64,000 nucleotides of DNA, from positions 1 through 64,000 of the IMG/VR virus record IMGVR_UViG_3300033067_001005; one strand, 5' to 3'. The translations under genes and the position numbers were made by a program. This document shows, piece by piece, positions 1 through 64,000 of this stretch (within the stretch, counting starts at the first letter, position 1; each line of letters begins with the position of its first letter). Under the pieces are notes generated by a model. That model was not told the DNA's origin. It made no database searches and was given only the letters and a program-made list of their open reading frames with translations. The DNA is from a virus (taxonomy: Duplodnaviria; Caudoviricetes).

Positions 1-16
1 CAGGAGAGAATGCAAG

Positions 17-196
17 ATGGCATCGAAAAGGAAAGGGCTAGTCGACAGAAGCGCGCCCGTAAGGGAAACCGTAGTCGCCTTTAGGCCGACAGAAGACGAA
101 CTCGCGGGATTAGAGCGGCTCGAAAAGAGCATGGGCCTATCCCGCACACAAGTACTCAGACTGGCACTCAACCGACTGCTGGAGGCAATCCCATGA
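17..196 (+). CDS. Ribbon-helix-helix (CopG/Arc-like) DNA-binding protein, 59 aa, absent from the ORF track
   Basis: Hand translation MASKRKGLVDRSAPVRETVVAFRPTEDELAGLERLEKSMGLSRTQVLRLALNRLLEAIP*; beta-strand VVAFR followed by helix-G-S-R-helix RHH pattern; AGGAG upstream; stop overlaps the next ATG (ATGA). Confidence 0.75.
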   Translation: MASKRKGLVDRSAPVRETVVAFRPTEDELAGLERLEKSMGLSRTQVLRLALNRLLEAIP

Positions 197-636
197 GAAC
201 ACTAATCATCACAATGCTGCTACTCGCTGGTTGTGCAGGGGCAGATGGGCGTGACGGGAGAGACGGTGTGACCCCCGTCGCAACTCCTGGGACCCCAGGG
301 GCAACAGGGCCAGAAGGTCCTCCTGGACCGGCCGGACCCCCAGGGCCCGCAGGAAGCTCGGTTGTAGGGGAGGCTTTCTCTAAAGCGAAGATGTACACGG
401 TTCACAGCCCTGGCAATACAGCTGCAAAGAACGTGATTTCTGCAAGCTGCAAGAGCATGAGTGATGTGCTCATTACAGGGGGCTGCACTGTGCTCTCCTA
501 TGAGGGCTCTTACGTACTCATGGACAATGCGCCCATGGATGTGGCGGACACGAAGAAGGTCTCTTCATGGCGCTGCCAAACAGATGGGGCCTTCATGACA
601 ACGTTGCAGGCACACGTCACCTGCTACCAGCCGTGA
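193..636 (+). CDS. Collagen-like (G-X-Y repeat) lipoprotein
   Basis: Signal peptide with lipobox LLAGC; GRDGRDG and GPEGPPGPAGPPGPAG triplets; Cys-containing C-terminal domain; GGAGG RBS. Confidence 0.75.
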   Translation: MRTLIITMLLLAGCAGADGRDGRDGVTPVATPGTPGATGPEGPPGPAGPPGPAGSSVVGEAFSKAKMYTVHSPGNTAAKNVISASCKSMSDVLITGGCTVLSYEGSYVLMDNAPMDVADTKKVSSWRCQTDGAFMTTLQAHVTCYQP

Positions 637-653
637 GTAAAAGGGAGGCTTTT

Positions 654-788
654 ATGGGAAGGCTTTTAGAGAGGCTTTTAGTGGCTTTTCAAGGCTTTCC
701 CGTAAGAGATTCGCGGGAAGACGAAGTCGAATTTGTCTATGTGATACACCTAGGCTCGTGTACCTGCATACACTGCTGGGAGCGCTGA
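654..788 (+). CDS. Small hypothetical protein (44 aa)
   Basis: GGGAGG RBS before ATG 654; MGRLLERLLVAF...CTCIHCWER. Confidence 0.4.
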   Translation: MGRLLERLLVAFQGFPVRDSREDEVEFVYVIHLGSCTCIHCWER

Positions 789-789
789 G

Positions 790-820
790 AGGGGGGAGGG
801 AGAGAGACCCCCACCCCCTT
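790..820 (+). terminator. G/C-rich hairpin, possible terminator of the first operon
   Basis: GGGGGGAGGG-agagaga-CCCCCACCCCC directly after the 788 stop; the U-tract is weak. Confidence 0.35.
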
Positions 821-1060
821 AGTTGCTCTTAGTCCCTATAAATGGCTCCAAGACGACTTTCATTGATGTAGAATTTTCGTCCTCAGTTCAGTTCCCGGGC
901 CAAAGACGACTTTAGGACCTCTAAAACTTGAAAAGTATGCGGGGTATCGAGCGAAGGCAACCTTATTAGATAAGAAAAATTGGCTTAGGTATCGGGCTTC
1001 AGTTCGCTTACGGGCACTCTAATAGCAAATTCCGGGCTAAAAACCGGGTTAGGCGGGTAT

Positions 1061-1270
1061 ATGTCATCAGATGAGCAAAGGGCCGAGGCGGTAGACAACG
1101 TCAACAAGACGGGCAACCTCAAGACCAAGACGCAACAGTCGCTAGAGGACAAAATCCGCTGCTACAAGGAAAAGAAGCGGATGTTGATAGAAGAGGCGGG
1201 TTACCTTGAAAAGCTCGTACAGGAGCTGAGCGACATACAGGCCACACACCTAAAGGAAATTGGTAAATGA
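1061..1270 (+). CDS. Hypothetical coiled-coil protein
   Basis: ORF track; overlaps next gene (ATGA). Confidence 0.6.
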   Translation: MSSDEQRAEAVDNVNKTGNLKTKTQQSLEDKIRCYKEKKRMLIEEAGYLEKLVQELSDIQATHLKEIGK

Positions 1271-1638
1271 GCGCAGATGAGACAGTAAAGCCGGAAACTG
1301 TGAAAACGGCCGTAGAAAAGAGGTTGGACTACTATAAGAGACAGATAGCCACAATAGACGACGTAACCGACAGCATCAAATCACAACTAAAGAGTCTAAA
1401 CGAGGAGTTGAGAGAAAAAGAGCACAGAAAGGAAGAAGCAGAGTCTCGTATGAAGGAGCTGAGCTTCATCCTGGGGGTGTACGAGGCAGAGATGAGAGGA
1501 AGAGAGGCTATAAAGGTAGAACCAACAGTAGCTCTAATAGACAATCCTGATGTCAGGTACGATCCCCCAACTTCAAAGACTCCCCCCCAAGAGATGAAGT
1601 TGTCTACGACCCGAGATTGGGGAGGTAACGATGGATGA
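1267..1638 (+). CDS. Hypothetical coiled-coil protein
   Basis: ORF track; heptad-like charged helix; coupled to neighbours. Confidence 0.65.
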   Translation: MSADETVKPETVKTAVEKRLDYYKRQIATIDDVTDSIKSQLKSLNEELREKEHRKEEAESRMKELSFILGVYEAEMRGREAIKVEPTVALIDNPDVRYDPPTSKTPPQEMKLSTTRDWGGNDG

Positions 1639-1870
1639 GAGAATGGGGCCTACTGTTACATACGAGAGGAAGGCCTCCTGTGGAGGCTGCAAGTATCACA
1701 GCACTAAAAGTGTTAGAATGAGAGGAGGGCATGACTTTGAATACGTAGAGGTACACTTCTGTGAAGACAGAGGAGCACCACAGCAGATACCTGCGGAAAC
1801 ACCAGAGAGCTGCTCCTACCTGAAACTGGCAGATACATTGTCTCTAACGCACTTTCTAGAGAGGTTGTGA
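1631..1870 (+). CDS. Small Cys-rich hypothetical protein
   Basis: GGAGG RBS; CxxC plus further Cys/His residues. Confidence 0.6.
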   Translation: MDERMGPTVTYERKASCGGCKYHSTKSVRMRGGHDFEYVEVHFCEDRGAPQQIPAETPESCSYLKLADTLSLTHFLERL

Positions 1871-2457
1871 TGAGCGAAGACTTCGATGAGCTGTGGCAAG
1901 AGAGTCTATGCTTCACGAGCAAGGGCATCCCACGGGGCCCTGACAGGGACATGGACCTGGTAAGGCTAGGCTTCGATACCGCTCTAGCGAAGCTTACAGG
2001 GCTGAAAGCGGACATGGGCGTGCCAGAGGCTACCACCGCGCAACTGTGCGAGCGGGCGGTAGACAGAAGCGACACGGTCAATACGCTTTTGGCCATTCTA
2101 GAGATGAACTTCGACAGGCCCACTTCGGAGCTTCTAGACGCGGTGAAGAAGCTGAAGGCGGACAAGGAAGGGGCCTACAAGGAACGCAACCTGTGCGTAG
2201 CCCTCATAGCCAAGTTCTCTGTCATGCTGGGCTATCAAGTCGGCCTGGGGCGTCACGAGGGCTGGGACTGGGACGATGACTGGCGGACCATCGTTTTCAT
2301 CGACCTACCCACCGGACAAGTCAGCTGGCACATCCACGACTCGGAAGTAGAGATGTTCAACTTCCTGAGGTTAGAACACACATATTGCTACTATCCCGGG
2401 AAATGGGACGGGCACTCTACAGAAGAGAAATACCACAGACTGAAGAGGTACCTATGA
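1867..2457 (+). CDS. WDGH-motif family phage protein
   Basis: C-terminal motifs AYKERN, IDLPTGQVSWHI and WDGHSTEEKYHRL. Confidence 0.65.
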   Translation: MMSEDFDELWQESLCFTSKGIPRGPDRDMDLVRLGFDTALAKLTGLKADMGVPEATTAQLCERAVDRSDTVNTLLAILEMNFDRPTSELLDAVKKLKADKEGAYKERNLCVALIAKFSVMLGYQVGLGRHEGWDWDDDWRTIVFIDLPTGQVSWHIHDSEVEMFNFLRLEHTYCYYPGKWDGHSTEEKYHRLKRYL

Positions 2458-2684
2458 GCAAGCTTCACTGGATATATCACCAATTAGAGGGCGATAGCAT
2501 CCGCACTAGGTGCATCTGCGGCTGGGAAGGGCACCATGCGGCATCAGACGACCACATCATGAAGAGGGGTAACCGGAAGGCCAGGAGGGCCCATCTACAA
2601 CCGCCTCCGCCACCACCCACAGAGGAGGACAAGCTCAGAGAAGAGGAGTCTCTGCGATGGATAGATGAGTACATGAAGACATAA
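2454..2684 (+). CDS. Hypothetical protein (start corrected from 2385)
   Basis: ATGA overlap at 2454; CxCGW motif and poly-Pro stretch. Confidence 0.55.
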   Translation: MSKLHWIYHQLEGDSIRTRCICGWEGHHAASDDHIMKRGNRKARRAHLQPPPPPPTEEDKLREEESLRWIDEYMKT

Positions 2685-2701
2685 AAGGCAAAGGACAAGA
2701 C

Positions 2702-3043
2702 GTGGATGCAGTGGCTTTCACACCTGCCTGTAGGAAAGGACAGCTAATGGGACCTATCAAGCCTGAAGAGGCATTCAGCGGCGCAAACATCCCTGAGGAG
2801 GTGTTCGAGGCTTTCAACGAGCTAATCCAGCAGAACATGGGCACTGTCTGTCAGGATGAGGTCGTAAGCCTCATCATGAAAAAGATGACCATTTCTAGAG
2901 ACCTGGTGTTCAAGAACGGCTGGCTACACGTAGAGGAGGCCTACCGGCGTGTAGGCTGGGAGGTAGAATACGACAAGCCTGGCTATAACGAGACTTACCC
3001 TGCTACTTTCCACTTTAGAGTGAAGAAGAAGGTGATGCGATGA
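2702..3043 (+). CDS. Conserved-looking phage hypothetical protein
   Basis: ORF track; motif YRxVGWEVEYDKPGYNETY; start may be ATG 2747. Confidence 0.6.
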   Translation: MDAVAFTPACRKGQLMGPIKPEEAFSGANIPEEVFEAFNELIQQNMGTVCQDEVVSLIMKKMTISRDLVFKNGWLHVEEAYRRVGWEVEYDKPGYNETYPATFHFRVKKKVMR

Positions 3044-3252
3044 GAACTGCATTCATGTCATACAAGCTGAACGAAGAGGGCCGCAGAAAGATGGGAGACA
3101 TCGAAGCTGCCTTCAACCAACTGGTGGACACCGTGCAGTTCATCAGCAACCCGTCTAGAGAGCACTCTCTAATGATGACGAAGCTGGAAGAAGCCTGCTT
3201 CTACGCGAAAAAGTCAGTAGCGCAGCAATCGGAGAACCAGGAACATGATTGA
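3040..3252 (+). CDS. Acb2/Tad1-like helical-hairpin protein (putative cyclic-nucleotide sponge)
   Basis: SREHSLMMTKLEEACFYAKKSVA resembles the SRExxxAxTxxEEAxxW hairpin of Tad1/Acb2-type proteins. Confidence 0.55.
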   Translation: MRTAFMSYKLNEEGRRKMGDIEAAFNQLVDTVQFISNPSREHSLMMTKLEEACFYAKKSVAQQSENQEHD

Positions 3253-3652
3253 AGTACCCATAAGAGCACTTCCACCAAAGCCACCAGGCTACGAGACGAA
3301 GTACGGAGGACCCTGCGATTACTTGCCTCTTCGTGGGGCCACTCAAGGCGAGCACGGCTTCTATAAAAACGTCTTAGGACCGTGCAGGTTTAGCTTCTGC
3401 CTATATGGGACGAGCGTCCTGATGTGCGACGACCAGGGGAAGCCAAAGCCGGCCTGGTACATCAATCTCATTCATAACGGCGTAGACCTAGAGGTAGCTT
3501 GCCAGCCACCTATGCATCAGGATTACGCCTGTCGGGAGGATAGAGCATGGCTATATCTGTTGATGCCATTTTCATGCTGCTGTTCCTCTTTGGTGGACTT
3601 GCAGCCGCAGTATCTATGCATCGTAGGGCAAACCGACTCGAAGACGAGCTGA
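3245..3652 (+). CDS. Hypothetical protein
   Basis: ORF track; about 100-nt overlap with the next ORF lowers confidence. Confidence 0.4.
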   Translation: MIEVPIRALPPKPPGYETKYGGPCDYLPLRGATQGEHGFYKNVLGPCRFSFCLYGTSVLMCDDQGKPKPAWYINLIHNGVDLEVACQPPMHQDYACREDRAWLYLLMPFSCCCSSLVDLQPQYLCIVGQTDSKTS

Positions 3653-3783
3653 GGCAACTCAGGCTAGAACGAGATGAACTGGTAGCTAGAGCACAGGGCA
3701 TCTCAGCACGAGCGGACAAGCTAAGTTACCTTCTAAAAGAGAAAGAGGAGCTACCACCAGTTACTAAGGGGAGCTACAGATGA
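3547..3783 (+). CDS. Membrane-anchored coiled-coil protein
   Basis: N-terminal hydrophobic helix (IFMLLFLFGGLAAAV) followed by coiled coil. Confidence 0.6.
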   Translation: MAISVDAIFMLLFLFGGLAAAVSMHRRANRLEDELRQLRLERDELVARAQGISARADKLSYLLKEKEELPPVTKGSYR

Positions 3784-4151
3784 CAGACTTCGTAGGCGAG
3801 AACCAATCAGGCTCTGGCCGTGTAGGGTGCAATCACTGCTATAAAGACGTGGCCGAAGAAGGTAAGAAGCGCTGCGCAACCTGCAACGCGAAAGCCCGAG
3901 CCAATGTCAAAGCACACAGGGAGAAGCGCATCGCCCAGAACCTGTGTACTGACTGTGGTGATAACCCGCCGGAGCTAACTTACCGGCAGTGCAAAGACTG
4001 CCGAAAAAAGCGGAATAGAAGGGACTACCCAGGAAACGTGATAGCCGCACATCTTCCACAGGCGCTGTTCGATAGAGTGAAAGCTGAAGTGGAGAAATCT
4101 GGAAAGACGAGGAGCGCATGGCTAACGGACTTTCTGAAGAAGCACCTCTAG
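3780..4151 (+). CDS. Multi-CxxC Zn-binding protein with C-terminal RHH-like domain
   Basis: Four CxxC pairs; C-terminal VIAAHLPQALFDRVKAEVEKSGKTRSAWLTDFL. Confidence 0.65.
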   Translation: MTDFVGENQSGSGRVGCNHCYKDVAEEGKKRCATCNAKARANVKAHREKRIAQNLCTDCGDNPPELTYRQCKDCRKKRNRRDYPGNVIAAHLPQALFDRVKAEVEKSGKTRSAWLTDFLKKHL

Positions 4152-4266
4152 GGCATGATTGGGTCATCATAGAAGACTGTTCTGTATGCGGAGGTATGGA
4201 CCACCCACAATACTGTGCTAACTGCGATATGTACCGAAGCATGGACGACGAGGAGTACTACGCCCC

Positions 4267-4518
4267 ATGTACAGGCCAGAAGACTTCCCCCACGGATTCA
4301 CTACCGCCGACTATCAGAAGCCAGGGCTAGTAATAGGAGAGCAAGACAAAATCTGTTCTAAAGAGTCACCGTGGACAGAGGAAAGGGAGAAAGCCACGAT
4401 TGACTACTGCGAGCGGAGAGGGCGACAATTGCCGACCGTCACGCACACAAACGTCCCTCACAGCAGAGAGAAAGGTTGGAGCCCATGCCCGTGGTGCGGG
4501 AAGAGAACAACAGGCTAG
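4267..4518 (+). CDS. Hypothetical protein
   Basis: ORF track; C-terminal CPWCG; reading frame in this area is ambiguous. Confidence 0.35.
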   Translation: MYRPEDFPHGFTTADYQKPGLVIGEQDKICSKESPWTEEREKATIDYCERRGRQLPTVTHTNVPHSREKGWSPCPWCGKRTTG

Positions 4519-5057
4519 AAGTCTCAGAAGGCATCGAAGCTCTAATGGACGAGTATCTTCCAGACGAGCAGAGCTACGGAACGGCACTAACAGACGACCC
4601 AAGGTTTTTCCATCCAGACCCTGAGTGCAGCACCGCCGAGGAGCTGGCAGCACACAAGGCAGACGTAGAAGCCTGGGACCGCGGAGAGCGGCCAAACCGA
4701 AACCACAGGTACGAAATTACCGAGCACAGCGTGGACTCCAGCAAGGCAACGCCTTGGGGGCTGGGTACCACCACCAGCGAGCATCCAATGCGGGAGCACA
4801 TAAGAGGGCTAGTGTGGGAAAGAGATGACCTGCGCTGGCTCGTCGTGCTTCTTCTAAAGAATATGCACCCATTCGGTGCGTACAGCTTCGCACAGCCAGA
4901 CGTGTGTCCTCCTAGGGAACACGCGGCTTTTCTAGAGTGGGCTGGGAGGACTTACGGCAAACCGCTTACCCCTGTGCCACTTGTAGGACCACACTGCCGA
5001 TGGTGCGGAAGCAGCAAACACCTTGGGCTGGAATGCTCAGAAAGGCCACCTGTATGA
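4476..5057 (+). CDS. Hypothetical protein with C-terminal Zn-knuckle-like motif
   Basis: ORF track; CRWCGSSKHLGLEC. Confidence 0.55.
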   Translation: MEPMPVVREENNRLEVSEGIEALMDEYLPDEQSYGTALTDDPRFFHPDPECSTAEELAAHKADVEAWDRGERPNRNHRYEITEHSVDSSKATPWGLGTTTSEHPMREHIRGLVWERDDLRWLVVLLLKNMHPFGAYSFAQPDVCPPREHAAFLEWAGRTYGKPLTPVPLVGPHCRWCGSSKHLGLECSERPPV

Positions 5058-5764
5058 ACAAGTTCGTAAGCGCCAGAAAAGCCATAGAGGAGCGCATACG
5101 CGCCCTCTCGGAAGAGTACGTAAGGCGTCCATTCAACAATGAGCTGTCAACCGCTCTGACTAGAGAGGCGAACACTGTCTTCTTTGATGAGTTGTATAAG
5201 AGAAACCTACTAGACCTGTTCAGACTGGAGATGTTGTCTATTGCGCCCAGAGGAGTTGAACCATTTCACGTGGTTGTAATGGGATTCGGAATCATAGAGC
5301 TAAGAGAAGCCAAAGTTGTAGCTGACTGGTTCTTGAAATACATGAGGGAGAGTGACATGACCGTAGGAAGAGCAGAGCCGCGCGCTGAAACTGCCCACAG
5401 AATCGCGATCCTGAAGGACCGCATTCCTGCGGCGGAAAAGGACATCGAGCAAGCCAAGAAGCTTCTGGATCAGGACAAGTTGCTTCTAAAGAAGCTGGAC
5501 CAGGAGGCCAACATTGACAAGGCGTGGTCCAAGGCCTGCAAAGCAGGCGTAGACCGCATGCTGCACAAGGCAGGGCAGCAACAGACTCCGTGGTTCCTAA
5601 ACGAAAGCACCTTCCACTACAGAAACGAGGTAAGCATCAGACTGAGGGAACTGGATAAGCTCCCCACGTTGGCGCCAGAGGCGCGGGCGAAAACGCTTCT
5701 AGACTGCATCAACTTCCTGGTGATGGCCTACGACATTGAGACGGCCCAGATGGAGAAGAAATGA
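5054..5764 (+). CDS. Hypothetical helical protein (start corrected from 4937)
   Basis: ATGA overlap at 5054; coiled-coil segment. Confidence 0.65.
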   Translation: MNKFVSARKAIEERIRALSEEYVRRPFNNELSTALTREANTVFFDELYKRNLLDLFRLEMLSIAPRGVEPFHVVVMGFGIIELREAKVVADWFLKYMRESDMTVGRAEPRAETAHRIAILKDRIPAAEKDIEQAKKLLDQDKLLLKKLDQEANIDKAWSKACKAGVDRMLHKAGQQQTPWFLNESTFHYRNEVSIRLRELDKLPTLAPEARAKTLLDCINFLVMAYDIETAQMEKK

Positions 5765-6123
5765 GTCTATTTCCTAGAAGGCAAGGCTCCACACGCCTTC
5801 TCGTGGAGGCCGCGGCAAGGGCTCTATCTGAAGGAAAGGTAGTGAACTTCGTCACAGCACATCGGGAGCAGGACCAGAACATCAGAGACAGTATTAGAAA
5901 GGAGCTTACGGGTCTGATCCCATCTGAAGAAACAGAAAAGACTCTAAAACGCCTGTTCTTCACTCATATGGACGGCAGTGACGCTTTCATGGGCGGCAGA
6001 GAGGGACCCACCCTAATCGACGTGTACGCTTTCGAGAAGGCCTACACAGAGAAGGTGGACGCCAAACAGGCTCTAATGACTATCAAGAAAGCACTAGAAG
6101 CAGTGCTAGAAAGACTACGCTAA
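5761..6123 (+). CDS. Hypothetical protein
   Basis: ORF track; coupled to both neighbours. Confidence 0.6.
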   Translation: MSLFPRRQGSTRLLVEAAARALSEGKVVNFVTAHREQDQNIRDSIRKELTGLIPSEETEKTLKRLFFTHMDGSDAFMGGREGPTLIDVYAFEKAYTEKVDAKQALMTIKKALEAVLERLR

Positions 6124-7034
6124 TGGAAACCATGCGAATCCTAGACCACGGGTACATGAAGCTCATTACCAGCTGGGGCACAGACGAGATGATCGTCGAG
6201 TCAGCTAGAATGAGCACCCAGAAGGGCTTCCTCGGCTGGGGCACAGGGAAGCAGAAGCACGTGTGCTGGGGCTGCAAGCAAACTCTAACTGATGAAGAGG
6301 TCACTAGAGATCCAGACATCAGTAACTTCTACCTGCATGACCACTCGCTGTTTGACAAGGATGCAAACTATTCAGGTGCTGCGCCTTCGCCAGACAGGCA
6401 TCCACAGATTAGAACAGAGGCGATCCTTCCAGGACTCTACGAGTGCGAAACCTTCGTAGAAACCGGAGATGAGAAGCTTCTTTCCTTCATGTGGAAGAAC
6501 GCGCACTCGACGCCTTTCGAGTTCGTGGGAGCTACGATTGAGGTGCAAGCACCCATCTTCGTCTTCCGCGAATGGCACAGGCACAGGATGCAGAGCTACA
6601 GCGAGGCTTCTGCCCGGTACTCTCCGCTTCCTGACTTCAACTACGTCCCAGAACTTGAGCGCGTTCTCATGGTGAATGAGACCAACGCCAACAAGCAGGC
6701 CGGCGCAATCAAGGGTGCTGATAAACTCAGCTCTCTAGACGCCGAAATCTTCAGAGAGGAGCTGCGGCAGCAGTACGTGAACGCCGAGGCCTTCTATCAG
6801 CGATGGCTAGGCAAGGGCGTGTCGAAGGAACTGGCAAGGCTGGCGCTTCCAGTAGGTAGATACTCCAAGATGAGAGCCTCTACTGACTTGCGAAACTGGT
6901 TGTCGTTTCTAACGCTGCGAACTGACAAGAATGCTCAATGGGAGATTCGCCAGTACGCTAATGCGATGCAGACAATCCTGACGGAGCTGTTCCCGAGAAC
7001 GCTGTCTCTCTGGTATGAGACGGCGAAGCGCTAG
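6123..7034 (+). CDS. thyX: Flavin-dependent thymidylate synthase ThyX carrying a ~75-aa insertion
   Basis: Signature RHRMQSYSEASARY; HSTPFE, ELARLALP, LRNWLSFLTLR and AQWEIR motifs. Confidence 0.95.
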   Translation: METMRILDHGYMKLITSWGTDEMIVESARMSTQKGFLGWGTGKQKHVCWGCKQTLTDEEVTRDPDISNFYLHDHSLFDKDANYSGAAPSPDRHPQIRTEAILPGLYECETFVETGDEKLLSFMWKNAHSTPFEFVGATIEVQAPIFVFREWHRHRMQSYSEASARYSPLPDFNYVPELERVLMVNETNANKQAGAIKGADKLSSLDAEIFREELRQQYVNAEAFYQRWLGKGVSKELARLALPVGRYSKMRASTDLRNWLSFLTLRTDKNAQWEIRQYANAMQTILTELFPRTLSLWYETAKR

Positions 7035-7117
7035 GAGCTATTGTCCTAGCGGAAAACAGGCTGTAAACTGTGTTTGCTGGATCAGACACCCCAATCTGAT
7101 CTACAGTTACGTCATCG

Positions 7118-7139
7118 CGCTCGATTTCCGAGCGTTTTT
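7118..7139 (+). terminator. Intrinsic terminator-like hairpin
   Basis: CGCTCG-atttc-CGAGCG-TTTTT. Confidence 0.55.
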
Positions 7140-7155
7140 GAAGGAGAGTCTATCA

Positions 7156-7653
7156 ATGACACACATTAGCGAGCAGCAGGCAATGACCTGGGTCAAGGTC
7201 AAGGAATTCGAGGAGAAGGGGATCGTAATCAGCGTCTCGTGCTTGCACCTGCGCAAGCCCCGTTTCTCCTACGAGGTCGGCGTGCGTGTGAACGGGGGCA
7301 AGTTCGGCCGATTCTTTCCCGTCCTGGCGCAGGGACAGGGCCGCATCGAAATCGTCCCTACTGAGACAGACGTTCTAACCAAGCTAATTGGGGAGGCCCA
7401 GGCTTGGATCAAGTCTCAGTACCAAGAGGCCGAGGATGCGGCGATCGAGCAGCGCATCCAGCGGGAGCAATCCCAGGTCAACAGAGACAAGCCGCGGCAC
7501 AAGCCGGGTATCAAGACTCTAGGGAAGGCTGACGCTGCCAATAAGGCCGTCATCGCTGAGGCTCTAGAGACGTGGAAGAAGCCCGAAGGTGAGAGCCTCG
7601 CTCCCAAGGCTTCTGGAACGCCGGCCACAGCGGAAGGGCACTCTGATGAGTGA
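7156..7653 (+). CDS. Hypothetical protein (start corrected from 7015)
   Basis: AAGGAG RBS upstream of ATG 7156. Confidence 0.65.
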   Translation: MTHISEQQAMTWVKVKEFEEKGIVISVSCLHLRKPRFSYEVGVRVNGGKFGRFFPVLAQGQGRIEIVPTETDVLTKLIGEAQAWIKSQYQEAEDAAIEQRIQREQSQVNRDKPRHKPGIKTLGKADAANKAVIAEALETWKKPEGESLAPKASGTPATAEGHSDE

Positions 7654-7903
7654 TGAAGACAGGGCTCTAGAGATTCGGAGACAGCAGGAGAAGAAGACTG
7701 CTGACACCGTCAAGAGAACGGAGCGGGTCATCAAACAGATGGCGCAGACGATGGCCGTCAGCGATGACAAGGCAATCGAGCGCATCGTGCTGTTCGCCTT
7801 CCTGAACCCGCAAGAGTTCATTCCGTGGGCTAAGTCGTTCAGCCAGAACGAAGAGCGGATTCTGGCTAGCATCGACGCTAAGCTCAAAGAGATGGAAGAC
7901 TAA
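7646..7903 (+). CDS. Hypothetical helical protein (start corrected from 7589)
   Basis: ATG 7646 overlaps the end of the previous gene. Confidence 0.6.
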   Translation: MSDEDRALEIRRQQEKKTADTVKRTERVIKQMAQTMAVSDDKAIERIVLFAFLNPQEFIPWAKSFSQNEERILASIDAKLKEMED

Positions 7904-7910
7904 TGGACTA

Positions 7911-7941
7911 GACGGGTTGGCTGCGGCTAGCCCGTCTTTTT
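7911..7941 (+). terminator. Intrinsic terminator-like hairpin
   Basis: GACGGGTTGG-ctgcgg-CTAGCCCGTC-TTTTT. Confidence 0.65.
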
Positions 7942-7944
7942 CAT

Positions 7945-8015
7945 TCGGGCGTCGTTCAACGGCAGGACCGGGGATTTTGATTCCCCAGATTTAGGTTCGA
8001 CTCCTAGCGCCCGAA
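7945..8015 (+). tRNA. tRNA-Gln(TTG); CCA not encoded
   Basis: Acceptor stem TCGGGCG/CGCCCGA (U1-A72 as in Gln tRNAs); D-stem GTTC/GGAC; anticodon arm GGGGA-TTTTGAT-TCCCC; T-arm TTAGG-TTCGACT-CCTAG. Confidence 0.92.
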
Positions 8016-8026
8016 CGGAGGTTACT

Positions 8027-8281
8027 ATGTCTGGACCCATTCTACTCGACCCTACTAAGTTCATTCGCCAGCGGAACCTGAAGGCGACGATCGTCAGGCT
8101 GTTCTCGCAACGCATGACTTTCGACGAGCTAATGGACTGCCTGGTCGACGTCTGCGTTGACCTGTCGGCCATGCACAAGCCGGAAACGCGGCAGCATCTA
8201 GCGATGAAAGAAGTCATCAAAGTCCTTCGCCAGACGAAGATTGACATTGACGACATCATCACTGGGAAGAAGCCTCTCTAA
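8027..8281 (+). CDS. Hypothetical protein
   Basis: GGAGG RBS immediately after the tRNA. Confidence 0.65.
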   Translation: MSGPILLDPTKFIRQRNLKATIVRLFSQRMTFDELMDCLVDVCVDLSAMHKPETRQHLAMKEVIKVLRQTKIDIDDIITGKKPL

Positions 8282-8526
8282 TGGCGACACAGGAACGAAG
8301 GTACTTCTACAAGCCCATCCTCGTTCAGCACAATGGCGTGACCGTAGAGGTGCGGGAAGCCATTAGAGCCGAAGAGGCCAATCAACAAAGAGCCATGCGT
8401 TTGGCGAAGAAGCGACCAGACGAAGAGAAGTACCTGCGACAGGTCAAGAGAGCAGAAGAGGCTATAAAGAGCCTAAAACTGCAACTAGAGCAGAGTCTGA
8501 AGCAGCAAAGAGCGGAGGCTACATGA
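8281..8526 (+). CDS. Hypothetical coiled-coil protein
   Basis: TAATG coupling. Confidence 0.6.
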   Translation: MATQERRYFYKPILVQHNGVTVEVREAIRAEEANQQRAMRLAKKRPDEEKYLRQVKRAEEAIKSLKLQLEQSLKQQRAEAT

Positions 8527-9524
8527 AGCGCGTAGGATGGGTTGCGTTCCTGGATGCTGTTGCACCGGGCGGACGGACAGAAGACCTCGCAGAACTAGTG
8601 CGCAGGGCAAAGACGCTGGGCTGCACAGACATCGCCCTCCGCATCGGCGACGCGGGCAACAGAGATGGCGGAAGCCACAAGCAGCTGAAGGGCGGGATCT
8701 GGGTGCCAGACCCCCTCGTCATAGACACGCTTAGAGAGGCCGGATTCGGCATCATCGTGTGGCTGTTCGAGTATGCGCAATATCCGACGCAGAGCCGACC
8801 CATCTGGCTGGATTGGGTGCGCCATGCTGACGAAGCCTGCATCAATGCAGAATTCCCGTACATCGCAGCTGGGGCTGGTCTTGCTAGAGGGCTCGTGAAG
8901 GACCTTCGCAACATGGGCTATAAGAAGGTCACCCATGCTCCGCCGGACTACGCGGGAGCAAGAGGGGACGGAGCACTGCGCATCCTGGACGAGGAATGCG
9001 ATGCCATCTACCCGCAGGTCTACTGGACGGAGCACGATGACTCTGGCCCGAACCACCATCTAGACAACGTTCTAGAGGGCAAGGGTCAAGCTGCTCCTGG
9101 CTACAAGAAGCGCGGACTGGAGAACAAAACGGTGCCTCTAGGCGTCACTTACAGGCCCAACTTCCGCGGCTCGCATAGAGTAGGAGATAGAGACATCCCC
9201 ACTCCGCTCAAGCCAATCGGGGATAAGGCCGTCGCTGACATGGTCGTGGACTTCCTAAAGCACCCGTGGGCCAAGGCCGCGGAGCAGAGCGAACACGGTC
9301 TCCACTTCTACTCGCTGGACGGGCTGACGTTCGCGGGCGAGGGCAGGGAAGCCGTGCTAGAAGCCGTCCAGGCTTACGACGCGGAACAGGATCCGTACAA
9401 GGGAGCGCCCTACACCGGAACGCCCTCGATGGACCCCAACTACATCCAGCCGGTAAAGACCGAGGTACCAAACGCAACAGACACCGTCATTAGCTTGGCG
9501 GAGGAAGATGACGACCACTCTTAG
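8523..9524 (+). CDS. TIM-barrel glycoside-hydrolase-like protein (candidate endolysin)
   Basis: Alternating beta/alpha pattern with DIALRIGD, IIVWLFEY, INAEFPY and CDAIYPQVYW motifs. Confidence 0.5.
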   Translation: MKRVGWVAFLDAVAPGGRTEDLAELVRRAKTLGCTDIALRIGDAGNRDGGSHKQLKGGIWVPDPLVIDTLREAGFGIIVWLFEYAQYPTQSRPIWLDWVRHADEACINAEFPYIAAGAGLARGLVKDLRNMGYKKVTHAPPDYAGARGDGALRILDEECDAIYPQVYWTEHDDSGPNHHLDNVLEGKGQAAPGYKKRGLENKTVPLGVTYRPNFRGSHRVGDRDIPTPLKPIGDKAVADMVVDFLKHPWAKAAEQSEHGLHFYSLDGLTFAGEGREAVLEAVQAYDAEQDPYKGAPYTGTPSMDPNYIQPVKTEVPNATDTVISLAEEDDDHS

Positions 9525-9801
9525 AGTGCAATTCGAGGACCACTTAGGGAATCAGTGGTACCACACCGCTGAAGACCAGGACCTTCCGAGAATCCACTCT
9601 ACTGACTACTACGACCTTTTAGTGGTGCTGTTTCCTAGCAACGTAAAGCCCAAGGAACCTTGGGAGCTAGACAAGCACGCCACAGTACTGAACCTGCCAG
9701 GATGGAGAACCCATGCCCGCACCCCAAGCAATCTACGACGGTCTAGCCAAAGCTATCAAAGACCACCTTACTACCACCTATGGCCCGCCCGTTTCGGGTG
9801 A
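9508..9801 (+). CDS. Hypothetical protein
   Basis: ORF track; GGAGG RBS. Confidence 0.5.
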   Translation: MTTTLRVQFEDHLGNQWYHTAEDQDLPRIHSTDYYDLLVVLFPSNVKPKEPWELDKHATVLNLPGWRTHARTPSNLRRSSQSYQRPPYYHLWPARFG

Positions 9802-9952
9802 TAGGCTAGGGCAGATGACATCAGTAATGCTGATGAAGCTGTCGATGGACATGATGAAGGCCAACGGCATTACAAGTGACCAAGCCGCGGAAGCCGCAGA
9901 CAACTTCCTGAAAGACTGGGAGAATGGCAAACAACCGACAACTGGCGGCTAA
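9713..9952 (+). CDS. Hypothetical protein
   Basis: GGAG RBS; helical 79-aa ORF. Confidence 0.55.
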   Translation: MPAPQAIYDGLAKAIKDHLTTTYGPPVSGDRLGQMTSVMLMKLSMDMMKANGITSDQAAEAADNFLKDWENGKQPTTGG

Positions 9953-10124
9953 CCTCACCAACTTCTCGGTAATAGAGGAAGCCGTGAAGGAAAGAGACCG
10001 TGTGTTCAAGGCGGTGTCAGAGCTAGACTGCGCCGAGCATCCTGGGCACAAGATCATCGGCTTCGTCGACGGTAGACCTCCTGTGTGCAGCATGTGCCTG
10101 GAGAAGACTGATGTCGGAGTCTAG
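9924..10124 (+). CDS. Small protein with C-terminal C-x2-H-x13-C-x2-C-like Zn motif
   Basis: GGGAG RBS; CAEHPGH...CSMC. Confidence 0.55.
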   Translation: MANNRQLAANLTNFSVIEEAVKERDRVFKAVSELDCAEHPGHKIIGFVDGRPPVCSMCLEKTDVGV

Positions 10125-10326
10125 ACACGTCACCATCCAGGACTTCCTTCGCATCCTGGATTCGCTAGACCAAGACGTTCCGGTCAGACCAGGCGTACTA
10201 AAGGCGGCAATCGTTCAGCACTACCACCGCGAGCACACGCGGACCGAGTTGGCGAGAAGCATCATGGCCATGACGGACGAAGAGCTAGACATCATCATAA
10301 AGGCAACGGAGGCCAAGAGTGGCTGA
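10111..10326 (+). CDS. Hypothetical protein
   Basis: ORF track; overlapping chain of small genes. Confidence 0.55.
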   Translation: MSESRHVTIQDFLRILDSLDQDVPVRPGVLKAAIVQHYHREHTRTELARSIMAMTDEELDIIIKATEAKSG

Positions 10327-10528
10327 CGCCTTTCGCTACCTACACGCGCATCAACCAGAAGCACTGCTCGTGAATGACAGCACTAGAGTGGTGCAGATTC
10401 CTAGAGACGTCACCCACATCACCATGAAGGATGGTAGTGTGCTCAAGCTCTCCAGCTGGACTCACTTTCTAGAGCCAGTAGCATTTCACAAACCCTCTAA
10501 TACCCTCTATGTGGCGGAGCTACCATGA
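10319..10528 (+). CDS. Hypothetical protein
   Basis: ORF track; GTG start overlapping the previous stop. Confidence 0.5.
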   Translation: MADAFRYLHAHQPEALLVNDSTRVVQIPRDVTHITMKDGSVLKLSSWTHFLEPVAFHKPSNTLYVAELP

Positions 10529-10776
10529 ACGTGGACAAGTACAAGCTGAGCGAAGACGTGGCCTTCACGCTGTTTCTTCCCTTCTCAGCTCCAATGACCA
10601 TCATGGGTAACATGGACCTACTAGCCATGTACTTGGACCAGATCGAAGAGCGCATAAGAGAGAAGAAGAGTTGGGCGGATCCAATTCGCTTCTATGATGA
10701 TGCGGGCAGCTGCATCATGGCCATGCCAGCAGCGGGGCTGAATGGCGTGGTAAAAGGCATCACAAGCAAGAAATGA
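10525..10776 (+). CDS. Hypothetical protein
   Basis: GGAG RBS; ATGA overlap. Confidence 0.55.
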   Translation: MNVDKYKLSEDVAFTLFLPFSAPMTIMGNMDLLAMYLDQIEERIREKKSWADPIRFYDDAGSCIMAMPAAGLNGVVKGITSKK

Positions 10777-10782
10777 GGCAGC

Positions 10783-11208
10783 ATGACCGCTCCCGCAGGC
10801 TCCATTAGCCTTGAAGGCCAAGTAATCGACGCGAGCAACCCGTCAGGCGGGGAAACCTCGCTAGCACAGCTCATCACAGGGCTAGAGGTGAAGAAGCACG
10901 GCTTCACTGTGCCGAAGGGCGGAGCAACTCACTCCGTACCCTTGGCACTGTCGCCCACTGTGGCTTCAGCACTGGTGCTCTGCATCATCGCGCCAAAGAC
11001 CCTGTACCTAATCCTGACGGGCCAGTCAGCCACGCCAGGGCCAATCAAGCTCTACGTGAAAGGCGTACAGCTGCTGACGCTCGCTCCTGGTGGAGGCATC
11101 GTCTCTATGTCCGTCATCAACCCCTCTACTACTGACGACATCGAGATGCAGATTCTCGTGGGAGCACAAGGGCCATCTGGAGAGGTCCCCGAATTCTACA
11201 CTGACTAA
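10783..11208 (+). CDS. Hypothetical beta-rich protein
   Basis: GAGG RBS; alternating hydrophobic strands. Confidence 0.65.
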   Translation: MTAPAGSISLEGQVIDASNPSGGETSLAQLITGLEVKKHGFTVPKGGATHSVPLALSPTVASALVLCIIAPKTLYLILTGQSATPGPIKLYVKGVQLLTLAPGGGIVSMSVINPSTTDDIEMQILVGAQGPSGEVPEFYTD

Positions 11209-11651
11209 TGAACGCGTGGAAAGCGGTACTAGAAGCCGTAGAGAGAGGAGAGGACCCAGAGATTCTCGTCAATTACGGGATGATGGTGCTTCCCCCGAAG
11301 AAGAAGCGCGGCCGAAAGAAGAAGGTCAAGATAGAGGCTCCTGGAGCACCCATCTTGGACGAGCCCCTTCGCCCGCGCTGTCTTCACTGTCGAAAGCGTC
11401 TTCTAGTCTCTCAGAAATACGTGTGCAGCCAGCGTTGTAGAGACCTAGCGATTGTTCACTACAGAGTCGTTCTGGCAATTCTAACTAGGTCTAAGCTGAA
11501 GATGCCTCCGCCCGTAAAGGATGTACCTGATGTCCCAATCTACAAAGCCGGGCGAGAAGTTGATCCAGGAATACTTAGAGCGGCAGAGGACTACGCGCAG
11601 AAACAGGTTGAGCGCGACGTCCTCCATACCACTAGGAAGCCAACCCATTAG
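11208..11651 (+). CDS. Basic protein with CxxC...CxxxC Zn-ribbon
   Basis: KKKRGRKKK stretch; CLHCRKRLLVSQKYVCSQRC. Confidence 0.6.
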   Translation: MNAWKAVLEAVERGEDPEILVNYGMMVLPPKKKRGRKKKVKIEAPGAPILDEPLRPRCLHCRKRLLVSQKYVCSQRCRDLAIVHYRVVLAILTRSKLKMPPPVKDVPDVPIYKAGREVDPGILRAAEDYAQKQVERDVLHTTRKPTH

Positions 11652-11780
11652 GATCTACGATCCTGAGGAGCTAATGTGCAGGTGTGGCCACCTGCAAGAT
11701 GAGCACACCAAGACGGGCACATACACGCCGTGTCGCGTCTGTAGGTGTGGCAACTTTGTCGTAAAAGAGGAGAAACGGAA

Positions 11781-12302
11781 ATGAAGGCGATTCTAATGGC
11801 ACTGGTCATCACCCTCCTCCCCTTCAAGCCGGAGCCGGAAGGCGAAGTCATGAAGAGGGCAGCCAAGGCAGCCGAAGCTGCTGCCTACATCGTGAGTTAT
11901 CGAATCGGAGACGTGAAAAACCCCACTAACGCTCTACGCCAGCGTGAGACGTGGGCACGCATCATGTTCGTCTTTGCCTACTACGAGGCAAGTTGGTATG
12001 CTTCTCCGAAGGGCTCCAACGATGAGGGACGAGCGTGCGGCGTTCTACAGGTACACAATCCTGAGAAATACGTGACCGGCTACGACTGCAAGTCCGTACG
12101 GGGCAGCCTAGAGAAGGGCTTTGACGTGGGCCTAGCTCTGATGATGCGTCTAGAGAAGCAGTGCGGGAGCAAGAAGGCTGCTCTAACTGCTTACGCCACT
12201 GATGGGGCCTGCCACAACTGGACGCTTCCGCTGGTGGTAAAGCGTTGCAAAGAGGCGGGACTAACGGAAGAGTGCGAGCTTCCACTGAAGAAAGCGGCAT
12301 AG
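11781..12302 (+). CDS. Lysozyme-like / lytic transglycosylase (SLT-like) protein with N-terminal hydrophobic anchor (start corrected from 11745)
   Basis: YYEASW...SNDEGRACGVLQVH matches the E-S...G..G..Q lysozyme-fold motif; ALTAYATDG; MKAILMALVITLLP N-terminus. Confidence 0.65.
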   Translation: MKAILMALVITLLPFKPEPEGEVMKRAAKAAEAAAYIVSYRIGDVKNPTNALRQRETWARIMFVFAYYEASWYASPKGSNDEGRACGVLQVHNPEKYVTGYDCKSVRGSLEKGFDVGLALMMRLEKQCGSKKAALTAYATDGACHNWTLPLVVKRCKEAGLTEECELPLKKAA

Positions 12303-13004
12303 ATGGCAAACGGACAGGGACCGGAGGCTGCGAGAAAGCTCGTAATTGTTCTGTTTAGCGGCGGGCTAGACAGCACGGTGACCCTGGCTAATGCACTGAG
12401 GAGCGGGCACCGTGTGTGCCCGCTTTTCTTTTGCTATGGTCAGCGAAATCAGGGTCTAGAGCTAGCTGCTGCCACAAGCATCGTTAGCTGGCTGAAGAAG
12501 CACTATAGCTTTCTAGATGACCTACTCGTTCAGGGAGTAGCGCTACCCAAGATTGGCGGACTCACCGGGGACGAGGAACTGCGAGAGCCCACCGAAGAGC
12601 AGCTGTTCGACGGTCAGTCGAACACCTACGTTCCAATGAGAAACTTGGTGTTCCTGTCACTAGCTGGAGCAATCGCGGAAGCTAACGAGGCAGAGTCCAT
12701 CTGGATAGGCTCCACATACTCTGACCAGGCATCTCCAGACACTAGAGACACGTTCCTAGCCGCTGTACAGGTAGCTATGATGCTGGGCTCACGAATTGGC
12801 GCCAAAGAACCAATTCGCATTAGAGCTCCGTATGGCGAGCTGAATAGGCTGGTTGTCGTAGAGGATGGGAAGGCCTGGGGCCTTCCTCTGCACCTCACCC
12901 GCACTTGCTACGCAAACAAGCCCAAGCCGTGCAGAGTGTGCAGCGCTTGTAAGCAGCGGGAAAAAGCCTTCAAAGACGCACGCGAGGAAGACCCGGCTCT
13001 GTGA
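12303..13004 (+). CDS. queC: 7-cyano-7-deazaguanine synthase QueC family
   Basis: SGGLDS PP-loop, YGQRN, TYVPMRNLVFLS, and C-terminal Zn site TCY...CRVCSAC. Confidence 0.88.
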   Translation: MANGQGPEAARKLVIVLFSGGLDSTVTLANALRSGHRVCPLFFCYGQRNQGLELAAATSIVSWLKKHYSFLDDLLVQGVALPKIGGLTGDEELREPTEEQLFDGQSNTYVPMRNLVFLSLAGAIAEANEAESIWIGSTYSDQASPDTRDTFLAAVQVAMMLGSRIGAKEPIRIRAPYGELNRLVVVEDGKAWGLPLHLTRTCYANKPKPCRVCSACKQREKAFKDAREEDPAL

Positions 13005-13007
13005 AGC

Positions 13008-13036
13008 TGGACGAAGCACAAGAGCGGGTGTAGATT
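13008..13036 (+). promoter_or_regulatory. Putative sigma70-type promoter
   Basis: TGGACG-17 nt-TAGATT upstream of 13082. Confidence 0.35.
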
Positions 13037-13081
13037 CTCTCTCGTAGGACAGAGGACCTGTTCTATAGAGGAGAAAGCATC

Positions 13082-13324
13082 ATGAAGAAGTTCCTAGGTA
13101 CGTTCGACGGCGGTGGCGGCGGTGGCGGCGGTGGTGGCGGGGGCGCTGGCGCTACCCGTCCGACGGGTCGTCAGCCTGCTGGCCGTCCTACCGGCCGTCA
13201 GCCCGGCATCCTTCAGCGCATCGGCAACGGTATCGTCCGTGGCGCTGGCGCTGTCAGCCGGTTCGCTGGCCGTGTCGTCGGCTCCGCTCGTCGGGGCTTT
13301 GCGGCTGGCCAGGCCGCTCGCTAA
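13082..13324 (+). CDS. Small Gly/Arg-rich basic protein with N-terminal KKFLGTF-D tag
   Basis: Strong RBS AGAGGAG; poly-Gly, duplicated RPTGRQP, amphipathic Arg-rich C-terminus. Confidence 0.75.
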   Translation: MKKFLGTFDGGGGGGGGGGGGAGATRPTGRQPAGRPTGRQPGILQRIGNGIVRGAGAVSRFAGRVVGSARRGFAAGQAAR

Positions 13325-13349
13325 TCTCTAACGACTAAGGGTTTCTTTT

Positions 13350-13382
13350 CCTGGTTGTCACCCGCACTCCTCTACAACCAGG
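13350..13382 (+). other. Perfect 9-bp inverted repeat (hairpin) upstream of the Prp-like gene
   Basis: CCTGGTTGT-15 nt-ACAACCAGG. Confidence 0.6.
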
Positions 13383-13395
13383 CCCCCTAACTCCC

Positions 13396-13755
13396 ATGAT
13401 CAAATGCAAGACCTCTAAAGACGGTGATTGGATCACCTTTAGCGTTAGCGGACACTCAGAAGACACGGGCGACGAAGAGCGCTTTCAAGTCTGTGCCGGA
13501 GTCTCTACGCTAGCTGTGGGCCTTCTAGCACTAACAACTAACGTCGGTAGCAGAGCCAAGCGACTACAGCACGCAGACGGCCACGTTCTAATCGACATCC
13601 CAGCATCCGATGAGGCAATGCTCTCGTCGTTGAAGTTCGTCAAGTACGCGCTAAGGGTGCTGTATTCTGGCTATAGCGAGCATCTAGAGCTTGATTTCGC
13701 AGACGACGTACCGGAGTACGCGCCTTGGCCGAGCCCAGATCCCACGTTGGCGTAG
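13396..13755 (+). CDS. prp: Prp-family (DUF464, ribosomal-processing) cysteine protease; probable virion maturation protease
   Basis: FSVSGH20...VC33AGVS matches the Prp His/Cys catalytic dyad motif GH-x(11-12)-VCAG.S; ~120 aa length and terminal helix-Y-x2-H-L pattern also fit. Confidence 0.8.
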   Translation: MIKCKTSKDGDWITFSVSGHSEDTGDEERFQVCAGVSTLAVGLLALTTNVGSRAKRLQHADGHVLIDIPASDEAMLSSLKFVKYALRVLYSGYSEHLELDFADDVPEYAPWPSPDPTLA

Positions 13756-15362
13756 CTGGTAGCTGCCCCCTAGATACGGAGAAGCTGACGGACCTAATCC
13801 TGGCGTTCGTCGTCCTCTTCAACGAGCCTATGGGGATCCACCTGTACAGGTATCAACGCCTGTTCATGCGTGAGATCATCCACAGCCTACTAGACCATAA
13901 CGGTGCGACGCTGACAGGGCTTTGGAGCCGGCAGAGCGGGAAGAGCGAGGCTCTTTCTAGTCTCGCGCCGGCTCTTTGTGTTTTCCTACCTGCCTTGGCT
14001 AAAGCCTTCCCCGGCGACCCAAGACTAACGGACTACACAGAGGGCTTCTGGGTAGGCATCTTCGCTCCGCGATTGGACCAGAGCGGAATCATCTACGGTC
14101 GTATTAGAAGCAAGGCGGAGAAGCCTAGCTCTCTAGCGCTGTACCAGGATAACGACATCGGGATTCAGCTCACGCAGAGCCGAGGAGACCAAGTCTCTTG
14201 GAGCAACGGGAGCTTCGTCGCGTCTCAAACTGCCAGCGAGCAGAGCAGCGTTGAGGGTAAGACCTATCACCTCGTGATTCTAGACGAGGCGCAGCTAATC
14301 AGCCGGACCAAGGTCAACAAAGAAATCGCCCCGATGTTGGCCGCTACCAACGGCCTAATGGTGAAGATTGGCACTGCCAGCTTCTATAAGGGCGGCTTTC
14401 ACGACTCCATCGTCTACAACCTGTCCTACGAGAAGAAGACAGGTAGGCGCTACCACTTCGAGTTCCCGTACGACGTCGTAATAGAAGAGAAGCGACGCAC
14501 GTACGAAGAGACGAAGAAGCCCTTCCACCTGAACTACGAAGCCTGGGTCTCTACTGAGCTAGCTAAGCTCGGCGGGAACAAAGACAACGAAGAGTTCAGG
14601 ATGAACTTCCGCCTGATGTGGTTCGAGGCCAACACGGGCGCGATCGACCGCGATGCCTTCTATGACGCGGCAATTGAGACTCTAGAGGCGAATCAACCCA
14701 CCTTTAGAGGAGACCTCGTTGCTGGTCTGGACTACGGAAAGAAGCACGACGCAACCATCCTGACGATCATGTCGGTCAATCCGAAGGAAATCGTCGACAC
14801 TAGGGCTATGATTCGTCCTGGCGACGACATCCCTGTCTACCACGAGAAGACCATCATCGCTTGGTTTGAGCTAGAGGGAAGGCGCTGGAAAGAGATCCAG
14901 GGCAAGGTCGTTGCCGCTCTCTCCGAATACGCCGTTCACACACTAGTAGCTGACTCAACTGGCGTGGGAGACCCACTAACAGAGCAGCTACAAGACCTGA
15001 TTCCCAGCATTAGAGTCATTCCGTTCGTTCTGTCAGCGCAGGGCAATGACCTGATGTACAAGCTCTATATCCAAGAGATGGAAGCGGGGCGTCTAAAGTA
15101 CGCTGCCGGACCAGACACAGCTGCAACGAAGGTCTATAAGAACTTCGTACACGAACATGAGCAGTTGCAAAAACTGCGGAACAACCTCTATATCAAGTGC
15201 TGTGCCCCGGAAGGGGAACACGACGACTACCCAGACTCGGCCGCACTTTGCTGCTATGCTGCAACGGTCCCTAGGGAATCGTTCATCGAACAGACTCAAA
15301 GCCCGTTCAAGTCGCGTCGTAGCAATGCTGCTGGGCGCTCTCGGTCAGATAGATACAGATAG
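13725..15362 (+). CDS. terL: Terminase large subunit
   Basis: Walker A SRQSGKS, Walker B LVILDEAQ, motif III IGTAS, nuclease AGLDYGKKHD and HDDYPDS; TTG start preceded by GGAG. Confidence 0.93.
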   Translation: MAEPRSHVGVAGSCPLDTEKLTDLILAFVVLFNEPMGIHLYRYQRLFMREIIHSLLDHNGATLTGLWSRQSGKSEALSSLAPALCVFLPALAKAFPGDPRLTDYTEGFWVGIFAPRLDQSGIIYGRIRSKAEKPSSLALYQDNDIGIQLTQSRGDQVSWSNGSFVASQTASEQSSVEGKTYHLVILDEAQLISRTKVNKEIAPMLAATNGLMVKIGTASFYKGGFHDSIVYNLSYEKKTGRRYHFEFPYDVVIEEKRRTYEETKKPFHLNYEAWVSTELAKLGGNKDNEEFRMNFRLMWFEANTGAIDRDAFYDAAIETLEANQPTFRGDLVAGLDYGKKHDATILTIMSVNPKEIVDTRAMIRPGDDIPVYHEKTIIAWFELEGRRWKEIQGKVVAALSEYAVHTLVADSTGVGDPLTEQLQDLIPSIRVIPFVLSAQGNDLMYKLYIQEMEAGRLKYAAGPDTAATKVYKNFVHEHEQLQKLRNNLYIKCCAPEGEHDDYPDSAALCCYAATVPRESFIEQTQSPFKSRRSNAAGRSRSDRYR

Positions 15363-15372
15363 GGAGACTCCA

Positions 15373-15822
15373 ATGAAGATTTCCGCGCAAGAAGCCATGA
15401 TGTTCGGTGGACCCAAGGCCGCCGCTGTGTGCGTGGGCCGCATCGAAAAGGTAGTCAGCCTTCAGGCTGTAGCTGCTACCCTGGCTGCATCCGTCATCTG
15501 GGTAGCTGACTTCAAGGGGAAGATCAGCGACGCGCAGTTCGTGTCGGCTGTTACCCCCGCGGCCGGCGAGAGCATGGTTCTCTCCGTTCTAAAGAACGGC
15601 GTTACCATGATGAGCGCCAACGTCACTGTGGACAACACCGTCGCGGCGAAGAAGAAGTGGGATATCTGGGCCAACCTGGACAAGGCCAAGAACTTCTTCA
15701 ATGAGGGTGACATCATCACCTTCACCCGCACCTACGTTCCTGGTGGTACTCCTGCCATGACGGCCACTAACCTCGTCCTAGAGATGGTTGCCGAGGACAT
15801 CAACGCGGCAAGAGCTATCTAA
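15373..15822 (+). CDS. Putative virion (decoration-like) protein (start corrected from 15157)
   Basis: GGGAG RBS before ATG 15373; Ala/Val/Thr-rich beta composition. Confidence 0.6.
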   Translation: MKISAQEAMMFGGPKAAAVCVGRIEKVVSLQAVAATLAASVIWVADFKGKISDAQFVSAVTPAAGESMVLSVLKNGVTMMSANVTVDNTVAAKKKWDIWANLDKAKNFFNEGDIITFTRTYVPGGTPAMTATNLVLEMVAEDINAARAI

Positions 15823-16058
15823 TGAGCATTAGAGCCAAATTCCGTTGCACCTCTGTAGTGAAGTACCCCACTGGCGACGGGGAGACCGTGAGGCTGGGCG
15901 CTGTTCACGGAGGAGCCAGCGACGCTAACAAGTCATGGTCGAAGTTCACTCCGAGCGGAGACCTTCGGCTTCACATCACTAATCCCGAGGCTGAAGGTAA
16001 GTTCGTGCCTGGGAACTACTACTTCCTAGACTTCACCGAAACGGACAAGGACGGCTAA
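15822..16058 (+). CDS. Conserved-looking small phage protein
   Basis: MSIRAKF...TPSGDLRLHITNPEA..F..G.YYFLDF pattern. Confidence 0.7.
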   Translation: MSIRAKFRCTSVVKYPTGDGETVRLGAVHGGASDANKSWSKFTPSGDLRLHITNPEAEGKFVPGNYYFLDFTETDKDG

Positions 16059-16372
16059 TGCGGAAGAACCTGAATGGCTCCGCTAAGAAGGGGGCCTTCG
16101 AGTTTGGGACCAAGAGCGGCAAGCCGGGAGAGCTACCCGCTGTTCGTCCCTTGATTGGTGCCTTCTACGAGCTGGCTGACGCGAAGCCGCAAGGCAGCCT
16201 GGACGAGACGTTTGCAGCCGGTGCTGACGGCGCCTCTTCTAATGCAATCGCGACCAAGGGCGCAGAGATGCGCAACTTGAACAAGCCAGAAGTAGAGCTG
16301 ATTGCAGTAGGCAACCCTGGGGAGACCTACCGTGATGAACGAAAGCGGACCGGGACTGCTAAGATCCCGTGA
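16058..16372 (+). CDS. Hypothetical protein
   Basis: TAATG coupling. Confidence 0.6.
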   Translation: MRKNLNGSAKKGAFEFGTKSGKPGELPAVRPLIGAFYELADAKPQGSLDETFAAGADGASSNAIATKGAEMRNLNKPEVELIAVGNPGETYRDERKRTGTAKIP

Positions 16373-16805
16373 CCGAAACCCCGTTTTCGTTCGCTATTTC
16401 GGCCAACTAGTCAGCCCGCGTCTGTATAGGCGCGGGTTTGGCTTTGTGGGCTTTCTCATCTGGCTCGTCGACCTACTGCGATTCTTTCTAGAGAGATGGC
16501 TGGTGTTCACCATCCTGAAGCTAGAGATGAGACGAGCAGGCGCTACGAGACGCGAGGTCCAAGAGGCCGTAGAACAAGCCAAGCTGGACGTGAGTACTGG
16601 CGGAAACGTCGCTACTACCGTTGGCCAGCCCAAAGAGCGCGGAGACCGCTACAAGCTAGGGCGGGCTGTAGAGCTGAGACCGACCCCAATCAGCTCTCAG
16701 AGTGACCTAGCCAAAACGATCGCCGCTGCTGCTGCTCCCAGGAGCAGAGAGCTACGCTACTTTAGAGGTAGACAACTTCTAATTCAGGAGGACAACAATG
16801 AATGA
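16332..16805 (+). CDS. Hypothetical membrane-associated protein (true start probably downstream, e.g. GTG 16446)
   Basis: Hydrophobic segment GFLIWLVDLLRFFLERWLVFTIL. Confidence 0.45.
   Translation: MMNESGPGLLRSRDRNPVFVRYFGQLVSPRLYRRGFGFVGFLIWLVDLLRFFLERWLVFTILKLEMRRAGATRREVQEAVEQAKLDVSTGGNVATTVGQPKERGDRYKLGRAVELRPTPISSQSDLAKTIAAAAAPRSRELRYFRGRQLLIQEDNNE
16413..16446 (+). terminator. Possible terminator hairpin
   Basis: AGCCCGCG-tctgtatagg-CGCGGGTT followed by T-rich bases. Confidence 0.4.
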
Positions 16806-16956
16806 AGTAGTGCCTACCCCGCCTCCGTCTAACGTCCCGACTTCACCGTCCGAGGACAAGCGGAAAAGCAATTACAAGAACGTACAGGTCGACTTCTCTG
16901 TCGGCACTGGGATGCAGCGCGGATTGCCCGTGCTGATCCCTAAGAAAGAGAAGTAA
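16798..16956 (+). CDS. Small hypothetical protein (52 aa), absent from the ORF track
   Basis: AGGAGG RBS; MNEVVPTPPPSNVPTSPSEDKRKSNYKNVQVDFSVGTGMQRGLPVLIPKKEK*; TAATG coupling to the next gene. Confidence 0.65.
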   Translation: MNEVVPTPPPSNVPTSPSEDKRKSNYKNVQVDFSVGTGMQRGLPVLIPKKEK

Positions 16957-17450
16957 TGACATCAGAGCTGCAATCAGCCCTGTCCTCAATAGGAGCCACC
17001 GTCGGCCTAATCACCTTCGTTCTGTTCGTTCTAGAGAAGTCTAAGAACAGCGGAAAGCAGGAGACCAAGCAAGAGAACTCGGTAGAAAAGGCCTCACTAG
17101 AGCGACAGATGGCTGACAACCTTCTGGAATCCAAGTTCCAAGCTTTAGGGCACGACCTGAAACTGGCTATTGCCACTTCGGATGTTCGTTCTGATGAGCG
17201 AGGAAAGAGGCTGCAAGAACAGGTAGTGGACATGCACAAGTCCATCGCCGCTTTGACTGCGGACATGTCCAACCAGGCAAAGGCGCAGATCATTACGGAT
17301 GAAAAGCTGTCTACGGTCACGAAGAAGCAGGACGAGACCGAAGCCCAGCTGGACAAGCTGTCTAATGAAGTGCAATCGCTCGGAAAGCAAATGTCCAAGA
17401 TAGAGAACAGACTGTCTGGGCATTACTCGAAAACAGATCCCAGCAAGTAA
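16956..17450 (+). CDS. Single-TM coiled-coil membrane protein
   Basis: N-terminal TM helix (IGATVGLITFVLFVL) and long heptad repeat. Confidence 0.65.
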   Translation: MTSELQSALSSIGATVGLITFVLFVLEKSKNSGKQETKQENSVEKASLERQMADNLLESKFQALGHDLKLAIATSDVRSDERGKRLQEQVVDMHKSIAALTADMSNQAKAQIITDEKLSTVTKKQDETEAQLDKLSNEVQSLGKQMSKIENRLSGHYSKTDPSK

Positions 17451-17460
17451 GGGGTAACTA

Positions 17461-19068
17461 ATGGCCGGCTCATCGATGCAGTTCTTGGCACTACAGGGCG
17501 GAAGCGGGACAGCAATCCCGTTTGCCAGAGAGACGGAGCCCAGTGCTATTGCCACCGTAGCTATGAGCCCCAAGGACTCGCAGCGTCTTCGGCGGTACGA
17601 GGAACACTGGCGCTTCTACCAGGGGCGACACTGGAACTTTGACCGTGAGGATGGCGAGCCTCTAGTTACCTCTAACTACTGTCGCGCAATCGTTCACAAG
17701 AAAGCTGCCTGGCTTGTAGGGAAGGGCATGGTGCTCGACACCCCGCAGGCCTTGCAGCACGTGACGAAGCCAAAGCTCGTAGAGACGTGGAAGTACAATA
17801 ACGAGCAGATTCTCCTGTGGAAGCTAGCCGTAACTGGCGGCGTCACTGGAGACTGCGTTGTACTGGTCACCGTGAAGGAACCGACGGGCGTAGAGCGCCG
17901 CTTCAACCCGAACACGGGCGGGCGCATCCACTTGCGGCTTGTAATGCCACACCAGTACTTCCCGCGCTACAACCCCCTCAATAACGAAGAGCTAATCGGC
18001 GTCCGCATCATTACTGAGGTGGATGCTCCCGCTCCCGTAGAGAGGGTGGGGATGCGTGGCACTGGCAGGACCGTCGTCCCTCGTAAGCGCCGCTACGTGG
18101 AAGACATCACGGCGGAGAAGATTGTAGAGGGGTACGAAGATGGGCAGATGACCGAGAAGCCGAACGTACTGGGAGAGATCCCCGTCGTTCACTGGGTCAA
18201 CCTACCGTTCCCCGGCGAAGTCTTCGGACAATCGGACCTAGACGGCGCAATCGACCTACAGCGTGAGCTGAACGAGAAGTTGACCGACCTCTCGGACATC
18301 ATCAACTATCACGCGGCGCCAATCACCATCGTGACGGGTGCAAAGGCTAAGGCACTAGAGAAGGACGCCCGCAACATGTGGACGGGCCTTCCTGCTGACG
18401 CCAAGGTGTACAACCTCGAGCTGGGAAGCTCCGGGGACACTAACTACAGGTACGTCGAGCTTGTGCGCAAGATGCTGCTAGAGCTTGCCAGCGTTCCTGA
18501 GGTAGCCCTGGGTGGCATCATCGCCATCTCCAATACGGCAGCCGCGGCACTAGAGGTGCAATTCCAGCCTCTGACGGAAGCCATCGACCAGAAGCGGCCG
18601 AACTATGAGCAGGGCCTAGAGCGCGTGAACTATCTGATTCTGCGCTGGTGGCAGACCATGGAGAAGTTCAACCTCCCCGTCGACCTCTGTAAGGAATGCG
18701 GCGGAAGGATTCTGACCTTCCAGGTCAAGACCAAGGATGGCAAGCAGCGCACGATGCGCAAATGCTACCTAATCGACCCGCAGACTCTAGAGTTCATGGA
18801 GCCTGACGATGTCCGCGTTAACGTAAAGCGCGAATACTCGTTCGGCACCGAGACTCGGATGATGCCCTACGGCCAGGTAAAGAAGGAGTTCTTGCAGCGC
18901 TCCGCCTCCTACTGGGACCCCATGCCCAGAATCGATAAGGTCGAAGAGGAGCAAAGCAAGCTAGACATGGCGGAGCAGAAGAAGGAAGAAGCCGCTAAAG
19001 AGCAAATTGCGGCAGCTGGTTATGACCCTGAGCAGCTGGCGGCTGCGGAGAAGCCAGGAGAAGAATAA
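17461..19068 (+). CDS. Portal protein, N-terminal part (SPP1 gp6-like), ending inside a Cys-containing insertion
   Basis: RLRRYEEHWRFYQG, NYCRAIVHKKAAWLVGKG, LGEIPVVHWVN, GQSDL..AIDLQRELN..LTD..DIINYHAAP, SGAALEVQFQPL-like motif; position after terL. Confidence 0.88.
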   Translation: MAGSSMQFLALQGGSGTAIPFARETEPSAIATVAMSPKDSQRLRRYEEHWRFYQGRHWNFDREDGEPLVTSNYCRAIVHKKAAWLVGKGMVLDTPQALQHVTKPKLVETWKYNNEQILLWKLAVTGGVTGDCVVLVTVKEPTGVERRFNPNTGGRIHLRLVMPHQYFPRYNPLNNEELIGVRIITEVDAPAPVERVGMRGTGRTVVPRKRRYVEDITAEKIVEGYEDGQMTEKPNVLGEIPVVHWVNLPFPGEVFGQSDLDGAIDLQRELNEKLTDLSDIINYHAAPITIVTGAKAKALEKDARNMWTGLPADAKVYNLELGSSGDTNYRYVELVRKMLLELASVPEVALGGIIAISNTAAAALEVQFQPLTEAIDQKRPNYEQGLERVNYLILRWWQTMEKFNLPVDLCKECGGRILTFQVKTKDGKQRTMRKCYLIDPQTLEFMEPDDVRVNVKREYSFGTETRMMPYGQVKKEFLQRSASYWDPMPRIDKVEEEQSKLDMAEQKKEEAAKEQIAAAGYDPEQLAAAEKPGEE

Positions 19069-19466
19069 TGGGAATCTTCGCTAGTATCGCAGCCAAGCTA
19101 GGCCTAGGCGGCTCAGGAAACGCTGCTACACCAAAGGGCGTTACTGTCGGCGCTAGAGGCGGGAAGTACTACCTAGATGCTAACGGCAAAAAGGTGTACG
19201 GAGACCCTACCAAGGTGAAAGCCAAGGCCGCCGCGGCGCAGAAAGAGGCCCTACCAAGCAAACAGAAGGACAAGGCCGACGCGCACACGACCAAGGCTTT
19301 CGCTGCCTCTAGTAAGGCAAAGGACGCCGCTTCGCACAAGGCAGCTGCTGACGCGCACAAGATCGCAGCGGAGCATCACAGCAAGATAAACACTAAGTAC
19401 TCCAAGATGAAGGCCAAGCACCACAGAGAGATGGTGGCCGAGCACAGCAAGAAAGCGAAGGGCTAG
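19068..19466 (+). CDS. Lys/Ala/His-rich basic protein with GARGGKYYLDANGKKVYG motif
   Basis: AGGAG RBS and TAATG coupling; paralog of 19471..20079. Confidence 0.75.
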   Translation: MGIFASIAAKLGLGGSGNAATPKGVTVGARGGKYYLDANGKKVYGDPTKVKAKAAAAQKEALPSKQKDKADAHTTKAFAASSKAKDAASHKAAADAHKIAAEHHSKINTKYSKMKAKHHREMVAEHSKKAKG

Positions 19467-19470
19467 AACC

Positions 19471-20079
19471 ATGGGCGTGTACGGAAAGCTCGCAGAAAAG
19501 TTAGGCGTCAGTGGTGGAGGCTCTAAAGGAACCCAGACTGGGCCCCGAGGCGGAAGATACTATCTGGATGCCAGCGGGAAGAAGGTTTATGGAGAGCCAC
19601 CCAAAGGCTCTTCTGGTTCTAAGGCCAAGAACAAGGCAGCTGACGACCCCGTAGCCATGGCTAAGAAGTTTAGTAGTCAGGCTCATTCCGCTTCCTCCGC
19701 TGCATACGATCCTAATTCCCACCATATGGCAGGAAAGGCACATCTTCTAGCTGCACACCTACAAGGCAAAGCGGGTGACAAGGCAGCTCAGGCCAAGCAC
19801 CTAGATGCAGCCGAGGCACATGGCGACAAGTCTGCTGCTAATCTTCCAGCTGGCTACGTAAGCCAAATCAAAGCTGAAGCAGTAATGGCTAAAGCTGAAT
19901 TGACCGGCAAGAAGATGAAGGGCTCCGGTGACATCATCACTAAGGGAGCCATGTCTGGGCATCTTTACCACGGAGAGTTGGAAGGAAAGCATGTCTACTC
20001 TCGCTCTCTGGAGGGGGGACGTGGCATGGGCCATACAGCTGACTCCGCCTACAAGTTTTCCGATAAGAAGGTCCACTAA
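19471..20079 (+). CDS. Lys/Ala/Gly-rich basic protein with GPRGGRYYLDASGKKVYG motif
   Basis: Paralog of 19068..19466 (shared N-terminus and motif). Confidence 0.75.
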   Translation: MGVYGKLAEKLGVSGGGSKGTQTGPRGGRYYLDASGKKVYGEPPKGSSGSKAKNKAADDPVAMAKKFSSQAHSASSAAYDPNSHHMAGKAHLLAAHLQGKAGDKAAQAKHLDAAEAHGDKSAANLPAGYVSQIKAEAVMAKAELTGKKMKGSGDIITKGAMSGHLYHGELEGKHVYSRSLEGGRGMGHTADSAYKFSDKKVH

Positions 20080-20723
20080 TGGCACTCTTTCTAATTCCAA
20101 GCGTCTCAAAGCTCCTCGGGGCAAAGGACAAGCCCAAGGGCGAGACACCCGAGCCTGAGACCGGGGAAGCTAATGCAAAGCCCGGTCAGCTCGTTGCCCA
20201 CGACATCGACATCCCGGAGGAGCCGGAAGAGGTCAACGCCGTCGTTCAGGAATGGGACAACGAGAAGAACCAGTTCGTCGAGCGCAACCTAGGCAAGCGT
20301 CTTCTCGTGCCAACAGGCTGCGAAAGGCCCACGTACTTTTCCCCGTTCGAGAACTCGGTTACGCTGAAGAGCGCCCTACCGCGTGACAAGGAAAAGGACA
20401 CTAACCTGTACCAAGCCTGGCAGACTAATGGCTGGGTAAGCAGACACTGGGTCATGAGCCGTCTAGAAGAGGGCATCTCTATCTCGCAGATGGACAAGGA
20501 AATCGCGGACGATATCCCGTTCATTCTCTCTATTCAGGGAAAGCCTGACCCCTCTGGCCAGGTTGCCCAGACAAACGGACTTCAACAGCCCGGTGACGGG
20601 CCTGGCGACAACAACGGAGCGCCGCTACCCCCCGGACCAGGCCCTGGCCGCGGGAACAAGTTCGCTCCTGGCGATGGCCTAGCAAAGGCCCCACCCAACG
20701 CTTCACCGGGAAGGAAGATGTGA
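20079..20723 (+). CDS. Probable portal protein C-terminal part
   Basis: NSVTLKSALPRDKEKD...NGWVSRHWVMSRL...QMDKEIADD resembles the V.F...LP.D...G..S.......L...E.++I..E tail of SPP1-like portals, which is missing from 17461..19068; ends in a Pro/Gly disordered tail. Confidence 0.65.
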   Translation: MALFLIPSVSKLLGAKDKPKGETPEPETGEANAKPGQLVAHDIDIPEEPEEVNAVVQEWDNEKNQFVERNLGKRLLVPTGCERPTYFSPFENSVTLKSALPRDKEKDTNLYQAWQTNGWVSRHWVMSRLEEGISISQMDKEIADDIPFILSIQGKPDPSGQVAQTNGLQQPGDGPGDNNGAPLPPGPGPGRGNKFAPGDGLAKAPPNASPGRKM

Positions 20724-20724
20724 G

Positions 20725-21738
20725 ATGAAACTGACACTGCTAAAGAAGACCGGAGTCGTCGATGACCCCGATCCGCGTACCACGCCGCCCACTAGAATCT
20801 TCCCTGTCTCTCCACAGTATGACGACGCCAAGCTGACGCCGGCCAAGTCCATTCACTGCATCTTCGTCGTTCTGAACGGGACGGCAGACGCGGCGAGCGG
20901 ACTAGTAACGGCGCAGCTGTTCGTGAAGGGCGAGATTGCCCAAGGCGTTCTCTCCCCCGCTGGCGGAGCTACTTCGGAGACTAGATGGGTGCCTGTTGGC
21001 TCTCCCAAGACTGTCTCCAATAACGAGCTAGTCACCTTCCGTCTGCCTCCGGCGGCGGACAAAGACGACTGCTTCATGAGGCTAACCAGCATCTCTGGTA
21101 CGTCTGCAACCGACGTTGCGATGTACTGGGCGCCTGGCGGGGAGATGGAAGCGGACCTCGGCCTGGGTAGTGCCACTGGCGCTATTGCCACGCTGAACTC
21201 TGCTATCCAGGCTCTAATGCTAGCACAGTACAACGCTACCAGACCTGTCCTAGCTGACAGAATTGCCAGCATTGCACAAGCAAACCAGCGTGGCGACATC
21301 ACCGTAATGGAGCAGTATCTTCCCTCAGCGGAAGACTCTGCTAACGGTGGTTTCCACACGTTCGAGCGAGCAATCGCAGATGTACTGGGAGCCTGGACCG
21401 GATATCACTCTGGCACCACCAAGGTGGGCACGGCAGGAATCAACGTCAAAGCCGCTGTAGGAAGAGTCAGGCAGCTTAGAGGCGTAAACACCTCTACTAC
21501 TGTCGATTACTACTTGGTACTCGTTGACAAGGCGACTGCGCCTATCAACGGAGATGCTGTGGTAGACGCTATTGCTCTTCCCAGATCAGCCGCTGGCGTT
21601 GCCGTGAACGAGAAGCATAGAGACTATCCTGGTGGTAAGAAGATGACCGCAGGCTTCTCTTACGCCATCTCTACTACGCCGCACACAGTCACCTTGGCTG
21701 CCGCTTTGGATTGTTCTGTTGGCGCCGAATACGCCTGA
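20725..21738 (+). CDS. Putative head decoration/structural protein (paralog of 25015..25758)
   Basis: GRVRQLRGVNTSTTVDYYLVLVDKATAP resembles GRIQMVRATNTDVATQYLFIWDYTAP. Confidence 0.55.
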   Translation: MKLTLLKKTGVVDDPDPRTTPPTRIFPVSPQYDDAKLTPAKSIHCIFVVLNGTADAASGLVTAQLFVKGEIAQGVLSPAGGATSETRWVPVGSPKTVSNNELVTFRLPPAADKDDCFMRLTSISGTSATDVAMYWAPGGEMEADLGLGSATGAIATLNSAIQALMLAQYNATRPVLADRIASIAQANQRGDITVMEQYLPSAEDSANGGFHTFERAIADVLGAWTGYHSGTTKVGTAGINVKAAVGRVRQLRGVNTSTTVDYYLVLVDKATAPINGDAVVDAIALPRSAAGVAVNEKHRDYPGGKKMTAGFSYAISTTPHTVTLAAALDCSVGAEYA

Positions 21739-21749
21739 TAGGAGCTGAA

Positions 21750-22115
21750 ATGCGCTACGAAGTCCTTGTAAAGAAGTGGGATGAGAAGAAGGCTTTCACC
21801 CCTGTAATCGAGGTCAGCGACCCCACAGGCGAATGGAAGTCCGGGCGGATCGAAGGCCTGCGCTTGGAGCAACCAGACTCGCTAGACGAGCTGAAGATCC
21901 ACCAGTGGTTGGCTGACTATGCCATGAAACACCAAGCTATCGCGGCGGCGGCACTAGCGGCCAAGGACCCTAAGCCCAAGGTGAAGCGTGGCCTAATCGA
22001 CGCTACCAAGACTGACAAGGCTCGCAAGGTTGCTGAGGGCAAGACAGGCTCAATCGCTGACGACGCAGACGACGCAGACCCGTTCACGGCTAACATGCTA
22101 GCACTAGGAAAGTAG
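21750..22115 (+). CDS. Hypothetical protein (start corrected from 21711)
   Basis: GGAG RBS before ATG 21750. Confidence 0.65.
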   Translation: MRYEVLVKKWDEKKAFTPVIEVSDPTGEWKSGRIEGLRLEQPDSLDELKIHQWLADYAMKHQAIAAAALAAKDPKPKVKRGLIDATKTDKARKVAEGKTGSIADDADDADPFTANMLALGK

Positions 22116-22123
22116 GAGTCACT

Positions 22124-25018
22124 ATGCCCGCCCAGAACCTGATTCCTAACTCCGAAAACGTGTCGGCGTGGGGAATTCTGACGAATGTTGCTGCTGCACT
22201 AGCCTTGGCTGTCGCTGGTCCGGATGGCGCACTGGGCGGAGTGTCTCTTGTTACAGCCAATGGGGGCGGCGGAGCACTAAACCACTTCGCTGAGATGGCT
22301 AATGCGCAGATGCCCTACTTTGCGCAAGGTCTAGGATCGGCAGCTTTCCAGCTGAACGCAGGCAGAGAGCGTGTCTCTGGAGCGTGGATCAAGGCTGGGA
22401 CGACCACTAAGGTCGTTGTGGGCAACGGGCGACACACGAACTGGTATCGTGCGCTATTCAACCTGTCTAACGGCACCGTGGACACGGAAGAGAACTGCCG
22501 CGCGTACATCGAGCCGGGAGAAAACGGCTGGTACTACTGTTGCGTCGTCTATATCGTGCAACCCCTAGAGGCCAACGTTCAGCAGGACTCCGTAGTAGTT
22601 GCTCCTGTGCCAGCGGCACAGACGGGAACAGCCAGCATCGCCTACAATCACGCTAGCGAGTCCTGCTACGCCTTTGGAGCAACGCTAGCTCTGACCAACG
22701 GTCCTCCTCCGTACCAGAAGACCACGACGCAGACCAATGAGGCTCGTGCTCCTAGAGCACGTAACACTAGACAGAACAACATCCGTTGGTCTGAGAACCC
22801 GAGTAATGCTGTCTGGACGAAGTATGCTGCCTCTTGTGCAGCTTCAGCTGTGAACTCCCCACTAGGGGGCCTGGCGGAAGCAATCATTGAGGACGGCACT
22901 CTAGGATTCCACGGTGTGTCTCAGGGCGGAACTGCGGACAAAGGCATCTATACGATTACTGCGCTAGTAAAGGCAGGGACTCGTTCTTGGTGCCTTCTAG
23001 CTACAGCTGGGACAGGTGTAGGCGCTTACTTTGACCTGACTCTAGGTGTAACTGGCTCCATCTTCGGCTCACCGCTAGCAGCTTCGATAGAGCCGGCAGG
23101 AGACGGGTGGTGGTGGATCAGCGTAACCCACGCTATCCCAGCAGCTATTAGAGCTTTGGAGCTTTATGCAGCTACGGGTAATGCGGCGGCCAACTACACA
23201 GGCACTAACGGAAACACAGCACTCTACGTAGCGGGAATGTCTCTTGCGCAAAGCTGGGGTCCGCCTGACCACGTGAAGACCACCGTTGCCGTGATCAATC
23301 CAAAGATTGGTGTTAGAGGCAGAGCCAGGCAGAACTTGACTCCTGCCAGCGAGGACTTCACGGCCGGCTTTGCCTGGTTCAAAGAGAGCGGAGCTATTAC
23401 TGTCACTGCTGACGTGGTAGCTGGACCTGATGGAGCCCTGACGAAGGCCGATCGTATCCAGTGGACATCAGGAATCCTGCGATACGTTGGCCAGAACATC
23501 AACTTCACTAGAGGTCCTTACACAGTCTCTGTGTGGCTGCGTTCAGCAACAGGTGGAACTCAGTTGGTAAGGCTGCGGCTTCCCCTCATTCCTGGCACCT
23601 CTAACCAGGACAGTCCTGTGTTGACCTTGACGCCAGACTGGCAGCGCTTCTCTTTCTCTGTGGAGATACAGTCGTCCAACGTCACTCTGTCCACTGTGCT
23701 CATAGAGAGCGACGCTGGGCTAAGTGCCGCAGACTTCTACGCTTGGGGCTTCCAGCTCACCCAAACGGCGAGAGAAACGCAGTACGTGAAGTCGACCACG
23801 CAGGCGGTGCTCGGTCGCGCTCCGCGCTCGCTCATGGGCAAGCAGAACCTCCTGCTTTCGTCGCAGGGGATGCACAGCGACGCGGTCAACTGGTTCCCAA
23901 CGCTTGTTACTCGGTCTGCGTCCCCAGCGCTGGCACCCGATGGAACGGCCACAGTCTCGCGCATCGAGGACACGGACCCAGCAAACTACGGCTACATCCG
24001 CCAGCAGATCAGCATCCCGCCGGGCGTGCGCAGCTATTGCTTTAGCATCTACCTGCGCAAGACGGCGACGTCTGCGGTCTGCGGATGGAACTACCTGGCG
24101 GTAGGGGGAACCACCCAGCCCGGAAGCATGCGTGTCGCGCCAGCCACGGGCGCCTGGTCGTCTGGCGGCACTCCTGGTGGCGTGGAGGATTGCGGCGACT
24201 ACTGGCGCGTCTGGAACGTGGTCCGAAACCAGGGGTCTAGTGCGCTGCGCGTCGACTTTTATGTGGCGACGGGGACGAGCTTCAACGGCGGCGACAACGC
24301 CGCGGGCGTCGGCTGGGTCGACGTGTGGGGAGCGCAGTGGACGGAGGGCGAGGGTCCCACCGAGTACGTCGCAACGACGACCGCGGTCGTGAACACCGGA
24401 GCTCCGCGCCGTCGCGCTCCACGCCAGAACGTCGGCGCGAACAGCGACATGCTGAGCGGAGCGTGGAGCATTGCGAATGCGACCCGCTCCGCTGGGCCGG
24501 CAGGACCAACAGGAAAGACTGGCATTCTAGTACTGGAAGATGGCAGCGCAGCAGCAGTCCACTATATCACGCAGACTGTAACCTCGCTTGGTACAGGTCG
24601 CCTTGCTACTCTAACGTTCTATGCGAAGCGTGCTACGGCAGGATCTCGTCAGTGGATTGCTTGCGCTGGAAACGGCGGAAACTCTGCACTATGGTTCGAC
24701 CTGATAAACTTCAAACGAGGCACAGGCGGCGGAGGCTGTGTAGCTTCAACGATAGAGCAGGTAGAAGGCGGCTACGCAAAGATCAGCATTTCGTGGATCC
24801 AAACAGCCGGACTAGAGGGAGTACGTATCTACATGGCTGACGCTGACGGCAGCGTTACCTTCAATGGAGACAGCGGAGCCTCTGGAGGCATCTACGTCTT
24901 TGAGGCACAAGTAACTGAGGGCTACGGACCTCCGCCTGAGCAAGTGAGTACCAGGAATACTCCTGTGGGCTCTCAAGCGCAGGAATACGACAGAGGGCCA
25001 AGAGGCCTCTACGCATGA
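22124..25018 (+). CDS. Head-spike/fibre-like protein with five tandem ~190-aa CBM-like jelly-roll modules
   Basis: Each module begins QN[LN]...S[EQD]...W and ends [AW]G.Q[LWV]...GP..Y..TT. Confidence 0.7.
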   Translation: MPAQNLIPNSENVSAWGILTNVAAALALAVAGPDGALGGVSLVTANGGGGALNHFAEMANAQMPYFAQGLGSAAFQLNAGRERVSGAWIKAGTTTKVVVGNGRHTNWYRALFNLSNGTVDTEENCRAYIEPGENGWYYCCVVYIVQPLEANVQQDSVVVAPVPAAQTGTASIAYNHASESCYAFGATLALTNGPPPYQKTTTQTNEARAPRARNTRQNNIRWSENPSNAVWTKYAASCAASAVNSPLGGLAEAIIEDGTLGFHGVSQGGTADKGIYTITALVKAGTRSWCLLATAGTGVGAYFDLTLGVTGSIFGSPLAASIEPAGDGWWWISVTHAIPAAIRALELYAATGNAAANYTGTNGNTALYVAGMSLAQSWGPPDHVKTTVAVINPKIGVRGRARQNLTPASEDFTAGFAWFKESGAITVTADVVAGPDGALTKADRIQWTSGILRYVGQNINFTRGPYTVSVWLRSATGGTQLVRLRLPLIPGTSNQDSPVLTLTPDWQRFSFSVEIQSSNVTLSTVLIESDAGLSAADFYAWGFQLTQTARETQYVKSTTQAVLGRAPRSLMGKQNLLLSSQGMHSDAVNWFPTLVTRSASPALAPDGTATVSRIEDTDPANYGYIRQQISIPPGVRSYCFSIYLRKTATSAVCGWNYLAVGGTTQPGSMRVAPATGAWSSGGTPGGVEDCGDYWRVWNVVRNQGSSALRVDFYVATGTSFNGGDNAAGVGWVDVWGAQWTEGEGPTEYVATTTAVVNTGAPRRRAPRQNVGANSDMLSGAWSIANATRSAGPAGPTGKTGILVLEDGSAAAVHYITQTVTSLGTGRLATLTFYAKRATAGSRQWIACAGNGGNSALWFDLINFKRGTGGGGCVASTIEQVEGGYAKISISWIQTAGLEGVRIYMADADGSVTFNGDSGASGGIYVFEAQVTEGYGPPPEQVSTRNTPVGSQAQEYDRGPRGLYA

Positions 25019-25758
25019 AGACAGCTTACTCTATAAAGGGTATGACCCCATACGCGCCTCAATCTCCGGGAAATGCTCCACCTAATGGAGAGGTCTTTGA
25101 GATTGAGGACGGCCTTTTAGTCCAGCTGAAGATAGGGGACTGGCTGGGCACGAACACTAGACCCACGGGGAAGGCCTCAGACTATGTCCTAGTAGACCTG
25201 TTCTACTATGACGACTCTAGCTCGATGTGGATGCCTCTGGCGCTGTATGCTTCGGTCTTCTGCGGGAGGCCGAAGCACTTCGCTCTACCTAGAAGCACCC
25301 CAGCGGACACTACTCCTCAGAAGACCAAGGTGTGGGCGTGCGTTCGCGTCGTCAGCATCTCCGGCGGATCAGAACTCGTAAACACGGCGGAACTAAAGTT
25401 CGCCGATGCTAGCTCCGCCTACAACAACGAAGAGGATCCCATCACGTACCTGATGGGGCGTGTAAGCGTCGCTAACCCATATAACACTCTACTCGTACCA
25501 GGCCGGATACAGATGGTGCGGGCTACTAATACAGACGTAGCTACACAGTACCTGTTCATCTGGGACTACACTGCACCAGCGGCTGCTTCTGTTCCATCAT
25601 TTCCACCCAAAGCGATTGGTGCCGCAGCTACAGAGGACGTGGACATGGGAGGTATGCTGCTTCCTGCCCTAAGCCTCGGTCTGTCATCCAATAAAGACAC
25701 GTTCACAGCTGCCGGCAGTGGATATCTAGCAGCCTTTTTCCAGCCTGGAACACGCTAG
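25015..25758 (+). CDS. Putative head decoration/structural protein (paralog of 20725..21738)
   Basis: Shared R...ISG and GR....R..NT.....YL...D..AP motifs. Confidence 0.55.
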   Translation: MKTAYSIKGMTPYAPQSPGNAPPNGEVFEIEDGLLVQLKIGDWLGTNTRPTGKASDYVLVDLFYYDDSSSMWMPLALYASVFCGRPKHFALPRSTPADTTPQKTKVWACVRVVSISGGSELVNTAELKFADASSAYNNEEDPITYLMGRVSVANPYNTLLVPGRIQMVRATNTDVATQYLFIWDYTAPAAASVPSFPPKAIGAAATEDVDMGGMLLPALSLGLSSNKDTFTAAGSGYLAAFFQPGTR

Positions 25759-25770
25759 GACAAGAACCAG

Positions 25771-25799
25771 TTGCAACGCTACTCGTCGAAGGGTAGGAT
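25771..25799 (+). promoter_or_regulatory. Putative sigma70-type promoter for the scaffold-capsid operon
   Basis: TTGCAA-17 nt-TAGGAT in an intergenic gap. Confidence 0.5.
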
Positions 25800-25852
25800 C
25801 GGGACGATCCTTGGCAATCAAGCTAAGGACTCCCTAGCTAGGAGAAGACACG

Positions 25853-26095
25853 ATGGCGTACGACAGCACTAGTGGTAAGCGGATTCCCGCTACCCGCACC
25901 AAGATGGACAATGCGTCCCCGTCTCCTGCGCAGTCGCAGGGCGAGACCGGCGGCGCCGTAGGCAGCTCCTACTCGGCTACTCTAGTGGAGTATCCGAACA
26001 AGAGCCTGAACAACGTGGGCCCCGACGGCCAGGATCCGATGCTGAAGTTCCCGGCCGGTGTAGGCCAGGGCATCCGCAAGACGGGCCGCATCTAA
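25853..26095 (+). CDS. Small hypothetical protein
   Basis: AGGAG RBS. Confidence 0.65.
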   Translation: MAYDSTSGKRIPATRTKMDNASPSPAQSQGETGGAVGSSYSATLVEYPNKSLNNVGPDGQDPMLKFPAGVGQGIRKTGRI

Positions 26096-26126
26096 CATCA
26101 CTAACTGCTAGCGGCAGGAGTTACTA

Positions 26127-27236
26127 ATGAGAAACCTTCGTAAGAAGTTCCTGGGGACGTTCGATGAAAAGGCGGCTCCTGCCGCTGGTGAGCAAGGGGC
26201 GCCTGGGGGACAACCTCCGGCGCCTTCTGCGCCTGTAGACATTCAAGCCATCGCTAGTGCGGCAGCTGCGGCAGCTTCGGCTCAGACCGTAGAGAGGCTT
26301 CGCAAGTCGGCTGAAGATGAGGCCGCGGAAGAGGCTAGAGCGGCAGAGGAAGCTCGGCTCGCGGAAGAGGCCAGCCAGTCTCTAGAGGCTCACCGTCGCC
26401 ACACCGATAGACAGGTAGAGGCGATTCGTGCGGAGCTTATGGCTACACAGGCTGCTCTAAAGGCCTCGCAGCTTCAGACCTATAAGACGGAGCGGATCTC
26501 TCAGGTGAGAGCGGCCGGCGTAGGTATCGTCGTAGAACTCGTCACTGGGAACAGTGAGGCGGAGATCGAGCAGTCGATTCAGCACGCTGCTAATGTGTAC
26601 GCCACCTACCAGAAGCAGATCATGGCCGCGCAGACTCCGGCAGTACCTGCCGCCGCGGCTGCTCCGGGGATTCCCCAAGCAGTAGTGCCCCCTCCCCCGG
26701 CAGCTGCCCCGCCTGCACCGGGGACGCTCACTCCCAGCGCTCCCACGGCGGAGAACGCCCAAGTGTTTGACGCCGAGACCCTTGCCTACCTAACCTCCCC
26801 CGAGGCGGCAAGAAACGGCGATTACCAGAAGTACCGCCCTCTAATTCATGCCCAGCTTCAGAGCAAGTTCTCTGGAGGCACTCCTACCTCTAATGTTCGT
26901 TCTACTTTGCAGCACCCCCAGGTACTGGCTCAGCGAGGAGCACCCGGCACGCCGGCCCCTCCGATGCCTGTTCAGAGAGGGGATATGCCAGGCGGCGTGA
27001 GAGTACCTATCGTTCAGGTAGGCCCGCCCCCGATGAACGCGCAGCCGCAACCAGGGACTAATCCCCGCTTCGGTGCGCCTCCCGCAGCTCAGGGCGCCCC
27101 ACAGCCCGCAGAGCTGGATGCAGCATACAATCGGGGTCTAGTACCAACGCTGGACCTGGAAGCCATTCGAGCCCGAGCACAAGCGGCTGCTGACAAGTAC
27201 CGCCCTGCTCCTGCTCAACCCGTAGTGACTAACTGA
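26127..27236 (+). CDS. Capsid scaffolding protein with N-terminal KKFLGTF-D tag
   Basis: Directly upstream of the major capsid gene; coiled coil plus Pro/Ala-rich disordered regions. Confidence 0.8.
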   Translation: MRNLRKKFLGTFDEKAAPAAGEQGAPGGQPPAPSAPVDIQAIASAAAAAASAQTVERLRKSAEDEAAEEARAAEEARLAEEASQSLEAHRRHTDRQVEAIRAELMATQAALKASQLQTYKTERISQVRAAGVGIVVELVTGNSEAEIEQSIQHAANVYATYQKQIMAAQTPAVPAAAAAPGIPQAVVPPPPAAAPPAPGTLTPSAPTAENAQVFDAETLAYLTSPEAARNGDYQKYRPLIHAQLQSKFSGGTPTSNVRSTLQHPQVLAQRGAPGTPAPPMPVQRGDMPGGVRVPIVQVGPPPMNAQPQPGTNPRFGAPPAAQGAPQPAELDAAYNRGLVPTLDLEAIRARAQAAADKYRPAPAQPVVTN

Positions 27237-27252
27237 GGTAGGAGGCTAATCA

Positions 27253-28230
27253 ATGTCGTCGATGACTTCGGCCGTAAACAGCGGCCCCGGATTCTCGCAG
27301 CTGGTTGCTGCTGTTCGTGATGTGTACTCACAGGAGATCTACTTCTCCGCGATGCCGAACCTGCGCTTCGACCAGTTCGCCACTAGAAAGGACGAACTCA
27401 CTGGCCAGCCTGGTGCGACTATCGTCCTTCCCAAGATGGGGACGATCAAGCGTGGTGGCACCCTCACTGAGGGCGTCCGCATCCAGGGTAAGTCGATGAG
27501 CATGTCGACCACCACGATCACCGTGGCTGAGAAGGGTAACGCCATCCTCATGACCGAGCGTCTTCTACAGACCTCGTTCTATGACAACATGGCTGCCGCC
27601 TCGATGCTCCTAGGGCGAGACTTCGCTCTAGTGAATGACACGGACCTTCGTGACATCGCGCTCACCGCGACTAACAAGGTCTACGCCGGCAAGAAGGCCG
27701 CTCGTACGGACCTCGTTGGTGGTGACACCGCCGATACGACGTTCCTCATGGACATCGGGGAGAAGCTGGAGATCAACTCCTCGCCGAAATGGGGTAATGA
27801 CTTCTACGTCAGCTTCTTCCACCCGCATGGACTAGCGAAGCTCCGTCAGAGCGTCGGCTGGGTCAACGCGGCGCACTACCAGGGCGCTACCCCGCTCTTC
27901 TACGGTGAGGCTGGCCGCTGGAACGACATCCGGTTCGTCAGCACCTCTATGATGCCGAACGGCTTCAACAGCGCTCTGAACGACGCTGGCGAGTTCGCGG
28001 ACCCCGGCTACGTCGCTGCTCTAGCGAATGGCACGGCCGGCAACCAGACCACCATCTACCAGTGCGTCACCTTCGGCGAATACAGCTACGGCCAGGGCAA
28101 CGCTCTGAACGTCGAGCTTCGCGACAACGGTGTCCAGGACTACGGCCGTGAGCACGGCCTCGCCTGGTACGCCATCTGGGGCCAGGGCCTCCTAGAGAAC
28201 AACAACCTCGTCGTCGGCGAGCACGCCTAA
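27253..28230 (+). CDS. Major capsid protein (N4-gp56-like HK97 fold)
   Basis: RFDQFA..K.EL..QPG.TI, LTEGV.I, ITV.E.GNA...TE.L...S..D, HP, GE.GR..D.RF and DYGR..GLAWY..WG motifs. Confidence 0.9.
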   Translation: MSSMTSAVNSGPGFSQLVAAVRDVYSQEIYFSAMPNLRFDQFATRKDELTGQPGATIVLPKMGTIKRGGTLTEGVRIQGKSMSMSTTTITVAEKGNAILMTERLLQTSFYDNMAAASMLLGRDFALVNDTDLRDIALTATNKVYAGKKAARTDLVGGDTADTTFLMDIGEKLEINSSPKWGNDFYVSFFHPHGLAKLRQSVGWVNAAHYQGATPLFYGEAGRWNDIRFVSTSMMPNGFNSALNDAGEFADPGYVAALANGTAGNQTTIYQCVTFGEYSYGQGNALNVELRDNGVQDYGREHGLAWYAIWGQGLLENNNLVVGEHA

Positions 28231-28264
28231 TCCCTTCTAGGGTAGGTTCAGGAGAAGCAAGAAC

Positions 28265-28672
28265 ATGAGACTCATCGCTCTAATGGCCGTAGCGGCCACG
28301 TTTCACGCCAAGTACCTCGACACGTTCGTTGCCCGTACGGCTTCCAACGTGCAAGAGCTGCCGCCGGGGTACAACGACGAGAACCGTCGTCTCTTCCAGG
28401 CCGACCTCACCACGGACGTGACCGCGGCGGACACGATCGACGTGACCCTCCCGGCCAACCTTCGCGCCGTCGGCGTTCAGGTTCTAGGGGCCTTCTTCGA
28501 GAAGTGGACCACCTCTTCTGCGATCGGCGCGAGAACTAAGACGCGCATTCCCGTAGTGGTCACCAGCTACGTCGAGGCAACCGGCGTCGTGACCCTCACC
28601 ACCTCTACCGTCAACCTGTCGATCGCTACTGAGTCCGGGCGCGTCTTCCTAGAAGTCTGCCCGTACAAGTAA
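28265..28672 (+). CDS. Putative head-associated protein with N-terminal KYLDTF-V tag-like segment
   Basis: Position after the MCP; GGAG RBS; beta-rich. Confidence 0.6.
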   Translation: MRLIALMAVAATFHAKYLDTFVARTASNVQELPPGYNDENRRLFQADLTTDVTAADTIDVTLPANLRAVGVQVLGAFFEKWTTSSAIGARTKTRIPVVVTSYVEATGVVTLTTSTVNLSIATESGRVFLEVCPYK

Positions 28673-28686
28673 GGAGCTGAACTCTA

Positions 28687-28995
28687 ATGGCTAAGAAAGA
28701 CGAAACCAAGGCTCCCGAGACGGCCGAAACCAAGGCTCCCGAGGTAACGGAGGAAGACCTGGCTAAGGCAGCTGCACAGGCTGCTCTAGAGTCGGCAAAG
28801 GAAGCCACCGTCTCTGCTCCGGCAGAAGCCCCTGCTCCTACCATCTCTGTGGGTGACGTAGAGGTCATCGCTCTTCGGGACGGCGCGGCTTCCATGGGTG
28901 GCCGTAACTATTCGTGGAAGAAGGATCAGCTCGTGGAGATGCATGCATCGCACGCTCTAGAGCTGGAACAGGCGGGCTGGGTCCGCCGGATCTGA
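28687..28995 (+). CDS. Small head-associated protein with acidic Ala/Glu N-terminus
   Basis: AAGGAG RBS; duplicated ETKAPE; C-terminal domain typical of post-MCP genes. Confidence 0.6.
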   Translation: MAKKDETKAPETAETKAPEVTEEDLAKAAAQAALESAKEATVSAPAEAPAPTISVGDVEVIALRDGAASMGGRNYSWKKDQLVEMHASHALELEQAGWVRRI

Positions 28996-29005
28996 GGAGG
29001 CGACC

Positions 29006-30496
29006 GTGGCAGGCAGCGTGAAAGGCTCTCTAGTAACATCACTGCGTTCTAGACTAAGCGACGAGCGACCCTCGTCGATAGCCCTCACGCTGTCTGCTTC
29101 CGGTTGTAAAAGCGCCGTAGCTGACATTAGCAACGGCTTTCTGAACATCTCGATTACTGGCGGAACAGGACCTATCAAGTCCGTTCGCTTTGACCTAGAC
29201 CTTCCCAAGTACTCTACTGTGGGAAGACTAATCTCCGAGCTATCGTCTGCACCTGGAATCAAGGTAGACGCCGGAGACGCTTCTGATAGGGAATTCCCCT
29301 CTTCTGAGCTTGTAATGGACGGGATGCCGGAGATCGGGCCTCAAGGTAAGGCCACCGCCCTGCGCCACTACATGTTCTCGGACAGAGAACTGGCTAGCTT
29401 CCTGGAAGAAGCCTGTCAGGTTCATAATCCCAACTACGCTCCGTCCAACGTACCCATCGCCGAACACCCCTACGTGGTGAAGAAGGCGGCTGCGGCTGCC
29501 TACCGTGCGCTGGCTGCTAATGCGGCAAAGAGACGTGGTCTAGAGATGGACGTAGACTCGTGCCTGAAGCTGGCGCGAGACCTAGAGGACCAATACGCTA
29601 AAGACTTGAAGGTGCAGCTTCGCGCTGTGCCCGTCCCCAAGGTGGACGACTCCTATGTTGGCTCCGGCCACATCATGGAGGGGAAGCTTTTCCGGCGCTC
29701 CCTACGCACTGGTCTGCCCTCTAGCATCAAGCTGGGTGGAGACCTGCCCGCCCCCGACCTGTTCAATCCGGCGGATGACGACGTAGAGGACGTGTTCGTT
29801 AGACTGCGGTGGAACATCAACAAAGACGATCGCTTCATGCGATACGAGCTTTGGAGAGATACCCTGCCCGAGGTAGAGCGGAGCCTGGGAGGCACTCTAG
29901 ACGCTTCCTACGTGAGCCCTAGCCTTCCAGAGAACACGCAGTACTCCAAGCCGAGCACCTCTAAGCAGGTGCTAATCATCTACGGAAGCGCGCGGACCAC
30001 CATCTTCGCTGAGAACAAGGATACGATGGTCACATCATCCTTCGTCGACGGCCAGACTGGAGACCGCACCTACGGGAACGCGCGGACCATCGGAGAGCCT
30101 CTAGAGTCTGAGATGGACTACTACTACCGGCTGTACAGCGTCTCCAGAACTGGAGAGGTCGTCGGCTCGGAAGTCATCCACGTGAAGACGAAGAAGCAGC
30201 GTGGCCTGTTCAAGCGCACGAGCGCCGGTCTCCTGGACCCAACGGGCTTTTCTGTCGCCTCCGGCCCTCTCGCGGGCGGAACGACCGTTACGATTACTGG
30301 AACGGGATTCGAGGCAGGGGTAACCGTCACCATCGGCGGAAAGCTCGCAACTATCGTCTCCGTCAATAGCACTACTATCGTGCTGACGACCCCAGCCTTT
30401 AGCAACAGGTCGTTCATCGGGAAGCCGCTGGACATCATCGTGACGAGTCCTAACGGCCTGAAGGACATCGCCAAGGCTGCCTGGGCTTACACATGA
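29006..30496 (+). CDS. Head-tail adaptor/neck-like protein fused to FN3-like and IPT/TIG domains
   Basis: MFSDRELASFL helical adaptor-like region; YYYRLYSVSRTG FN3-like strand; C-terminal SGPLAGGTTVTITGTGF...DIIVTSPNG IPT/TIG motif. Confidence 0.6.
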   Translation: MAGSVKGSLVTSLRSRLSDERPSSIALTLSASGCKSAVADISNGFLNISITGGTGPIKSVRFDLDLPKYSTVGRLISELSSAPGIKVDAGDASDREFPSSELVMDGMPEIGPQGKATALRHYMFSDRELASFLEEACQVHNPNYAPSNVPIAEHPYVVKKAAAAAYRALAANAAKRRGLEMDVDSCLKLARDLEDQYAKDLKVQLRAVPVPKVDDSYVGSGHIMEGKLFRRSLRTGLPSSIKLGGDLPAPDLFNPADDDVEDVFVRLRWNINKDDRFMRYELWRDTLPEVERSLGGTLDASYVSPSLPENTQYSKPSTSKQVLIIYGSARTTIFAENKDTMVTSSFVDGQTGDRTYGNARTIGEPLESEMDYYYRLYSVSRTGEVVGSEVIHVKTKKQRGLFKRTSAGLLDPTGFSVASGPLAGGTTVTITGTGFEAGVTVTIGGKLATIVSVNSTTIVLTTPAFSNRSFIGKPLDIIVTSPNGLKDIAKAAWAYT

Positions 30497-30909
30497 TACA
30501 AGTCAAATTCAGAGCCTCTAACGACCTTGTAGAAACGGCACACCTCAGGCTCGCGGTCGTAGCTGACCGTGAGCTTCGTCGTTTCGCCGATGCTAAAGTC
30601 AAATGGCTAAAGGCCTTCATCCTTAGCAACATGGTGCATCCGCACAAGCTGCATGACGATGGGAAGCCCACGCTGTTCGACTCCGGCAAGTACCTTAGAG
30701 GCATCAAGGCTACCGTCGAAAACGGGAACCTAGAGATAAAGCCTACTGGGAACAATGACCACATGAGCAACGAGGCACTCGGTGAGCTACTAGAATGGGG
30801 CGCCAAAGGCTACCCGGCTAGACCGCACTGGCGCATCCTCGGACTCGAGGTCAACAACTCCCTAGAGGCACTGGGAAGAGACATCTTCAAGGCGCTACTG
30901 GAGAGCTAA
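30493..30909 (+). CDS. Neck/tail-completion protein (HK97 gp10-like)
   Basis: TLFDSGKYLRGI and LLEWGAKGYPARPHW motifs; synteny. Confidence 0.65.
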   Translation: MIQVKFRASNDLVETAHLRLAVVADRELRRFADAKVKWLKAFILSNMVHPHKLHDDGKPTLFDSGKYLRGIKATVENGNLEIKPTGNNDHMSNEALGELLEWGAKGYPARPHWRILGLEVNNSLEALGRDIFKALLES

Positions 30910-31640
30910 TGGCCTACATCGGTATCCTAGAAGCCTTTAGAGCTAGACTGGAAGGCCAGGACCCGAAGTACGTACCTCGGCTGCCTTCTACTCCGCTGAA
31001 GGATGACCCTCGCATCGCTGCCGAAGTCGACGGAGGGGCTGTAGCCGGCGGAGCAGGCTCCACGGTCAACGTGAATGGGCTCACCATCAACATCGCAGAT
31101 GATGACGACAGCGGGCAATGGAGTGTAGAGCTGTGGCCAATGATTACGTACAGGGTCGTGGCCAACAACCCCCGCTACAACGAATGGATTTCTAATACAG
31201 ACCCAGAGCAGGGTATCGGCGACGGCTACCAGATCCCCATAGAGACCTCTTCGCAGGAACTCAAAGAAGGGAAGTTCAGCCTGGGAAGCAGCCCTCGCCT
31301 CTTCAAGACCCGCCCTGTCGAGATTCCCATAGACTTCCTCGTTGAAGTCAAACTAATGGCCAACAACAACATCACGTCGGCCCTCCTCGTTGACTACGTC
31401 TACAGAGTTCTACCTCCACGAAGCTTCATCCGCGTGCCGATGAAGGACGGTACGTTCGCCTCTTGGGACCTTGATATGCAAGACTTCAAGGACCTGGATG
31501 TACGGTCGGCTGTGCTCTCTGGCAATGCCGAGAAGGAATACGCTAAGGTCTTCACGTACCGTGTCGAGGGCTACCTAGACAACACAGACCTAGCGAAAAT
31601 TAGCAGCCGCGTTAGAAAGGTTTCCATCAACGTAACCTGA
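30909..31640 (+). CDS. Tail terminator/sheath-stabiliser-like protein
   Basis: Synteny before the sheath; WPMITY and FTYRVEGYLD motifs. Confidence 0.55.
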   Translation: MAYIGILEAFRARLEGQDPKYVPRLPSTPLKDDPRIAAEVDGGAVAGGAGSTVNVNGLTINIADDDDSGQWSVELWPMITYRVVANNPRYNEWISNTDPEQGIGDGYQIPIETSSQELKEGKFSLGSSPRLFKTRPVEIPIDFLVEVKLMANNNITSALLVDYVYRVLPPRSFIRVPMKDGTFASWDLDMQDFKDLDVRSAVLSGNAEKEYAKVFTYRVEGYLDNTDLAKISSRVRKVSINVT

Positions 31641-31649
31641 GAGGACGAC

Positions 31650-31874
31650 ATGCCTACCATTAGAAGCAACTACAGCCGTTACGTAGAAGTCCATCTGGAG
31701 ACTGAGTGCGTCACTCTCAATCCAGGTGACTCCCATTCGTTTACGGGGCCTGTGACGCCCCACCTACAGGAGCTAATTGCTTCTAATATGGTTACGCTGG
31801 TTCAAGATGAGCCCGAAGCGGAGCCTGTTCCCATCACCAAGCCCGGCGTTCACGCTGAAGAGGAGAGTGTCTAA
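31650..31874 (+). CDS. Small hypothetical tail-associated protein
   Basis: GAGG RBS; coupled to the sheath gene. Confidence 0.6.
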   Translation: MPTIRSNYSRYVEVHLETECVTLNPGDSHSFTGPVTPHLQELIASNMVTLVQDEPEAEPVPITKPGVHAEEESV

Positions 31875-33625
31875 TGGCTACTGAGAACTTCGACGCACCT
31901 GGCGTAAGCGCCAGAGTCGGAAGAGCTGCCGTCCCCGTAATCCAGGCCTCGCCTGTGAGCATCGGCGGGTTCATCATGTACGCAACGAAGGGTCCGCACG
32001 ACAAGGCCGTCCGCGTCGACAGCTTCGCCAAGTTCGTCCGCATCTTCGGCTCCTATGACACGAACACGTACGGGCCTGATGCGGTCCGCGCGTTCTTCGA
32101 CAACGGGGGCAGAGCCTGCTGGATCGTCCGCATCACTAGAAGCGGCGGCTCCGGTTCCAACGTGAAGGCCACCTTCACCCTTCAGAGCGCAGCGCTTGCT
32201 AACACGATGGTCTGCACGGCTGTCGGCTACGGCGTGTCCGGCAACGGCATGAAGGTAGTGGCGGCGAAGGAAGACACCAAACTGGGACTAATCGGAGCTG
32301 TAACGGCTACTGGTGCGCAGACCGTCATCAACTGCTCGTCTGCCATTGCTGCCAAGCTACGCGTGGGTGACCAGATCGCCATCACGGAAGGCACTACGCA
32401 GCGCGGCATCGTCTCGCGCATCGACGACACCAAGATCATCCTAGTAGCGTCTGTGACTGTCCCCGCGGGCGGCTACAATACGACTACGACGATCATCACT
32501 AAGGAAACCTTCTCCATTACGGTGTATGACCAGGGCGTTGTCGTCGCTGGTCCTTATCGTAACCTGGCGATGTCCAGCCTAAGCCTGAAGGACTACTTCC
32601 TAACGCGGCTGAACACGACGGATGACGAGAACCCGGTAACGTTCACTGACTCTGGCCTCTCCATGGCTGGCGGCGTGGATACTCGCCCCGTCAATACCGT
32701 TTCCGGCGGCGACATGCTCGTAGGTGGCTCTGAGATGACCCAATCGGCTGATGCCGATTACAAGGGCTCTTCGGCTACGTCTACCGGCGTCTATGCCTTC
32801 GACAAGGTTGCCTCTGGGCAGGTCAACATCCTCGCCATTCCGGGCGTAACTGGCACCAGCGGCGCCGTCTCCAAGGCTCTAGTGGAATACTGTGCTGGCA
32901 GAGAAGACGTTCACTGCGTCATCTCTCCTGCACTGGCTACTGCGGTATCCGCGGCTGTCACGTACAAGCAGGACAATATCGGAGCCTACCGCTTCGGCGC
33001 GATGTACTACCCCTGGGTGCAGATCCTGGACCCGATCAGCGGGCAGCCTGCTTACGTGCCGCCGGACGGCTACGTCATGGGTCTGTACGCTCGTACGGAT
33101 AGAAAGCGCGGCGTACAGAAGGCTCCTGCTGGCGAGGCAGAGGCTCTAGTAGGTACCATCGGTGTGGAGAGAAAGCTCTCTAGAGATGACCGTGGCACCC
33201 TCTACACGGTCAACATCAACCCCATCGAAGACATTGCCGGCAAGGGGCAATGCGTCATGGGAAGCCGCACTCTGGAGAAGGGCCTGTACGGACAGGTCTC
33301 CGTCTCTAGAACGTATACCTACCTGGCTGTGACGCTTCGTGAAGGCACCCGCTGGGTCATCTTCGAGCCGAACAACGAGGACACCCGCGCTCGCTTGCGC
33401 CGGTCCGTCTCCGACTACCTAGAGCGCGAATGGAGAAAGAACCTTCTAAACGGTGATACCGTTGACCAGGCGTTCTACTGCATCTGCGATGCCAGCAACA
33501 ACCCCGATGTCATCGTCAAGGCCCAGCAGATGGTTGCCGATGTCGGTGTGAACGTGCCGGACGTCACCGAGAACCTAGTAATCAACATCAGCCAGGACCA
33601 GCGCGGTTCTAGCGCTGCGGCCTAA
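31874..33625 (+). CDS. Contractile tail sheath protein
   Basis: APGV, FFDNGGR.CWIVR, YYPWVQILDP, PPDGYVMGLYARTD..RGV.KAPAG, G.RTL, WVIFEPNN...R motifs. Confidence 0.95.
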   Translation: MATENFDAPGVSARVGRAAVPVIQASPVSIGGFIMYATKGPHDKAVRVDSFAKFVRIFGSYDTNTYGPDAVRAFFDNGGRACWIVRITRSGGSGSNVKATFTLQSAALANTMVCTAVGYGVSGNGMKVVAAKEDTKLGLIGAVTATGAQTVINCSSAIAAKLRVGDQIAITEGTTQRGIVSRIDDTKIILVASVTVPAGGYNTTTTIITKETFSITVYDQGVVVAGPYRNLAMSSLSLKDYFLTRLNTTDDENPVTFTDSGLSMAGGVDTRPVNTVSGGDMLVGGSEMTQSADADYKGSSATSTGVYAFDKVASGQVNILAIPGVTGTSGAVSKALVEYCAGREDVHCVISPALATAVSAAVTYKQDNIGAYRFGAMYYPWVQILDPISGQPAYVPPDGYVMGLYARTDRKRGVQKAPAGEAEALVGTIGVERKLSRDDRGTLYTVNINPIEDIAGKGQCVMGSRTLEKGLYGQVSVSRTYTYLAVTLREGTRWVIFEPNNEDTRARLRRSVSDYLEREWRKNLLNGDTVDQAFYCICDASNNPDVIVKAQQMVADVGVNVPDVTENLVINISQDQRGSSAAA

Positions 33626-33635
33626 AGAGGACCCA

Positions 33636-34157
33636 ATGCTGCACTCGCTTCCTGGATTCCGTGAATTTCTAGCAACGTTCGGTAGAACCTCGCAAGAGGA
33701 CCCTCTAAAGACCTTCGCCTACCGCGTGGAGATTGACAACTTCGCGCGCATGGGCTTCTCCAAGGTCACCGGACTAAAGCCTAAGGTAGACGTTGTCACG
33801 TACCGTGAGGGCGGCGACAATACTACCGAGAAGAAGAGCCCCGGCATGACCAAGTGGGATGACCTCACGCTAGAGCGTGGTATTATCGTCGCCACTGGAG
33901 CCGGCGATAGAGACTTCGTCCTCTGGTTCGCGCAGGTCTACGACGTGGGCGCGAAGAAGGTCGGAGCTAAGTCTGACTTCAGACGCAACATCGATATCGT
34001 GCTCCTCGACAGAGAGGGCAAGACCGCGAAACGTTGGCGCGTCCTGGAGGCCTGGCCTAGTGGTGGCGTACTTCTGCCCGACCTCGACGCACTGGGCAGC
34101 AACAACGCGATCGAATCGCTTACGATTACGCACGAGGGCGCTCGGGAAATCCTGTAA
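33636..34157 (+). CDS. Tail tube protein (T4 gp19-like) with a 15-aa N-terminal extension ending FLATF
   Basis: DP...F..RVEID, GF.KV.GL, V.YREGGDN, K.PG.TKW..LTLERG, W....AWP, LD...N..AIE.LTI.HEG. Confidence 0.93.
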   Translation: MLHSLPGFREFLATFGRTSQEDPLKTFAYRVEIDNFARMGFSKVTGLKPKVDVVTYREGGDNTTEKKSPGMTKWDDLTLERGIIVATGAGDRDFVLWFAQVYDVGAKKVGAKSDFRRNIDIVLLDREGKTAKRWRVLEAWPSGGVLLPDLDALGSNNAIESLTITHEGAREIL

Positions 34158-34194
34158 GCCACTGGTGCAGAAACCTACAACCTGAGGTACGATA

Positions 34195-34233
34195 AGGGCC
34201 AGGCTTCGCTGAATGCGAGGTTCTGGCCTTTTT
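34195..34233 (+). terminator. Intrinsic terminator-like hairpin after the tail tube gene
   Basis: AGGGCCAG...CTGGCCTT outer stem, cttcgc/gcgagg inner stem, then TTT. Confidence 0.6.
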
Positions 34234-34251
34234 CGTATCTGGAGGTTTCTA

Positions 34252-35085
34252 ATGGCTGAATTCAAGCTTCCTAACGGTGTTCGCATCGGCGGGGAACTGT
34301 TCCGTAACGTAGAACTTCGTAAGCTCAAGGGGCGTGACGAGGACTTCCTACGCGACAAGTCTAATATCAGAGAAGGGGCTGTAATGGCCAAGCTCGTCAA
34401 GGGCGCCATTACCAAGCTAGGACCACTAGTACCAGGCTCTAACGCGGAAGACAACGAGCGGTTCAACATCGCCTTCGACCGCATGTTCCAGGCGGACCTT
34501 ACCTACCTTCTAATCATGCTGAGAGTCACTACTCTTGGCGGCATCTATCGCTTCAGCGTTTCTTGCCCCGTCTGCGAAGCTAAGAGTCAGCAGAGCATCG
34601 ATATGTTGGCGGAGCTGAAGATCGACGAGATCGCGGAGGAGTACGCAGACCTGGACTCCTACACCGCAACCGTGGACGGTAAGTCGATCCTGTTCGATGC
34701 TCTGCGCGTGAAGCACTTCAGTCGTCTAGAGGCCATCCAGCGGGATAAGAAGAACGAAATCTCTTCTTCCGAGCTGGTCGTACAGCTGAAGGCGATCGAC
34801 GGCGAGCAGGTCACCATGGAGAGCGTCAAGGAACTCGACTGGGGCTTCCGTAATGACATTAGAACCAAGATGGACGAGTTCAGCGGCGGCATCGATACTA
34901 ACCTGGAGATCGAATGCCCCACCTGCGGAACTGAGTTCATCCGGCTAATGCCGCTGGAGAGCGGAAGTTTTTTCTTCCCGAAGGGAACGGCTTCACCCAA
35001 GACGAGACAGGCCAAGTCTTCCCGAAACTCTGGTACGACGTTGCGCTCCTGGCTACAAGATGGGGCTGGTCTCATAAAGACGTAA
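34252..35085 (+). CDS. Tail assembly chaperone (start corrected from 34213)
   Basis: GGAGG RBS before ATG 34252; LPNG, CPVC and CPTC motifs; lies between tube and tape measure genes. Confidence 0.8.
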   Translation: MAEFKLPNGVRIGGELFRNVELRKLKGRDEDFLRDKSNIREGAVMAKLVKGAITKLGPLVPGSNAEDNERFNIAFDRMFQADLTYLLIMLRVTTLGGIYRFSVSCPVCEAKSQQSIDMLAELKIDEIAEEYADLDSYTATVDGKSILFDALRVKHFSRLEAIQRDKKNEISSSELVVQLKAIDGEQVTMESVKELDWGFRNDIRTKMDEFSGGIDTNLEIECPTCGTEFIRLMPLESGSFFFPKGTASPKTRQAKSSRNSGTTLRSWLQDGAGLIKT

Positions 35086-35183
35086 TGGAACTGGACCTAG
35101 ACGAACGCCTCTACTACGTGAAGCTGGCTGAGAGACAAGTCCAGTCAGAGCAGGATGCGGCGGCAGAGGCCAAAAAGAGATAA
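34252..35183 (+). CDS. Frameshift-extended tail assembly chaperone (G-T type product)
   Basis: -1 frame reads ...FFLPEGNGFTQDETGQVFPKLWYDVALLATRWGWSHKDVMELDLDERLYYVKLAERQVQSEQDAAAEAKKR*, a typical W-S-x2-[ED]-hydrophobic T-domain filling the gap to the tape measure gene. Confidence 0.78.
34968..34974 (+). other. -1 programmed ribosomal frameshift slippery site T TTT TTC
   Basis: In the correct phase near the chaperone C-terminus; the -1 frame stays open to TAA 35181-35183. Confidence 0.8.
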
Positions 35184-35191
35184 GAGGACAG

Positions 35192-37531
35192 ATGGCCACG
35201 AAATACACCCTAGACATGGACGTTTCGGGTAACGCGAAGAAGGAACTAGAGAACATCTCTAAGTCCATCGGGGACATTCGTGGCCAGGCTGGCCAGCTCT
35301 CCAGCATGGGCGACAGCATGGGCAAGGCGATGGACCAAGTTGCGTCTAATACGCGTACTGCGGCCATCGCTGCCGTTGCCCAGCAGATTCAGGGCCTGTC
35401 GCAGAAGTTCGTGGAGCTTTCCGACACCGTTAGAACGCGGGGTAAGGAATTCATCCAAGACATCTTTACTGAGACAGCTGCCTTTCAGGATACACAAGCA
35501 GACCTGAAGTTCGCATTCGGCAGCCAATGGGAATCTGTCTATGACGAGGTTCTAAAGGATTCAGCGAAACTGACCTTCAGCTTCCAGGACGTTGCGCAGC
35601 TAGCGTCAGGTCTCGGCCGCATGAAGATCAACCCCTTCGGCGGCGTAGACGAGTCCAGTCAGAAGTTCCTGTCTAAGACCGGAGAATACGTAAGAGCCCT
35701 AGAAGTCATTCAGGATGCTGCCGACGCTTCTGGAAGAGACTCTCAGAAGTTTATGTTCTCTCTCCGTGAAGCCATCTCTGGAGACATGAAATCCATCAGA
35801 GACGCTCTAGACCTACCTAAAGAGGTCACGGAGAAGTGGAAAAAGGCCATTGATGCTGCTAAGGACCCCCAAGCAAAGTACAACACGATGATCAAGGAAC
35901 TGGCTACTCTGTATGGAGGAGCCGGTGCTCTAAAGGCGCAGAATTGGAATAAGACCATGGCGCAGATTCCTGACCTGCTACAGCAGATCAAGGCTGCCGC
36001 TGGAGCCGAAGGCATAAAGTACCTGACGGCTGACATGGCCGAATTCGTGGATGTACTGGGTGACATCGCTAAGGATAAGGACATCATGAAGGCTCTAGCA
36101 GAGGGCTTCACGATCCTAATCTACCCGATTCGCCTAGCAGTACAATGGGGCACCAAGCTCGTGGGCTTCCTGGGAGACCTCGTAAAGCAATACCCGTGGC
36201 TTCCCAAGGTCGTAGCTATCTTCGTGGCTTTCAACGCGGCTGTGCTAATCCTCGTGGGCTCTTTCGCCGGCCTCATCCTGGCCATCGGCGGCGTGATTGC
36301 TGGTGTCATGGCAATCGGCTCCGAGGTGCTGCTCCCACTGTTGGCAGCTTCTGTATTCCTGCTACCTCTAATGGTGCTACTGGGCGTCGTACTGATGTCC
36401 ATCGGGCTGGGTATCAAATCCATCTCTGACACCTCCAAGCGAGAGCTACAGACACCAATCAGCATGTTCGAGAAGATCAAGGTAGTCTTCTCCGCGCTGT
36501 ACGAGATGATTAGCACCTTCAACGGCACCACTTCGGAGATGTCGATTGAGACCTACAACGCTCTAAAGAAGTCGGGCATGGAAGGCTTCGTCGACGGCGT
36601 AATGAAGGTGTGGCTACGGCTCAATCAGCTGTGGGATGGCTTCACTGCCACGATGGACGACCTATCTCTGAGCGTGGGTCCCACGGCACTGGAGCTTCTA
36701 GGAGAGCTGAAAAAAGCCTTTCTATTGTTCGCTGACATGTTGGGTCTAACGACTCTGCAAACGGCAGCAACCAACAAGTCTGGAAAAGACTGGGCGAACA
36801 CCGGAAGAGACATCGCCACCTCTCTAATCGTCATCACGAAGATGATGCTTGGCCTGATGACCACTGCCATAAAGGTCTTCAACTGGATGATGGAATGGAA
36901 GATCATCCATGGTCTTCTAATCGCCATCGGCGGGCTTCTGGCTATGGCTACCGTGGCCGTTATTGCCCTAACAGCTGCTGGTATGCTCCTCATGGCTCCG
37001 TTCATGGCACTAGCACTCATCGTCGGCGGAATCGTTATGGGCATCGTCATGGCGATCGAGAAGGTGATAGAGCTGAAGAAGCTGGCTGAAGACAAGAACA
37101 AGACGAAGGATCAGCTTCTAAAAGAAGGCAATGCAGCCAATACCGTCGCTAATAGCGAGATGGAGAAGCTCAAGGCCGAGAAGGACCGAAGAGCCAAGGC
37201 CGGGTTGGCACCTCTAACGTGGGAAGAGCAGGAGAAGCTACTCGGTAGAGAGACTCCAAAGGCCAAGGCCGAGAAGATGGCGGCGATGGGAGGCATTCCT
37301 GCGGAGCAGCTAAACGCTGCTGGTGTAAAGCTGGAGAAGGCTGGAACCAGCTTCGACTGGAACCAGCTGGCGGCACAGCAGGGGGCTGGTAACGGCCCTG
37401 TAACTCTATCCCCCGAATCCATCCAAGCACTGGCAGGCGCTATGTCCAAGCTACCTGCACCCCAGGTCAACGTGGAGCACATCGCTAAGGCCACCAATAA
37501 GGCTAACGTTTCCGTCAATGGAGGCTTCTAA
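35192..37531 (+). CDS. Tape measure protein
   Basis: Long Ala-rich helical protein with hydrophobic segments, in canonical position. Confidence 0.88.
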   Translation: MATKYTLDMDVSGNAKKELENISKSIGDIRGQAGQLSSMGDSMGKAMDQVASNTRTAAIAAVAQQIQGLSQKFVELSDTVRTRGKEFIQDIFTETAAFQDTQADLKFAFGSQWESVYDEVLKDSAKLTFSFQDVAQLASGLGRMKINPFGGVDESSQKFLSKTGEYVRALEVIQDAADASGRDSQKFMFSLREAISGDMKSIRDALDLPKEVTEKWKKAIDAAKDPQAKYNTMIKELATLYGGAGALKAQNWNKTMAQIPDLLQQIKAAAGAEGIKYLTADMAEFVDVLGDIAKDKDIMKALAEGFTILIYPIRLAVQWGTKLVGFLGDLVKQYPWLPKVVAIFVAFNAAVLILVGSFAGLILAIGGVIAGVMAIGSEVLLPLLAASVFLLPLMVLLGVVLMSIGLGIKSISDTSKRELQTPISMFEKIKVVFSALYEMISTFNGTTSEMSIETYNALKKSGMEGFVDGVMKVWLRLNQLWDGFTATMDDLSLSVGPTALELLGELKKAFLLFADMLGLTTLQTAATNKSGKDWANTGRDIATSLIVITKMMLGLMTTAIKVFNWMMEWKIIHGLLIAIGGLLAMATVAVIALTAAGMLLMAPFMALALIVGGIVMGIVMAIEKVIELKKLAEDKNKTKDQLLKEGNAANTVANSEMEKLKAEKDRRAKAGLAPLTWEEQEKLLGRETPKAKAEKMAAMGGIPAEQLNAAGVKLEKAGTSFDWNQLAAQQGAGNGPVTLSPESIQALAGAMSKLPAPQVNVEHIAKATNKANVSVNGGF

Positions 37532-38100
37532 TGGCAGGAGTAGACTTCTCCGCCCCCAAGGTCAGACGGGGACGGCTAACCAACCAGCGCAACGGGGAGG
37601 CCGTTCCCTTCCTCTACAACCCGACCTCAATCAAAGAGAAGCTCCCGGTCAACTACGTAGAGGACAACATCCCGGGAGCGTCAGACCCTCTAATCAGCTT
37701 TGCCTCAGGTGGCGCAAAGGAAATCTCGTTCACGCTCACGCTGTGCGGGGAGTCCAGCTTGCGCCGCCGTAAAGGGCAGATTCTGAACGCTGCTAGAGGT
37801 GACGTGGAGATCCTGTCTGGGGATGACTTCTCTATCGCGGGAGAGATCGACTTCTTTAGGCAGTTTGCCTATCCGACCGACCCTAAGGACAGCCAAGCAG
37901 ACGGCGCACCAGATCGAGTAGTGCTGACGTTCGGCAGACTCTATGACGGCGTCGTCTGTACCATCCACAACATCGACTTGGACATCACCGAGTTCTCTCC
38001 TGGACTGGACCCGACCAAGGCAACTGTGGCTCTGACCATGAAAAGGTACGTAACCAAGAGTGTCTTTTCTAATCAGATTTTCTTGAGGGGAGGTGGCTAA
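37531..38100 (+). CDS. Tail tube initiator / CIS-tube-like baseplate protein
   Basis: FLYNPTSI, ISFTLTL, P.RVVLTFG and P.KATV.LT motifs. Confidence 0.7.
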   Translation: MAGVDFSAPKVRRGRLTNQRNGEAVPFLYNPTSIKEKLPVNYVEDNIPGASDPLISFASGGAKEISFTLTLCGESSLRRRKGQILNAARGDVEILSGDDFSIAGEIDFFRQFAYPTDPKDSQADGAPDRVVLTFGRLYDGVVCTIHNIDLDITEFSPGLDPTKATVALTMKRYVTKSVFSNQIFLRGGG

Positions 38101-39017
38101 TGGGAATGCCCAAGCCCTCTACCTCTAAGCAGGGCTTTCCTAAGCGAGGACCAGCGGGCCCTCCAGGTGCTGGAGGAGGGGGCGGAAGCCTCCCCTCTGG
38201 CACTGGGCTTGTCGGCGTCACGGCAGGCTCTGGAGAGACCATCACAGTAGGCGCCGGACTAAACCTGACGGGCTCTTTCGGTGCCAGAACGCTCTCTGCC
38301 GGCTGGACGCCTGTCTACTCGGTAGACTTCAGCGCTCTAGCTACAGGCGTCACGCCGGGGGCAGATGGCGCTGTGACTATCGATGGCAAGACTTGGTACG
38401 CCAAGAACGTAGCCAACGTCGCAGAGATGCGGACCGTCAATGGAGAGGGACTGGTAATCGATCCGTCCGCTGTTAGTTCGGATCTATACGGGCCTACTTA
38501 CACCGCTCCCACTTGGGCAATAAAATGGTCTGATCTAGGAATCCCTCCGGATTCCGACTATAGAATTTGGTTGAAGTTCGCTACTACTGGCATTGCTTCG
38601 GACTTTGAAACGGCAGACTTTGCGATAGAACAATTCCAAACCACAACCTATAGAATTGCTCTTGCAAGGCTTTTTTCTACAGGGTCGGGTGGTCAATGCT
38701 GGCAAGTCAGGAGAACGCTTGCGGGAGGGACTTCCACTCCGGCTAGCGGAACAGACAACCCATCTCACGACGTTGTTCTAATCTCCGGAAGGGGTCAAGG
38801 TATTACTAGCATTTTGACAGGGGCTTCGGTTGGAGGAAACTTCCCAGATCAAGCGTCGCTAACACTTAGGCAACTGGCAGTAGTAGATTTCAGTGGAGGA
38901 AATCCGGCGATCCTTCACAGTACAAATAATCTAGCTTTCGCGTTCGCTTGCTACCCTGTGAATACTTCCAATTCTCTACGCGCGTCAATTTCAAAATTCC
39001 TAGTGGAGAAGCGATGA
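38100..39017 (+). CDS. Putative fibre/receptor-binding accessory protein inserted in the baseplate cluster
   Basis: GPAGPPGAGGGGG linker then a beta-rich domain; AT-richer 3' half. Confidence 0.5.
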   Translation: MGMPKPSTSKQGFPKRGPAGPPGAGGGGGSLPSGTGLVGVTAGSGETITVGAGLNLTGSFGARTLSAGWTPVYSVDFSALATGVTPGADGAVTIDGKTWYAKNVANVAEMRTVNGEGLVIDPSAVSSDLYGPTYTAPTWAIKWSDLGIPPDSDYRIWLKFATTGIASDFETADFAIEQFQTTTYRIALARLFSTGSGGQCWQVRRTLAGGTSTPASGTDNPSHDVVLISGRGQGITSILTGASVGGNFPDQASLTLRQLAVVDFSGGNPAILHSTNNLAFAFACYPVNTSNSLRASISKFLVEKR

Positions 39018-39613
39018 TTGGCCTGAATAGCAGATACAACTACGCCAACGTCGTTAGAGTAGTGAACGACACTGGGCAGATTGAGCCTGACCATCTGGAC
39101 ATCCGTCCTCGGCTTACCCGTAAGGTCTTCATCGACAACGAGGCGTACTCCATAGCTGACAGAGACACGCTCTCTAACATCTCCTGGAGGAAGCTCGGGA
39201 CTGGTAAGCTCTACTGGGTAATAGCCGACCTATCAGATGTTGTGGACGCCTTCACCGACCTGCTCATCAGAGAAAAGCGGAAGGTACTGGCCAGCCTAAC
39301 TTCGTCTCTAACTGGCAGCGTCACCTATGAGACTATCCAGGTTTCAACGACTAGAGGCTTCAAGCCCAACCAGAAAATCGAGATTGAAGACCTGAATACG
39401 AACGTGAAGTACACCACTACCGTCGTTTCCGTGGACAAGAGCAGCCTGCGGATCAGAGTCGTGGCCTTCACTACTGCAATCGGCGTCATAGCTGCGAAGA
39501 GCCGCGTGTCCGTGCTCTATCTCTACCGGCCAACGCTGGTAATTCCTACTATCCAGCGCACGCTCTTTGAGCTGACCGACTTTTCCAACAAGATGAACAC
39601 ACTGGTGCCGTAA
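39014..39613 (+). CDS. Tail protein X / LysM-like baseplate component (start corrected from 38948)
   Basis: SRY...; DRDTLSNISWRKLGTGKLYWVIADLS; L.IP motif; ATGA overlap. Confidence 0.7.
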   Translation: MIGLNSRYNYANVVRVVNDTGQIEPDHLDIRPRLTRKVFIDNEAYSIADRDTLSNISWRKLGTGKLYWVIADLSDVVDAFTDLLIREKRKVLASLTSSLTGSVTYETIQVSTTRGFKPNQKIEIEDLNTNVKYTTTVVSVDKSSLRIRVVAFTTAIGVIAAKSRVSVLYLYRPTLVIPTIQRTLFELTDFSNKMNTLVP

Positions 39614-40845
39614 TGCCCGCAGAACCGTACGCTGGAAAGAAGGTCTATGGAGGCAATTACAGCTGGCGCAACTTCGCGCCGATGCTCTATCTCTACATAG
39701 ACGACAAGCCGGCGGACGATCTACTCGCCGTGCTTACCAGTTTCTCCTACAAGGCCAGCTCCACCAAAGCCGCCGAGACACAGTTCGTCTTCAAAAACAG
39801 CTCTAGAAGGCTGATGGATGACCGACGTCTGTACCCCAATGTCACATGGAAGTTCCGCTTCGGCTACTTCAATGACATGAGTTCAATCATCACTGCTGTA
39901 ATCCGCAACGTGGAGCCGGAATACAACGACAAGCAGATGGTCACTATCTCCCTGTTCGACCTGTCTCTACAGCTGGCAGGCAAGTCCACCGGAAAGAACT
40001 GGGGAAAGCTGACCTCGTCTGACATCGCTCGTCGTATCGCCAGACAGGCTGGGATGGAGGCCATAGTAGAGGACACTAAGGACGGCGGAAAGAAGGACTT
40101 CATCCAACCGAAGTCTGTTAGCGACCTTCAATTCTTGAGGGACCTAGCGGCAGACCTTGACTACGAGATGTACGTAGACGGGTCTCCTCCTATCCTCTAC
40201 TTCGTGAGAAAGCGCTTTGATTCCGCTCCACAGCGAAAGCTCGTCTACTACGACAACCCTAATGAGTTCTCTTACGTGAAGGAATTCAAGCCGACCTTGA
40301 AGAGCTTGGGTCCCATCCAATCTGGAGCCGCCAGCCCCACAGCCAGCGCTGCAACAGACAAGAGCAAGGATCCCAGCCTAGGGGCTAAGGTTCCGCAATT
40401 CATGGTCGTAAAGAACGCGGAGACTGGCGCGGCTTATGTCGTCCCTAAGAAGACAGACGCCATTACGAAGGCTGCACCTTCTGGAGCTGACACCAAGTCT
40501 CTAGTGAACGCGGCACACTCGCAGATGCTGGACAAGGCCAACGAAGCTAGTAGCACGCACCCTCTAACCCCGTCTCTGCGAGTAGCCAACATCTACGAAT
40601 GGGACGGCGTAGAGAAGCAGCTGAACGGAAAGTGGTATCTAAAGGAAGCCACCTACACCATTGACGGCTCCGGACACGGCACGACCTGTACTTGGAGTCG
40701 TAATGCCAACAACGGCCAGGCGGGAAAGAACGCCGACAACAAGAACAACAAGGGTGTGGGCGGCAATCCTAACGGAAAGCCCATCATCGTTGCTAACGCC
40801 GAAACCGGCAGCAAGACAGTAATACTACCGGGGGCCAGCAAATGA
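39613..40845 (+). CDS. Baseplate hub / late control D-like protein
   Basis: SDIARRIA, Q...SDLQFL..LA and G.WY.KE.TY.I..SG..T motifs; synteny. Confidence 0.75.
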   Translation: MPAEPYAGKKVYGGNYSWRNFAPMLYLYIDDKPADDLLAVLTSFSYKASSTKAAETQFVFKNSSRRLMDDRRLYPNVTWKFRFGYFNDMSSIITAVIRNVEPEYNDKQMVTISLFDLSLQLAGKSTGKNWGKLTSSDIARRIARQAGMEAIVEDTKDGGKKDFIQPKSVSDLQFLRDLAADLDYEMYVDGSPPILYFVRKRFDSAPQRKLVYYDNPNEFSYVKEFKPTLKSLGPIQSGAASPTASAATDKSKDPSLGAKVPQFMVVKNAETGAAYVVPKKTDAITKAAPSGADTKSLVNAAHSQMLDKANEASSTHPLTPSLRVANIYEWDGVEKQLNGKWYLKEATYTIDGSGHGTTCTWSRNANNGQAGKNADNKNNKGVGGNPNGKPIIVANAETGSKTVILPGASK

Positions 40846-41615
40846 GCCTGGGCGTAAACACTAAAGTACATCTGGGACAGGACCGCGTCTCTGAAGAGAA
40901 CAGAGATCGCTTCTTCGGAGAGTACGTGGGCTTCGTCAAAGACAGAGCCGACCCCAAGCAACTAGGAAGAGTACGTGTTCTCTGCCCGCAGATCATCGGA
41001 GACGGGAACGGCACAGACTCTCTACTAGATTGGGCCTTTCCGAAGGGAGCAGCTGTAGCTGTACCTCCTGTGGGCGAAGAGGTCTCTATCACCTTTGAAC
41101 TAGGAATGGTTCAATACCCACTCTACACGTGGGGGCGGAAGAGCAGCCAGACCAGCGTACCTCCGGCGGCAAGGGGTGCAGCAGACCCGACGTGGCTCGC
41201 ACAGGCCACAGGGGACTCCGGAGGCTTCGGAAGCTTCAAGATTACTGCAACGCTGCCTGCCGATGGTGCCAAGACTGTCCCTCCTGTCTACCCATACAAC
41301 AAGGTGTTCCAGAGCGAATCTGGGCACATCCTCGAGCTGGATGACAGCCCCTCTAATCCACGCGCCAGGTACTATCATCCGAAGGGGACCACCATCCTCA
41401 TCGACGCAGACGGCAGTGTGCATGTCCGCTCTAAGGGTGCGCAGCACTTCCACTCCGGCGGAGACGTCAACTTCCTGATGAAGGAAAACGCCACCTTTAG
41501 AGTTGTCTATCCAGGAGGAGCCGCTCTAGCTGTGGGAGCTAACGGCATCCACCTGAACGGGCACCAGCTGACGCTACTAGGCAGAGTCCTGAACCGAGAT
41601 GTAAAGGCAATCTAA
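40842..41615 (+). CDS. Baseplate central spike (gpV/gp5 OB-fold type)
   Basis: G.V.D..DP..LGRVRV..P, WA.P, P.VGEEV...FE.G..QYP and SGH.LELDD motifs. Confidence 0.85.
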   Translation: MSLGVNTKVHLGQDRVSEENRDRFFGEYVGFVKDRADPKQLGRVRVLCPQIIGDGNGTDSLLDWAFPKGAAVAVPPVGEEVSITFELGMVQYPLYTWGRKSSQTSVPPAARGAADPTWLAQATGDSGGFGSFKITATLPADGAKTVPPVYPYNKVFQSESGHILELDDSPSNPRARYYHPKGTTILIDADGSVHVRSKGAQHFHSGGDVNFLMKENATFRVVYPGGAALAVGANGIHLNGHQLTLLGRVLNRDVKAI

Positions 41616-42331
41616 TGGCTGAAACAACTGCTCCGGTCGTCTTCTGTGCCGCTCCACCCTTCTCGTGCCCTGGACCGTTGCAGGTACGTCTGCCGTTTGG
41701 CCTGCCTGTGTTCACAGCGCCAGACACGTCCTGTGAGGGAATAAAGGACCTTCTAGACAACATCACAGTGTCTCTGTCTGGCTTCATGCCCATTCTGAAG
41801 CTGGCCGACTGTCTTCTAAAGGCAGTCACTTTCATCACGAAGCTTCCTGGCCTCATCTCACCACCCAAGATTTCCGATATAGCGCGATACGCTGAAGAGG
41901 TGGCTGGCTGCGCAGAGCTGCTAAGCGAGTTCTCCGGGCAGAACTACGTGGCCTACTGCCGGGTAGTGAAGGACATTCTAAACGTTATCATCTGCGTGCT
42001 GTCCTGCATCAGAGAGATGCTCCAGCTAGTAGCTGAGAACGACACAGCGGCGGCATCTCTAGCAGCGTCACCAGACCTGAGCCTGCAAGAGATGGGTCTC
42101 TGTCTTCAGGGACAGACTGTAAAGCTGAAGCTGGACATCTCTCTAAAGCTGAACTCTGTAGGTATCGTAATTCTGTTCATCAACGCTCTGCTGACCGCAC
42201 TGCCTCCTCTGGCTGCGGTAGCTGGAACGAGCAGCATCGACTTCTCCGAATCAGACATGACGATCGAGAAGTTGACCACAATCATCACGTCTCTCCAAAG
42301 CGTGGTAACCTTGCTCGACGTTTGCGGCTGA
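41615..42331 (+). CDS. Hypothetical helical, hydrophobic, Cys-rich protein
   Basis: Occupies the slot between spike and gp25. Confidence 0.6.
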   Translation: MAETTAPVVFCAAPPFSCPGPLQVRLPFGLPVFTAPDTSCEGIKDLLDNITVSLSGFMPILKLADCLLKAVTFITKLPGLISPPKISDIARYAEEVAGCAELLSEFSGQNYVAYCRVVKDILNVIICVLSCIREMLQLVAENDTAAASLAASPDLSLQEMGLCLQGQTVKLKLDISLKLNSVGIVILFINALLTALPPLAAVAGTSSIDFSESDMTIEKLTTIITSLQSVVTLLDVCG

Positions 42332-42342
42332 AAGGGAAGTAG

Positions 42343-42765
42343 ATGCTAGCTAATGACCTACTGGCGCGCTCCCTGTTGGGAAAGGGCCTGAAAGCTCCAC
42401 TAGAAGTAGACAGCTCTACGCAAGACTTCGCGGGCGTAGAAGAAGAGGCCAACACGTATCAGTGCATCTTGGACCTTCTCCAAACTCGCACAGGCGAGCG
42501 TGTGATGAACGAAGACATCGGGACGATCATCCCGGCCTTGGTCTTTGAAGACTCGGATACCGCGATAGCTCTTCTTCCAGCTGCTGCCAAAGAGGCTCTA
42601 GAGAAGTACGAGCCTAGAATCGACAGAGTACAAACCAGCGCTAGGGCTCTGAAGGATGGGAACGGCGCAGCTGTCGTCTATCTAGACCTCCGCTTTCGTT
42701 ACAAGAGCACTGGTAGGATAGACAACAAGACCATTCCGTACTCGATCAATGAAGGAGACTTGTAA
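42343..42765 (+). CDS. Baseplate wedge gp25-like protein
   Basis: ILDLLQTRTGERVM..DIG; AL.KYEPRI. Confidence 0.9.
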   Translation: MLANDLLARSLLGKGLKAPLEVDSSTQDFAGVEEEANTYQCILDLLQTRTGERVMNEDIGTIIPALVFEDSDTAIALLPAAAKEALEKYEPRIDRVQTSARALKDGNGAAVVYLDLRFRYKSTGRIDNKTIPYSINEGDL

Positions 42766-44765
42766 TGGCCAGCGGTAACGACCTCTCCATCCGGCGCGTT
42801 AGCCCGGTAGTTGACTACACGAGCATGGACTTCGACGCGCTGAAGGCAGACCTAATCGCCTACGCTCAAGCGAAGTATCCTGACCGCTGGACCGACTTCA
42901 ATGACACCCAATGGGCCGTCGTCTTTCTAGAGATGCAGTGCTATATCGGGGACCTGCTTACCTATAACCTGAACTCTATGCTACGTGAAGCCTTCACTGG
43001 TGCTGCTGTGCGCAAGGCTAACGTGGAAGCCTTCGCTCGTACCATCGGCATGGAGCTGACCTACCCAGTCTCTTCCACCACAACCCTGCGCGTGAGCTTG
43101 AACCCGCTTGGCGCCTATCCGTTCACCTTGACCAAGGTGGACAACAAGTTCTCTAATGGAAGCACGGAAGACGAGGTCATCTTCCAGCCCATCTCTGACA
43201 CCGTCGTCGCTGCCTACCCGGGCGTCGGCTACGTTGACGTGTCCGCCATCGAAGGTGAGCGTTTCGACGCATACCTTGTTGGCGTAGGCACTGGCGCTGC
43301 CAATCAGAAGTGGCAATTCCCTCAGGACTCCATCGTTTTCGACTCCGTCTCCATCACTGTAGGCGGCGTGGGATGGACTAGAGTTCTGAACCTCGTTATG
43401 CAGGCGAGCACTGCACAGGTTTACCGTCTAATCAGAGATGACGAGGGCTTCCTCTTCATTCTCTTTGGAGACGGCATTCATGGCGCCAAGCCTGGTAGCG
43501 GCGTAGAGATCAGAGGCACCTTCCGCCAGGGAGGCGGCAAGCGTGGAAACCTGAATAAGACGGCCATCACTACAGTTGTCTCGGCGCACAGCAACGTTAC
43601 TGGCGTGACCAACAGCCAGGTGGAAGCTACCGGCGGCGATAATGAGCAGACGCTGGCTTCAGCTAAGCAAGCCATCCCAGGGTTTCTGTCCACCAATGAC
43701 AGAGCCGTGTCACTACCCGACTACGAAGCCATGGCCAACAAGGTCAGCGGCGTAAAGAAAAGCAGAGCTAGCCTGGATGTCATTCCTGGCTCTAACGTCG
43801 TTCGTCTCATCGTGGCTCCTACAGGTGGAGGCTCTCCTAGCTCCACGCTGAAGAAGAACGTGTCTTCTGCCTTTATTGGAAAGAAGGGGCACGCAGCTAG
43901 AGTAAAGGTGTTCGGGCCCACCTATAAGGACCTTCGCTTGCAGCTGCTGGCACACATCAATCCGGCGGTAAGAGCAACTGATGGCGAACTGACGCTGAAG
44001 AACGGGCTGCTGAACAGCGCAGGCACTGGTCTACTAGACTTCGACAACCTTGATTTCGAGGCCGTTGTCTCTACTGGAGAAGCTGAAGAGTACTTGCTAG
44101 CGCAGACTCGCTTTCAGAACTACTTCGCTACTCTAAAGACGAAGGGTATCGACCGCGTAGAGATCGAGCGCATGGACATCGATCCAGTCGCGCGAATCAG
44201 AGATGAGGGAAACACGGGCGATGGCACTGTAGGCTCCATTATTCTGAATGACCTACAGCGGAGAAGAGAGTACTACATACTTCTAGTGTCATCTGCTCAA
44301 TACCACGTGTATGAGCGCATCGTCGGTCGCGTCAGCTACCTGAGCGACACTGAGCTAACAGACACTGGGAAGCAGTTCGACTCTGAAGGCGTCGTCAGCT
44401 TCGCGGGCTACAAGCTGGCTCCGTACAGAACGGCTTCTAGCTTGGTAGACGTAGCTAGCGCTAGCGATACAGACATCGTCCTGGCTACAGGCTCTCCCAG
44501 CTTGTTCGCCATGACGCAGCCCCAAGCTGAGTACTATACGTACTCTCCCACTCCGACCGTTGTTACTGTCGGAAGCCAGTACACGTCTCCAGATGGCAGC
44601 GTGAAATTCACTCTAGCGGCTGGGGCAACCCCCTTCCTAGCTGGTGACTCTCTCTACCTGGATGTGTACCCTAAGGAAAGTGACATTCGTCTGCGGCCGG
44701 ATGAGTATCCGCGTCTAACCAGCGCGAACCTAACGATTCGTACTTCTGGCGGCCTCCGCCTGTAG
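42765..44765 (+). CDS. Baseplate wedge / baseplate J-like protein (T4 gp6-like)
   Basis: DYTS.DF..LK.DL, WTDFN, FGDGIHG.KP, A.GG...., RAVS..DYE motifs. Confidence 0.88.
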   Translation: MASGNDLSIRRVSPVVDYTSMDFDALKADLIAYAQAKYPDRWTDFNDTQWAVVFLEMQCYIGDLLTYNLNSMLREAFTGAAVRKANVEAFARTIGMELTYPVSSTTTLRVSLNPLGAYPFTLTKVDNKFSNGSTEDEVIFQPISDTVVAAYPGVGYVDVSAIEGERFDAYLVGVGTGAANQKWQFPQDSIVFDSVSITVGGVGWTRVLNLVMQASTAQVYRLIRDDEGFLFILFGDGIHGAKPGSGVEIRGTFRQGGGKRGNLNKTAITTVVSAHSNVTGVTNSQVEATGGDNEQTLASAKQAIPGFLSTNDRAVSLPDYEAMANKVSGVKKSRASLDVIPGSNVVRLIVAPTGGGSPSSTLKKNVSSAFIGKKGHAARVKVFGPTYKDLRLQLLAHINPAVRATDGELTLKNGLLNSAGTGLLDFDNLDFEAVVSTGEAEEYLLAQTRFQNYFATLKTKGIDRVEIERMDIDPVARIRDEGNTGDGTVGSIILNDLQRRREYYILLVSSAQYHVYERIVGRVSYLSDTELTDTGKQFDSEGVVSFAGYKLAPYRTASSLVDVASASDTDIVLATGSPSLFAMTQPQAEYYTYSPTPTVVTVGSQYTSPDGSVKFTLAAGATPFLAGDSLYLDVYPKESDIRLRPDEYPRLTSANLTIRTSGGLRL

Positions 44766-44774
44766 GAGAGACCA

Positions 44775-46958
44775 GTGACTGCTCCCGTCAATAAGCCTTA
44801 CCTGTACGCCAGCACGCCGGAGAACGGCGAGCAGAACGTAGCCTTCGCTGTAACCCCAGTAGTCGTGGATATAGACTGCTCTACTACTGTCAGCAACGCC
44901 TCTGTGAAGGTGTGGTTCAATGGCGTTCTGGCGTACGACGCTGCTGGAGCGGGCTTTCAGGCGGGGTACACAGGCTCCGTGGCTACTGTAGGAACGAGGC
45001 GCGTCGTTACGTTCGCCACTCACCCTGTCTTCACGGTGAAAGACGTTGTGATTACTGCGTTCGCCTACAACGCGGCCGTTACAGCCTACTCCTACATGTC
45101 CTTTTCGTTCTCTACTCTGGTGGGGGCTATCAGCAGCCTAACTGCTAAGACGTTTTGCGAGGGCAAGCAGATTGACCTGGCGTGGGTAAACCCTGCTGGC
45201 ATCACTAGAGTGAAGATTCGTAGAAGCGCCTGGGCTTACGCGCTCTACGATAGCGATGAAGGCGACACCATCTATGACGGTGCTGTGAAGGCCTCTCACA
45301 GTGATACTGGCCTCGCTGAGGGGAAATTCTACTACTACACCGTCTTGTTTTCCTACTCTCCGGGTCCTAGCTACGTCTGGAACGCGGATGACAACAGCTT
45401 CGTAGAGGGGCTGTCTATCAAGGATTACAACAAGGCTGAGGGTGACTACGTCTACAACCTACTTCCTGACAACTACCGAAAGGCTGACCAGGAAGAGGCC
45501 AGAGGTACCCAGCGCTACAAGCTGCGCGATTACTGCACTGTAATCCAATGCAGCGTCAACCTTTACCGGGGTTGGCTAGAAGCATTGCTTCTGCTCCGTG
45601 ACGCGGAAAACATGCCGGCCGGACGCCTAGGAGAGGCAGAGAACCAGAAGGGTCTAATCTCTGCTCACCTAGCCATGTTCGGCGTCACTCCTGAGCAGAG
45701 CTTCGACGCTGGAGTGCTGCGCCGCCTAGCAATGGGCATCGCTGTAGCCAACAAGCAGAAGGGCACCTGTAACGGGCTGGTAACCCTGGGAAAGCTGTTC
45801 ACTGGATGGGATGCCACTTGTAAAGAGCTGGTTGACCCGTCTTGCGGCGTAAACCGATTCGTTGTTTCGTGGGACAAAGAGTCTTACATTCTAATCGGAA
45901 AGAACATCGCCAAGACGCCGACGTACACACCCGTCGGATGGGTTGTAGAGGTTGGGGCTAACTACCTAGACGTGCCTACAGCCACCAGCCTTTACAAGGC
46001 AGATGGCATCACAGCGGCGACAGCCCCTCCTGACACGTCCTCCTCTGACCAAACCGTGGCTATGGTCATCGATGAGATGGGCTCTTGGTGCTGCGTCAGC
46101 GATGTGACCACTTCCGCCGGGAAGACTCGGATAACCTTCAGTAATGGGCTTCCCAGAGCTGAGATTACCGGAACTGGAACAGCAGCTGGTAGTGATTTCA
46201 CCATTACTGCCGTAGACCTCACTTCCTATCCCAAGCAGTTCCCTTCTCCGGCAGCTGAGCCTGTGTGGGGGACTAATGCCTGGGCAGGACACAAGATCAT
46301 CGACTCGGCCGGGACTATCAGAACGGTCGTAACAAGCGATGCCACAGACGCCATTACTGGAGACACAGTTCTCCACCTCTCTGGAGCTGTGGCATCTGGC
46401 GTATTCTCTTTGGCCTTTGACTTCGACCCTGCTGGTGTGACGTTCGCCACCAGAAAGCCGATTCTAAAGGCTAGGCTGTACATCGGGGAGTTCTCTCCTG
46501 TGTACGATCCACGCTGGGACACGCGCCTGTTGAGCGACTTCTACGCTGGACCATGGTCCACTCTGACGGGCTTTGGAGCGCCTACTAGCTTCGGCTGGGC
46601 TCCCACTCCAAAGGACGTGGTGCTGACCTTCTCCCAGGGCTACTCCGACTATGGCTCTGTGACTCGAGTCGCGGCCAACGAATTGGAGGACTACACCAAG
46701 GCTTGGACCACTAACCAGTGGCTGGGCTACTATGTAAACCCCAACTGGGAGCAGAAGAAGCTCTTCAAAGTCATCTATAATGATGCCACGCACTTGTACC
46801 TGGACATGAAGACGGGTACAGACCTCAGCTCGTTCTCCGGCACTAAGGCGTCTTACGTCATCCTGTCCCCGGAGAACGCTGCTCGCTACGCACAGTTCAT
46901 GCGGCTAATGCCCACGTTCTGTATGTTCGAGGCTAGACCCGTTGTGAAGTTCCTATAG
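44775..46958 (+). CDS. Baseplate wedge / fibre-attachment protein with Ig and FN3 domains
   Basis: HSDTGL.EG..YYYTV FN3 motif; Y.LLP..YR and KGT..GL baseplate-I-like motifs. Confidence 0.65.
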   Translation: MTAPVNKPYLYASTPENGEQNVAFAVTPVVVDIDCSTTVSNASVKVWFNGVLAYDAAGAGFQAGYTGSVATVGTRRVVTFATHPVFTVKDVVITAFAYNAAVTAYSYMSFSFSTLVGAISSLTAKTFCEGKQIDLAWVNPAGITRVKIRRSAWAYALYDSDEGDTIYDGAVKASHSDTGLAEGKFYYYTVLFSYSPGPSYVWNADDNSFVEGLSIKDYNKAEGDYVYNLLPDNYRKADQEEARGTQRYKLRDYCTVIQCSVNLYRGWLEALLLLRDAENMPAGRLGEAENQKGLISAHLAMFGVTPEQSFDAGVLRRLAMGIAVANKQKGTCNGLVTLGKLFTGWDATCKELVDPSCGVNRFVVSWDKESYILIGKNIAKTPTYTPVGWVVEVGANYLDVPTATSLYKADGITAATAPPDTSSSDQTVAMVIDEMGSWCCVSDVTTSAGKTRITFSNGLPRAEITGTGTAAGSDFTITAVDLTSYPKQFPSPAAEPVWGTNAWAGHKIIDSAGTIRTVVTSDATDAITGDTVLHLSGAVASGVFSLAFDFDPAGVTFATRKPILKARLYIGEFSPVYDPRWDTRLLSDFYAGPWSTLTGFGAPTSFGWAPTPKDVVLTFSQGYSDYGSVTRVAANELEDYTKAWTTNQWLGYYVNPNWEQKKLFKVIYNDATHLYLDMKTGTDLSSFSGTKASYVILSPENAARYAQFMRLMPTFCMFEARPVVKFL

Positions 46959-46966
46959 GAGATGAC

Positions 46967-49900
46967 ATGCGCACTACCAGAGACTCGTTCACGGACTCTA
47001 AGAACCGCAAGCTAGTAATTCACCAGCTTGGCACCCCTCCTGTCGACGCGGACATGAACGAGGGCCAGAAGATTGGCGCAGTAGACGAAGCCGAGACGAC
47101 CAACGCCATCCTGGCGGGGAGCATCAGAGCTACTGACGTGGCTAGTAGCCTGCGCCCTGTCTACGCGGCGGGAACTGGCTTCCGACCGTATGCCTCTGGT
47201 ACGGCTAAGATTTTCCTGACCAAGGGCTCGTGCTGGATCGAAGGCTTTAGAGTCACGCTAGATTCTGACCTGGACCTAACGGCTGCTGGCCTGTCCTTTC
47301 CTGTAGTTGGTGGCTCGGACATCTACGGCTACATCTACGCCGACGTGACGTGGGCAGAGGTAGACAGCGCAGGAGACGCCTCTATTGCTGTTCCGCAGCT
47401 GGGCGAAACTGCGCGGCGCATTGCCATGTCTATCACCTACCATAAGGCGGAAAGCACGGTCAGCTATGCTGCGGCCGTGTCAGGCATTGCTGCTCTTCCA
47501 GTGGTGACCGACCCCAGAATCTGGAAGGGGAACACTGCCCGTGTGTTCTTCTGCAAGTACTACAGAGCGGCAGCTTCCACTAACATCAACTCGGGGGATG
47601 TGCTGGACCTACGTCACCCTGTTTCGGGTGAGAACCGTCAGACATTCATCAAGACTCTAAGACCGTCTGGATCGGCTTCTGGCAGCTCTGATGAGGGTTC
47701 CGGCGAAGCTGACAGCATGATCGTATGGAACCTAGACAACTCCAAGCTAGTCATCGGAAAGCGCACTGACAACGCTAATCCTGAAGACCACATGACTGGT
47801 CTTTACGTGAAGAGCGCCGAAGGACCTAAGCACTACGTCGCTTCTAATCCAGGGCAGGTTTGGGCTTCTACAGGGGCAGGAACCACTGATGGTAGCCCCG
47901 TAGTTCTTGTGCCTGGAGATGGCTGGGCTCTAGCAGAAGACCAGGCTCTTGGCTGGCTAACGCAACAAGGTGCGGCAGGCGGCTCAGGAAGGCTGGCTAA
48001 AGACACCGTGGCTGGCTCTTGGGTATTCGATCAGACTCCAGCCCCCACGTCGCCTACCTTCGGTCCATTCTTCACGGAGAAGCTGTCTGTTGCTGCTCTA
48101 ACGTCCTTCAATAAGGACCCTGGCAGCTTCATTCTCTGCTACCGCAAAGGACCGGACCTAATCTGGTACAATGGGCAGGTAACTAGAGGCTACGCTGGAA
48201 CACCCTCGTTCGAGGAGCTGGGAGCCACTCCATCTGTCTACACAGCTATCGTCGGCACTACTGGTAACGCTAACCACCTGGCGTACCAAGACGGCGTAGA
48301 GCGCGCGCTAGCCATCCCCATGACCGGGCAAGGCGATGGTGCTGTTGGGGCTTCTAAGACGCTGCGTTACCACGTAAGACGTGGCTCGTGGATCTTCACT
48401 AGAAAGATTCGCAAGTTCGGAACCATCGGCAGCGGCGGAACGACCTACTCATACCTGAACACCAAGTCCAACATCATCGTGGAGGGAGATGGCCCGTCCG
48501 TAACGGAGCTTTACTTCCAGAACACGGTGTCTGCCTCTAGAGCTGCTGCTGATCCGGCCATCTTGGTGATGGCAGCGGACCGCATCGAGTTGCGCGAACT
48601 ACGCCTTCGCCAGAATCAAGATGCTACCTATAAGGGTAGCTACTTCTATTTCGAGGGATACGAAGTCGTTCTAGAGAACTGCATCTTCTCTGGCCCTGTC
48701 GCTATCAAGGCGGCAAAGGTCAGAATCAAGAACTGCATCTTTGAAGGCTTTGGCGGCTCCGCTGTGCGTAACTTCGTGGCTGACTCCACAGGTAACCCGC
48801 TTGTGGCGCAGCACCTCTACCTGTCGACGCTGGCAGACAGCACGCAGCACGAATGGGAAGTAGACCACAACGTGTTTTTGATGACTAGTGACGCCGGCAC
48901 GCATGCTGGTGTCGTTGTAGAGCCAGACAGAGCTACCTCTCCTCTGACTCTAGACATGCATCATAATCACTTCGTCTACACGGCCACCTGCACTATTCCG
49001 TCTGTCCACATCAATGGCAAGTACGGAAAGCTGGACATCTACAAGAACCAGTTCCTGAACGCTCGTGGCAAGGGGAAGCCTGGCTATATCGCTCCGGCTG
49101 ACGGCACGGCACCATTCAATGGAAGCTCCTACGGTGGGAGCGTTCTAATCAAGGATGTCTCTAACAACCAAACCGTGGCTGCGGCCTACGTCAGCTGCAC
49201 CAAGGGTAGAGACCCGAGCAGCGCCATCGAAGTGCATCACAACTACTTCGACATGACCTACCTGGGGCAGACGGCTTCTGCTTTCACGGCCTGGGGTTGC
49301 TTCATCCACGCCTTCAACTCAATTACGGCGGCGGCGACCACCAGAATCCACAACGTCCACTTCGACGACAACGAAGTGAACATGAGCTGCTCTAACGGCT
49401 ACGGATGGCCTGGATCGCCCACTACCAAGGTGTGCGCCTGGGGCTTCGTGCTAATGCCTACCTACCAGGACGGCGTCGGACTCTCTGCCCTTAGAGTCTA
49501 TAACGTCACAGGCAACGGCAACTCGTTCGACCTCGGCGGAGAAGACGCAGCCAACCAGAAGTGGATTTGGCGTAGCATCCTAGGCGTCGACGTTGACACG
49601 TGGCCGGCTGACTCCGTGGGCCACTTCATGGACACTCCGTGCCTTCTTGGTGTATCTATGAGGGCGAGCACTGGCGCCTCTGCTTACACCAATACCAATA
49701 GAAGAGCGACTGGGGTCGTTTTCAACAATAACCGCATCTATACCCGCGCTCTAGACGGAAGCAGCGAGGCTCAGCGAGCCATCATCAGTCTGAATGACTC
49801 CGTCATGAACGACTATTGGCTAAGCTTCATCTGCGTAGAGCAGGGTCACTACTCGACGAACAGGACCGCCGCGACCGAGACCGGCGCCCCTCTGCGCATG

Positions 49901-50287
49901 TTCACGGGTGTGAAGGCTCCTGTGGCCATGGGGAACACGATCGAGGCTCCTGTCTACACCAGAGCGGGAACGATGACTGGTGACGTGGGGGCCGTCTACT
50001 TCGGCGGATGCTACCAGGCCAGAGGCAGCAACAATTTCATCGAACTCTACTGCATTGCCGGTGGTTCTCCCATCCGCATCCCCGGCATCTTTGATGATGG
50101 AGGTATTCGCTCTCTATTTGTGGGCAACAATGAAGCTTGCGGCTATGCCGTTGGCGGTGGCTCCTCTGGCTACTGCATCTCTAACCTGCTAGTTCACGGG
50201 CTCGCCGAAGGGCCTAACGGGAACTTCGGAAGCACTACCAAGCAGGCGCTAGAAACCGCCAGCACTGGTCACAACTTCGTTGCCTAG
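46967..50287 (+). CDS. Tail fibre/tailspike with putative right-handed beta-helix
   Basis: N-terminal QLG.P.VDAD.NE baseplate-binding motif; IIVEGDG, IELRELRL, V.LENCIF, VRIKNCIF and V..N.F repeats. Confidence 0.7.
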   Translation: MRTTRDSFTDSKNRKLVIHQLGTPPVDADMNEGQKIGAVDEAETTNAILAGSIRATDVASSLRPVYAAGTGFRPYASGTAKIFLTKGSCWIEGFRVTLDSDLDLTAAGLSFPVVGGSDIYGYIYADVTWAEVDSAGDASIAVPQLGETARRIAMSITYHKAESTVSYAAAVSGIAALPVVTDPRIWKGNTARVFFCKYYRAAASTNINSGDVLDLRHPVSGENRQTFIKTLRPSGSASGSSDEGSGEADSMIVWNLDNSKLVIGKRTDNANPEDHMTGLYVKSAEGPKHYVASNPGQVWASTGAGTTDGSPVVLVPGDGWALAEDQALGWLTQQGAAGGSGRLAKDTVAGSWVFDQTPAPTSPTFGPFFTEKLSVAALTSFNKDPGSFILCYRKGPDLIWYNGQVTRGYAGTPSFEELGATPSVYTAIVGTTGNANHLAYQDGVERALAIPMTGQGDGAVGASKTLRYHVRRGSWIFTRKIRKFGTIGSGGTTYSYLNTKSNIIVEGDGPSVTELYFQNTVSASRAAADPAILVMAADRIELRELRLRQNQDATYKGSYFYFEGYEVVLENCIFSGPVAIKAAKVRIKNCIFEGFGGSAVRNFVADSTGNPLVAQHLYLSTLADSTQHEWEVDHNVFLMTSDAGTHAGVVVEPDRATSPLTLDMHHNHFVYTATCTIPSVHINGKYGKLDIYKNQFLNARGKGKPGYIAPADGTAPFNGSSYGGSVLIKDVSNNQTVAAAYVSCTKGRDPSSAIEVHHNYFDMTYLGQTASAFTAWGCFIHAFNSITAAATTRIHNVHFDDNEVNMSCSNGYGWPGSPTTKVCAWGFVLMPTYQDGVGLSALRVYNVTGNGNSFDLGGEDAANQKWIWRSILGVDVDTWPADSVGHFMDTPCLLGVSMRASTGASAYTNTNRRATGVVFNNNRIYTRALDGSSEAQRAIISLNDSVMNDYWLSFICVEQGHYSTNRTAATETGAPLRMFTGVKAPVAMGNTIEAPVYTRAGTMTGDVGAVYFGGCYQARGSNNFIELYCIAGGSPIRIPGIFDDGGIRSLFVGNNEACGYAVGGGSSGYCISNLLVHGLAEGPNGNFGSTTKQALETASTGHNFVA

Positions 50288-50296
50288 GAGGCTGTA

Positions 50297-50650
50297 ATGG
50301 AACTCGAGCTACTGAAATCCCTCTTCTCTAAGAACTGGTGGCTTAGTGCTGCCATCGTCATCGGGCTCGTGATGCGCCTCCTAAAGGAAGACGTAAAGGG
50401 CCCGAGCATCCCCGCGAAGTATCGCCCACTGGCTGTCGTCGTTCTGGGCGCACTAGCTGGCGTGGTGAACGCCGTTCTAACCGGCCAACCCTGGCGGATG
50501 GCCTTCGCTCAAGGCTGCCAGGCAGCGGTCATCGCTATCGTGGGCCACTACTTCGGCGTAGACCTGCTTCTAAAGGGCAAGGAACTTCAGATTCCAGGCC
50601 TAATGGTGAAGCCGGAAGAGAAGAAGGAAGAGGACAAGCCCAATGTCTAA
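50297..50650 (+). CDS. Holin-like membrane protein
   Basis: Three hydrophobic helices and a charged C-terminal tail. Confidence 0.55.
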   Translation: MELELLKSLFSKNWWLSAAIVIGLVMRLLKEDVKGPSIPAKYRPLAVVVLGALAGVVNAVLTGQPWRMAFAQGCQAAVIAIVGHYFGVDLLLKGKELQIPGLMVKPEEKKEEDKPNV

Positions 50651-51053
50651 TACGACATACGACAAGTTCAAAGAGCAGATCCTAAAGGCCGGTATCAATC
50701 TAGAGACAGATGATATCCGGGCCGTGCTCATCGACACAGCACTGTACACCTTCAGCGCCGCTCACGAGTTCCTGTCGTCTGTAGCTGTTGGAGCGCGCAT
50801 CGGGACTCCCGTTGCTCTAACCACGAAGACGGTAACTAACGGCGTCTTCGACGCTGACGACCCTACCTTCACCTCTGTGCCGGCCACTTCGGTGGAAGCT
50901 CTGCTCATCTACAAACACACAGGTGTGGATGCCACGGCTCGTCTCATCTACTTCGTGGACACAGCGTCCGGACTTCCCTTCACCACTTCCGGCGGAAACG
51001 TCTCAGTGGCGTGGGATAACGGCGCTAACAAGATTTTCGCCCTCAGCGGTTGA
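50643..51053 (+). CDS. Conserved phage virion structural protein
   Basis: I...TDDIRAVL, GVFDADD.TF and LP.T..GGN..V.W motifs. Confidence 0.7.
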   Translation: MSNTTYDKFKEQILKAGINLETDDIRAVLIDTALYTFSAAHEFLSSVAVGARIGTPVALTTKTVTNGVFDADDPTFTSVPATSVEALLIYKHTGVDATARLIYFVDTASGLPFTTSGGNVSVAWDNGANKIFALSG

Positions 51054-51065
51054 ACGAGGCTCTAC

Positions 51066-51383
51066 ATGATCATGTCTCCTAATCAACGGATGCGTCTTCA
51101 CTGGGACGCTGACAAGGGTTGGATTCTGGACGTACCTATGGCACTGCCAGACTCTGCGCTACGTAAGGCGGTGGACTGGGCGCTACCCCACCAGAAGCAG
51201 CGTCTTCTGGGCCTACCTCTAGGGCCTAAGCGGGACGAGCTAGCGGCGGCAATCAAGCAGCTGTCCGAATATAAGGTCAACCAGCGCGTCATTGGCGCCC
51301 GCGGAGATACCAAGGGCGATCAGGTCTTCTTTGAGGCAACCGAGCGGGAGACAACTCGCTTCATCTCTGTAGGGAGTAACTAA
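51066..51383 (+). CDS. Hypothetical protein
   Basis: GAGG RBS; ORF track. Confidence 0.6.
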   Translation: MIMSPNQRMRLHWDADKGWILDVPMALPDSALRKAVDWALPHQKQRLLGLPLGPKRDELAAAIKQLSEYKVNQRVIGARGDTKGDQVFFEATERETTRFISVGSN

Positions 51384-51898
51384 TGGCTGCCACTTGGCGC
51401 GCAACTTCAGCAGCAATTACCTATGCTAATGCTAAGGACATGCTCAATGTCTTCAACGGTGCTGCGTCAGCAAAGATCATCAAGGTGTATCGCTGCTACT
51501 TCTTCAACAACGGCACTGGCGCTGTAACCGGCGTGCTCACCACGCTACAGGTTCGTCGCATCACGGCTGCGTCTGTTGGTACTGCTGTAACTCCTGTGAA
51601 GCACGACACGAACAGTGCCGCTCTAGACGCGAACACGACTTGCGGAACCAACCAGACCGTCACAGGTTCTGACATCTTCCGCCGTCTTGTCTGGTCTAAC
51701 GACGAGCCCACCGTCTCCGCGGCGACGCAAGATGAATGGGAGCTACTCGTTCCGTTCGCTGAAATCTGGAACGCCGGTTACGGAGACTCTAACATTGAAC
51801 CCATTACTTGTCGGACTACCCAGGGATGCGAAATCTTCCACTCTGGCTCTTCCGCAGTAGGCACTGCTGACGCAGAACTGGAGTTTACCAATGTCTAA
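51383..51898 (+). CDS. Putative virion beta-sandwich protein
   Basis: PVKHDTN, DIFRR and IEPI motifs recur in 52157..53332. Confidence 0.6.
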   Translation: MAATWRATSAAITYANAKDMLNVFNGAASAKIIKVYRCYFFNNGTGAVTGVLTTLQVRRITAASVGTAVTPVKHDTNSAALDANTTCGTNQTVTGSDIFRRLVWSNDEPTVSAATQDEWELLVPFAEIWNAGYGDSNIEPITCRTTQGCEIFHSGSSAVGTADAELEFTNV

Positions 51899-52154
51899 AG
51901 CTGAACTAACGGCCATGACTCCTGAGGAACGGACCACTGCACTCTTTGGTCTTCCAGGAAAGCGCGTTTCCGCCACCAATAGAGGAGGGGGCTATCCTGT
52001 AGAGAACGCCCCTGCTCCTGGACCTAGAGAAGGTGCTGTAGACCGTGTAGAACGAGACGGCACCATCTGGGTAGACTTCGGTGAAAAGCGCGCACTAGAC
52101 GGCGCAGCCTACGTAGAGAGCTTCAACTGGACTGAACTGGAATACCTGGAGTAA
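51891..52154 (+). CDS. Small hypothetical protein (SH3-like beta pattern)
   Basis: GGAG RBS; GAVDRVERDGTIWVDFG. Confidence 0.55.
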   Translation: MSKAELTAMTPEERTTALFGLPGKRVSATNRGGGYPVENAPAPGPREGAVDRVERDGTIWVDFGEKRALDGAAYVESFNWTELEYLE

Positions 52155-52156
52155 TC

Positions 52157-53332
52157 ATGCGCTTCTCGTACACCTACCACGCTCAAGCTGTAGATTCAGC
52201 CCCACTACAGGATGGTGTGGCTTGCGTGTACAATGGAATGTCTGATGGGCTTGTCGAGGTTCGCTCCGTCTACCTTTACCCTGCGGGAGGGGGCAACCCC
52301 GTTGTGGGCGTAGCGAACCTGGCAATTCAGCGTATTAGCGCCATGACTGCTGGAAGTGGCATAGCTGTGTCTCCTGTGAAGATGGACACTAACGCTAACG
52401 ATCCAGCTGATGTTGCTGTAGTATGTGCCCCAGACGCTGTTACACCTACTGACTTCTTCAGACGGTTGGCTGATTGCCCGGCGTTCTCAACCACTACAGC
52501 TAACGCTAGCTTGGCTAGCAAGGTGCTTAGCGGAGGGAACAAGTGGCAACCACTTTCCTCTTCAGACTTTTTCAGAGCTGTTCTTGGTACTGATATAGAG
52601 CCCATAATTCTAAGACCTAATGAAGGCTTCGCTCTTATGCAAACTGCCTGGGGTAAGCCCCATGCTATGCGTGTCGAGCTATTCCTTTGTAATACGGTCA
52701 CTGGCTCTACTTACGTTTACCGTTCTGCTAAAATAGGCACTACTAGAAGGCTGGACAAGGCCATCCTTGCAGTAATGAACACACATGCTTCTGATGTCTA
52801 TGAGGTGTGCTGCATTTCCGTGCCTGATGATGGAGACTCTAACCAGAACGTGCGCCTTCGCTTGCTGCTAATCGATGGTTACGAGGGAGGAGATGACACG
52901 GAAGTCTTCTCTAGACATGACACAGCTGTTCCTGTACCAGCTGGATTGAAGGCTGTGGCCGGCCCTTTCAGGGCTAAGCCAGCCGGAGAAAACTTTGGTG
53001 CTCCAATTGACTGGCACACCGGACAGCAGGCACTAGCGATGCCAATTGCCCAGCAGCACAAGATGGGTAGGCTTAGAAACAGGACGTTCGGCCCCCTTCC
53101 CTACTATGAAGGAGCCCCAAGTGCCTTCCCTATGGGGAAGAGCTTTCTACTGTTTGATGCTACTGGTGGGCAGGACGGCGGAATTATTCTGCGTCCTGGG
53201 CAGGGCCTAGCAATTGTCGTAGGCTCTGAAGGTAGCCTAGAGAACTCTACCTTCTCCTACTACGAAGCCTCATTTCACCTCTCCGTTTCCCCTCCAATGG
53301 TCTGTGCGCAAAGCAGCGCAGTGGGGTTGTGA
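52157..53332 (+). CDS. Putative virion protein with two copies of the 51383-type domain
   Basis: PVKMDTN/DFFRR/IEPIILRPNEG in the first half and RHDT/IILRPGQG in the second. Confidence 0.6.
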   Translation: MRFSYTYHAQAVDSAPLQDGVACVYNGMSDGLVEVRSVYLYPAGGGNPVVGVANLAIQRISAMTAGSGIAVSPVKMDTNANDPADVAVVCAPDAVTPTDFFRRLADCPAFSTTTANASLASKVLSGGNKWQPLSSSDFFRAVLGTDIEPIILRPNEGFALMQTAWGKPHAMRVELFLCNTVTGSTYVYRSAKIGTTRRLDKAILAVMNTHASDVYEVCCISVPDDGDSNQNVRLRLLLIDGYEGGDDTEVFSRHDTAVPVPAGLKAVAGPFRAKPAGENFGAPIDWHTGQQALAMPIAQQHKMGRLRNRTFGPLPYYEGAPSAFPMGKSFLLFDATGGQDGGIILRPGQGLAIVVGSEGSLENSTFSYYEASFHLSVSPPMVCAQSSAVGL

Positions 53333-53847
53333 TGCCGATTAGAAACAAGGCGTTCATTCTCTCGTTTCCGGCTGTTAGCTCCGTGTCCAGGCCAGACAGG
53401 TACACTGGCTACACGTTTTCGTCTGGCTCGGCCAAGATCAGCAAAGATGGAGGAGCTTTCAGTAACACGACCAACCTTCCAGTGGAGATTAGCGCGGGCC
53501 GCTACTCCCTGACGCTGACTGCTACAGAGATGAACGCTGACTTTGTTCACGTGTATGTAGAGTCGTCCGGCATAGACCCTGTAGACTTCCAGGTAGCCAC
53601 CTCTGGGCACCCTTCTGGCGCTGTTATCGCCTCCCCATCTCCTACCTCTACGGTCTTCGGAACAGACCGAACGGAGGCAACGACGGACTACTGGAAAGAC
53701 GCTCTAATCATGTTCACTTCCGGCGCGCTCGCCGGGCAGGTGAAGAAGGTGAGCGCGTATGATGGCACGACTAAAGCCGTCACCGTCAGCTCTGCGTTCA
53801 CAGCAGCACCAGCAAGTACGGATCGATTCATCCTCGTAAACCTGTGA
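53329..53847 (+). CDS. Putative virion structural protein
   Basis: ISKDGGAF, GRYSLTLTATEM..D and FTSGALAGQ..K...Y motifs common to phage tail-associated proteins. Confidence 0.65.
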   Translation: MMPIRNKAFILSFPAVSSVSRPDRYTGYTFSSGSAKISKDGGAFSNTTNLPVEISAGRYSLTLTATEMNADFVHVYVESSGIDPVDFQVATSGHPSGAVIASPSPTSTVFGTDRTEATTDYWKDALIMFTSGALAGQVKKVSAYDGTTKAVTVSSAFTAAPASTDRFILVNL

Positions 53848-53854
53848 GGACTCA

Positions 53855-54775
53855 ATGACTAGGCTGCTGTTTGACTTCTTCGACGTAGCTACGCCCGGGA
53901 CAGTCAGCCCCTCAAGCCTAGTCATCGTCATCAATAAGGGCTCTCCTGTCGTCTCAATGTCTGCGGCTGCAGCTGGCGCGACTGTGACGGTCAACAAAGG
54001 CTCCGTTCTCACCAATCTAATAGTGCTTCCCACTGGGAGCACCGTTCTAGTCAACAAAGGCACTGACAGCTTCTCCATGGGCATCTTGCCTACAGGAAAG
54101 ACTGTCACTGTCAGCAAGGGTGCAGCCGTCCTTACGCTGGCCCTGGCTGTAACAGGCAAGCAACTACCTTTCCAGCTAGGCGCAGACGTTTTCGGAATGA
54201 GAGTCCTTCCTGCTGGGAAGGCTCTCGTTTTCGGCTACGGAGCAGCAACGCTGACGCTGAAGGTGCTGCCCTCCGGGAACACTGTTTCTGCTTCTAAGGG
54301 CTCCTCTGTCATTGGTCTGACATTTCTGCCTTCTAGCCACTTCATTTCCGTAAACTATGGTGCTCCAGCAGAAAGCGGCACCATAAACGTTGCGGGAAAG
54401 CTGGTAACTGTATCCAAGGGAAGCCCTGTCTTCACCCTTGTGAGCGGAATCAGCGTTGTAGTAGCTGGGCACGCAATCACCGTCACAGGCGGAACGCCAA
54501 CGTTCATCAGCGGGATTACCAGCTGGGCTGTTCAGCCACAGGTAACCAGCACCTTTGCTTTCGCTACTGCTCCTGAGCAGCCAGGTGTTGTCAGCCTCTC
54601 TACTATGAGAACTGGGCTACCTATCATTCGAGACTTTGGCGTTGTGGCACAGGGCACCCAGCCAAGCCCGAGTCTTCCCGTTCTGTCTAATCCTAAGCAG
54701 CCGAGGGCCGCAATCGTGCTCGTTGCCCCGCAGAGACAATCCAAGCCCGTGTCAGCTACAGCAAAGAGGGTGTGA
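53855..54775 (+). CDS. Val/Thr/Gly-rich repeat protein (putative fibre/beta-repeat)
   Basis: About 21-aa repeats of the form P.G..V.V.KG. Confidence 0.6.
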   Translation: MTRLLFDFFDVATPGTVSPSSLVIVINKGSPVVSMSAAAAGATVTVNKGSVLTNLIVLPTGSTVLVNKGTDSFSMGILPTGKTVTVSKGAAVLTLALAVTGKQLPFQLGADVFGMRVLPAGKALVFGYGAATLTLKVLPSGNTVSASKGSSVIGLTFLPSSHFISVNYGAPAESGTINVAGKLVTVSKGSPVFTLVSGISVVVAGHAITVTGGTPTFISGITSWAVQPQVTSTFAFATAPEQPGVVSLSTMRTGLPIIRDFGVVAQGTQPSPSLPVLSNPKQPRAAIVLVAPQRQSKPVSATAKRV

Positions 54776-55425
54776 TGGGAATAACACTGAATTGGGGATT
54801 CGATCCTTCTACCGCTATCACCCAGTTCGTGCTCACCAAGAGCACCGACAAGGGAAAGAGCTACTCGGCTCTAACCACCATCGCCTTTGATGTGACTGGT
54901 GCAGCCTTCGACGCAAAGAAGGGTCTGTTCTTCTACACCGATGCAGCTGGAGCACCGGGCCACATCTACAAGTTGGTGGCGCAGGGAGCAGCTGGAGACA
55001 GCTCTCCGTCGTACATTGTCGCTCCGGCTGACGAGCCCACCACTTGCCTGGTGATTGGCTACATTAGAGATGGCTTCGGGGCCGTCAACGAGAACGTGAA
55101 GGTCAACGTCAGCTCGTATGGGAACGCTCAGGAATCGTGGGCGGACAACCCTAATGGGCTGATTGCTCAGAACCCGAGAAGTCTAGGCATCGTCGCGGGA
55201 GAGCGCACTGTCTACCCGGACTCCAATGGGATGTGGCAGGTAGAGCTAATCAAGAACACCAGGGCGCGCATCATCATCGAAGAGATGAACTTCGACTGGA
55301 CGTTCAAGGTGCCCAACGATTCTGGGCCTGTGAACATCACAGATATCCCTCAGTTGCGTGGACAGGAATTCCACGGAGCTAGAGCAGACGTCCGAGGTAA
55401 CGAGCCCCCTCCCGTTAGAGGCTAG
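54772..55425 (+). CDS. FN3/Ig-like virion protein
   Basis: ITLNW, YTDAAG...YKL FN3 pattern. Confidence 0.6.
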   Translation: MMGITLNWGFDPSTAITQFVLTKSTDKGKSYSALTTIAFDVTGAAFDAKKGLFFYTDAAGAPGHIYKLVAQGAAGDSSPSYIVAPADEPTTCLVIGYIRDGFGAVNENVKVNVSSYGNAQESWADNPNGLIAQNPRSLGIVAGERTVYPDSNGMWQVELIKNTRARIIIEEMNFDWTFKVPNDSGPVNITDIPQLRGQEFHGARADVRGNEPPPVRG

Positions 55426-55438
55426 CTCTTTACTTTTT

Positions 55439-55467
55439 CAGCCTGTGGCGCATAGGCTGTTTTCTTT
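55439..55467 (+). terminator. Intrinsic terminator at the end of the morphogenesis region
   Basis: CAGCCT-gtggcgcat-AGGCTG-TTTTCTTT. Confidence 0.6.
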
Positions 55468-55482
55468 CCAGGAGAGCAGCCA

Positions 55483-56994
55483 ATGTTGCCCATCGTTATA
55501 GATGCCATGAGCTGGTATCCACTAGAGATACTGGCTGACGTAGAGAAGACAAAGCGAGACCTAACAGTAGAAAACAAGGCGTACGCGGATAGACTGAAGT
55601 TCGGCAGACCAACCGAGCGCGACTTCTCCCACGTGACGCTGTACGAGGAGACCGAGGACTACCTCGGTGTTCCTCGTACCTACCATCCTGTGCTGAATGC
55701 TAAGGCTGCTTTTAGCCGCCAAGAAGTGCTAGAGGACGTGTGCCCTTTGAGAGGCTCCAAGCCTTGGCCGCTCCGCCGGCAGCCAAGAGAGCACCAGCTA
55801 AAGCCTCTAGAGGTACTGCGCGCCAACGCTGAAGACGGCTTGCTGTGCATGGGTTGCGGCAAAGGAAAGACTGTCATTGCGCTAATGCACGCGGCGGAAT
55901 GTGGGCTGAAAACCCTTGTAATCGTTGACCGCGAATTCATCCTAGAGCAGTGGAAGCGTGAGGCCTGGACGACCATCGCCATGGCGCCAGGAGACATCGG
56001 CCACATCCAGGGGAAGCGCGTCGACGTAGGTAACCGTGTCACTGTGGCTTCCGCGCACACGCTCGCCCGGCGGGACTACGGAGACGAATGGTACCGTCAA
56101 TTTGGACTAATCATCTTCGATGAGGTCCACGTTGCCGCGGCACCCTCTTTCGAGCCGTTGCTGAAGCGCTTTCCTGGGCGTAGGCTTGGCCTCTCTGCTA
56201 CGCCCAAGCGAGCAGACGGATTAGACCCGGTCTTCACGATGCATCTGGGCGGAGACCCTGTCTACACGGACCTGTCTAGAGACCAGCCCTCTAGATGGGT
56301 CTTCAAGCGTTTGCCGCCTCTAGTAAGCGAGAAGATGCTCATGGGCCTATTCTGGCGCCGAGCCGGCAGGACGCTTCACACGCTACTGCGCGACGCGGAG
56401 AAGAACGCGGTCCACGCCCCGCGCAACTACATGCTGAACAGGGCTGCCTTCGAGACCAAGGTCTCTGAAAGCCCCGAATGGCAGGCCACGATCATCTCTG
56501 ACATCCGCAAGGCTGTAGAGAAGGGTCGTAGCGTGCTCGTCCTAGGCAGCCGCACCGACCAGCTAGAGGAACTGGGCATGCAGGCGCAGCTACAGGGGAT
56601 TGATGCTGGTGTCGTCATCGGCTCCACGAAGCAGAAGGATCGGGAGCGCCACTTCAGAGACCGAAGGGTGCTACTGGCGACAGACGACCTCGCCGCCAAG
56701 GCGCTCGACGTTCCACGCATTGACACGCTGTTCCTCCTGTTCCCTTCTAGTAACGAGACGTTCCTACAGCAAGCCTGTGGGCGCATCGACCGTCTACACG
56801 AAGAGAAGAGAAAACCTCTAGTCGTCGTTTACAGCCATCTCTATGTTCCCCGCTTTCAGCGTAAGGAAGATGAGATGGTAGCCGCCATTAGAAAGATTGA
56901 TAAGGATGCCTCCTTCAACTACGTCGGATACTCCCAGAAAAGCAAAGTGGGGCAACGCTCGCGCCTGGACGTGCTTCTTGGAGTACGTCGATAA
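55483..56994 (+). CDS. Superfamily 2 DExH helicase (UvsW/Rad25-like)
   Basis: GCGKGKT, IIFDEVH, SAT, LDVPRID and QQACGRIDR motifs. Confidence 0.9.
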   Translation: MLPIVIDAMSWYPLEILADVEKTKRDLTVENKAYADRLKFGRPTERDFSHVTLYEETEDYLGVPRTYHPVLNAKAAFSRQEVLEDVCPLRGSKPWPLRRQPREHQLKPLEVLRANAEDGLLCMGCGKGKTVIALMHAAECGLKTLVIVDREFILEQWKREAWTTIAMAPGDIGHIQGKRVDVGNRVTVASAHTLARRDYGDEWYRQFGLIIFDEVHVAAAPSFEPLLKRFPGRRLGLSATPKRADGLDPVFTMHLGGDPVYTDLSRDQPSRWVFKRLPPLVSEKMLMGLFWRRAGRTLHTLLRDAEKNAVHAPRNYMLNRAAFETKVSESPEWQATIISDIRKAVEKGRSVLVLGSRTDQLEELGMQAQLQGIDAGVVIGSTKQKDRERHFRDRRVLLATDDLAAKALDVPRIDTLFLLFPSSNETFLQQACGRIDRLHEEKRKPLVVVYSHLYVPRFQRKEDEMVAAIRKIDKDASFNYVGYSQKSKVGQRSRLDVLLGVRR

Positions 56995-57340
56995 GGACGG
57001 CTTTCCTAGGAAGGGGAAGGGGCGGACTCTAAAGGTGGGGAACGTCGACGTAGACCTGTTCCCTACTGGCGTTCTGTGCGGGGCGATCCATCGCAGCAAG
57101 AATACCCTCTATGAGTGGGAGGAACTCTACGGATTCCCTCGTGCTCTATACCGCATGACTGATGACAAGCGACAGCAGCGTTGGTACTCTCGCGCGCAGA
57201 TCCTTGCCATCCTGGAGACGTACCGAGGCGTCGGAGAACTGAAAGGCAAGGTCAATAGAGCGCGCTTTCCCCAATTCATCGCAGCAGTTAGAACGTTTTT
57301 CTACACCATTGATGCTAAAACGGCGGAGCTGAAGAAATGA
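56897..57340 (+). CDS. MerR-like winged-HTH DNA-binding protein (start uncertain)
   Basis: TGVLCGAIHRSKNTLYEWEELYGFP...RWYSRAQI. Confidence 0.55.
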   Translation: MIRMPPSTTSDTPRKAKWGNARAWTCFLEYVDKDGFPRKGKGRTLKVGNVDVDLFPTGVLCGAIHRSKNTLYEWEELYGFPRALYRMTDDKRQQRWYSRAQILAILETYRGVGELKGKVNRARFPQFIAAVRTFFYTIDAKTAELKK

Positions 57341-57714
57341 GCGACGAAGAGAGTACAGAGGAGATCATCGTTTGTTCCATCTGTGACAAGCCTTGGATCC
57401 CCCACCACACTGCCGATCAGCCTCATCCCTTCATTAGGACTAGAGACAGTGTGGGAGGCTTCGCCTACATCGCAATATGCTCTCCGTGCATGTCTGAGTT
57501 GAAGAAGGAAAGCGTGCCTATGACGTGCCTCGTGTGCAAGCGTCTAGAGTGGCTGACCATCACCTCTCAGAAAGCACTTGGGCTTCTAGAATCCATCGGC
57601 GATGGAAAGAAACTAGGTCTAATTCACTTTGTAACCGTAGACGTCTGTGGCGTATGTGAGAAAGGGACTCCCAATGAAGAAGCTATTGCTAGTGCTGTCC
57701 ATGCTGCTTGTTAG
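57337..57714 (+). CDS. Multi-CxxC Zn-binding hypothetical protein
   Basis: Four CxxC pairs. Confidence 0.55.
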   Translation: MSDEESTEEIIVCSICDKPWIPHHTADQPHPFIRTRDSVGGFAYIAICSPCMSELKKESVPMTCLVCKRLEWLTITSQKALGLLESIGDGKKLGLIHFVTVDVCGVCEKGTPNEEAIASAVHAAC

Positions 57715-58045
57715 CGCCTGCGCCGGCACGTTCGAGGAGGCTCGGATGGTTGGCCTCAAGAGCAAGCCCGTAGGGGCAAGCTCGGCTAGAACGCCGGAGA
57801 AAGAGAAGTACTGCCAGGAGCTGGATAGCTCGCGCATCTCGGCGGGAGCCAATGCCAAGGGGCTAGGCGTCGTGGCAGGGACCGCCGGAGGGGCTGGTGG
57901 CATCACTGCCGCCGTTCTGAGCGCTCCCAAGGGCGTCGTCATCACTGCCGCAGTCGTCAGCGTTCTGGCGGGGGCCGGCGCTGTACAGCAGCTGTTCACC
58001 TCGGAAGCTAAGGGCGTCACCTGGACGAGGGAGTGCGGACAATGA
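57674..58045 (+). CDS. Lipoprotein with glycine-zipper-like hydrophobic hairpin (start corrected from 57647)
   Basis: MKKLLLVLSMLLVSAC lipobox; GLGVVAGTAGGAGGITAAVL... Confidence 0.65.
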   Translation: MKKLLLVLSMLLVSACAGTFEEARMVGLKSKPVGASSARTPEKEKYCQELDSSRISAGANAKGLGVVAGTAGGAGGITAAVLSAPKGVVITAAVVSVLAGAGAVQQLFTSEAKGVTWTRECGQ

Positions 58046-58308
58046 ACTTCGGAGCAGCCCTATCGGCTCTAAAGTCTGGAGCCTACGCACGCAGAACTGG
58101 CTGGAACGGGAAGGGTATGTGGCTGCACATCCAGCGGCCTGACGCCTTCTCCAAGATGAGCCTTCCCTACCTCTACATGTTCACTGCGGACAAGCATCAG
58201 GTTCCCTGGCTTGCCAGCCAAACGGACATTATGGCCGAGGATTGGCAGATTTTCTACACTAGTGGCAGCAACCTAGCTCCACAAGACAGCGCCGACTGGA
58301 TCGACTAA
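58042..58308 (+). CDS. DUF2829 / Tad2-like (Thoeris anti-defence 2) protein
   Basis: MNFGAALSALKSG..ARR.GWNGKGMW and PWLASQTDIMAEDWQ hallmark motifs. Confidence 0.85.
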   Translation: MNFGAALSALKSGAYARRTGWNGKGMWLHIQRPDAFSKMSLPYLYMFTADKHQVPWLASQTDIMAEDWQIFYTSGSNLAPQDSADWID

Positions 58309-58661
58309 TGAAAAGACAAATCAGAGCAGCCATTCTAATGGCTGCCTCCGTGCTCATGCTGGGATCCACCTGTAACAGCAACAAGGACCACAAGTACGAG
58401 CCTCAGCTAGCACCTATCCCTGTTCCGGGGCAGACGCCAGAAGCCTGTAAGTTGGCTGCTGACCGAATCGAGATTCTAAAGTGCATGCGCAGTGATGGAA
58501 AGCCTCTGTGGGTCTCTGTGAAGGGGAAGCCATGGAGCGTCTACTGCGTAGAGGCTGCTAACGAGGGGGATGTGCTCCGGCCCGACTGCATCGTCAGGGC
58601 AACAGACTGTGAACAGGTCAACGTCTACTCCCACGTTCCACTGGAGAAGTCCTGTCCATGA
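58308..58661 (+). CDS. Cys-rich secreted/lipoprotein
   Basis: Signal peptide ending LGSTC; six further Cys residues. Confidence 0.6.
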   Translation: MKRQIRAAILMAASVLMLGSTCNSNKDHKYEPQLAPIPVPGQTPEACKLAADRIEILKCMRSDGKPLWVSVKGKPWSVYCVEAANEGDVLRPDCIVRATDCEQVNVYSHVPLEKSCP

Positions 58662-59548
58662 GCATCCTAACCCAAGGTGAGATTAGTTTCGGCTACAAGC
58701 CTGACCTTCCCCCCGCTCTTAGAGCTTGGTCCCCCAAGGCTGACTGGGATTTCAAAGACCTGAAGGGCAACCTGAAGGTAGCCGGAACCGGGAACACGCA
58801 CGTACTTCCTCTAAAGTACATTTTCGTCCGCAACCAGAACCCGTACCCCACTTGCGTGGGCCATGGAACGTGGGCGGCTCTAAAGTTCCAGCTAGCATAC
58901 GTGCTAGGAAAGGACTTCAACCCTTCCGCTCTCATGCTCTGGTACAACGCCTGCAAGTTCTCTGGCACGCTGCCCAACGTGGAGGGCACATACATCAATG
59001 CTGCGCTCTACGCTTTGGGTCACAACGGCTTCTGTTCCGAGGACAAGGACCGCTACCTGAAGCAGACTCCTGGGGGTATCTGGATCCCTAAGGATGAAAC
59101 TGAGATGGTGGTTCGTCCGGAGCTAGAGGCTCTACAGGACGCCGACGATAACAAGCTAGAGGAATTCGAGTATCGCCGCGTCTCTCCTGACCCGGACGAC
59201 ATCGAAGCCAGCATTCGCGCCAACATCGGCGTGATTACTGGAAAGGCAGTAGGTAGCAGCTACATCAACCAATTCGACAACCCGGACGAGGAGACTGTCC
59301 TAACGGACATGGGCCCGTATGCTGGTCGTCACTGCACCTACTACATCGGCGTTCGTCAGGTCTATAGAGGCGGACAGCTGAAGAGAGAGTTCCTCGACTT
59401 CAACTCCTGGGGACCTTGGGGCCACGGCGCCGTAGGCTCCGACGGAGAAAGCATCCCATACGGGTGCCGTTGGATTAGCGAAGACCTCGCTGCCTCCGGC
59501 GAAGACAACTGGGCAGTAACCATCTCTAAGCAGCACTTCATCGTCTAA
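58658..59548 (+). CDS. Papain-like (C1 family) cysteine peptidase
   Basis: RNQ...TCVGH (Gln/Cys), GRHC (His) and FNSWG.WG (Asn) catalytic motifs. Confidence 0.85.
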   Translation: MSILTQGEISFGYKPDLPPALRAWSPKADWDFKDLKGNLKVAGTGNTHVLPLKYIFVRNQNPYPTCVGHGTWAALKFQLAYVLGKDFNPSALMLWYNACKFSGTLPNVEGTYINAALYALGHNGFCSEDKDRYLKQTPGGIWIPKDETEMVVRPELEALQDADDNKLEEFEYRRVSPDPDDIEASIRANIGVITGKAVGSSYINQFDNPDEETVLTDMGPYAGRHCTYYIGVRQVYRGGQLKREFLDFNSWGPWGHGAVGSDGESIPYGCRWISEDLAASGEDNWAVTISKQHFIV

Positions 59549-59556
59549 GAGGGAAC

Positions 59557-60054
59557 ATGTCGTCTAAGAAGCCGGTAGCCACTACCTCCATTTCTGTTCT
59601 AGGTGTCAAGGCCACGCTGCGAGAGATGCTAGAGCGCATCGAGAAGGCAGAAGCAGAGAAGGCTGCAGTACGCGGACTGCACAGCGAGCTGTTCAAGCAC
59701 CTAGACTCCCTGGACTCCGTGATCGAGGAGACCAAAGAGTCGATGAAGAGACTAATCTTCACCAAGGGAGGGCCGCCGGATGACGACGATGTTACTGGCA
59801 GAATGTGGGTGCCTGCTGAAGGCACCATCTTCGATGTCCGCATCGTCTACGCCAAGGAAAAGGACAGCTACGACCCGGCCAAGTTGCCGAAGGCTGTACT
59901 GTCCGCTCCTGGCGTCGTGACCGAAGTGGACACGGACGTCGTAAACGCTCTACTAGCCGGCATGACGCCGGCCAAGCGCTACCGTGTACGGAAGGCGCTG
60001 CAAGAGGGCAAGTGGAAGACTCCAGCACTGGAGATTAGAAGACGAGAGGACTAG
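59557..60054 (+). CDS. Hypothetical protein with N-terminal coiled coil
   Basis: GAGGG RBS; ORF track. Confidence 0.6.
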   Translation: MSSKKPVATTSISVLGVKATLREMLERIEKAEAEKAAVRGLHSELFKHLDSLDSVIEETKESMKRLIFTKGGPPDDDDVTGRMWVPAEGTIFDVRIVYAKEKDSYDPAKLPKAVLSAPGVVTEVDTDVVNALLAGMTPAKRYRVRKALQEGKWKTPALEIRRRED

Positions 60055-60351
60055 ATGACGCATGCGCCGACTCATATCCTGAAGTGCAGAACGATCGCCT
60101 TCCAAGCCGTCATAGAGAAGACTAAAACCCATGACATCCGCTCTACTCTGGATTGCGAGTATGCCGTCGGCGACGTTTTGCACTATCAGGAATGGGACGA
60201 CGCCACCTCGAGCTACACGGGCCGTAATGCCTGGGTGACCGTCACCTTCGTCGACCAGTTCTCCACGGACGCCGTAGCCCTGTCTATCCATCTGTCGCAC
60301 TTCACCGACCGGCCCCCATCGGGGCACTACATGAAAACCGAGTCCTTCTAA
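60055..60351 (+). CDS. ASCH/PUA-like (DUF3850) protein
   Basis: H.LK....F..V....KT.DIR...Y.VGD.L...EW.....YTGR. Confidence 0.75.
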   Translation: MTHAPTHILKCRTIAFQAVIEKTKTHDIRSTLDCEYAVGDVLHYQEWDDATSSYTGRNAWVTVTFVDQFSTDAVALSIHLSHFTDRPPSGHYMKTESF

Positions 60352-60369
60352 CTCAGAAAGCCGATCGCC

Positions 60370-60750
60370 ATGAGCATGCCCCGTCTCACCCTTCCCAAGC
60401 TGAAAGGCACTCCTGTCCGCAAGCCCGGAGGGCAGGCTTTCACCTCAATGGAGGTAGAAAAGACCACCCGCAGCGGAGAGAAGCAGACACTAGCCGCTTC
60501 AGAAGAGGTCCATGAGGTGACTCCCGCCGTAACCACTACAGGAGACGCCTTCGTGGGGAGCGAGATGCATGTAACCATCCCAGGACCCCCCAAGAGCTAC
60601 AAGACGGTAAGAATCGGGGCTTCCGTCTACATCCCCTGCGAAACGGACGACAAGTCCATCTCTAACGCTCTTTCCAGAGCTGATGCGCTAGCTCAGCAGC
60701 ACCTTGAGGGGCTAGCAGCCGAGGCACACAAGTTCTTGTCGGAGGGCTAG
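60370..60750 (+). CDS. Hypothetical protein
   Basis: ORF track; SYKTVRIGASVYIPC motif. Confidence 0.6.
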   Translation: MSMPRLTLPKLKGTPVRKPGGQAFTSMEVEKTTRSGEKQTLAASEEVHEVTPAVTTTGDAFVGSEMHVTIPGPPKSYKTVRIGASVYIPCETDDKSISNALSRADALAQQHLEGLAAEAHKFLSEG

Positions 60751-60831
60751 ATGATCATCAAGGCTAAGGTTTGTGAGAACTGCGGGCATGTGAAGTGCGA
60801 TGGCAAGTGCAAGAAGGGAAAGGACTGCTAG
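60751..60831 (+). CDS. 26-aa Cys/Lys-rich micro-ORF
   Basis: ATG abuts the previous stop; GGAGG upstream; MIIKAKVCENCGHVKCDGKCKKGKDC*. Confidence 0.4.
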   Translation: MIIKAKVCENCGHVKCDGKCKKGKDC

Positions 60832-60943
60832 AGCCCGAATTACTCTAATCAGGAAGGGGCGGGGACCAGCGGAGGCAGGAACGTCGAAATTCCACCCTCT
60901 AATGGTCCTCGCTCATATAAAATAAGTGCGAAGTTAGTACACT

Positions 60944-61016
60944 CACGCGCGTATGCGCGTATGCGCGTTTCTCACCCCTCTGGGGTGATACCCGTGCGTA
61001 CGTGCGTACGTGCATG
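60944..61016. repeat. Long imperfect inverted repeat built from 8-bp RY-alternating tandem repeats around a perfect 7-bp hairpin
   Basis: (GCGCGTAT)-type repeats at 60944-60968; TCACCCC-tct-GGGGTGA at 60972-60988; (CGTGCGTA)-type repeats at 60993-61017. Confidence 0.85.
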
Positions 61017-61057
61017 CCTGCACGAACACGCGGCGCGCGCGAGAAAAGGTTGCACTA

Positions 61058-61444
61058 ATGTCTCAGCTTCAATACTGGAAGATCAAGTTCTTCGACCAAC
61101 ACTCTTCTAGACTCGACTCCGTTCGTTTGAAGAACATAGTGGAGATCAACGAGCAGAAATGCTTGCTCTACAGAGGCCTAACCCACTATGACACGTCTAC
61201 CGTTGCTGCTACCCACCTTGGAGTACTTCCAAGTGAGGTGCAGCTAGAACTTGTCGGACCTGTGGAAACCATCTCTGATCTCCATGCCGCTTTGGGATTA
61301 GAGAAATTCCGCGTTCTATTGCTCGTTTATCACACTGAAGAAGGTCTAACAGAAGAGTTGCTTGGAGCCAACGAGAGTCTAATCAAGATGGTCATCGGAG
61401 GACCGCACTCTTTACGCAACTCCAGTGACTGGCTGAAGCCCTGA
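61058..61444 (+). CDS. Hypothetical protein (start corrected from 61010)
   Basis: AAGG upstream of ATG 61058. Confidence 0.5.
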   Translation: MSQLQYWKIKFFDQHSSRLDSVRLKNIVEINEQKCLLYRGLTHYDTSTVAATHLGVLPSEVQLELVGPVETISDLHAALGLEKFRVLLLVYHTEEGLTEELLGANESLIKMVIGGPHSLRNSSDWLKP

Positions 61445-61543
61445 TCGGCTGTTGCCCTCAGCTGAAATGTGGGGCATTCTGGCGCTCGCTTTTCACACCG
61501 CCCGAAAAGATTAGCGCAATTCACACTCTAGAAAGAGGTTACC

Positions 61544-62653
61544 ATGGCCGCCGCCCGCTTTCGTCTACCGCCTAGGTCCGCCAACTCTAAGACCACTACT
61601 CCTGAAGACCTTGACGGCATCATGTCGTGGGTCAATGCCGATGACCGGAACAAGGAAGATGCCCTGGCACCCGTAGCCAACATCGACTTTACAGACAGGA
61701 AGACGCTAATGGTCCCTATGAAGGGGGCCCAGCGTCGCGAATACGCCTTCAACGAAAGCTCCTACAAGCAGCTGTGCTCGCTACTAGGCATTCCCGCCAA
61801 GTATCTAGCGACGTGCCCCGTAGATGGGCCCGGCGGGCAGAAGGCGCAGGTAGAGAACAGAATCGAGCAGCACGGCGGGAAGGAACTCCTCGTGCGCGTT
61901 CGTAATGCGCCAATGGACGTAGACGGGAAGAAGGTTGCTGGAGTTGTCCGCGCCGTACTGCCAGGCAACTACACTCCCTTCGACAATCGTCACATGGTGA
62001 CTTCACTCCGCTCGGCTATCGCCCAAGCCGGCGAATTCAAGCTGCAAGCCTCTAACATCACAGACCCGAGGTCTTCCGAAAAGGCTCTACAGATTCGGAT
62101 GACCAGGGAGGAGACGTTCGAGATCGGAGAGCTAGGCCTGAACGACCCACATCAGGTTGGCTTCCACGCCGTCACCTCCGAGGTGGGACTACAGCACCTG
62201 TCCGTCTCCGCTCTTGTGTGGCGCCTTGTCTGCACTAACGGGATGATGGGGTGGGGAGACAGCCGTATCTTGGACACCAACTACACTAACCACACGGTTA
62301 GCGAGCTGATGCCGCGCATCCATGAGGCCGTGCTAATCAGCATGCGCCAGGAAGAGGCAATCAAAGACATGCTCCACCGGGTGTACCTGGAGCCTGTGAA
62401 GGACCCCGAATCCTCTATTCACATCTTCGCCCGCAAGATGAAGTTGTCCGACAGCCTGACCGAAAGGGCCCTCTACCACCTGAAGATGGACCGAAGTGCC
62501 AAGCCAACGAAGTTCACCGTTCTACAGGCCTTCACGGCCACCGCTCGGGAGGCTCCGCTGGCCGAACGAGCAGGACTAGAGGCTCTAATTGGTAAGACCC
62601 TCATCGGGGGCTCTTACACGTTGGAGCAGAATGCACATGACGAGGAAGCATGA
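61544..62653 (+). CDS. DUF932-family protein
   Basis: Y.PFDN; S.VG...L.V...VWRLVCTNGM motif. Confidence 0.75.
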   Translation: MAAARFRLPPRSANSKTTTPEDLDGIMSWVNADDRNKEDALAPVANIDFTDRKTLMVPMKGAQRREYAFNESSYKQLCSLLGIPAKYLATCPVDGPGGQKAQVENRIEQHGGKELLVRVRNAPMDVDGKKVAGVVRAVLPGNYTPFDNRHMVTSLRSAIAQAGEFKLQASNITDPRSSEKALQIRMTREETFEIGELGLNDPHQVGFHAVTSEVGLQHLSVSALVWRLVCTNGMMGWGDSRILDTNYTNHTVSELMPRIHEAVLISMRQEEAIKDMLHRVYLEPVKDPESSIHIFARKMKLSDSLTERALYHLKMDRSAKPTKFTVLQAFTATAREAPLAERAGLEALIGKTLIGGSYTLEQNAHDEEA

Positions 62654-63114
62654 GTGTTAGTGCTGCTTTAGCTTGGTACAGACGCAATAGAGAGACGATC
62701 TTACCAAAAGCTAGAGAACGTGGAAACGCTCGCTACAAGGAAAAGAAAGTAGAGATACTAGCCAAGGCAAAAGCCAGATATCATGCGGACCCAAGTAAGT
62801 ATGCTGATAAAGAGCTGAAAAGAAGGTTCGGAATAGGACTGGCTGACTACTTTCTGCTGTTACAAAACCAAGGCAATGCCTGCGCTATATGCAAGTCGTC
62901 TACTCCGGGAGGGCGTGGACGCTTTCATGTGGATCACTGCCACACTACTGGAAAGATTAGAGGGATTCTTTGCCATTCCTGCAATGTGGGATTGGGTGTG
63001 TTCAAAGACAGTCCCTTTCTTCTCTTTCTAGCTTCCGCCTATCTAAGGAGCCATAAGTCTGATGTCAGCAGCAGAAATCGATTGGGAAGCCGCGCTCATC
63101 TCCGCTATCGTTAG
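62650..63114 (+). CDS. Endonuclease VII-type HNH nuclease
   Basis: Q...CAIC, HVDHCH.TG.IRG.LC..CN.GLG.FKD motifs; ~40% GC in a sampled line. Confidence 0.9.
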   Translation: MSVSAALAWYRRNRETILPKARERGNARYKEKKVEILAKAKARYHADPSKYADKELKRRFGIGLADYFLLLQNQGNACAICKSSTPGGRGRFHVDHCHTTGKIRGILCHSCNVGLGVFKDSPFLLFLASAYLRSHKSDVSSRNRLGSRAHLRYR

Positions 63115-64000
63115 TAGGAAGGATATACGAACTGTAATCAAAGCCAAACTCACGACCGAGTTCTTCTTTCAGCCGCTGAACCGCGCTGCGTTCAAGTGGC
63201 TACTACAACACTATGCCAACCCGCTGTACGGGGACACTCCGTCCTGGGAAAGCTTCCAGCACTCGTTCTCCGGGTTCATCCCCGTAGAGCTAGACGACAG
63301 CATCCCGGCTCTCTGCTCCAAGGTCCGTGAACACAAGCTCTATAACGACATCGCTGCCACGCTTCAAGACGTGGCGGACACAACAACTGGAGACCCATTC
63401 TCTGGTCTAGACCGTCTGCGAGAGCTGACCTCCCACCTGTCTTCCCTTCACCGGGTAGACAGCATCATCGACATCAGGAGCCAGATCGAGACTCTAAGGG
63501 AAGAGTACTTCCGCATGAAGGAAAACCCTACGGGCCTCAAAGGGAAGCCCTACCCGTGGGACGCGCTCAATAGAGCCACCCTAGGAGCGCAGAACGGTCA
63601 GTACATCCTGATTTACGGCCGGCCGAAACGAGGCAAGACGTGGTACGGGCTCTATGTGTGCCAGACGTGGCACGCGCACGGGGACCGGCCGCTCATCCTC
63701 TCGCAGGAGCTATCGGACATCGAGATGTGCCGAAGGTACGTTGCTCTGTCCACCTGCGTTCCGTACGGGCTCTATCAGAGAGGTCAGCTGCCGCCAGACA
63801 TGGAGGCTGACTTCCTGGAGAACCTAACGGCGTTCATCGAGCAGCCTCCGGTGATGATTACCCAGCTGGCCTCCAGAGGAGAGCAGGCGCTAATCGACAT
63901 CGGCGCGCTCATCGACGAGTATGGAGCTACCTCCGTGTTCATCGATGGCGTACACAACCTCGGGGTGGACACTAAAGAGCTTTATGCTCTGTCCAAGGGG
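63062..64000 (+). CDS. dnaB: DnaB-like replicative helicase, truncated by the window end and absent from the ORF track
   Basis: Open frame from ATG 63062 (MSAAEIDWEAALISAI...) to the edge; PW..LN..T.G, Walker A YGRPKRGKT, LSQELS, Walker B VFIDG. Confidence 0.85.
   Translation, partial: MSAAEIDWEAALISAIVSRKDIRTVIKAKLTTEFFFQPLNRAAFKWLLQHYANPLYGDTPSWESFQHSFSGFIPVELDDSIPALCSKVREHKLYNDIAATLQDVADTTTGDPFSGLDRLRELTSHLSSLHRVDSIIDIRSQIETLREEYFRMKENPTGLKGKPYPWDALNRATLGAQNGQYILIYGRPKRGKTWYGLYVCQTWHAHGDRPLILSQELSDIEMCRRYVALSTCVPYGLYQRGQLPPDMEADFLENLTAFIEQPPVMITQLASRGEQALIDIGALIDEYGATSVFIDGVHNLGVDTKELYALSKG

Follow-up and report, generated by a model that had tools for sequence, protein, structure and literature searches.

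The phage of virus record IMGVR_UViG_3300033067_001005 encodes a protease of the Prp family, and short N-terminal segments of a common type precede four of its other proteins. The reading that we prefer, with a probability of roughly 0.8, is that this phage-encoded Prp recognizes the K[F/Y]LxTF leaders, cuts after the Phe and so trims the four proteins, the core of the system being the protease together with the small basic protein encoded next to it.

The window, i.e., the whole stretch of DNA analyzed, consists of the first 64 kb (64,000 nt) of the contig of 75.5 kb (75,544 bases; estimated completeness 83%), labelled G000 in this study. Virtually all genes of the contig lie on the + strand, and those for terL, the portal, the scaffold-like protein, the HK97-type capsid, the sheath, and the tube of the T4 gp19 family make the phage myovirus-like (Table 1). 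The closest deposited phages are distant, the capsid protein being 43% identical to that of Bacillus phage BCD7. A search for the host with terL in 185,579 species genomes yielded none, no match exceeding 31% identity (Streptomyces, Chloroflexota, and others).

Table 1. Features of the window (positions in the window). The last column gives the predicted propeptides, i.e., the residues that the proposed cut would remove.
Feature	Position	Strand	Length	Matches and context	Predicted propeptide
QueC-like gene	12303..13004	+		Pfam PF06508, E 9.4e-44; conserved upstream neighbour of the module	
Small Gly/Arg-rich basic protein	13082..13324	+	80 aa		8 residues, MKKFLGTF (13082-13105); mature start DGGGG...
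Prp-family cysteine protease	13396..13755	+	119 aa	PF04327, PHROG 4478, fold; His20/Cys33/Ser37	
terL	13725..15362	+	545 aa	TTG start; weak Terminase_6N and Terminase_6C matches; conserved neighbour downstream of Prp	
Portal	17461-19068		535 aa		
Scaffold-like protein	26127..27236	+	369 aa	Ala/Pro/Glu-rich; directly 5' of the capsid gene	12 residues, MRNLRKKFLGTF (26127-26162)
Major capsid protein	27253..28230	+	325 aa	HK97-type; PHROG 1357, E 6.7e-41; untagged	
Post-capsid beta-sandwich protein	28265..28672	+	135 aa	Directly 3' of the capsid gene	21 residues, ending AKYLDTF (28265-28327)
Tail sheath	31874-33625				
Tail tube protein	33636..34157	+	173 aa	T4 gp19 family; Pfam PF06841, E 1.6e-33, from residue 26	15 residues, MLHSLPGFREFLATF (33636-33680); mature start GRTSQEDPL

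The Prp-family protease

Prp is known as an essential ribosome-maturation enzyme of Firmicutes. The earlier note on this DNA had taken the ORF that runs into terL for a Prp-like protease on account of its catalytic motifs, and both features that it described were found: the ORF reads ...SVSGH20...QVC33AGVS..., and its last 31 nt overlap the start of terL, the TTG codon at 13725. The Pfam profile PF04327 (Peptidase_Prp) matched with E 5.6e-8 and 33.4 bits against the cut-off of 27, covering profile positions 1-89 of 90 (33.2 bits in the genome-wide search), and PHROG 4478 ('peptidase') matched with E 3.6e-10. The AF2 model built on five homologues (pLDDT 79.6, pTM 0.74) was compared with the PDB via Foldseek and had the Prp fold that the note had called for, all top matches being Prp (7kld, 2g0j/2g0i, 1s12, 2idl, 7jvs, and 4peo; probability 1.0). 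The best 11 PDB matches shown (ranks 1-10 and 13) were all Prp or Prp-like, with TM scores of 0.55-0.70 by query length, and included the structures from S. aureus (7kld, 7jvs, 4peo), S. mutans (2g0j), Thermotoga (1s12), and S. pneumoniae (2idl).

Among 40 homologues from the profile search, G19, H20, and C33 were invariant and S37 was nearly so, and the His and Cys were invariant in the 13 phage homologues too. The diversity of the 40-row alignment precluded its use in a pattern scan. The catalytic motifs align to tGHae and vCAsVStla of S. pneumoniae Prp (2idl), and G19, H20, C33, and S37 correspond to Gly21, His22, Cys34, and Ser38 of S. aureus Prp (SaPrp), the activity of which is abolished by the H22A and C34A substitutions (PMC9405229). 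By its sequence, fold, and catalytic residues, the ORF is a protease of the Prp family (PF04327/MEROPS C108). The acidic Asp31 of SaPrp, essential in S. aureus, stabilizes the active-site loop (PMC9405229). No counterpart of it was found at equal spacing, the residue three positions before Cys33 being Phe (T, P, T, and V in relatives); Glu28, located five residues before Cys33 and invariant in the five closest phage Prps, may stand in its place. The complex predicted for the Prp dimer and tube residues 1-60 scored 0.27 against the mark of 0.32, which weighs neither way on binding.

Close relatives of the protease were sought by several routes. The word-based protein search returned the query alone, the single-protein scan of viral contigs returned none, and tblastn of Prp and of P0005 against 50,697 deposited phages gave no match. 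The Prp profile search of 1.8 billion proteins yielded 768 Prp-like matches, 39 of them at E<=1e-10, and several were placed on contigs. One protein of the same profile family (P0014; L211, 2776-3093) is encoded on a contig of 69% GC with neither terL nor a small basic protein nearby, its neighbours including Gp80-like and peptidoglycan-binding proteins. Five further profile matches (P0046, P0048, P0050, P0051, and P0077) are 189-518 aa long with the Prp domain at the N-terminus, and in some proteins Prp may be fused to other domains.

N-terminal tags and their specificity

The four tagged N-termini listed by the earlier note were all present: MKKFLGTF/DGGG in the small basic protein (13082), MRNLRKKFLGTF/DEK in the scaffold (26127), MRLIALMAVAATFHAKYLDTF/VAR in the post-capsid protein (28265), and MLHSLPGFREFLATF/GRT in the tail tube (33636), the slash marking the putative cut. 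As described there, the two KKFLGTFD copies differ synonymously (TTC CTA GGT ACG TTC GAC versus TTC CTG GGG ACG TTC GAT). The AF2 model of the post-capsid protein (pLDDT 82.8) has a beta-sandwich beginning at residue 23; the fold search gave no convincing PDB match, and the protein is probably head-associated.

When the entire 75,544-base contig was translated in six frames, [FY]LxTF turned up five times, four times among the N-terminal 25 residues of + strand genes and once in a short antisense frame; the remaining coding residues, about 24,000, held none. In the first 26 residues of 104 ORFs, four occurrences were observed against 0.035 expected from the amino-acid composition (Poisson P about 6e-8, for a motif defined post hoc on this genome). 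The same enrichment was found in the independent relatives carrying Prp, with the motif occurring 15 times against about 0.5 expected and lying nearly always 2-16 residues past the start codon. It may be asked whether the likeness arose by chance, or whether the starts were miscalled so that the motif lies in an untranslated leader, given that start calls of long ORFs are unreliable in GC-rich DNA and that the gene at 28265 has two in-frame ATG codons. The P value of about 6e-8 and its replication in the relatives speak against chance; Shine-Dalgarno-like GGAG/AGGA sequences precede all four tagged starts and no alternative start was found 3' of the motif near the starts of the conserved domains, which speaks against miscalling. 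We consequently give next to no weight to either explanation.

The tag consensus is K-[FY]-L-x-T-F followed by G, D, N, or S. Among 20 tags chosen by their match to [FY]LxTF, P4 Leu, P2 Thr, and P1 Phe were invariant, P5 was Phe or Tyr, and P1' was G, D, N, or S; P6, a position outside the search pattern, was Lys in 16 of the 20. Codons varied synonymously at every position of the tag, so the signal acts at the protein level. P2 was concordant within genomes: the two tags of L208 have Ile, the two of L209 have Asn, and all tags found (two to four per genome) in G000, G001, G004, G005, G009, and L210 have Thr. The exception is G003, in which P2 is Thr, Arg, and Ala within one genome, so that either the P2 specificity is loose or the G003 list contains false sites. 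No clear pattern of a Prp residue co-varying with P2 emerged from the 13 Prp sequences.

Bacterial Prp cleaves the L27 leader at LQ[FL]F followed by Ala (PMC9405229), the bL27 leader having the form MLxx(D/N)LQ(F/L)F/A(S/H)KK. The earlier note was right that the phage tags retain P4 Leu and P1 Phe of this leader and differ at P2, which is Thr and not Phe or Leu; P3, P5, and P6 differ as well, P3 being free and not Gln, P5 aromatic, and P6 Lys. In SaPrp, P1 Phe and P4 Leu make the key contacts, P1 Phe stacking on His22 and P4 and P6 Leu lying at the dimer interface, and P3 Gln orders the active-site loop (PMC9405229). Unlike this Gln, P3 is variable in the phage tags.

One more candidate, MKISAQEAMMF/GG in the ORF following terL (at about 15373), was rejected as a fifth tag, the protein being no longer than its untagged L210 orthologue. 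In G003 (L018/L019), two copies of the motif lie deep in reading frames: MTKQWFLKTF/RSSQ at 23125, 321 codons into an open frame (313 into the called ORF of 1238 aa), and YLGTF/NANPP at 31436, at residue 206 of a 268-aa ORF. They could be internal cleavage sites or products of miscalled starts.

Relatives with and without Prp

Related metagenomic contigs were retrieved with the capsid protein and an alignment of terL (terL identity 42-59%), and through the Prp profile search. Prp was carried by 13 contigs (G000, G001, G003, G004, G005, G010, L043, L045, L047, L048, L208, L209, and L210), and the gene order was the same in all of them: QueC-like gene, which holds the equivalent position in the relatives, small Gly-rich basic protein, Prp, terL. 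The small protein was tagged in 13 of 13, with starts of the form M(x0-4)[KR][FY]Lxx F/GG. The tags comprised MKKFLGTF/DGGG, MKFLNTF/GGGG, MKFLKTF/GGG, MKKFLETF/GGGG, MKFLQTF/GGGG, MRYLGTF/GGF, MNKFLTKF/GGGG, MKFLKVF/GGAG, MNKFLGIF/DGGG, MKFLGNF/GGGG, and MFLGTF/NTG, and, in the most distant Prp-bearing member, MKTISEFEMF/GGKGGG. Some genomes encode two tandem copies of the protein. No Pfam family was found for the small basic proteins, and a search at E up to 10 with the 13082 protein and nine of its counterparts gave no L27 match. Untagged Gly-rich basic proteins are encoded by at least two of the genomes without Prp; the tag looks added to a protein that existed before. In G010 the small protein adjoining Prp is the sole tagged protein, which points to Prp and the basic protein as the core of the system.

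Beyond this pair, the set of substrates varies between genomes. Scaffold orthologues were tagged in G001 (MKHCKYLGTF/N), G003 (..FRFLKRF/D), G004 (..SKFLGTF/D), G005 (..KKFLGTF/N), and L208 (..PKFLGIF/D), and the scaffold of the Prp-less G006 was untagged. An ORF following terL carried the tag in G003 (about 57113, MKRFLQTF/SKL) and L209 (11934-12419, MKFLSNF/SEL). In L210 it was present on an ORF of 262 aa that follows the portal (12292-13080, ..LSRFLGTF/EEG). Among nine post-capsid orthologues, four had an extension ending in [FY]Lxx[FY] and five began at the junction; three of these five came from Prp-bearing genomes, and the tags were thus gained and lost gene by gene.

A natural control was provided by the relatives devoid of Prp (G006/G007, the complete genome G008, G013, G014, and L052). 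Pfam detected no Prp in G006-G008, G013, and G014, and the custom HMM detected none in the whole of G006-G008 (E up to 10) and none up to 10 kb on either side of terL in G013, G014, and L052 (E up to 1e-3). In the terL tree, all nine members of clade A have Prp; in clade B, G010 with its Prp is sister to the Prp-less G006, G008, G013, G014, and L052, and the outgroups are without Prp. The presence of Prp in clade A and in G010 requires at least two changes of state on this tree, and at each change the tags go along with Prp. Few independent evolutionary events underlie this pattern, much of the co-occurrence coming from one large clade.

The tail tube proteins of the Prp-less genomes start with MARAAVEDPI, MARPTLMDPL, MARASVEDPL, or MARITYEDPI, i.e., the pattern MAR(A/P/I)..(E/M)DP(I/L), and those of the Prp-bearing genomes with ...[FY]LxTF/GRTSQEDPL and similar sequences. 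The mature length is equal for the Prp-less proteins after Met removal and for the predicted cut form. The link between protease and tag, guessed in the earlier note from one genome, has thereby gained comparative support: tags accompany Prp in the 13 contigs and are absent from the Prp-less sister clade, in which the N-termini of the tube and post-capsid proteins coincide with the predicted cut, and P2 is concordant within genomes. An FLNTF sequence near an N-terminus in the Prp-less G006 was rejected as a tag; the protein concerned is a gp25-like baseplate component, and the sequence aligns with the LGxGxxxP segment that untagged homologues of this family have at their own N-terminus.

The same tags might be cut by a protease of the host, a matching host Prp or another enzyme, with the phage Prp serving another target such as the adjoining basic protein only or a host protein. 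Host Prp processes the capsid and scaffold of 80alpha and probably a tail protein of phi13 (PMC5744158). A host enzyme with such specificity is possible, and in the distant relative G010 the tag is on the adjoining small protein alone. On the other hand, tags on the tube, scaffold, and post-capsid proteins were confined to genomes with a phage Prp or to fragments without the terL region, and they were missing from all Prp-less relatives. Within a genome, the tags match the motif of the small protein adjoining Prp, the variants with Ile and Asn at P2 included. The Prp-bearing contigs span GC contents of 42% to 63%, suggesting varied hosts, and a single motif across them fits a phage-borne enzyme better. 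We regard cleavage by a host protease as quite improbable.

In the cultivated relative BCD7 (L040, NC_019515.1, 8048-15015), Pfam gave no Prp match, and the scaffold, capsid, and first tail tube share an N-terminal motif of their own (..FMTVHA/EE, ..LFQNVFA/DA, and MLKKLFMNVHA/DS). It may represent a different leader system.

Proposed processing, known systems, and head assembly

In the proposed mechanism, the Prp-type cysteine protease, probably a dimer like bacterial Prp, would use Cys33 as the nucleophile together with His20, recognize the leader K(P6)-[F/Y](P5)-L(P4)-x-T(P2)-F(P1), and cut after the Phe. The protease and the adjoining small basic protein, encoded between the QueC-like gene and terL, would be the constant core, and the tags on structural proteins would be secondary recruits, gained or lost one gene at a time. 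By analogy with L27 and 80alpha, trimming may keep proteins that self-assemble or bind nucleic acids in a pre-active form.

Alternatively, the tag could be an uncleaved signal for docking of a chaperone or scaffold or for translation initiation, its association with Prp reflecting shared ancestry only. Most Prp-bearing genomes indeed fall in a single clade, and in 80alpha the N-terminal sequence of the scaffold is needed for assembly while its cleavage is dispensable (PMC5744158). Such a role does not account well for an extension that stops exactly where the untagged orthologues start, nor for P1 Phe and P4 Leu, which fit known Prp recognition; the synonymous codon variation indicates a signal at the protein level, and the assembly of the tagged proteins at the head interior, the head surface, and the tail argues against a single docking partner. 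We consider the uncleaved signal unlikely. A docking role and the cleavage by phage Prp that we favour are compatible with each other.

The phage enzyme shares its family, fold, and His/Cys dyad with bacterial Prp (C108; S. aureus Prp, B. subtilis YsxB), and its predicted substrates resemble those of the bacterial and 80alpha systems in starting with a short leader that has Phe at P1 and Leu at P4. Bacterial prp lies between rplU and rpmA, whereas the phage gene adjoins terL and the phage encodes no L27; its constant substrate would be the small Gly-rich basic protein, unlike that of the bL27-processing Prp. In staphylococcal phages, host-Prp motifs occur on the capsid, the scaffold, and a major tail protein (phi13) (PMC5744158). 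The 80alpha/phi13 and the present systems are alike in placing one tag on non-homologous self-assembling head and tail proteins. They differ in that 80alpha relies on the host enzyme and has a tagged capsid, whereas here the enzyme is phage-encoded and the capsid untagged; moreover, the 80alpha-type leaders copy the L27 motif of the host, whereas the tags described here share only P1 Phe and P4 Leu with it.

The gut phage MT836218.1, with the gene order portal, Prp, scaffold, capsid and a capsid protein starting with MEMNLQMFA/EN, resembles our phage in its phage-borne Prp and a matching N-terminal structural tag, the capsids being distantly related. Its tag is L27-like, its Prp lies between portal and scaffold, and its capsid is tagged. 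In our phage, by contrast, the tag no longer copies the L27 leader, Prp precedes terL and is accompanied by a basic protein, and the capsid carries no tag. The earlier note had also named pneumococcal phage Cp-1 as encoding a Prp homologue, which has to be corrected: the Cp-1 protease is described as the only other member of MEROPS clan CR and not as one of the Prp family (PMC9405229). Cp-1 is similar in that a phage-encoded cysteine protease removes the N-terminal extension of a structural protein (PMC9405229); it differs in that the enzyme comes from a different family of the clan and shortens the capsid protein by about 40 residues, and no multi-protein system of short tags has been described for it. 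The literature searched contained no report of a phage-encoded Prp acting on substrates of its own, nor any experimental characterization of phage-encoded Prp with L27-like tags.

In T4, the prohead protease gp21 acts on capsid-targeting leaders of internal proteins, and the adenovirus protease matures the basic core proteins pVII and pX. The likeness of these systems to the one proposed here is an analogy: a virus protease, short consensus leaders, and several virion proteins, among them small, very basic, DNA-associated ones. Their folds are unrelated, and they act inside the prohead or virion, whereas a tagged tail tube suggests a free cytoplasmic enzyme in our phage. We tentatively put forward, as one possible extension of the preferred reading, that Prp and its neighbour form a conserved two-gene cassette in which the protease matures a nucleic-acid-binding core protein, very basic and rich in Gly, Arg, and Lys, that the leader was repeatedly copied onto the scaffold, decoration, tube, and further proteins, and that co-evolution of P2 (T/I/N/K/V) gives orthogonal pairs independent of host L27. 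If it were true, the main task of Prp would resemble that of the adenovirus protease on pVII and pX, and the basic protein would perhaps condense DNA.

New in the present system are a tag that departs from L27, a basic protein as the constant partner, and the natural control of a sister clade that has lost both Prp and tags. The lineage amounts to a natural experiment, with a phage-borne protease, a tag that has moved off the L27 motif, varying sets of tagged proteins, and a sister clade without both in which the mature proteins have kept their lengths. It makes testable whether the leader controls the timing of self-assembly or prevents aggregation of the proteins that bear it, which positions set Prp specificity, a point relevant to work on Prp inhibitors, and whether small tag-protease pairs could be used as orthogonal tools for tag removal. 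It also offers a first functional handle on the widespread, unannotated small Gly-rich basic proteins of phages.

The earlier note had proposed a host-independent maturation system acting on head and tail parts and had recognized no other prohead protease. Profile searches in G000, G003, G006, and G008 found no prohead protease of the S78, S77, or ClpP/S14 types at E up to 0.1, the test for S77 being weak as the control genomes gave nothing either, and the ORFs between portal and scaffold contained no protease families. The tags on head and tail proteins are in line with the idea of a maturation system; its role as a replacement for a prohead protease does not hold, the capsid being untagged and the Prp-less relatives also lacking any recognizable protease of this kind. 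Prp is therefore better seen as an accessory layer of trimming. The N-terminus of the capsid protein is conserved between Prp-bearing and Prp-less relatives, and heads in this group as a whole seem to form without cleavage of the capsid protein. Since relatives without Prp exist, a virion of this type can be built in the absence of the system.

Several minor observations concern the surrounding genes. The portal of our phage (535 aa) is similar in length to those of G004 (547 aa) and L210 (544 aa), and those of G001, G003, G005, G006, G008, and L208 have 705-753 aa, i.e., about 200 residues more. The short portal fits with the C-terminal part having been split off or replaced (window 17461-20723). 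The terL of L208 (7873-9975, 700 aa) contains an intein (PF14890), and the terL ORFs of G013 (809 aa) and G014 (915 aa) (L054 and L109), far longer than 545 aa, probably carry inteins or other insertions. A single tRNA-Gln gene (anticodon TTG) is located at 7945-8016 of the window. Finally, two QueC-like paralogues occur in several relatives, and in the clade without Prp the gene immediately 5' of terL is QueF-like; these QueC- and QueF-like genes suggest 7-deazaguanine DNA modification across the phage group.

Follow-up and report, generated by a model that had tools for sequence, protein, structure and literature searches.

The portal is the ring through which DNA enters and leaves the phage capsid. 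It nucleates capsid assembly and serves both as the docking point and as the sensor of the packaging motor. Solved portals of the SPP1 gp6 type (PF05133) include those of SPP1 itself (gp6, 7z4w and 2jes), 80alpha/SaPI1 (8v8b and 8vd8), Bxb1 (9d94) and phiCD508 (9gb3). Every solved structure matched and every annotated portal gene retrieved in this study corresponds to a single-gene portal. A search of the literature found no published portal gene that is split or interrupted.

Division of an essential gene has been described in Aeromonas phage Aeh1. As reported by Crona et al. (2011, PMC3045599), nrdA is present in this phage as two separately translated pieces, nrdA-a and nrdA-b, with the mobE gene between them. 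According to the same study, NrdA function is restored by protein-protein assembly, with no RNA or protein splicing, and the fragments carry new tails at the break (PMC3045599).

Layout of the portal locus

The DNA analyzed here is a stretch of 64,000 nucleotides (the window) from an uncultured phage of about 75 kb, whose record is estimated to be 83% complete. An earlier note on this DNA had proposed that the portal was split into two ORFs by insertion of two unrelated genes between its halves. The block concerned (17461-20723) contains four ORFs on the + strand and lies downstream of TerL, in the packaging module, which is the same placement as that of SPP1-type portal genes. Unlike the SPP1 gp6-type portals matched or annotated here, which are single-gene products, the portal in the window is encoded by two ORFs with their own starts. 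Features of the locus are collected in the table.

Features of the portal locus in the window. Residue numbers refer to the ORF named.
Feature	Position	Strand	Description
ORF1	17461..19068	+	frame 1, 535 aa; portal N-fragment (canonical core, N-half of insertion domain, charged tail)
Canonical portal core (ORF1 residues 36-401)	17566..18663	+	limits of the hhalign match; ends in long helix ...NYLILRWWQTME
Insertion domain, N-half (ORF1 residues 402-490)	18664..18930	+	invariant C410, C413, C435
Charged acidic tail (ORF1 residues 491-535)	18931..19065	+	homologous to the first part of the fused-portal linker
ORF1/ORF2 TAATG stop/start overlap	19066..19070	+	read in the sequence
ORF2	19068..19466	+	frame 3, 132 aa; short basic member of the adaptor-module family
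ORF3	19471..20079	+	frame 1, 202 aa; member of the adaptor-module family
ORF3/ORF4 TAATG stop/start overlap	20076..20081	+	AAGAAGG ribosome-binding site just 5'
ORF4	20079..20723	+	frame 3, 214 aa; portal C-fragment
ORF4 N-terminus (residues 1-32)	20079..20174	+	new or hypervariable, leader MALFLIPSVSKLLGAK; no counterpart in L003
Insertion domain, C-half (ORF4 residues 40-92)	20196..20354	+	HDIDIPEEPE motif, two strands, invariant C81 (VPTGCERP)
Canonical portal end (ORF4 residues 93-152)	20355..20534	+	last wing strand (SVTL, then SALPRD) and three crown helices
ORF4 C-terminal tail	20535..20720	+	Pro/Gly-rich, disordered (NNGAPLPPGPGPGRGN...); motif conserved in the C-fragment alignment

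The frames confirm that simple readthrough is excluded, and the TAATG coupling described in the earlier note for the intervening ORFs was recovered at the ORF1/ORF2 junction. ORF2 and ORF3 are separated by 4 nt, so that the 1010 nt between ORF1 and ORF4 are wholly filled by two conserved coding genes, with spacers of 0-4 nt. Within the block, neither promoter-like sites nor convincing terminators were found. The four genes are apparently transcribed together, with their translation coupled through the TAATG overlaps. A second portal gene was sought in the phage's own genome, as far as the record represents it (83% by estimate), and none was found.

Restart signals are shared with relatives in which the portal is also split. 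A GGAG or GAAGG site is present at every C-fragment start, in the window and in the relatives. Most of these starts overlap the preceding stop (TAATG, ATGA or similar), with a short gap in L025 and L026, and in L005, L006 and L024 the arrangement is that of the ORF3/ORF4 junction.

Homology of ORF1 and ORF4 to portals

ORF1 matched the PF05133 SPP1_portal profile with 69.1 bits (cut-off 25.5; 68.7 bits in the Pfam scan of its own genome), in agreement with the SPP1 gp6-like motifs previously noticed in this ORF. The match covers only profile positions 7-350 of 416, and the match to phrog_64 (E 1.2e-29) is likewise partial, ending short of the profile C-terminus. ORF1 is 35% identical to the portal of Streptomyces phage GiJojo over residues 41-388, and hhalign aligned its canonical core with GiJojo residues 33-388 (E 2.5e-74). 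The segment following the core, ORF1 402-490, gave no hhalign match with canonical portals.

The end of the portal is found in ORF4, where the earlier note had placed the expected C-terminal motif. In an exhaustive phmmer search, ORF4 corresponded to the extreme C-terminus of fused portals of 680-750 aa, and about 20 stand-alone homologues were also retrieved. With BLASTP, ORF4 had no match in the portals of GiJojo and BCD7; profile-profile comparison alone found one. Indeed, when the ORF4-family profile was compared with seven canonical portals by hhalign, it aligned with GiJojo residues 384-459 (E 3.8e-05, probability 71%), taking up where the ORF1 match ends (GiJojo 388). Against the same portals, the ORF1 tail (E 0.75) and a reversed control (E 0.62) gave no match. 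Pfam and PHROGs contained no match for ORF4 or for any of the 21 C-fragments, and a tblastn search of 50,697 phage records with ORF4 was also negative, indicating that no cultured relative carries a C-fragment of this type.

Relatives with an uninterrupted gene do exist. These homologues, of 710-753 aa, span ORF1 and ORF4 end to end, as expected for one portal divided between two genes. In P0006 (752 aa), residues 3-516 are 51% identical to ORF1, and residues 557-751 are 52% identical to ORF4 (E 3e-58). The alignment of ORF1 to P0006 ends at residue 520; ORF1 521-535 and ORF4 1-14 have no counterpart in this protein. In L003, a second fused relative, identity is 50% with ORF1 and 60% with ORF4 (L003 residues 571-753), the latter alignment beginning at ORF4 residue 33.

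An AlphaFold model of L003 was used as a proxy for the fused portal. It is confident at residues 30-470 and 588-690, and aligned with solved portals from residue 28 through 677-692, over 350-400 residues. The fold matches included SaPI1 (Z 27.2), SPP1 gp6 (7z4w_A, model 28..677; Z 26.1) and Bxb1 (Z 25.0), i.e. the fold is that of the SPP1 gp6-type portals. By sequence, the fused-portal profile retrieved from the PDB the phiCD508 portal alone, weakly, and with the C-terminus not covered. Through this proxy, the complete portal fold (clip, stem, wing and crown) was found for ORF1 and ORF4 together. The long helix closing the ORF1 core is helix 372-403 of the model, and the canonical end in ORF4 maps to strand 631-634 and helices 642-655, 660-666 and 673-690, all within the region aligned to solved portals (SPP1 gp6, 7z4w_A). 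The counterpart of the ORF4 C-terminal tail (L003 691-753) has a pLDDT <50. With ORF1 alone (8-sequence alignment), AlphaFold gave a mean pLDDT of 55.7, which is too low to support a fold search.

Portals of this clade carry an insertion of about 220 residues, placed after the long helix and before the last wing strand, that the SPP1 gp6-type portals do not have. It consists of a Cys4 beta-domain and a disordered charged linker. Strands 419-447 of the L003 model, the counterpart of ORF1 402-490, have a pLDDT of 85-90; on the other side, ORF4 40-92 maps to strands 588-597 and 604-614 and to C619 (pLDDT 75-92). The break lies in the 40-50 residue disordered charged linker inside this domain. The corresponding L003 segment (531-581), which matches the ORF1 tail, has a pLDDT <50, and the earlier proposal that the cut lies in a flexible charged loop is thus upheld. 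Comparison of 20 fused portals shows four invariant cysteines, three on the ORF1 side and one on the ORF4 side. Their positions are kept in the N-fragment alignment (n=8: the window, 2 other split N-fragments and 5 fused N-parts) and in 21/21 stand-alone C-fragments, among which P46, E48, P49, P78, C81, P84 and P89 are invariant.

Split relatives and the genes between the halves

The same cut was found in about ten relatives, on at least nine independently assembled contigs obtained from different samples and pipelines (IMG/VR, JGI, ENA and Logan). A metagenome scan added few further loci, and a scan of genome contigs for prophage relatives gave none. Identity of the split relatives with the window is 48-60% for the N-cores and 44-63% for the C-cores, a similar degree of conservation for both halves. 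The number of genes between the halves varies: none in L005, L021, L023 and L025, one in L006, L020, the P0013 contig and probably L033, and two in the window. In some relatives, the C-fragment carries a Prp-type leader resembling that of the scaffold protein.

ORF2 and ORF3 are members of a family whose N-terminus bears a conserved TGPRGG..Y..GKKVYG module. They are paralogues, with 43-55% identity over the N-terminus. ORF2 displays a leader, a Gly spacer, GARGGKYYLDANGKKVYGDP and then a Lys/Ala/His-rich helical tail. Its module is common to genes in L020 and L033, and that of ORF3 has counterparts in genes of L006, L020 and L025 (E 1e-4 to 1e-7); these N-terminal matches aside, the homologue search with ORF3 returned only itself. 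ORF2 has no family in Pfam or PHROGs. The PBCV-specific basic adaptor domain PF08789 is similar in design, with a short basic G-x-RGG-x-YY...GKK-x-Y motif at the protein start followed by variable C-terminal parts. However, ORF3 reached only 15.1 bits (E 0.026), below the cut-off of 20.4, and ORF2 had no match; membership of PF08789 was thus not retained. In some relatives, proteins with the adaptor module carry HExxH peptidase-like domains.

In the relatives, genes of this family lie immediately 3' of an uninterrupted portal gene, as in L055, or of the C-fragment, as in L025. The view of the intervening genes as unrelated, taken in the earlier note, is therefore not supported, since their family normally adjoins this portal downstream. 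For this reason, insertion is not supported as the cause of the split; moreover, in four relatives of the same subclade (L005, L021, L023 and L025) no gene lies between the halves of the split portal. A regular neighbor gene is as likely to have been rearranged locally as to have been inserted. The unconstrained tree needs 3 changes, and by an AU test all split forms can form one clade (p-AU 0.69). Multiple independent fissions are thus not claimed because one origin is not rejected, and the tree is consistent with one ancient fission. Given the empty-gap relatives, this compatibility with one clade and the neighbor family, fission may have come before or after the gene placement.

The N-terminus of ORF4 was also compared with those of ORF2 and ORF3, which it had been said to resemble. 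All three have a short amphipathic leader containing a K-L-G/L core (about 16 residues, 4 identities); the resemblance is visible but weak.

A probable two-chain portal and the alternatives

In view of the homology, of where the break lies, of its conservation among relatives and of the lack of a splicing signature, the portal of this phage is probably composed of two polypeptides. ORF1 would give the clip, the stem, most of the wing, the long tunnel-side helix and the N-half of the insertion domain; ORF4 would add the C-half of this domain, together with the crown helices and the last wing strand. In the fused relatives, the disordered charged linker (about 50 residues) is the sole join between the halves, and the split falls inside it. 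The halves may re-associate non-covalently by completing their shared insertion domain, with the ORF4 strand docking into the wing sheet. The pairing would probably be built around a putative Cys4 metal site, made of the three ORF1 cysteines and the one ORF4 cysteine. As the four genes appear to be coupled, the TAATG overlaps would keep both halves and the two small adaptor-module proteins in step.

This arrangement recalls Aeh1 nrdA in having two separately translated fragments with new tails at the break (here ORF1 521-535 and ORF4 1-14). It differs from Aeh1 nrdA in several respects. There, a mobile homing endonuclease between the halves caused the split; ORF2 and ORF3 show no HNH, GIY-YIG or LAGLIDADG match in Pfam or PHROGs. 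The intervening genes in the window are normal portal neighbors and are absent from several split relatives, unlike mobE. Finally, reassembly was shown biochemically for Aeh1 NrdA, whereas that of the portal is an inference.

A more elaborate form of the two-chain portal would put the split to use. The portal would be built stepwise, with a crown subunit delivered separately to a ring of N-fragments; in some relatives this subunit would bear the Prp-cleavable leader of the scaffold. The adaptor-module proteins would be portal- or crown-bound cargo loaded at the same step and the Cys4 site an inter-chain metal lock. We regard this as rather unlikely.

It is also unlikely that the N-fragment alone forms a working crown-less ring, with the C-fragment turned into a head protein in its own right (a free internal or scaffold-like one, for example) that has ceased to complete the portal fold. 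Such a reading would fit the distance of up to 1 kb between the halves and the varied N-terminal extensions gained by the C-fragments of relatives (small helical domains and Prp-type leaders as in the scaffold protein). However, the strand and crown helices of ORF4 form the conserved end of the canonical portal fold, and the C-fragment is always located within the portal locus. Moreover, the invariant cysteine, PEEP and VPTGC are kept in 21/21 stand-alone C-fragments, which is sensible only if they pair with the ORF1 half.

Introns and inteins are frequent in structural and packaging genes of phages. An intron, a split intein or translational bypass could then join the halves after transcription or translation, the mature portal being one chain. 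Indeed, L009, of the same portal family, carries a canonical LAGLIDADG intein at another site. However, Rfam at gathering thresholds detected no intron in the window, only one tRNA elsewhere, and the gap between ORF1 and ORF4 is fully coding. A split intein was considered in view of a Cys at the start of the insertion and of the portal resuming after ...FEN|S. It was rejected because the conserved intein residues are absent and because the segments on either side of the break remain part of the mature fused proteins. In the C-fragments, the residues ahead of the resumed portal sequence vary (PFENS, PYETE, PYETK, PHCNK) and include neither a conserved terminal Asn nor a +1 nucleophile. No Hint or intein Pfam match was obtained in ORF1, ORF4 or the fused portals, and an Atlas search with the ORF1 tail gave only TM-scores <0.5 and no intein-like neighbor. 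By comparison, the L009 intein shows all intein motifs. The portal thus shares with intein-interrupted phage genes the interruption of an essential morphogenesis gene, but it has no intein motifs and consists of two ORFs with their own starts. The absence of any sign of splicing makes a joined portal very improbable.

It is hardly credible, even for an incomplete metagenome-assembled contig (est. 83%), that the split arose in assembly or sequencing, or that it marks the decay of a portal gene in a defective phage, since the break recurs in at least nine other contigs of independent assembly, the signals for restart are well formed and both halves are intact conserved ORFs (44-63% identity among relatives) that would not persist without selection.

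As the C-fragment has no Pfam or PHROG match, annotation pipelines will call such a locus a truncated portal and a hypothetical protein. The adaptor-module gene family and the Prp-tagged C-fragments offer leads on cargo of the portal vertex. If the portal is indeed made of two chains, supply in trans is possible for the crown and the last wing strand, and the linker of the insertion domain would be a permissive site for cutting or extending the chain, useful for portal engineering, display and nanopore work. A two-chain portal would then join the few essential phage machines (RNR, terminase, polymerases) that withstand gene fission through reassembly of the protein.

Portal fragments in a four-gene block

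The window, a piece of phage genome, derives from a 75.5-kb IMG/VR virus record with an estimated completeness of 83%, and all its long ORFs lie on the + strand. The four ORFs of the portal block are exactly where an earlier note had placed them. TAATG overlaps join ORF1 to ORF2 and ORF3 to ORF4, and 4 nt separate ORF2 from ORF3. The record contains one N-terminal and one C-terminal portal part only.

ORF1 matched Pfam SPP1_portal with 69.1 bits (cut-off 25.5), over profile positions 7-350 of 416 only, and phrog_64 over positions 82-432 of 547. The closest annotated portals (Streptomyces phages GiJojo and BRock, Bacillus phage BCD7) matched ORF1 residues 33-405 only. When the ORF1 family was compared, profile against profile, with seven canonical portals, residues 36-401 paired with GiJojo 33-388 (E 2.5e-74), where the match ended; the tail (402-535) was without match in these seven portals (E 0.75). 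Judged from these profiles, ORF1 is a portal protein that ends prematurely.

ORF4 had no match in Pfam or PHROGs, nor by tblastn among 50,697 phage records. Exhaustive phmmer analysis of 1.84 billion representatives yielded 51 relatives. In about 20 of these, which are 570-1067 aa in length and mostly 670-750, ORF4 aligns at the extreme C-terminus; about 20 others are stand-alone proteins of 180-290 aa. The earlier note had proposed looking for an uninterrupted relative, and one was found in P0006 (752 aa), whose residues 3-516 align with ORF1 (51% identity) and 557-751 with ORF4 (52% identity, E 3e-58). Using hhalign against the canonical portals, the ORF4 family profile paired with GiJojo 384-459 (E 3.8e-05, probability 71%; reversed control, E 0.62). 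This match starts (384) where that of ORF1 stops (388), and takes in the V-x-[FW]-x-S-x-LP-x-D strand and the helices after it. Fused homologues and hhalign match both identify ORF4, at the level of homology, as the missing end of the portal, with the C-terminus expected from its motif. With ORF1 stopping early and ORF4 supplying this end, the division of the portal over two ORFs is confirmed. Across the clade, portals both fused and split terminate in a disordered, Pro/Gly-rich tail that is conserved (NNGAPLPPGPGPGRGN.x.PGD).

Coordinates of features in the window and in loci of relatives (L0xx, assembled contigs)
Sequence	Feature	Position	Strand	Remarks
Window	ORF1	17461-19068	+	535 aa, frame 1
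Window	ORF2	19068-19466	+	132 aa, frame 3
Window	ORF3	19471-20079	+	202 aa, frame 1
Window	ORF4	20079-20723	+	214 aa, frame 3
Window	Pro/Gly-rich C-terminal tail	20535-20720	+	columns ~300-340 of alignment A1, which includes portal C-fragments
Window	large terminase	13725-15362	+	upstream of portal block
Window	Prp-type cysteine protease	13396-13755		PF04327, E 5.6e-08 (Pfam)
Window	tRNA gene	7945-8015		52.1 bits, sole Rfam match in window
Window	tag sites	13082-13324, 26127-26165
L021	tag site	6001-6040
L023	tag site	988-1025
L006	module gene	5871-6737		between portal halves; HExxH domain in C-terminal part
L020	module gene	515-1645		between portal halves; HExxH domain in C-terminal part
L033	module gene	6134-6478		after N-fragment
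L025	module gene	4556-5839		directly after C-fragment
L055	module gene	7122-8504		second gene after intact portal
L009 (IMGVR_UViG_3300002307_002251)	intein	5141-6139		in fused portal; also L017, L059, P0038

Position of the break

AlphaFold2 modelling of L003, a fused relative of 753 aa (20-sequence alignment; mean pLDDT 70.9, pTM 0.64), was confident at residues 30-470 and 588-690, with pLDDT <50 at 472-491, 531-581 and 691-753. Structure comparison aligned residues 28 to 677-692 with solved portals: SaPI1 8vd8 (Z 27.2), SPP1 gp6 7z4w (Z 26.1, rmsd 3.8 over 376 residues), phiCD508 (Z 25.1) and Bxb1 (Z 25.0). Transferred through the tblastn register (ORF4 residue n = L003 residue n+538), the model places in ORF4 two insertion-domain strands (50-59 and 66-76), C81, the final strand of the wing (93-96) and three helices of crown type (104-117, 122-128, 135-152). 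The end of ORF1 falls near L003 residue 541, which puts the break within the disordered linker at 531-581.

Across 20 fused portals, four cysteines never vary (L003 C413, C416, C446 and C619); their window counterparts are C410, C413 and C435 in ORF1 and C81 in ORF4. The N-fragment alignment and 21/21 stand-alone C-fragments keep these positions without exception, suggesting a putative Cys4 site bridging the two halves.

Split and intact relatives

Gene maps of relatives, whose loci come from different samples in the IMG/VR, JGI, ENA and Logan assemblies, displayed four architectures. The portal is intact in L003, L004, L007, L010, L038-L058 and others. It is split with no gene between the halves in L005 (561 + 258 aa), L021 (544 + 262 aa, 4-nt overlap), L023 and L025 (550 + 274 aa, 106-nt spacer), with one intervening gene in L006 (product of 288 aa), L020 (376 aa), the P0013 contig (313 aa) and probably L033, and with two in the window. 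A GGAG or GAAGG site precedes each C-fragment start by 8-10 nt, and most of these starts lie in a TAATG or ATGA overlap. Identity of split relatives to the window is about equal for N-cores (48-60%) and C-cores (44-63%). Sampling the family in IMG/VR via the N-fragment gave ~24 fused and 3 split loci. The portal split is real and conserved.

Two routes to splicing of the halves were considered, an intron and an intein. For an intron, the Rfam search of the window found only the tRNA, and the gap between ORF1 and ORF4 is coding throughout. For an intein, there was no Hint or intein family match, the conserved terminal Asn or +1 nucleophile is absent, and mature fused proteins retain the segments on either side of the break. 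By contrast, the same portal family harbors a textbook LAGLIDADG intein in L009 and P0038, at the conserved NYHA/SPVT site (window ORF1 residue ~286). The L009 intein, missed by Pfam, starts with CVDEETEILT, has TPNHRW and LLELLIDADG, and ends YWTGN/S. Near 4334-4336, L009 also shows an apparent in-frame stop within its N-terminal portal match, which recoding, an alternative start codon or a sequencing error might explain. The weakest alternative, an artefactual split, is contradicted by its recurrence in assemblies from all four sources. Scanning of 16800-22200 revealed neither a promoter-like site nor a convincing terminator on the + strand, consistent with one transcript.

In an N-core tree of 32 split and fused portals, one well-supported subclade (SH-aLRT 99) held all split forms and five fused forms. 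The free tree requires three state changes; holding the split forms together gave a tree 7.9 log-likelihood units better (p-AU 0.69). One old fission would thus be compatible with the tree, and repeated fission is not claimed.

Genes between the halves and precedents

ORF2 and ORF3 are paralogues with a common ~45-residue N-terminal module, made of a short leader, a Gly-rich spacer and TGPRGG-x-[YF]Y...G-x-K-VYG-x-PP. Both are short for the family; their tails are basic and rich in Lys, Ala and His, and Pfam and PHROGs recognised no domain in either protein. The HExxH domain common to the L006 and L020 genes gave sub-threshold matches to PF07737 (ATLF-like metallopeptidase; E 2.5e-05 and 1.6e-04). 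Since the module heads genes beside the portal in five relatives, the module genes form a family that regularly neighbours the portal and varies at its C-terminus, and are not foreign cargo. Their position relative to the C-fragment differs between relatives. Creation of the split by insertion of unrelated genes, as the earlier note had it, is not supported. The module bears a weak likeness to the PBCV basic adaptor domain. By positional analogy only, we would guess that the ORF2 and ORF3 products are portal-associated and possibly packaged.

In the window, a K-K-F-L-G-T-F/acidic tag opens both the scaffold (MRNLRKKFLGTF-D) and a micro-protein rich in Gly (MKKFLGTF-DGGG), and it also opens the C-fragments of L021 (MRGLSRFLGTF-E) and L023 (MTADKKFLSIF-A); ORF4 (MALFLIPSVSKLLGAK-D), ORF2 and ORF3 have a looser K-L-G/L leader only. 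Such a tag on scaffold, micro-protein and some C-fragments, in a Prp-encoding phage, may be a lead.

Full-text literature searches found no description of a split portal gene; related passages deal with inteins and introns in terminases and with a split polymerase. The nearest precedent in mechanism is Aeh1 nrdA-a/mobE/nrdA-b, 'genes in pieces', whose nrdA-a and nrdA-b fragments reassemble as proteins (PMC3045599). Altogether, the best reading of the window locus is, with high probability, a two-chain portal.
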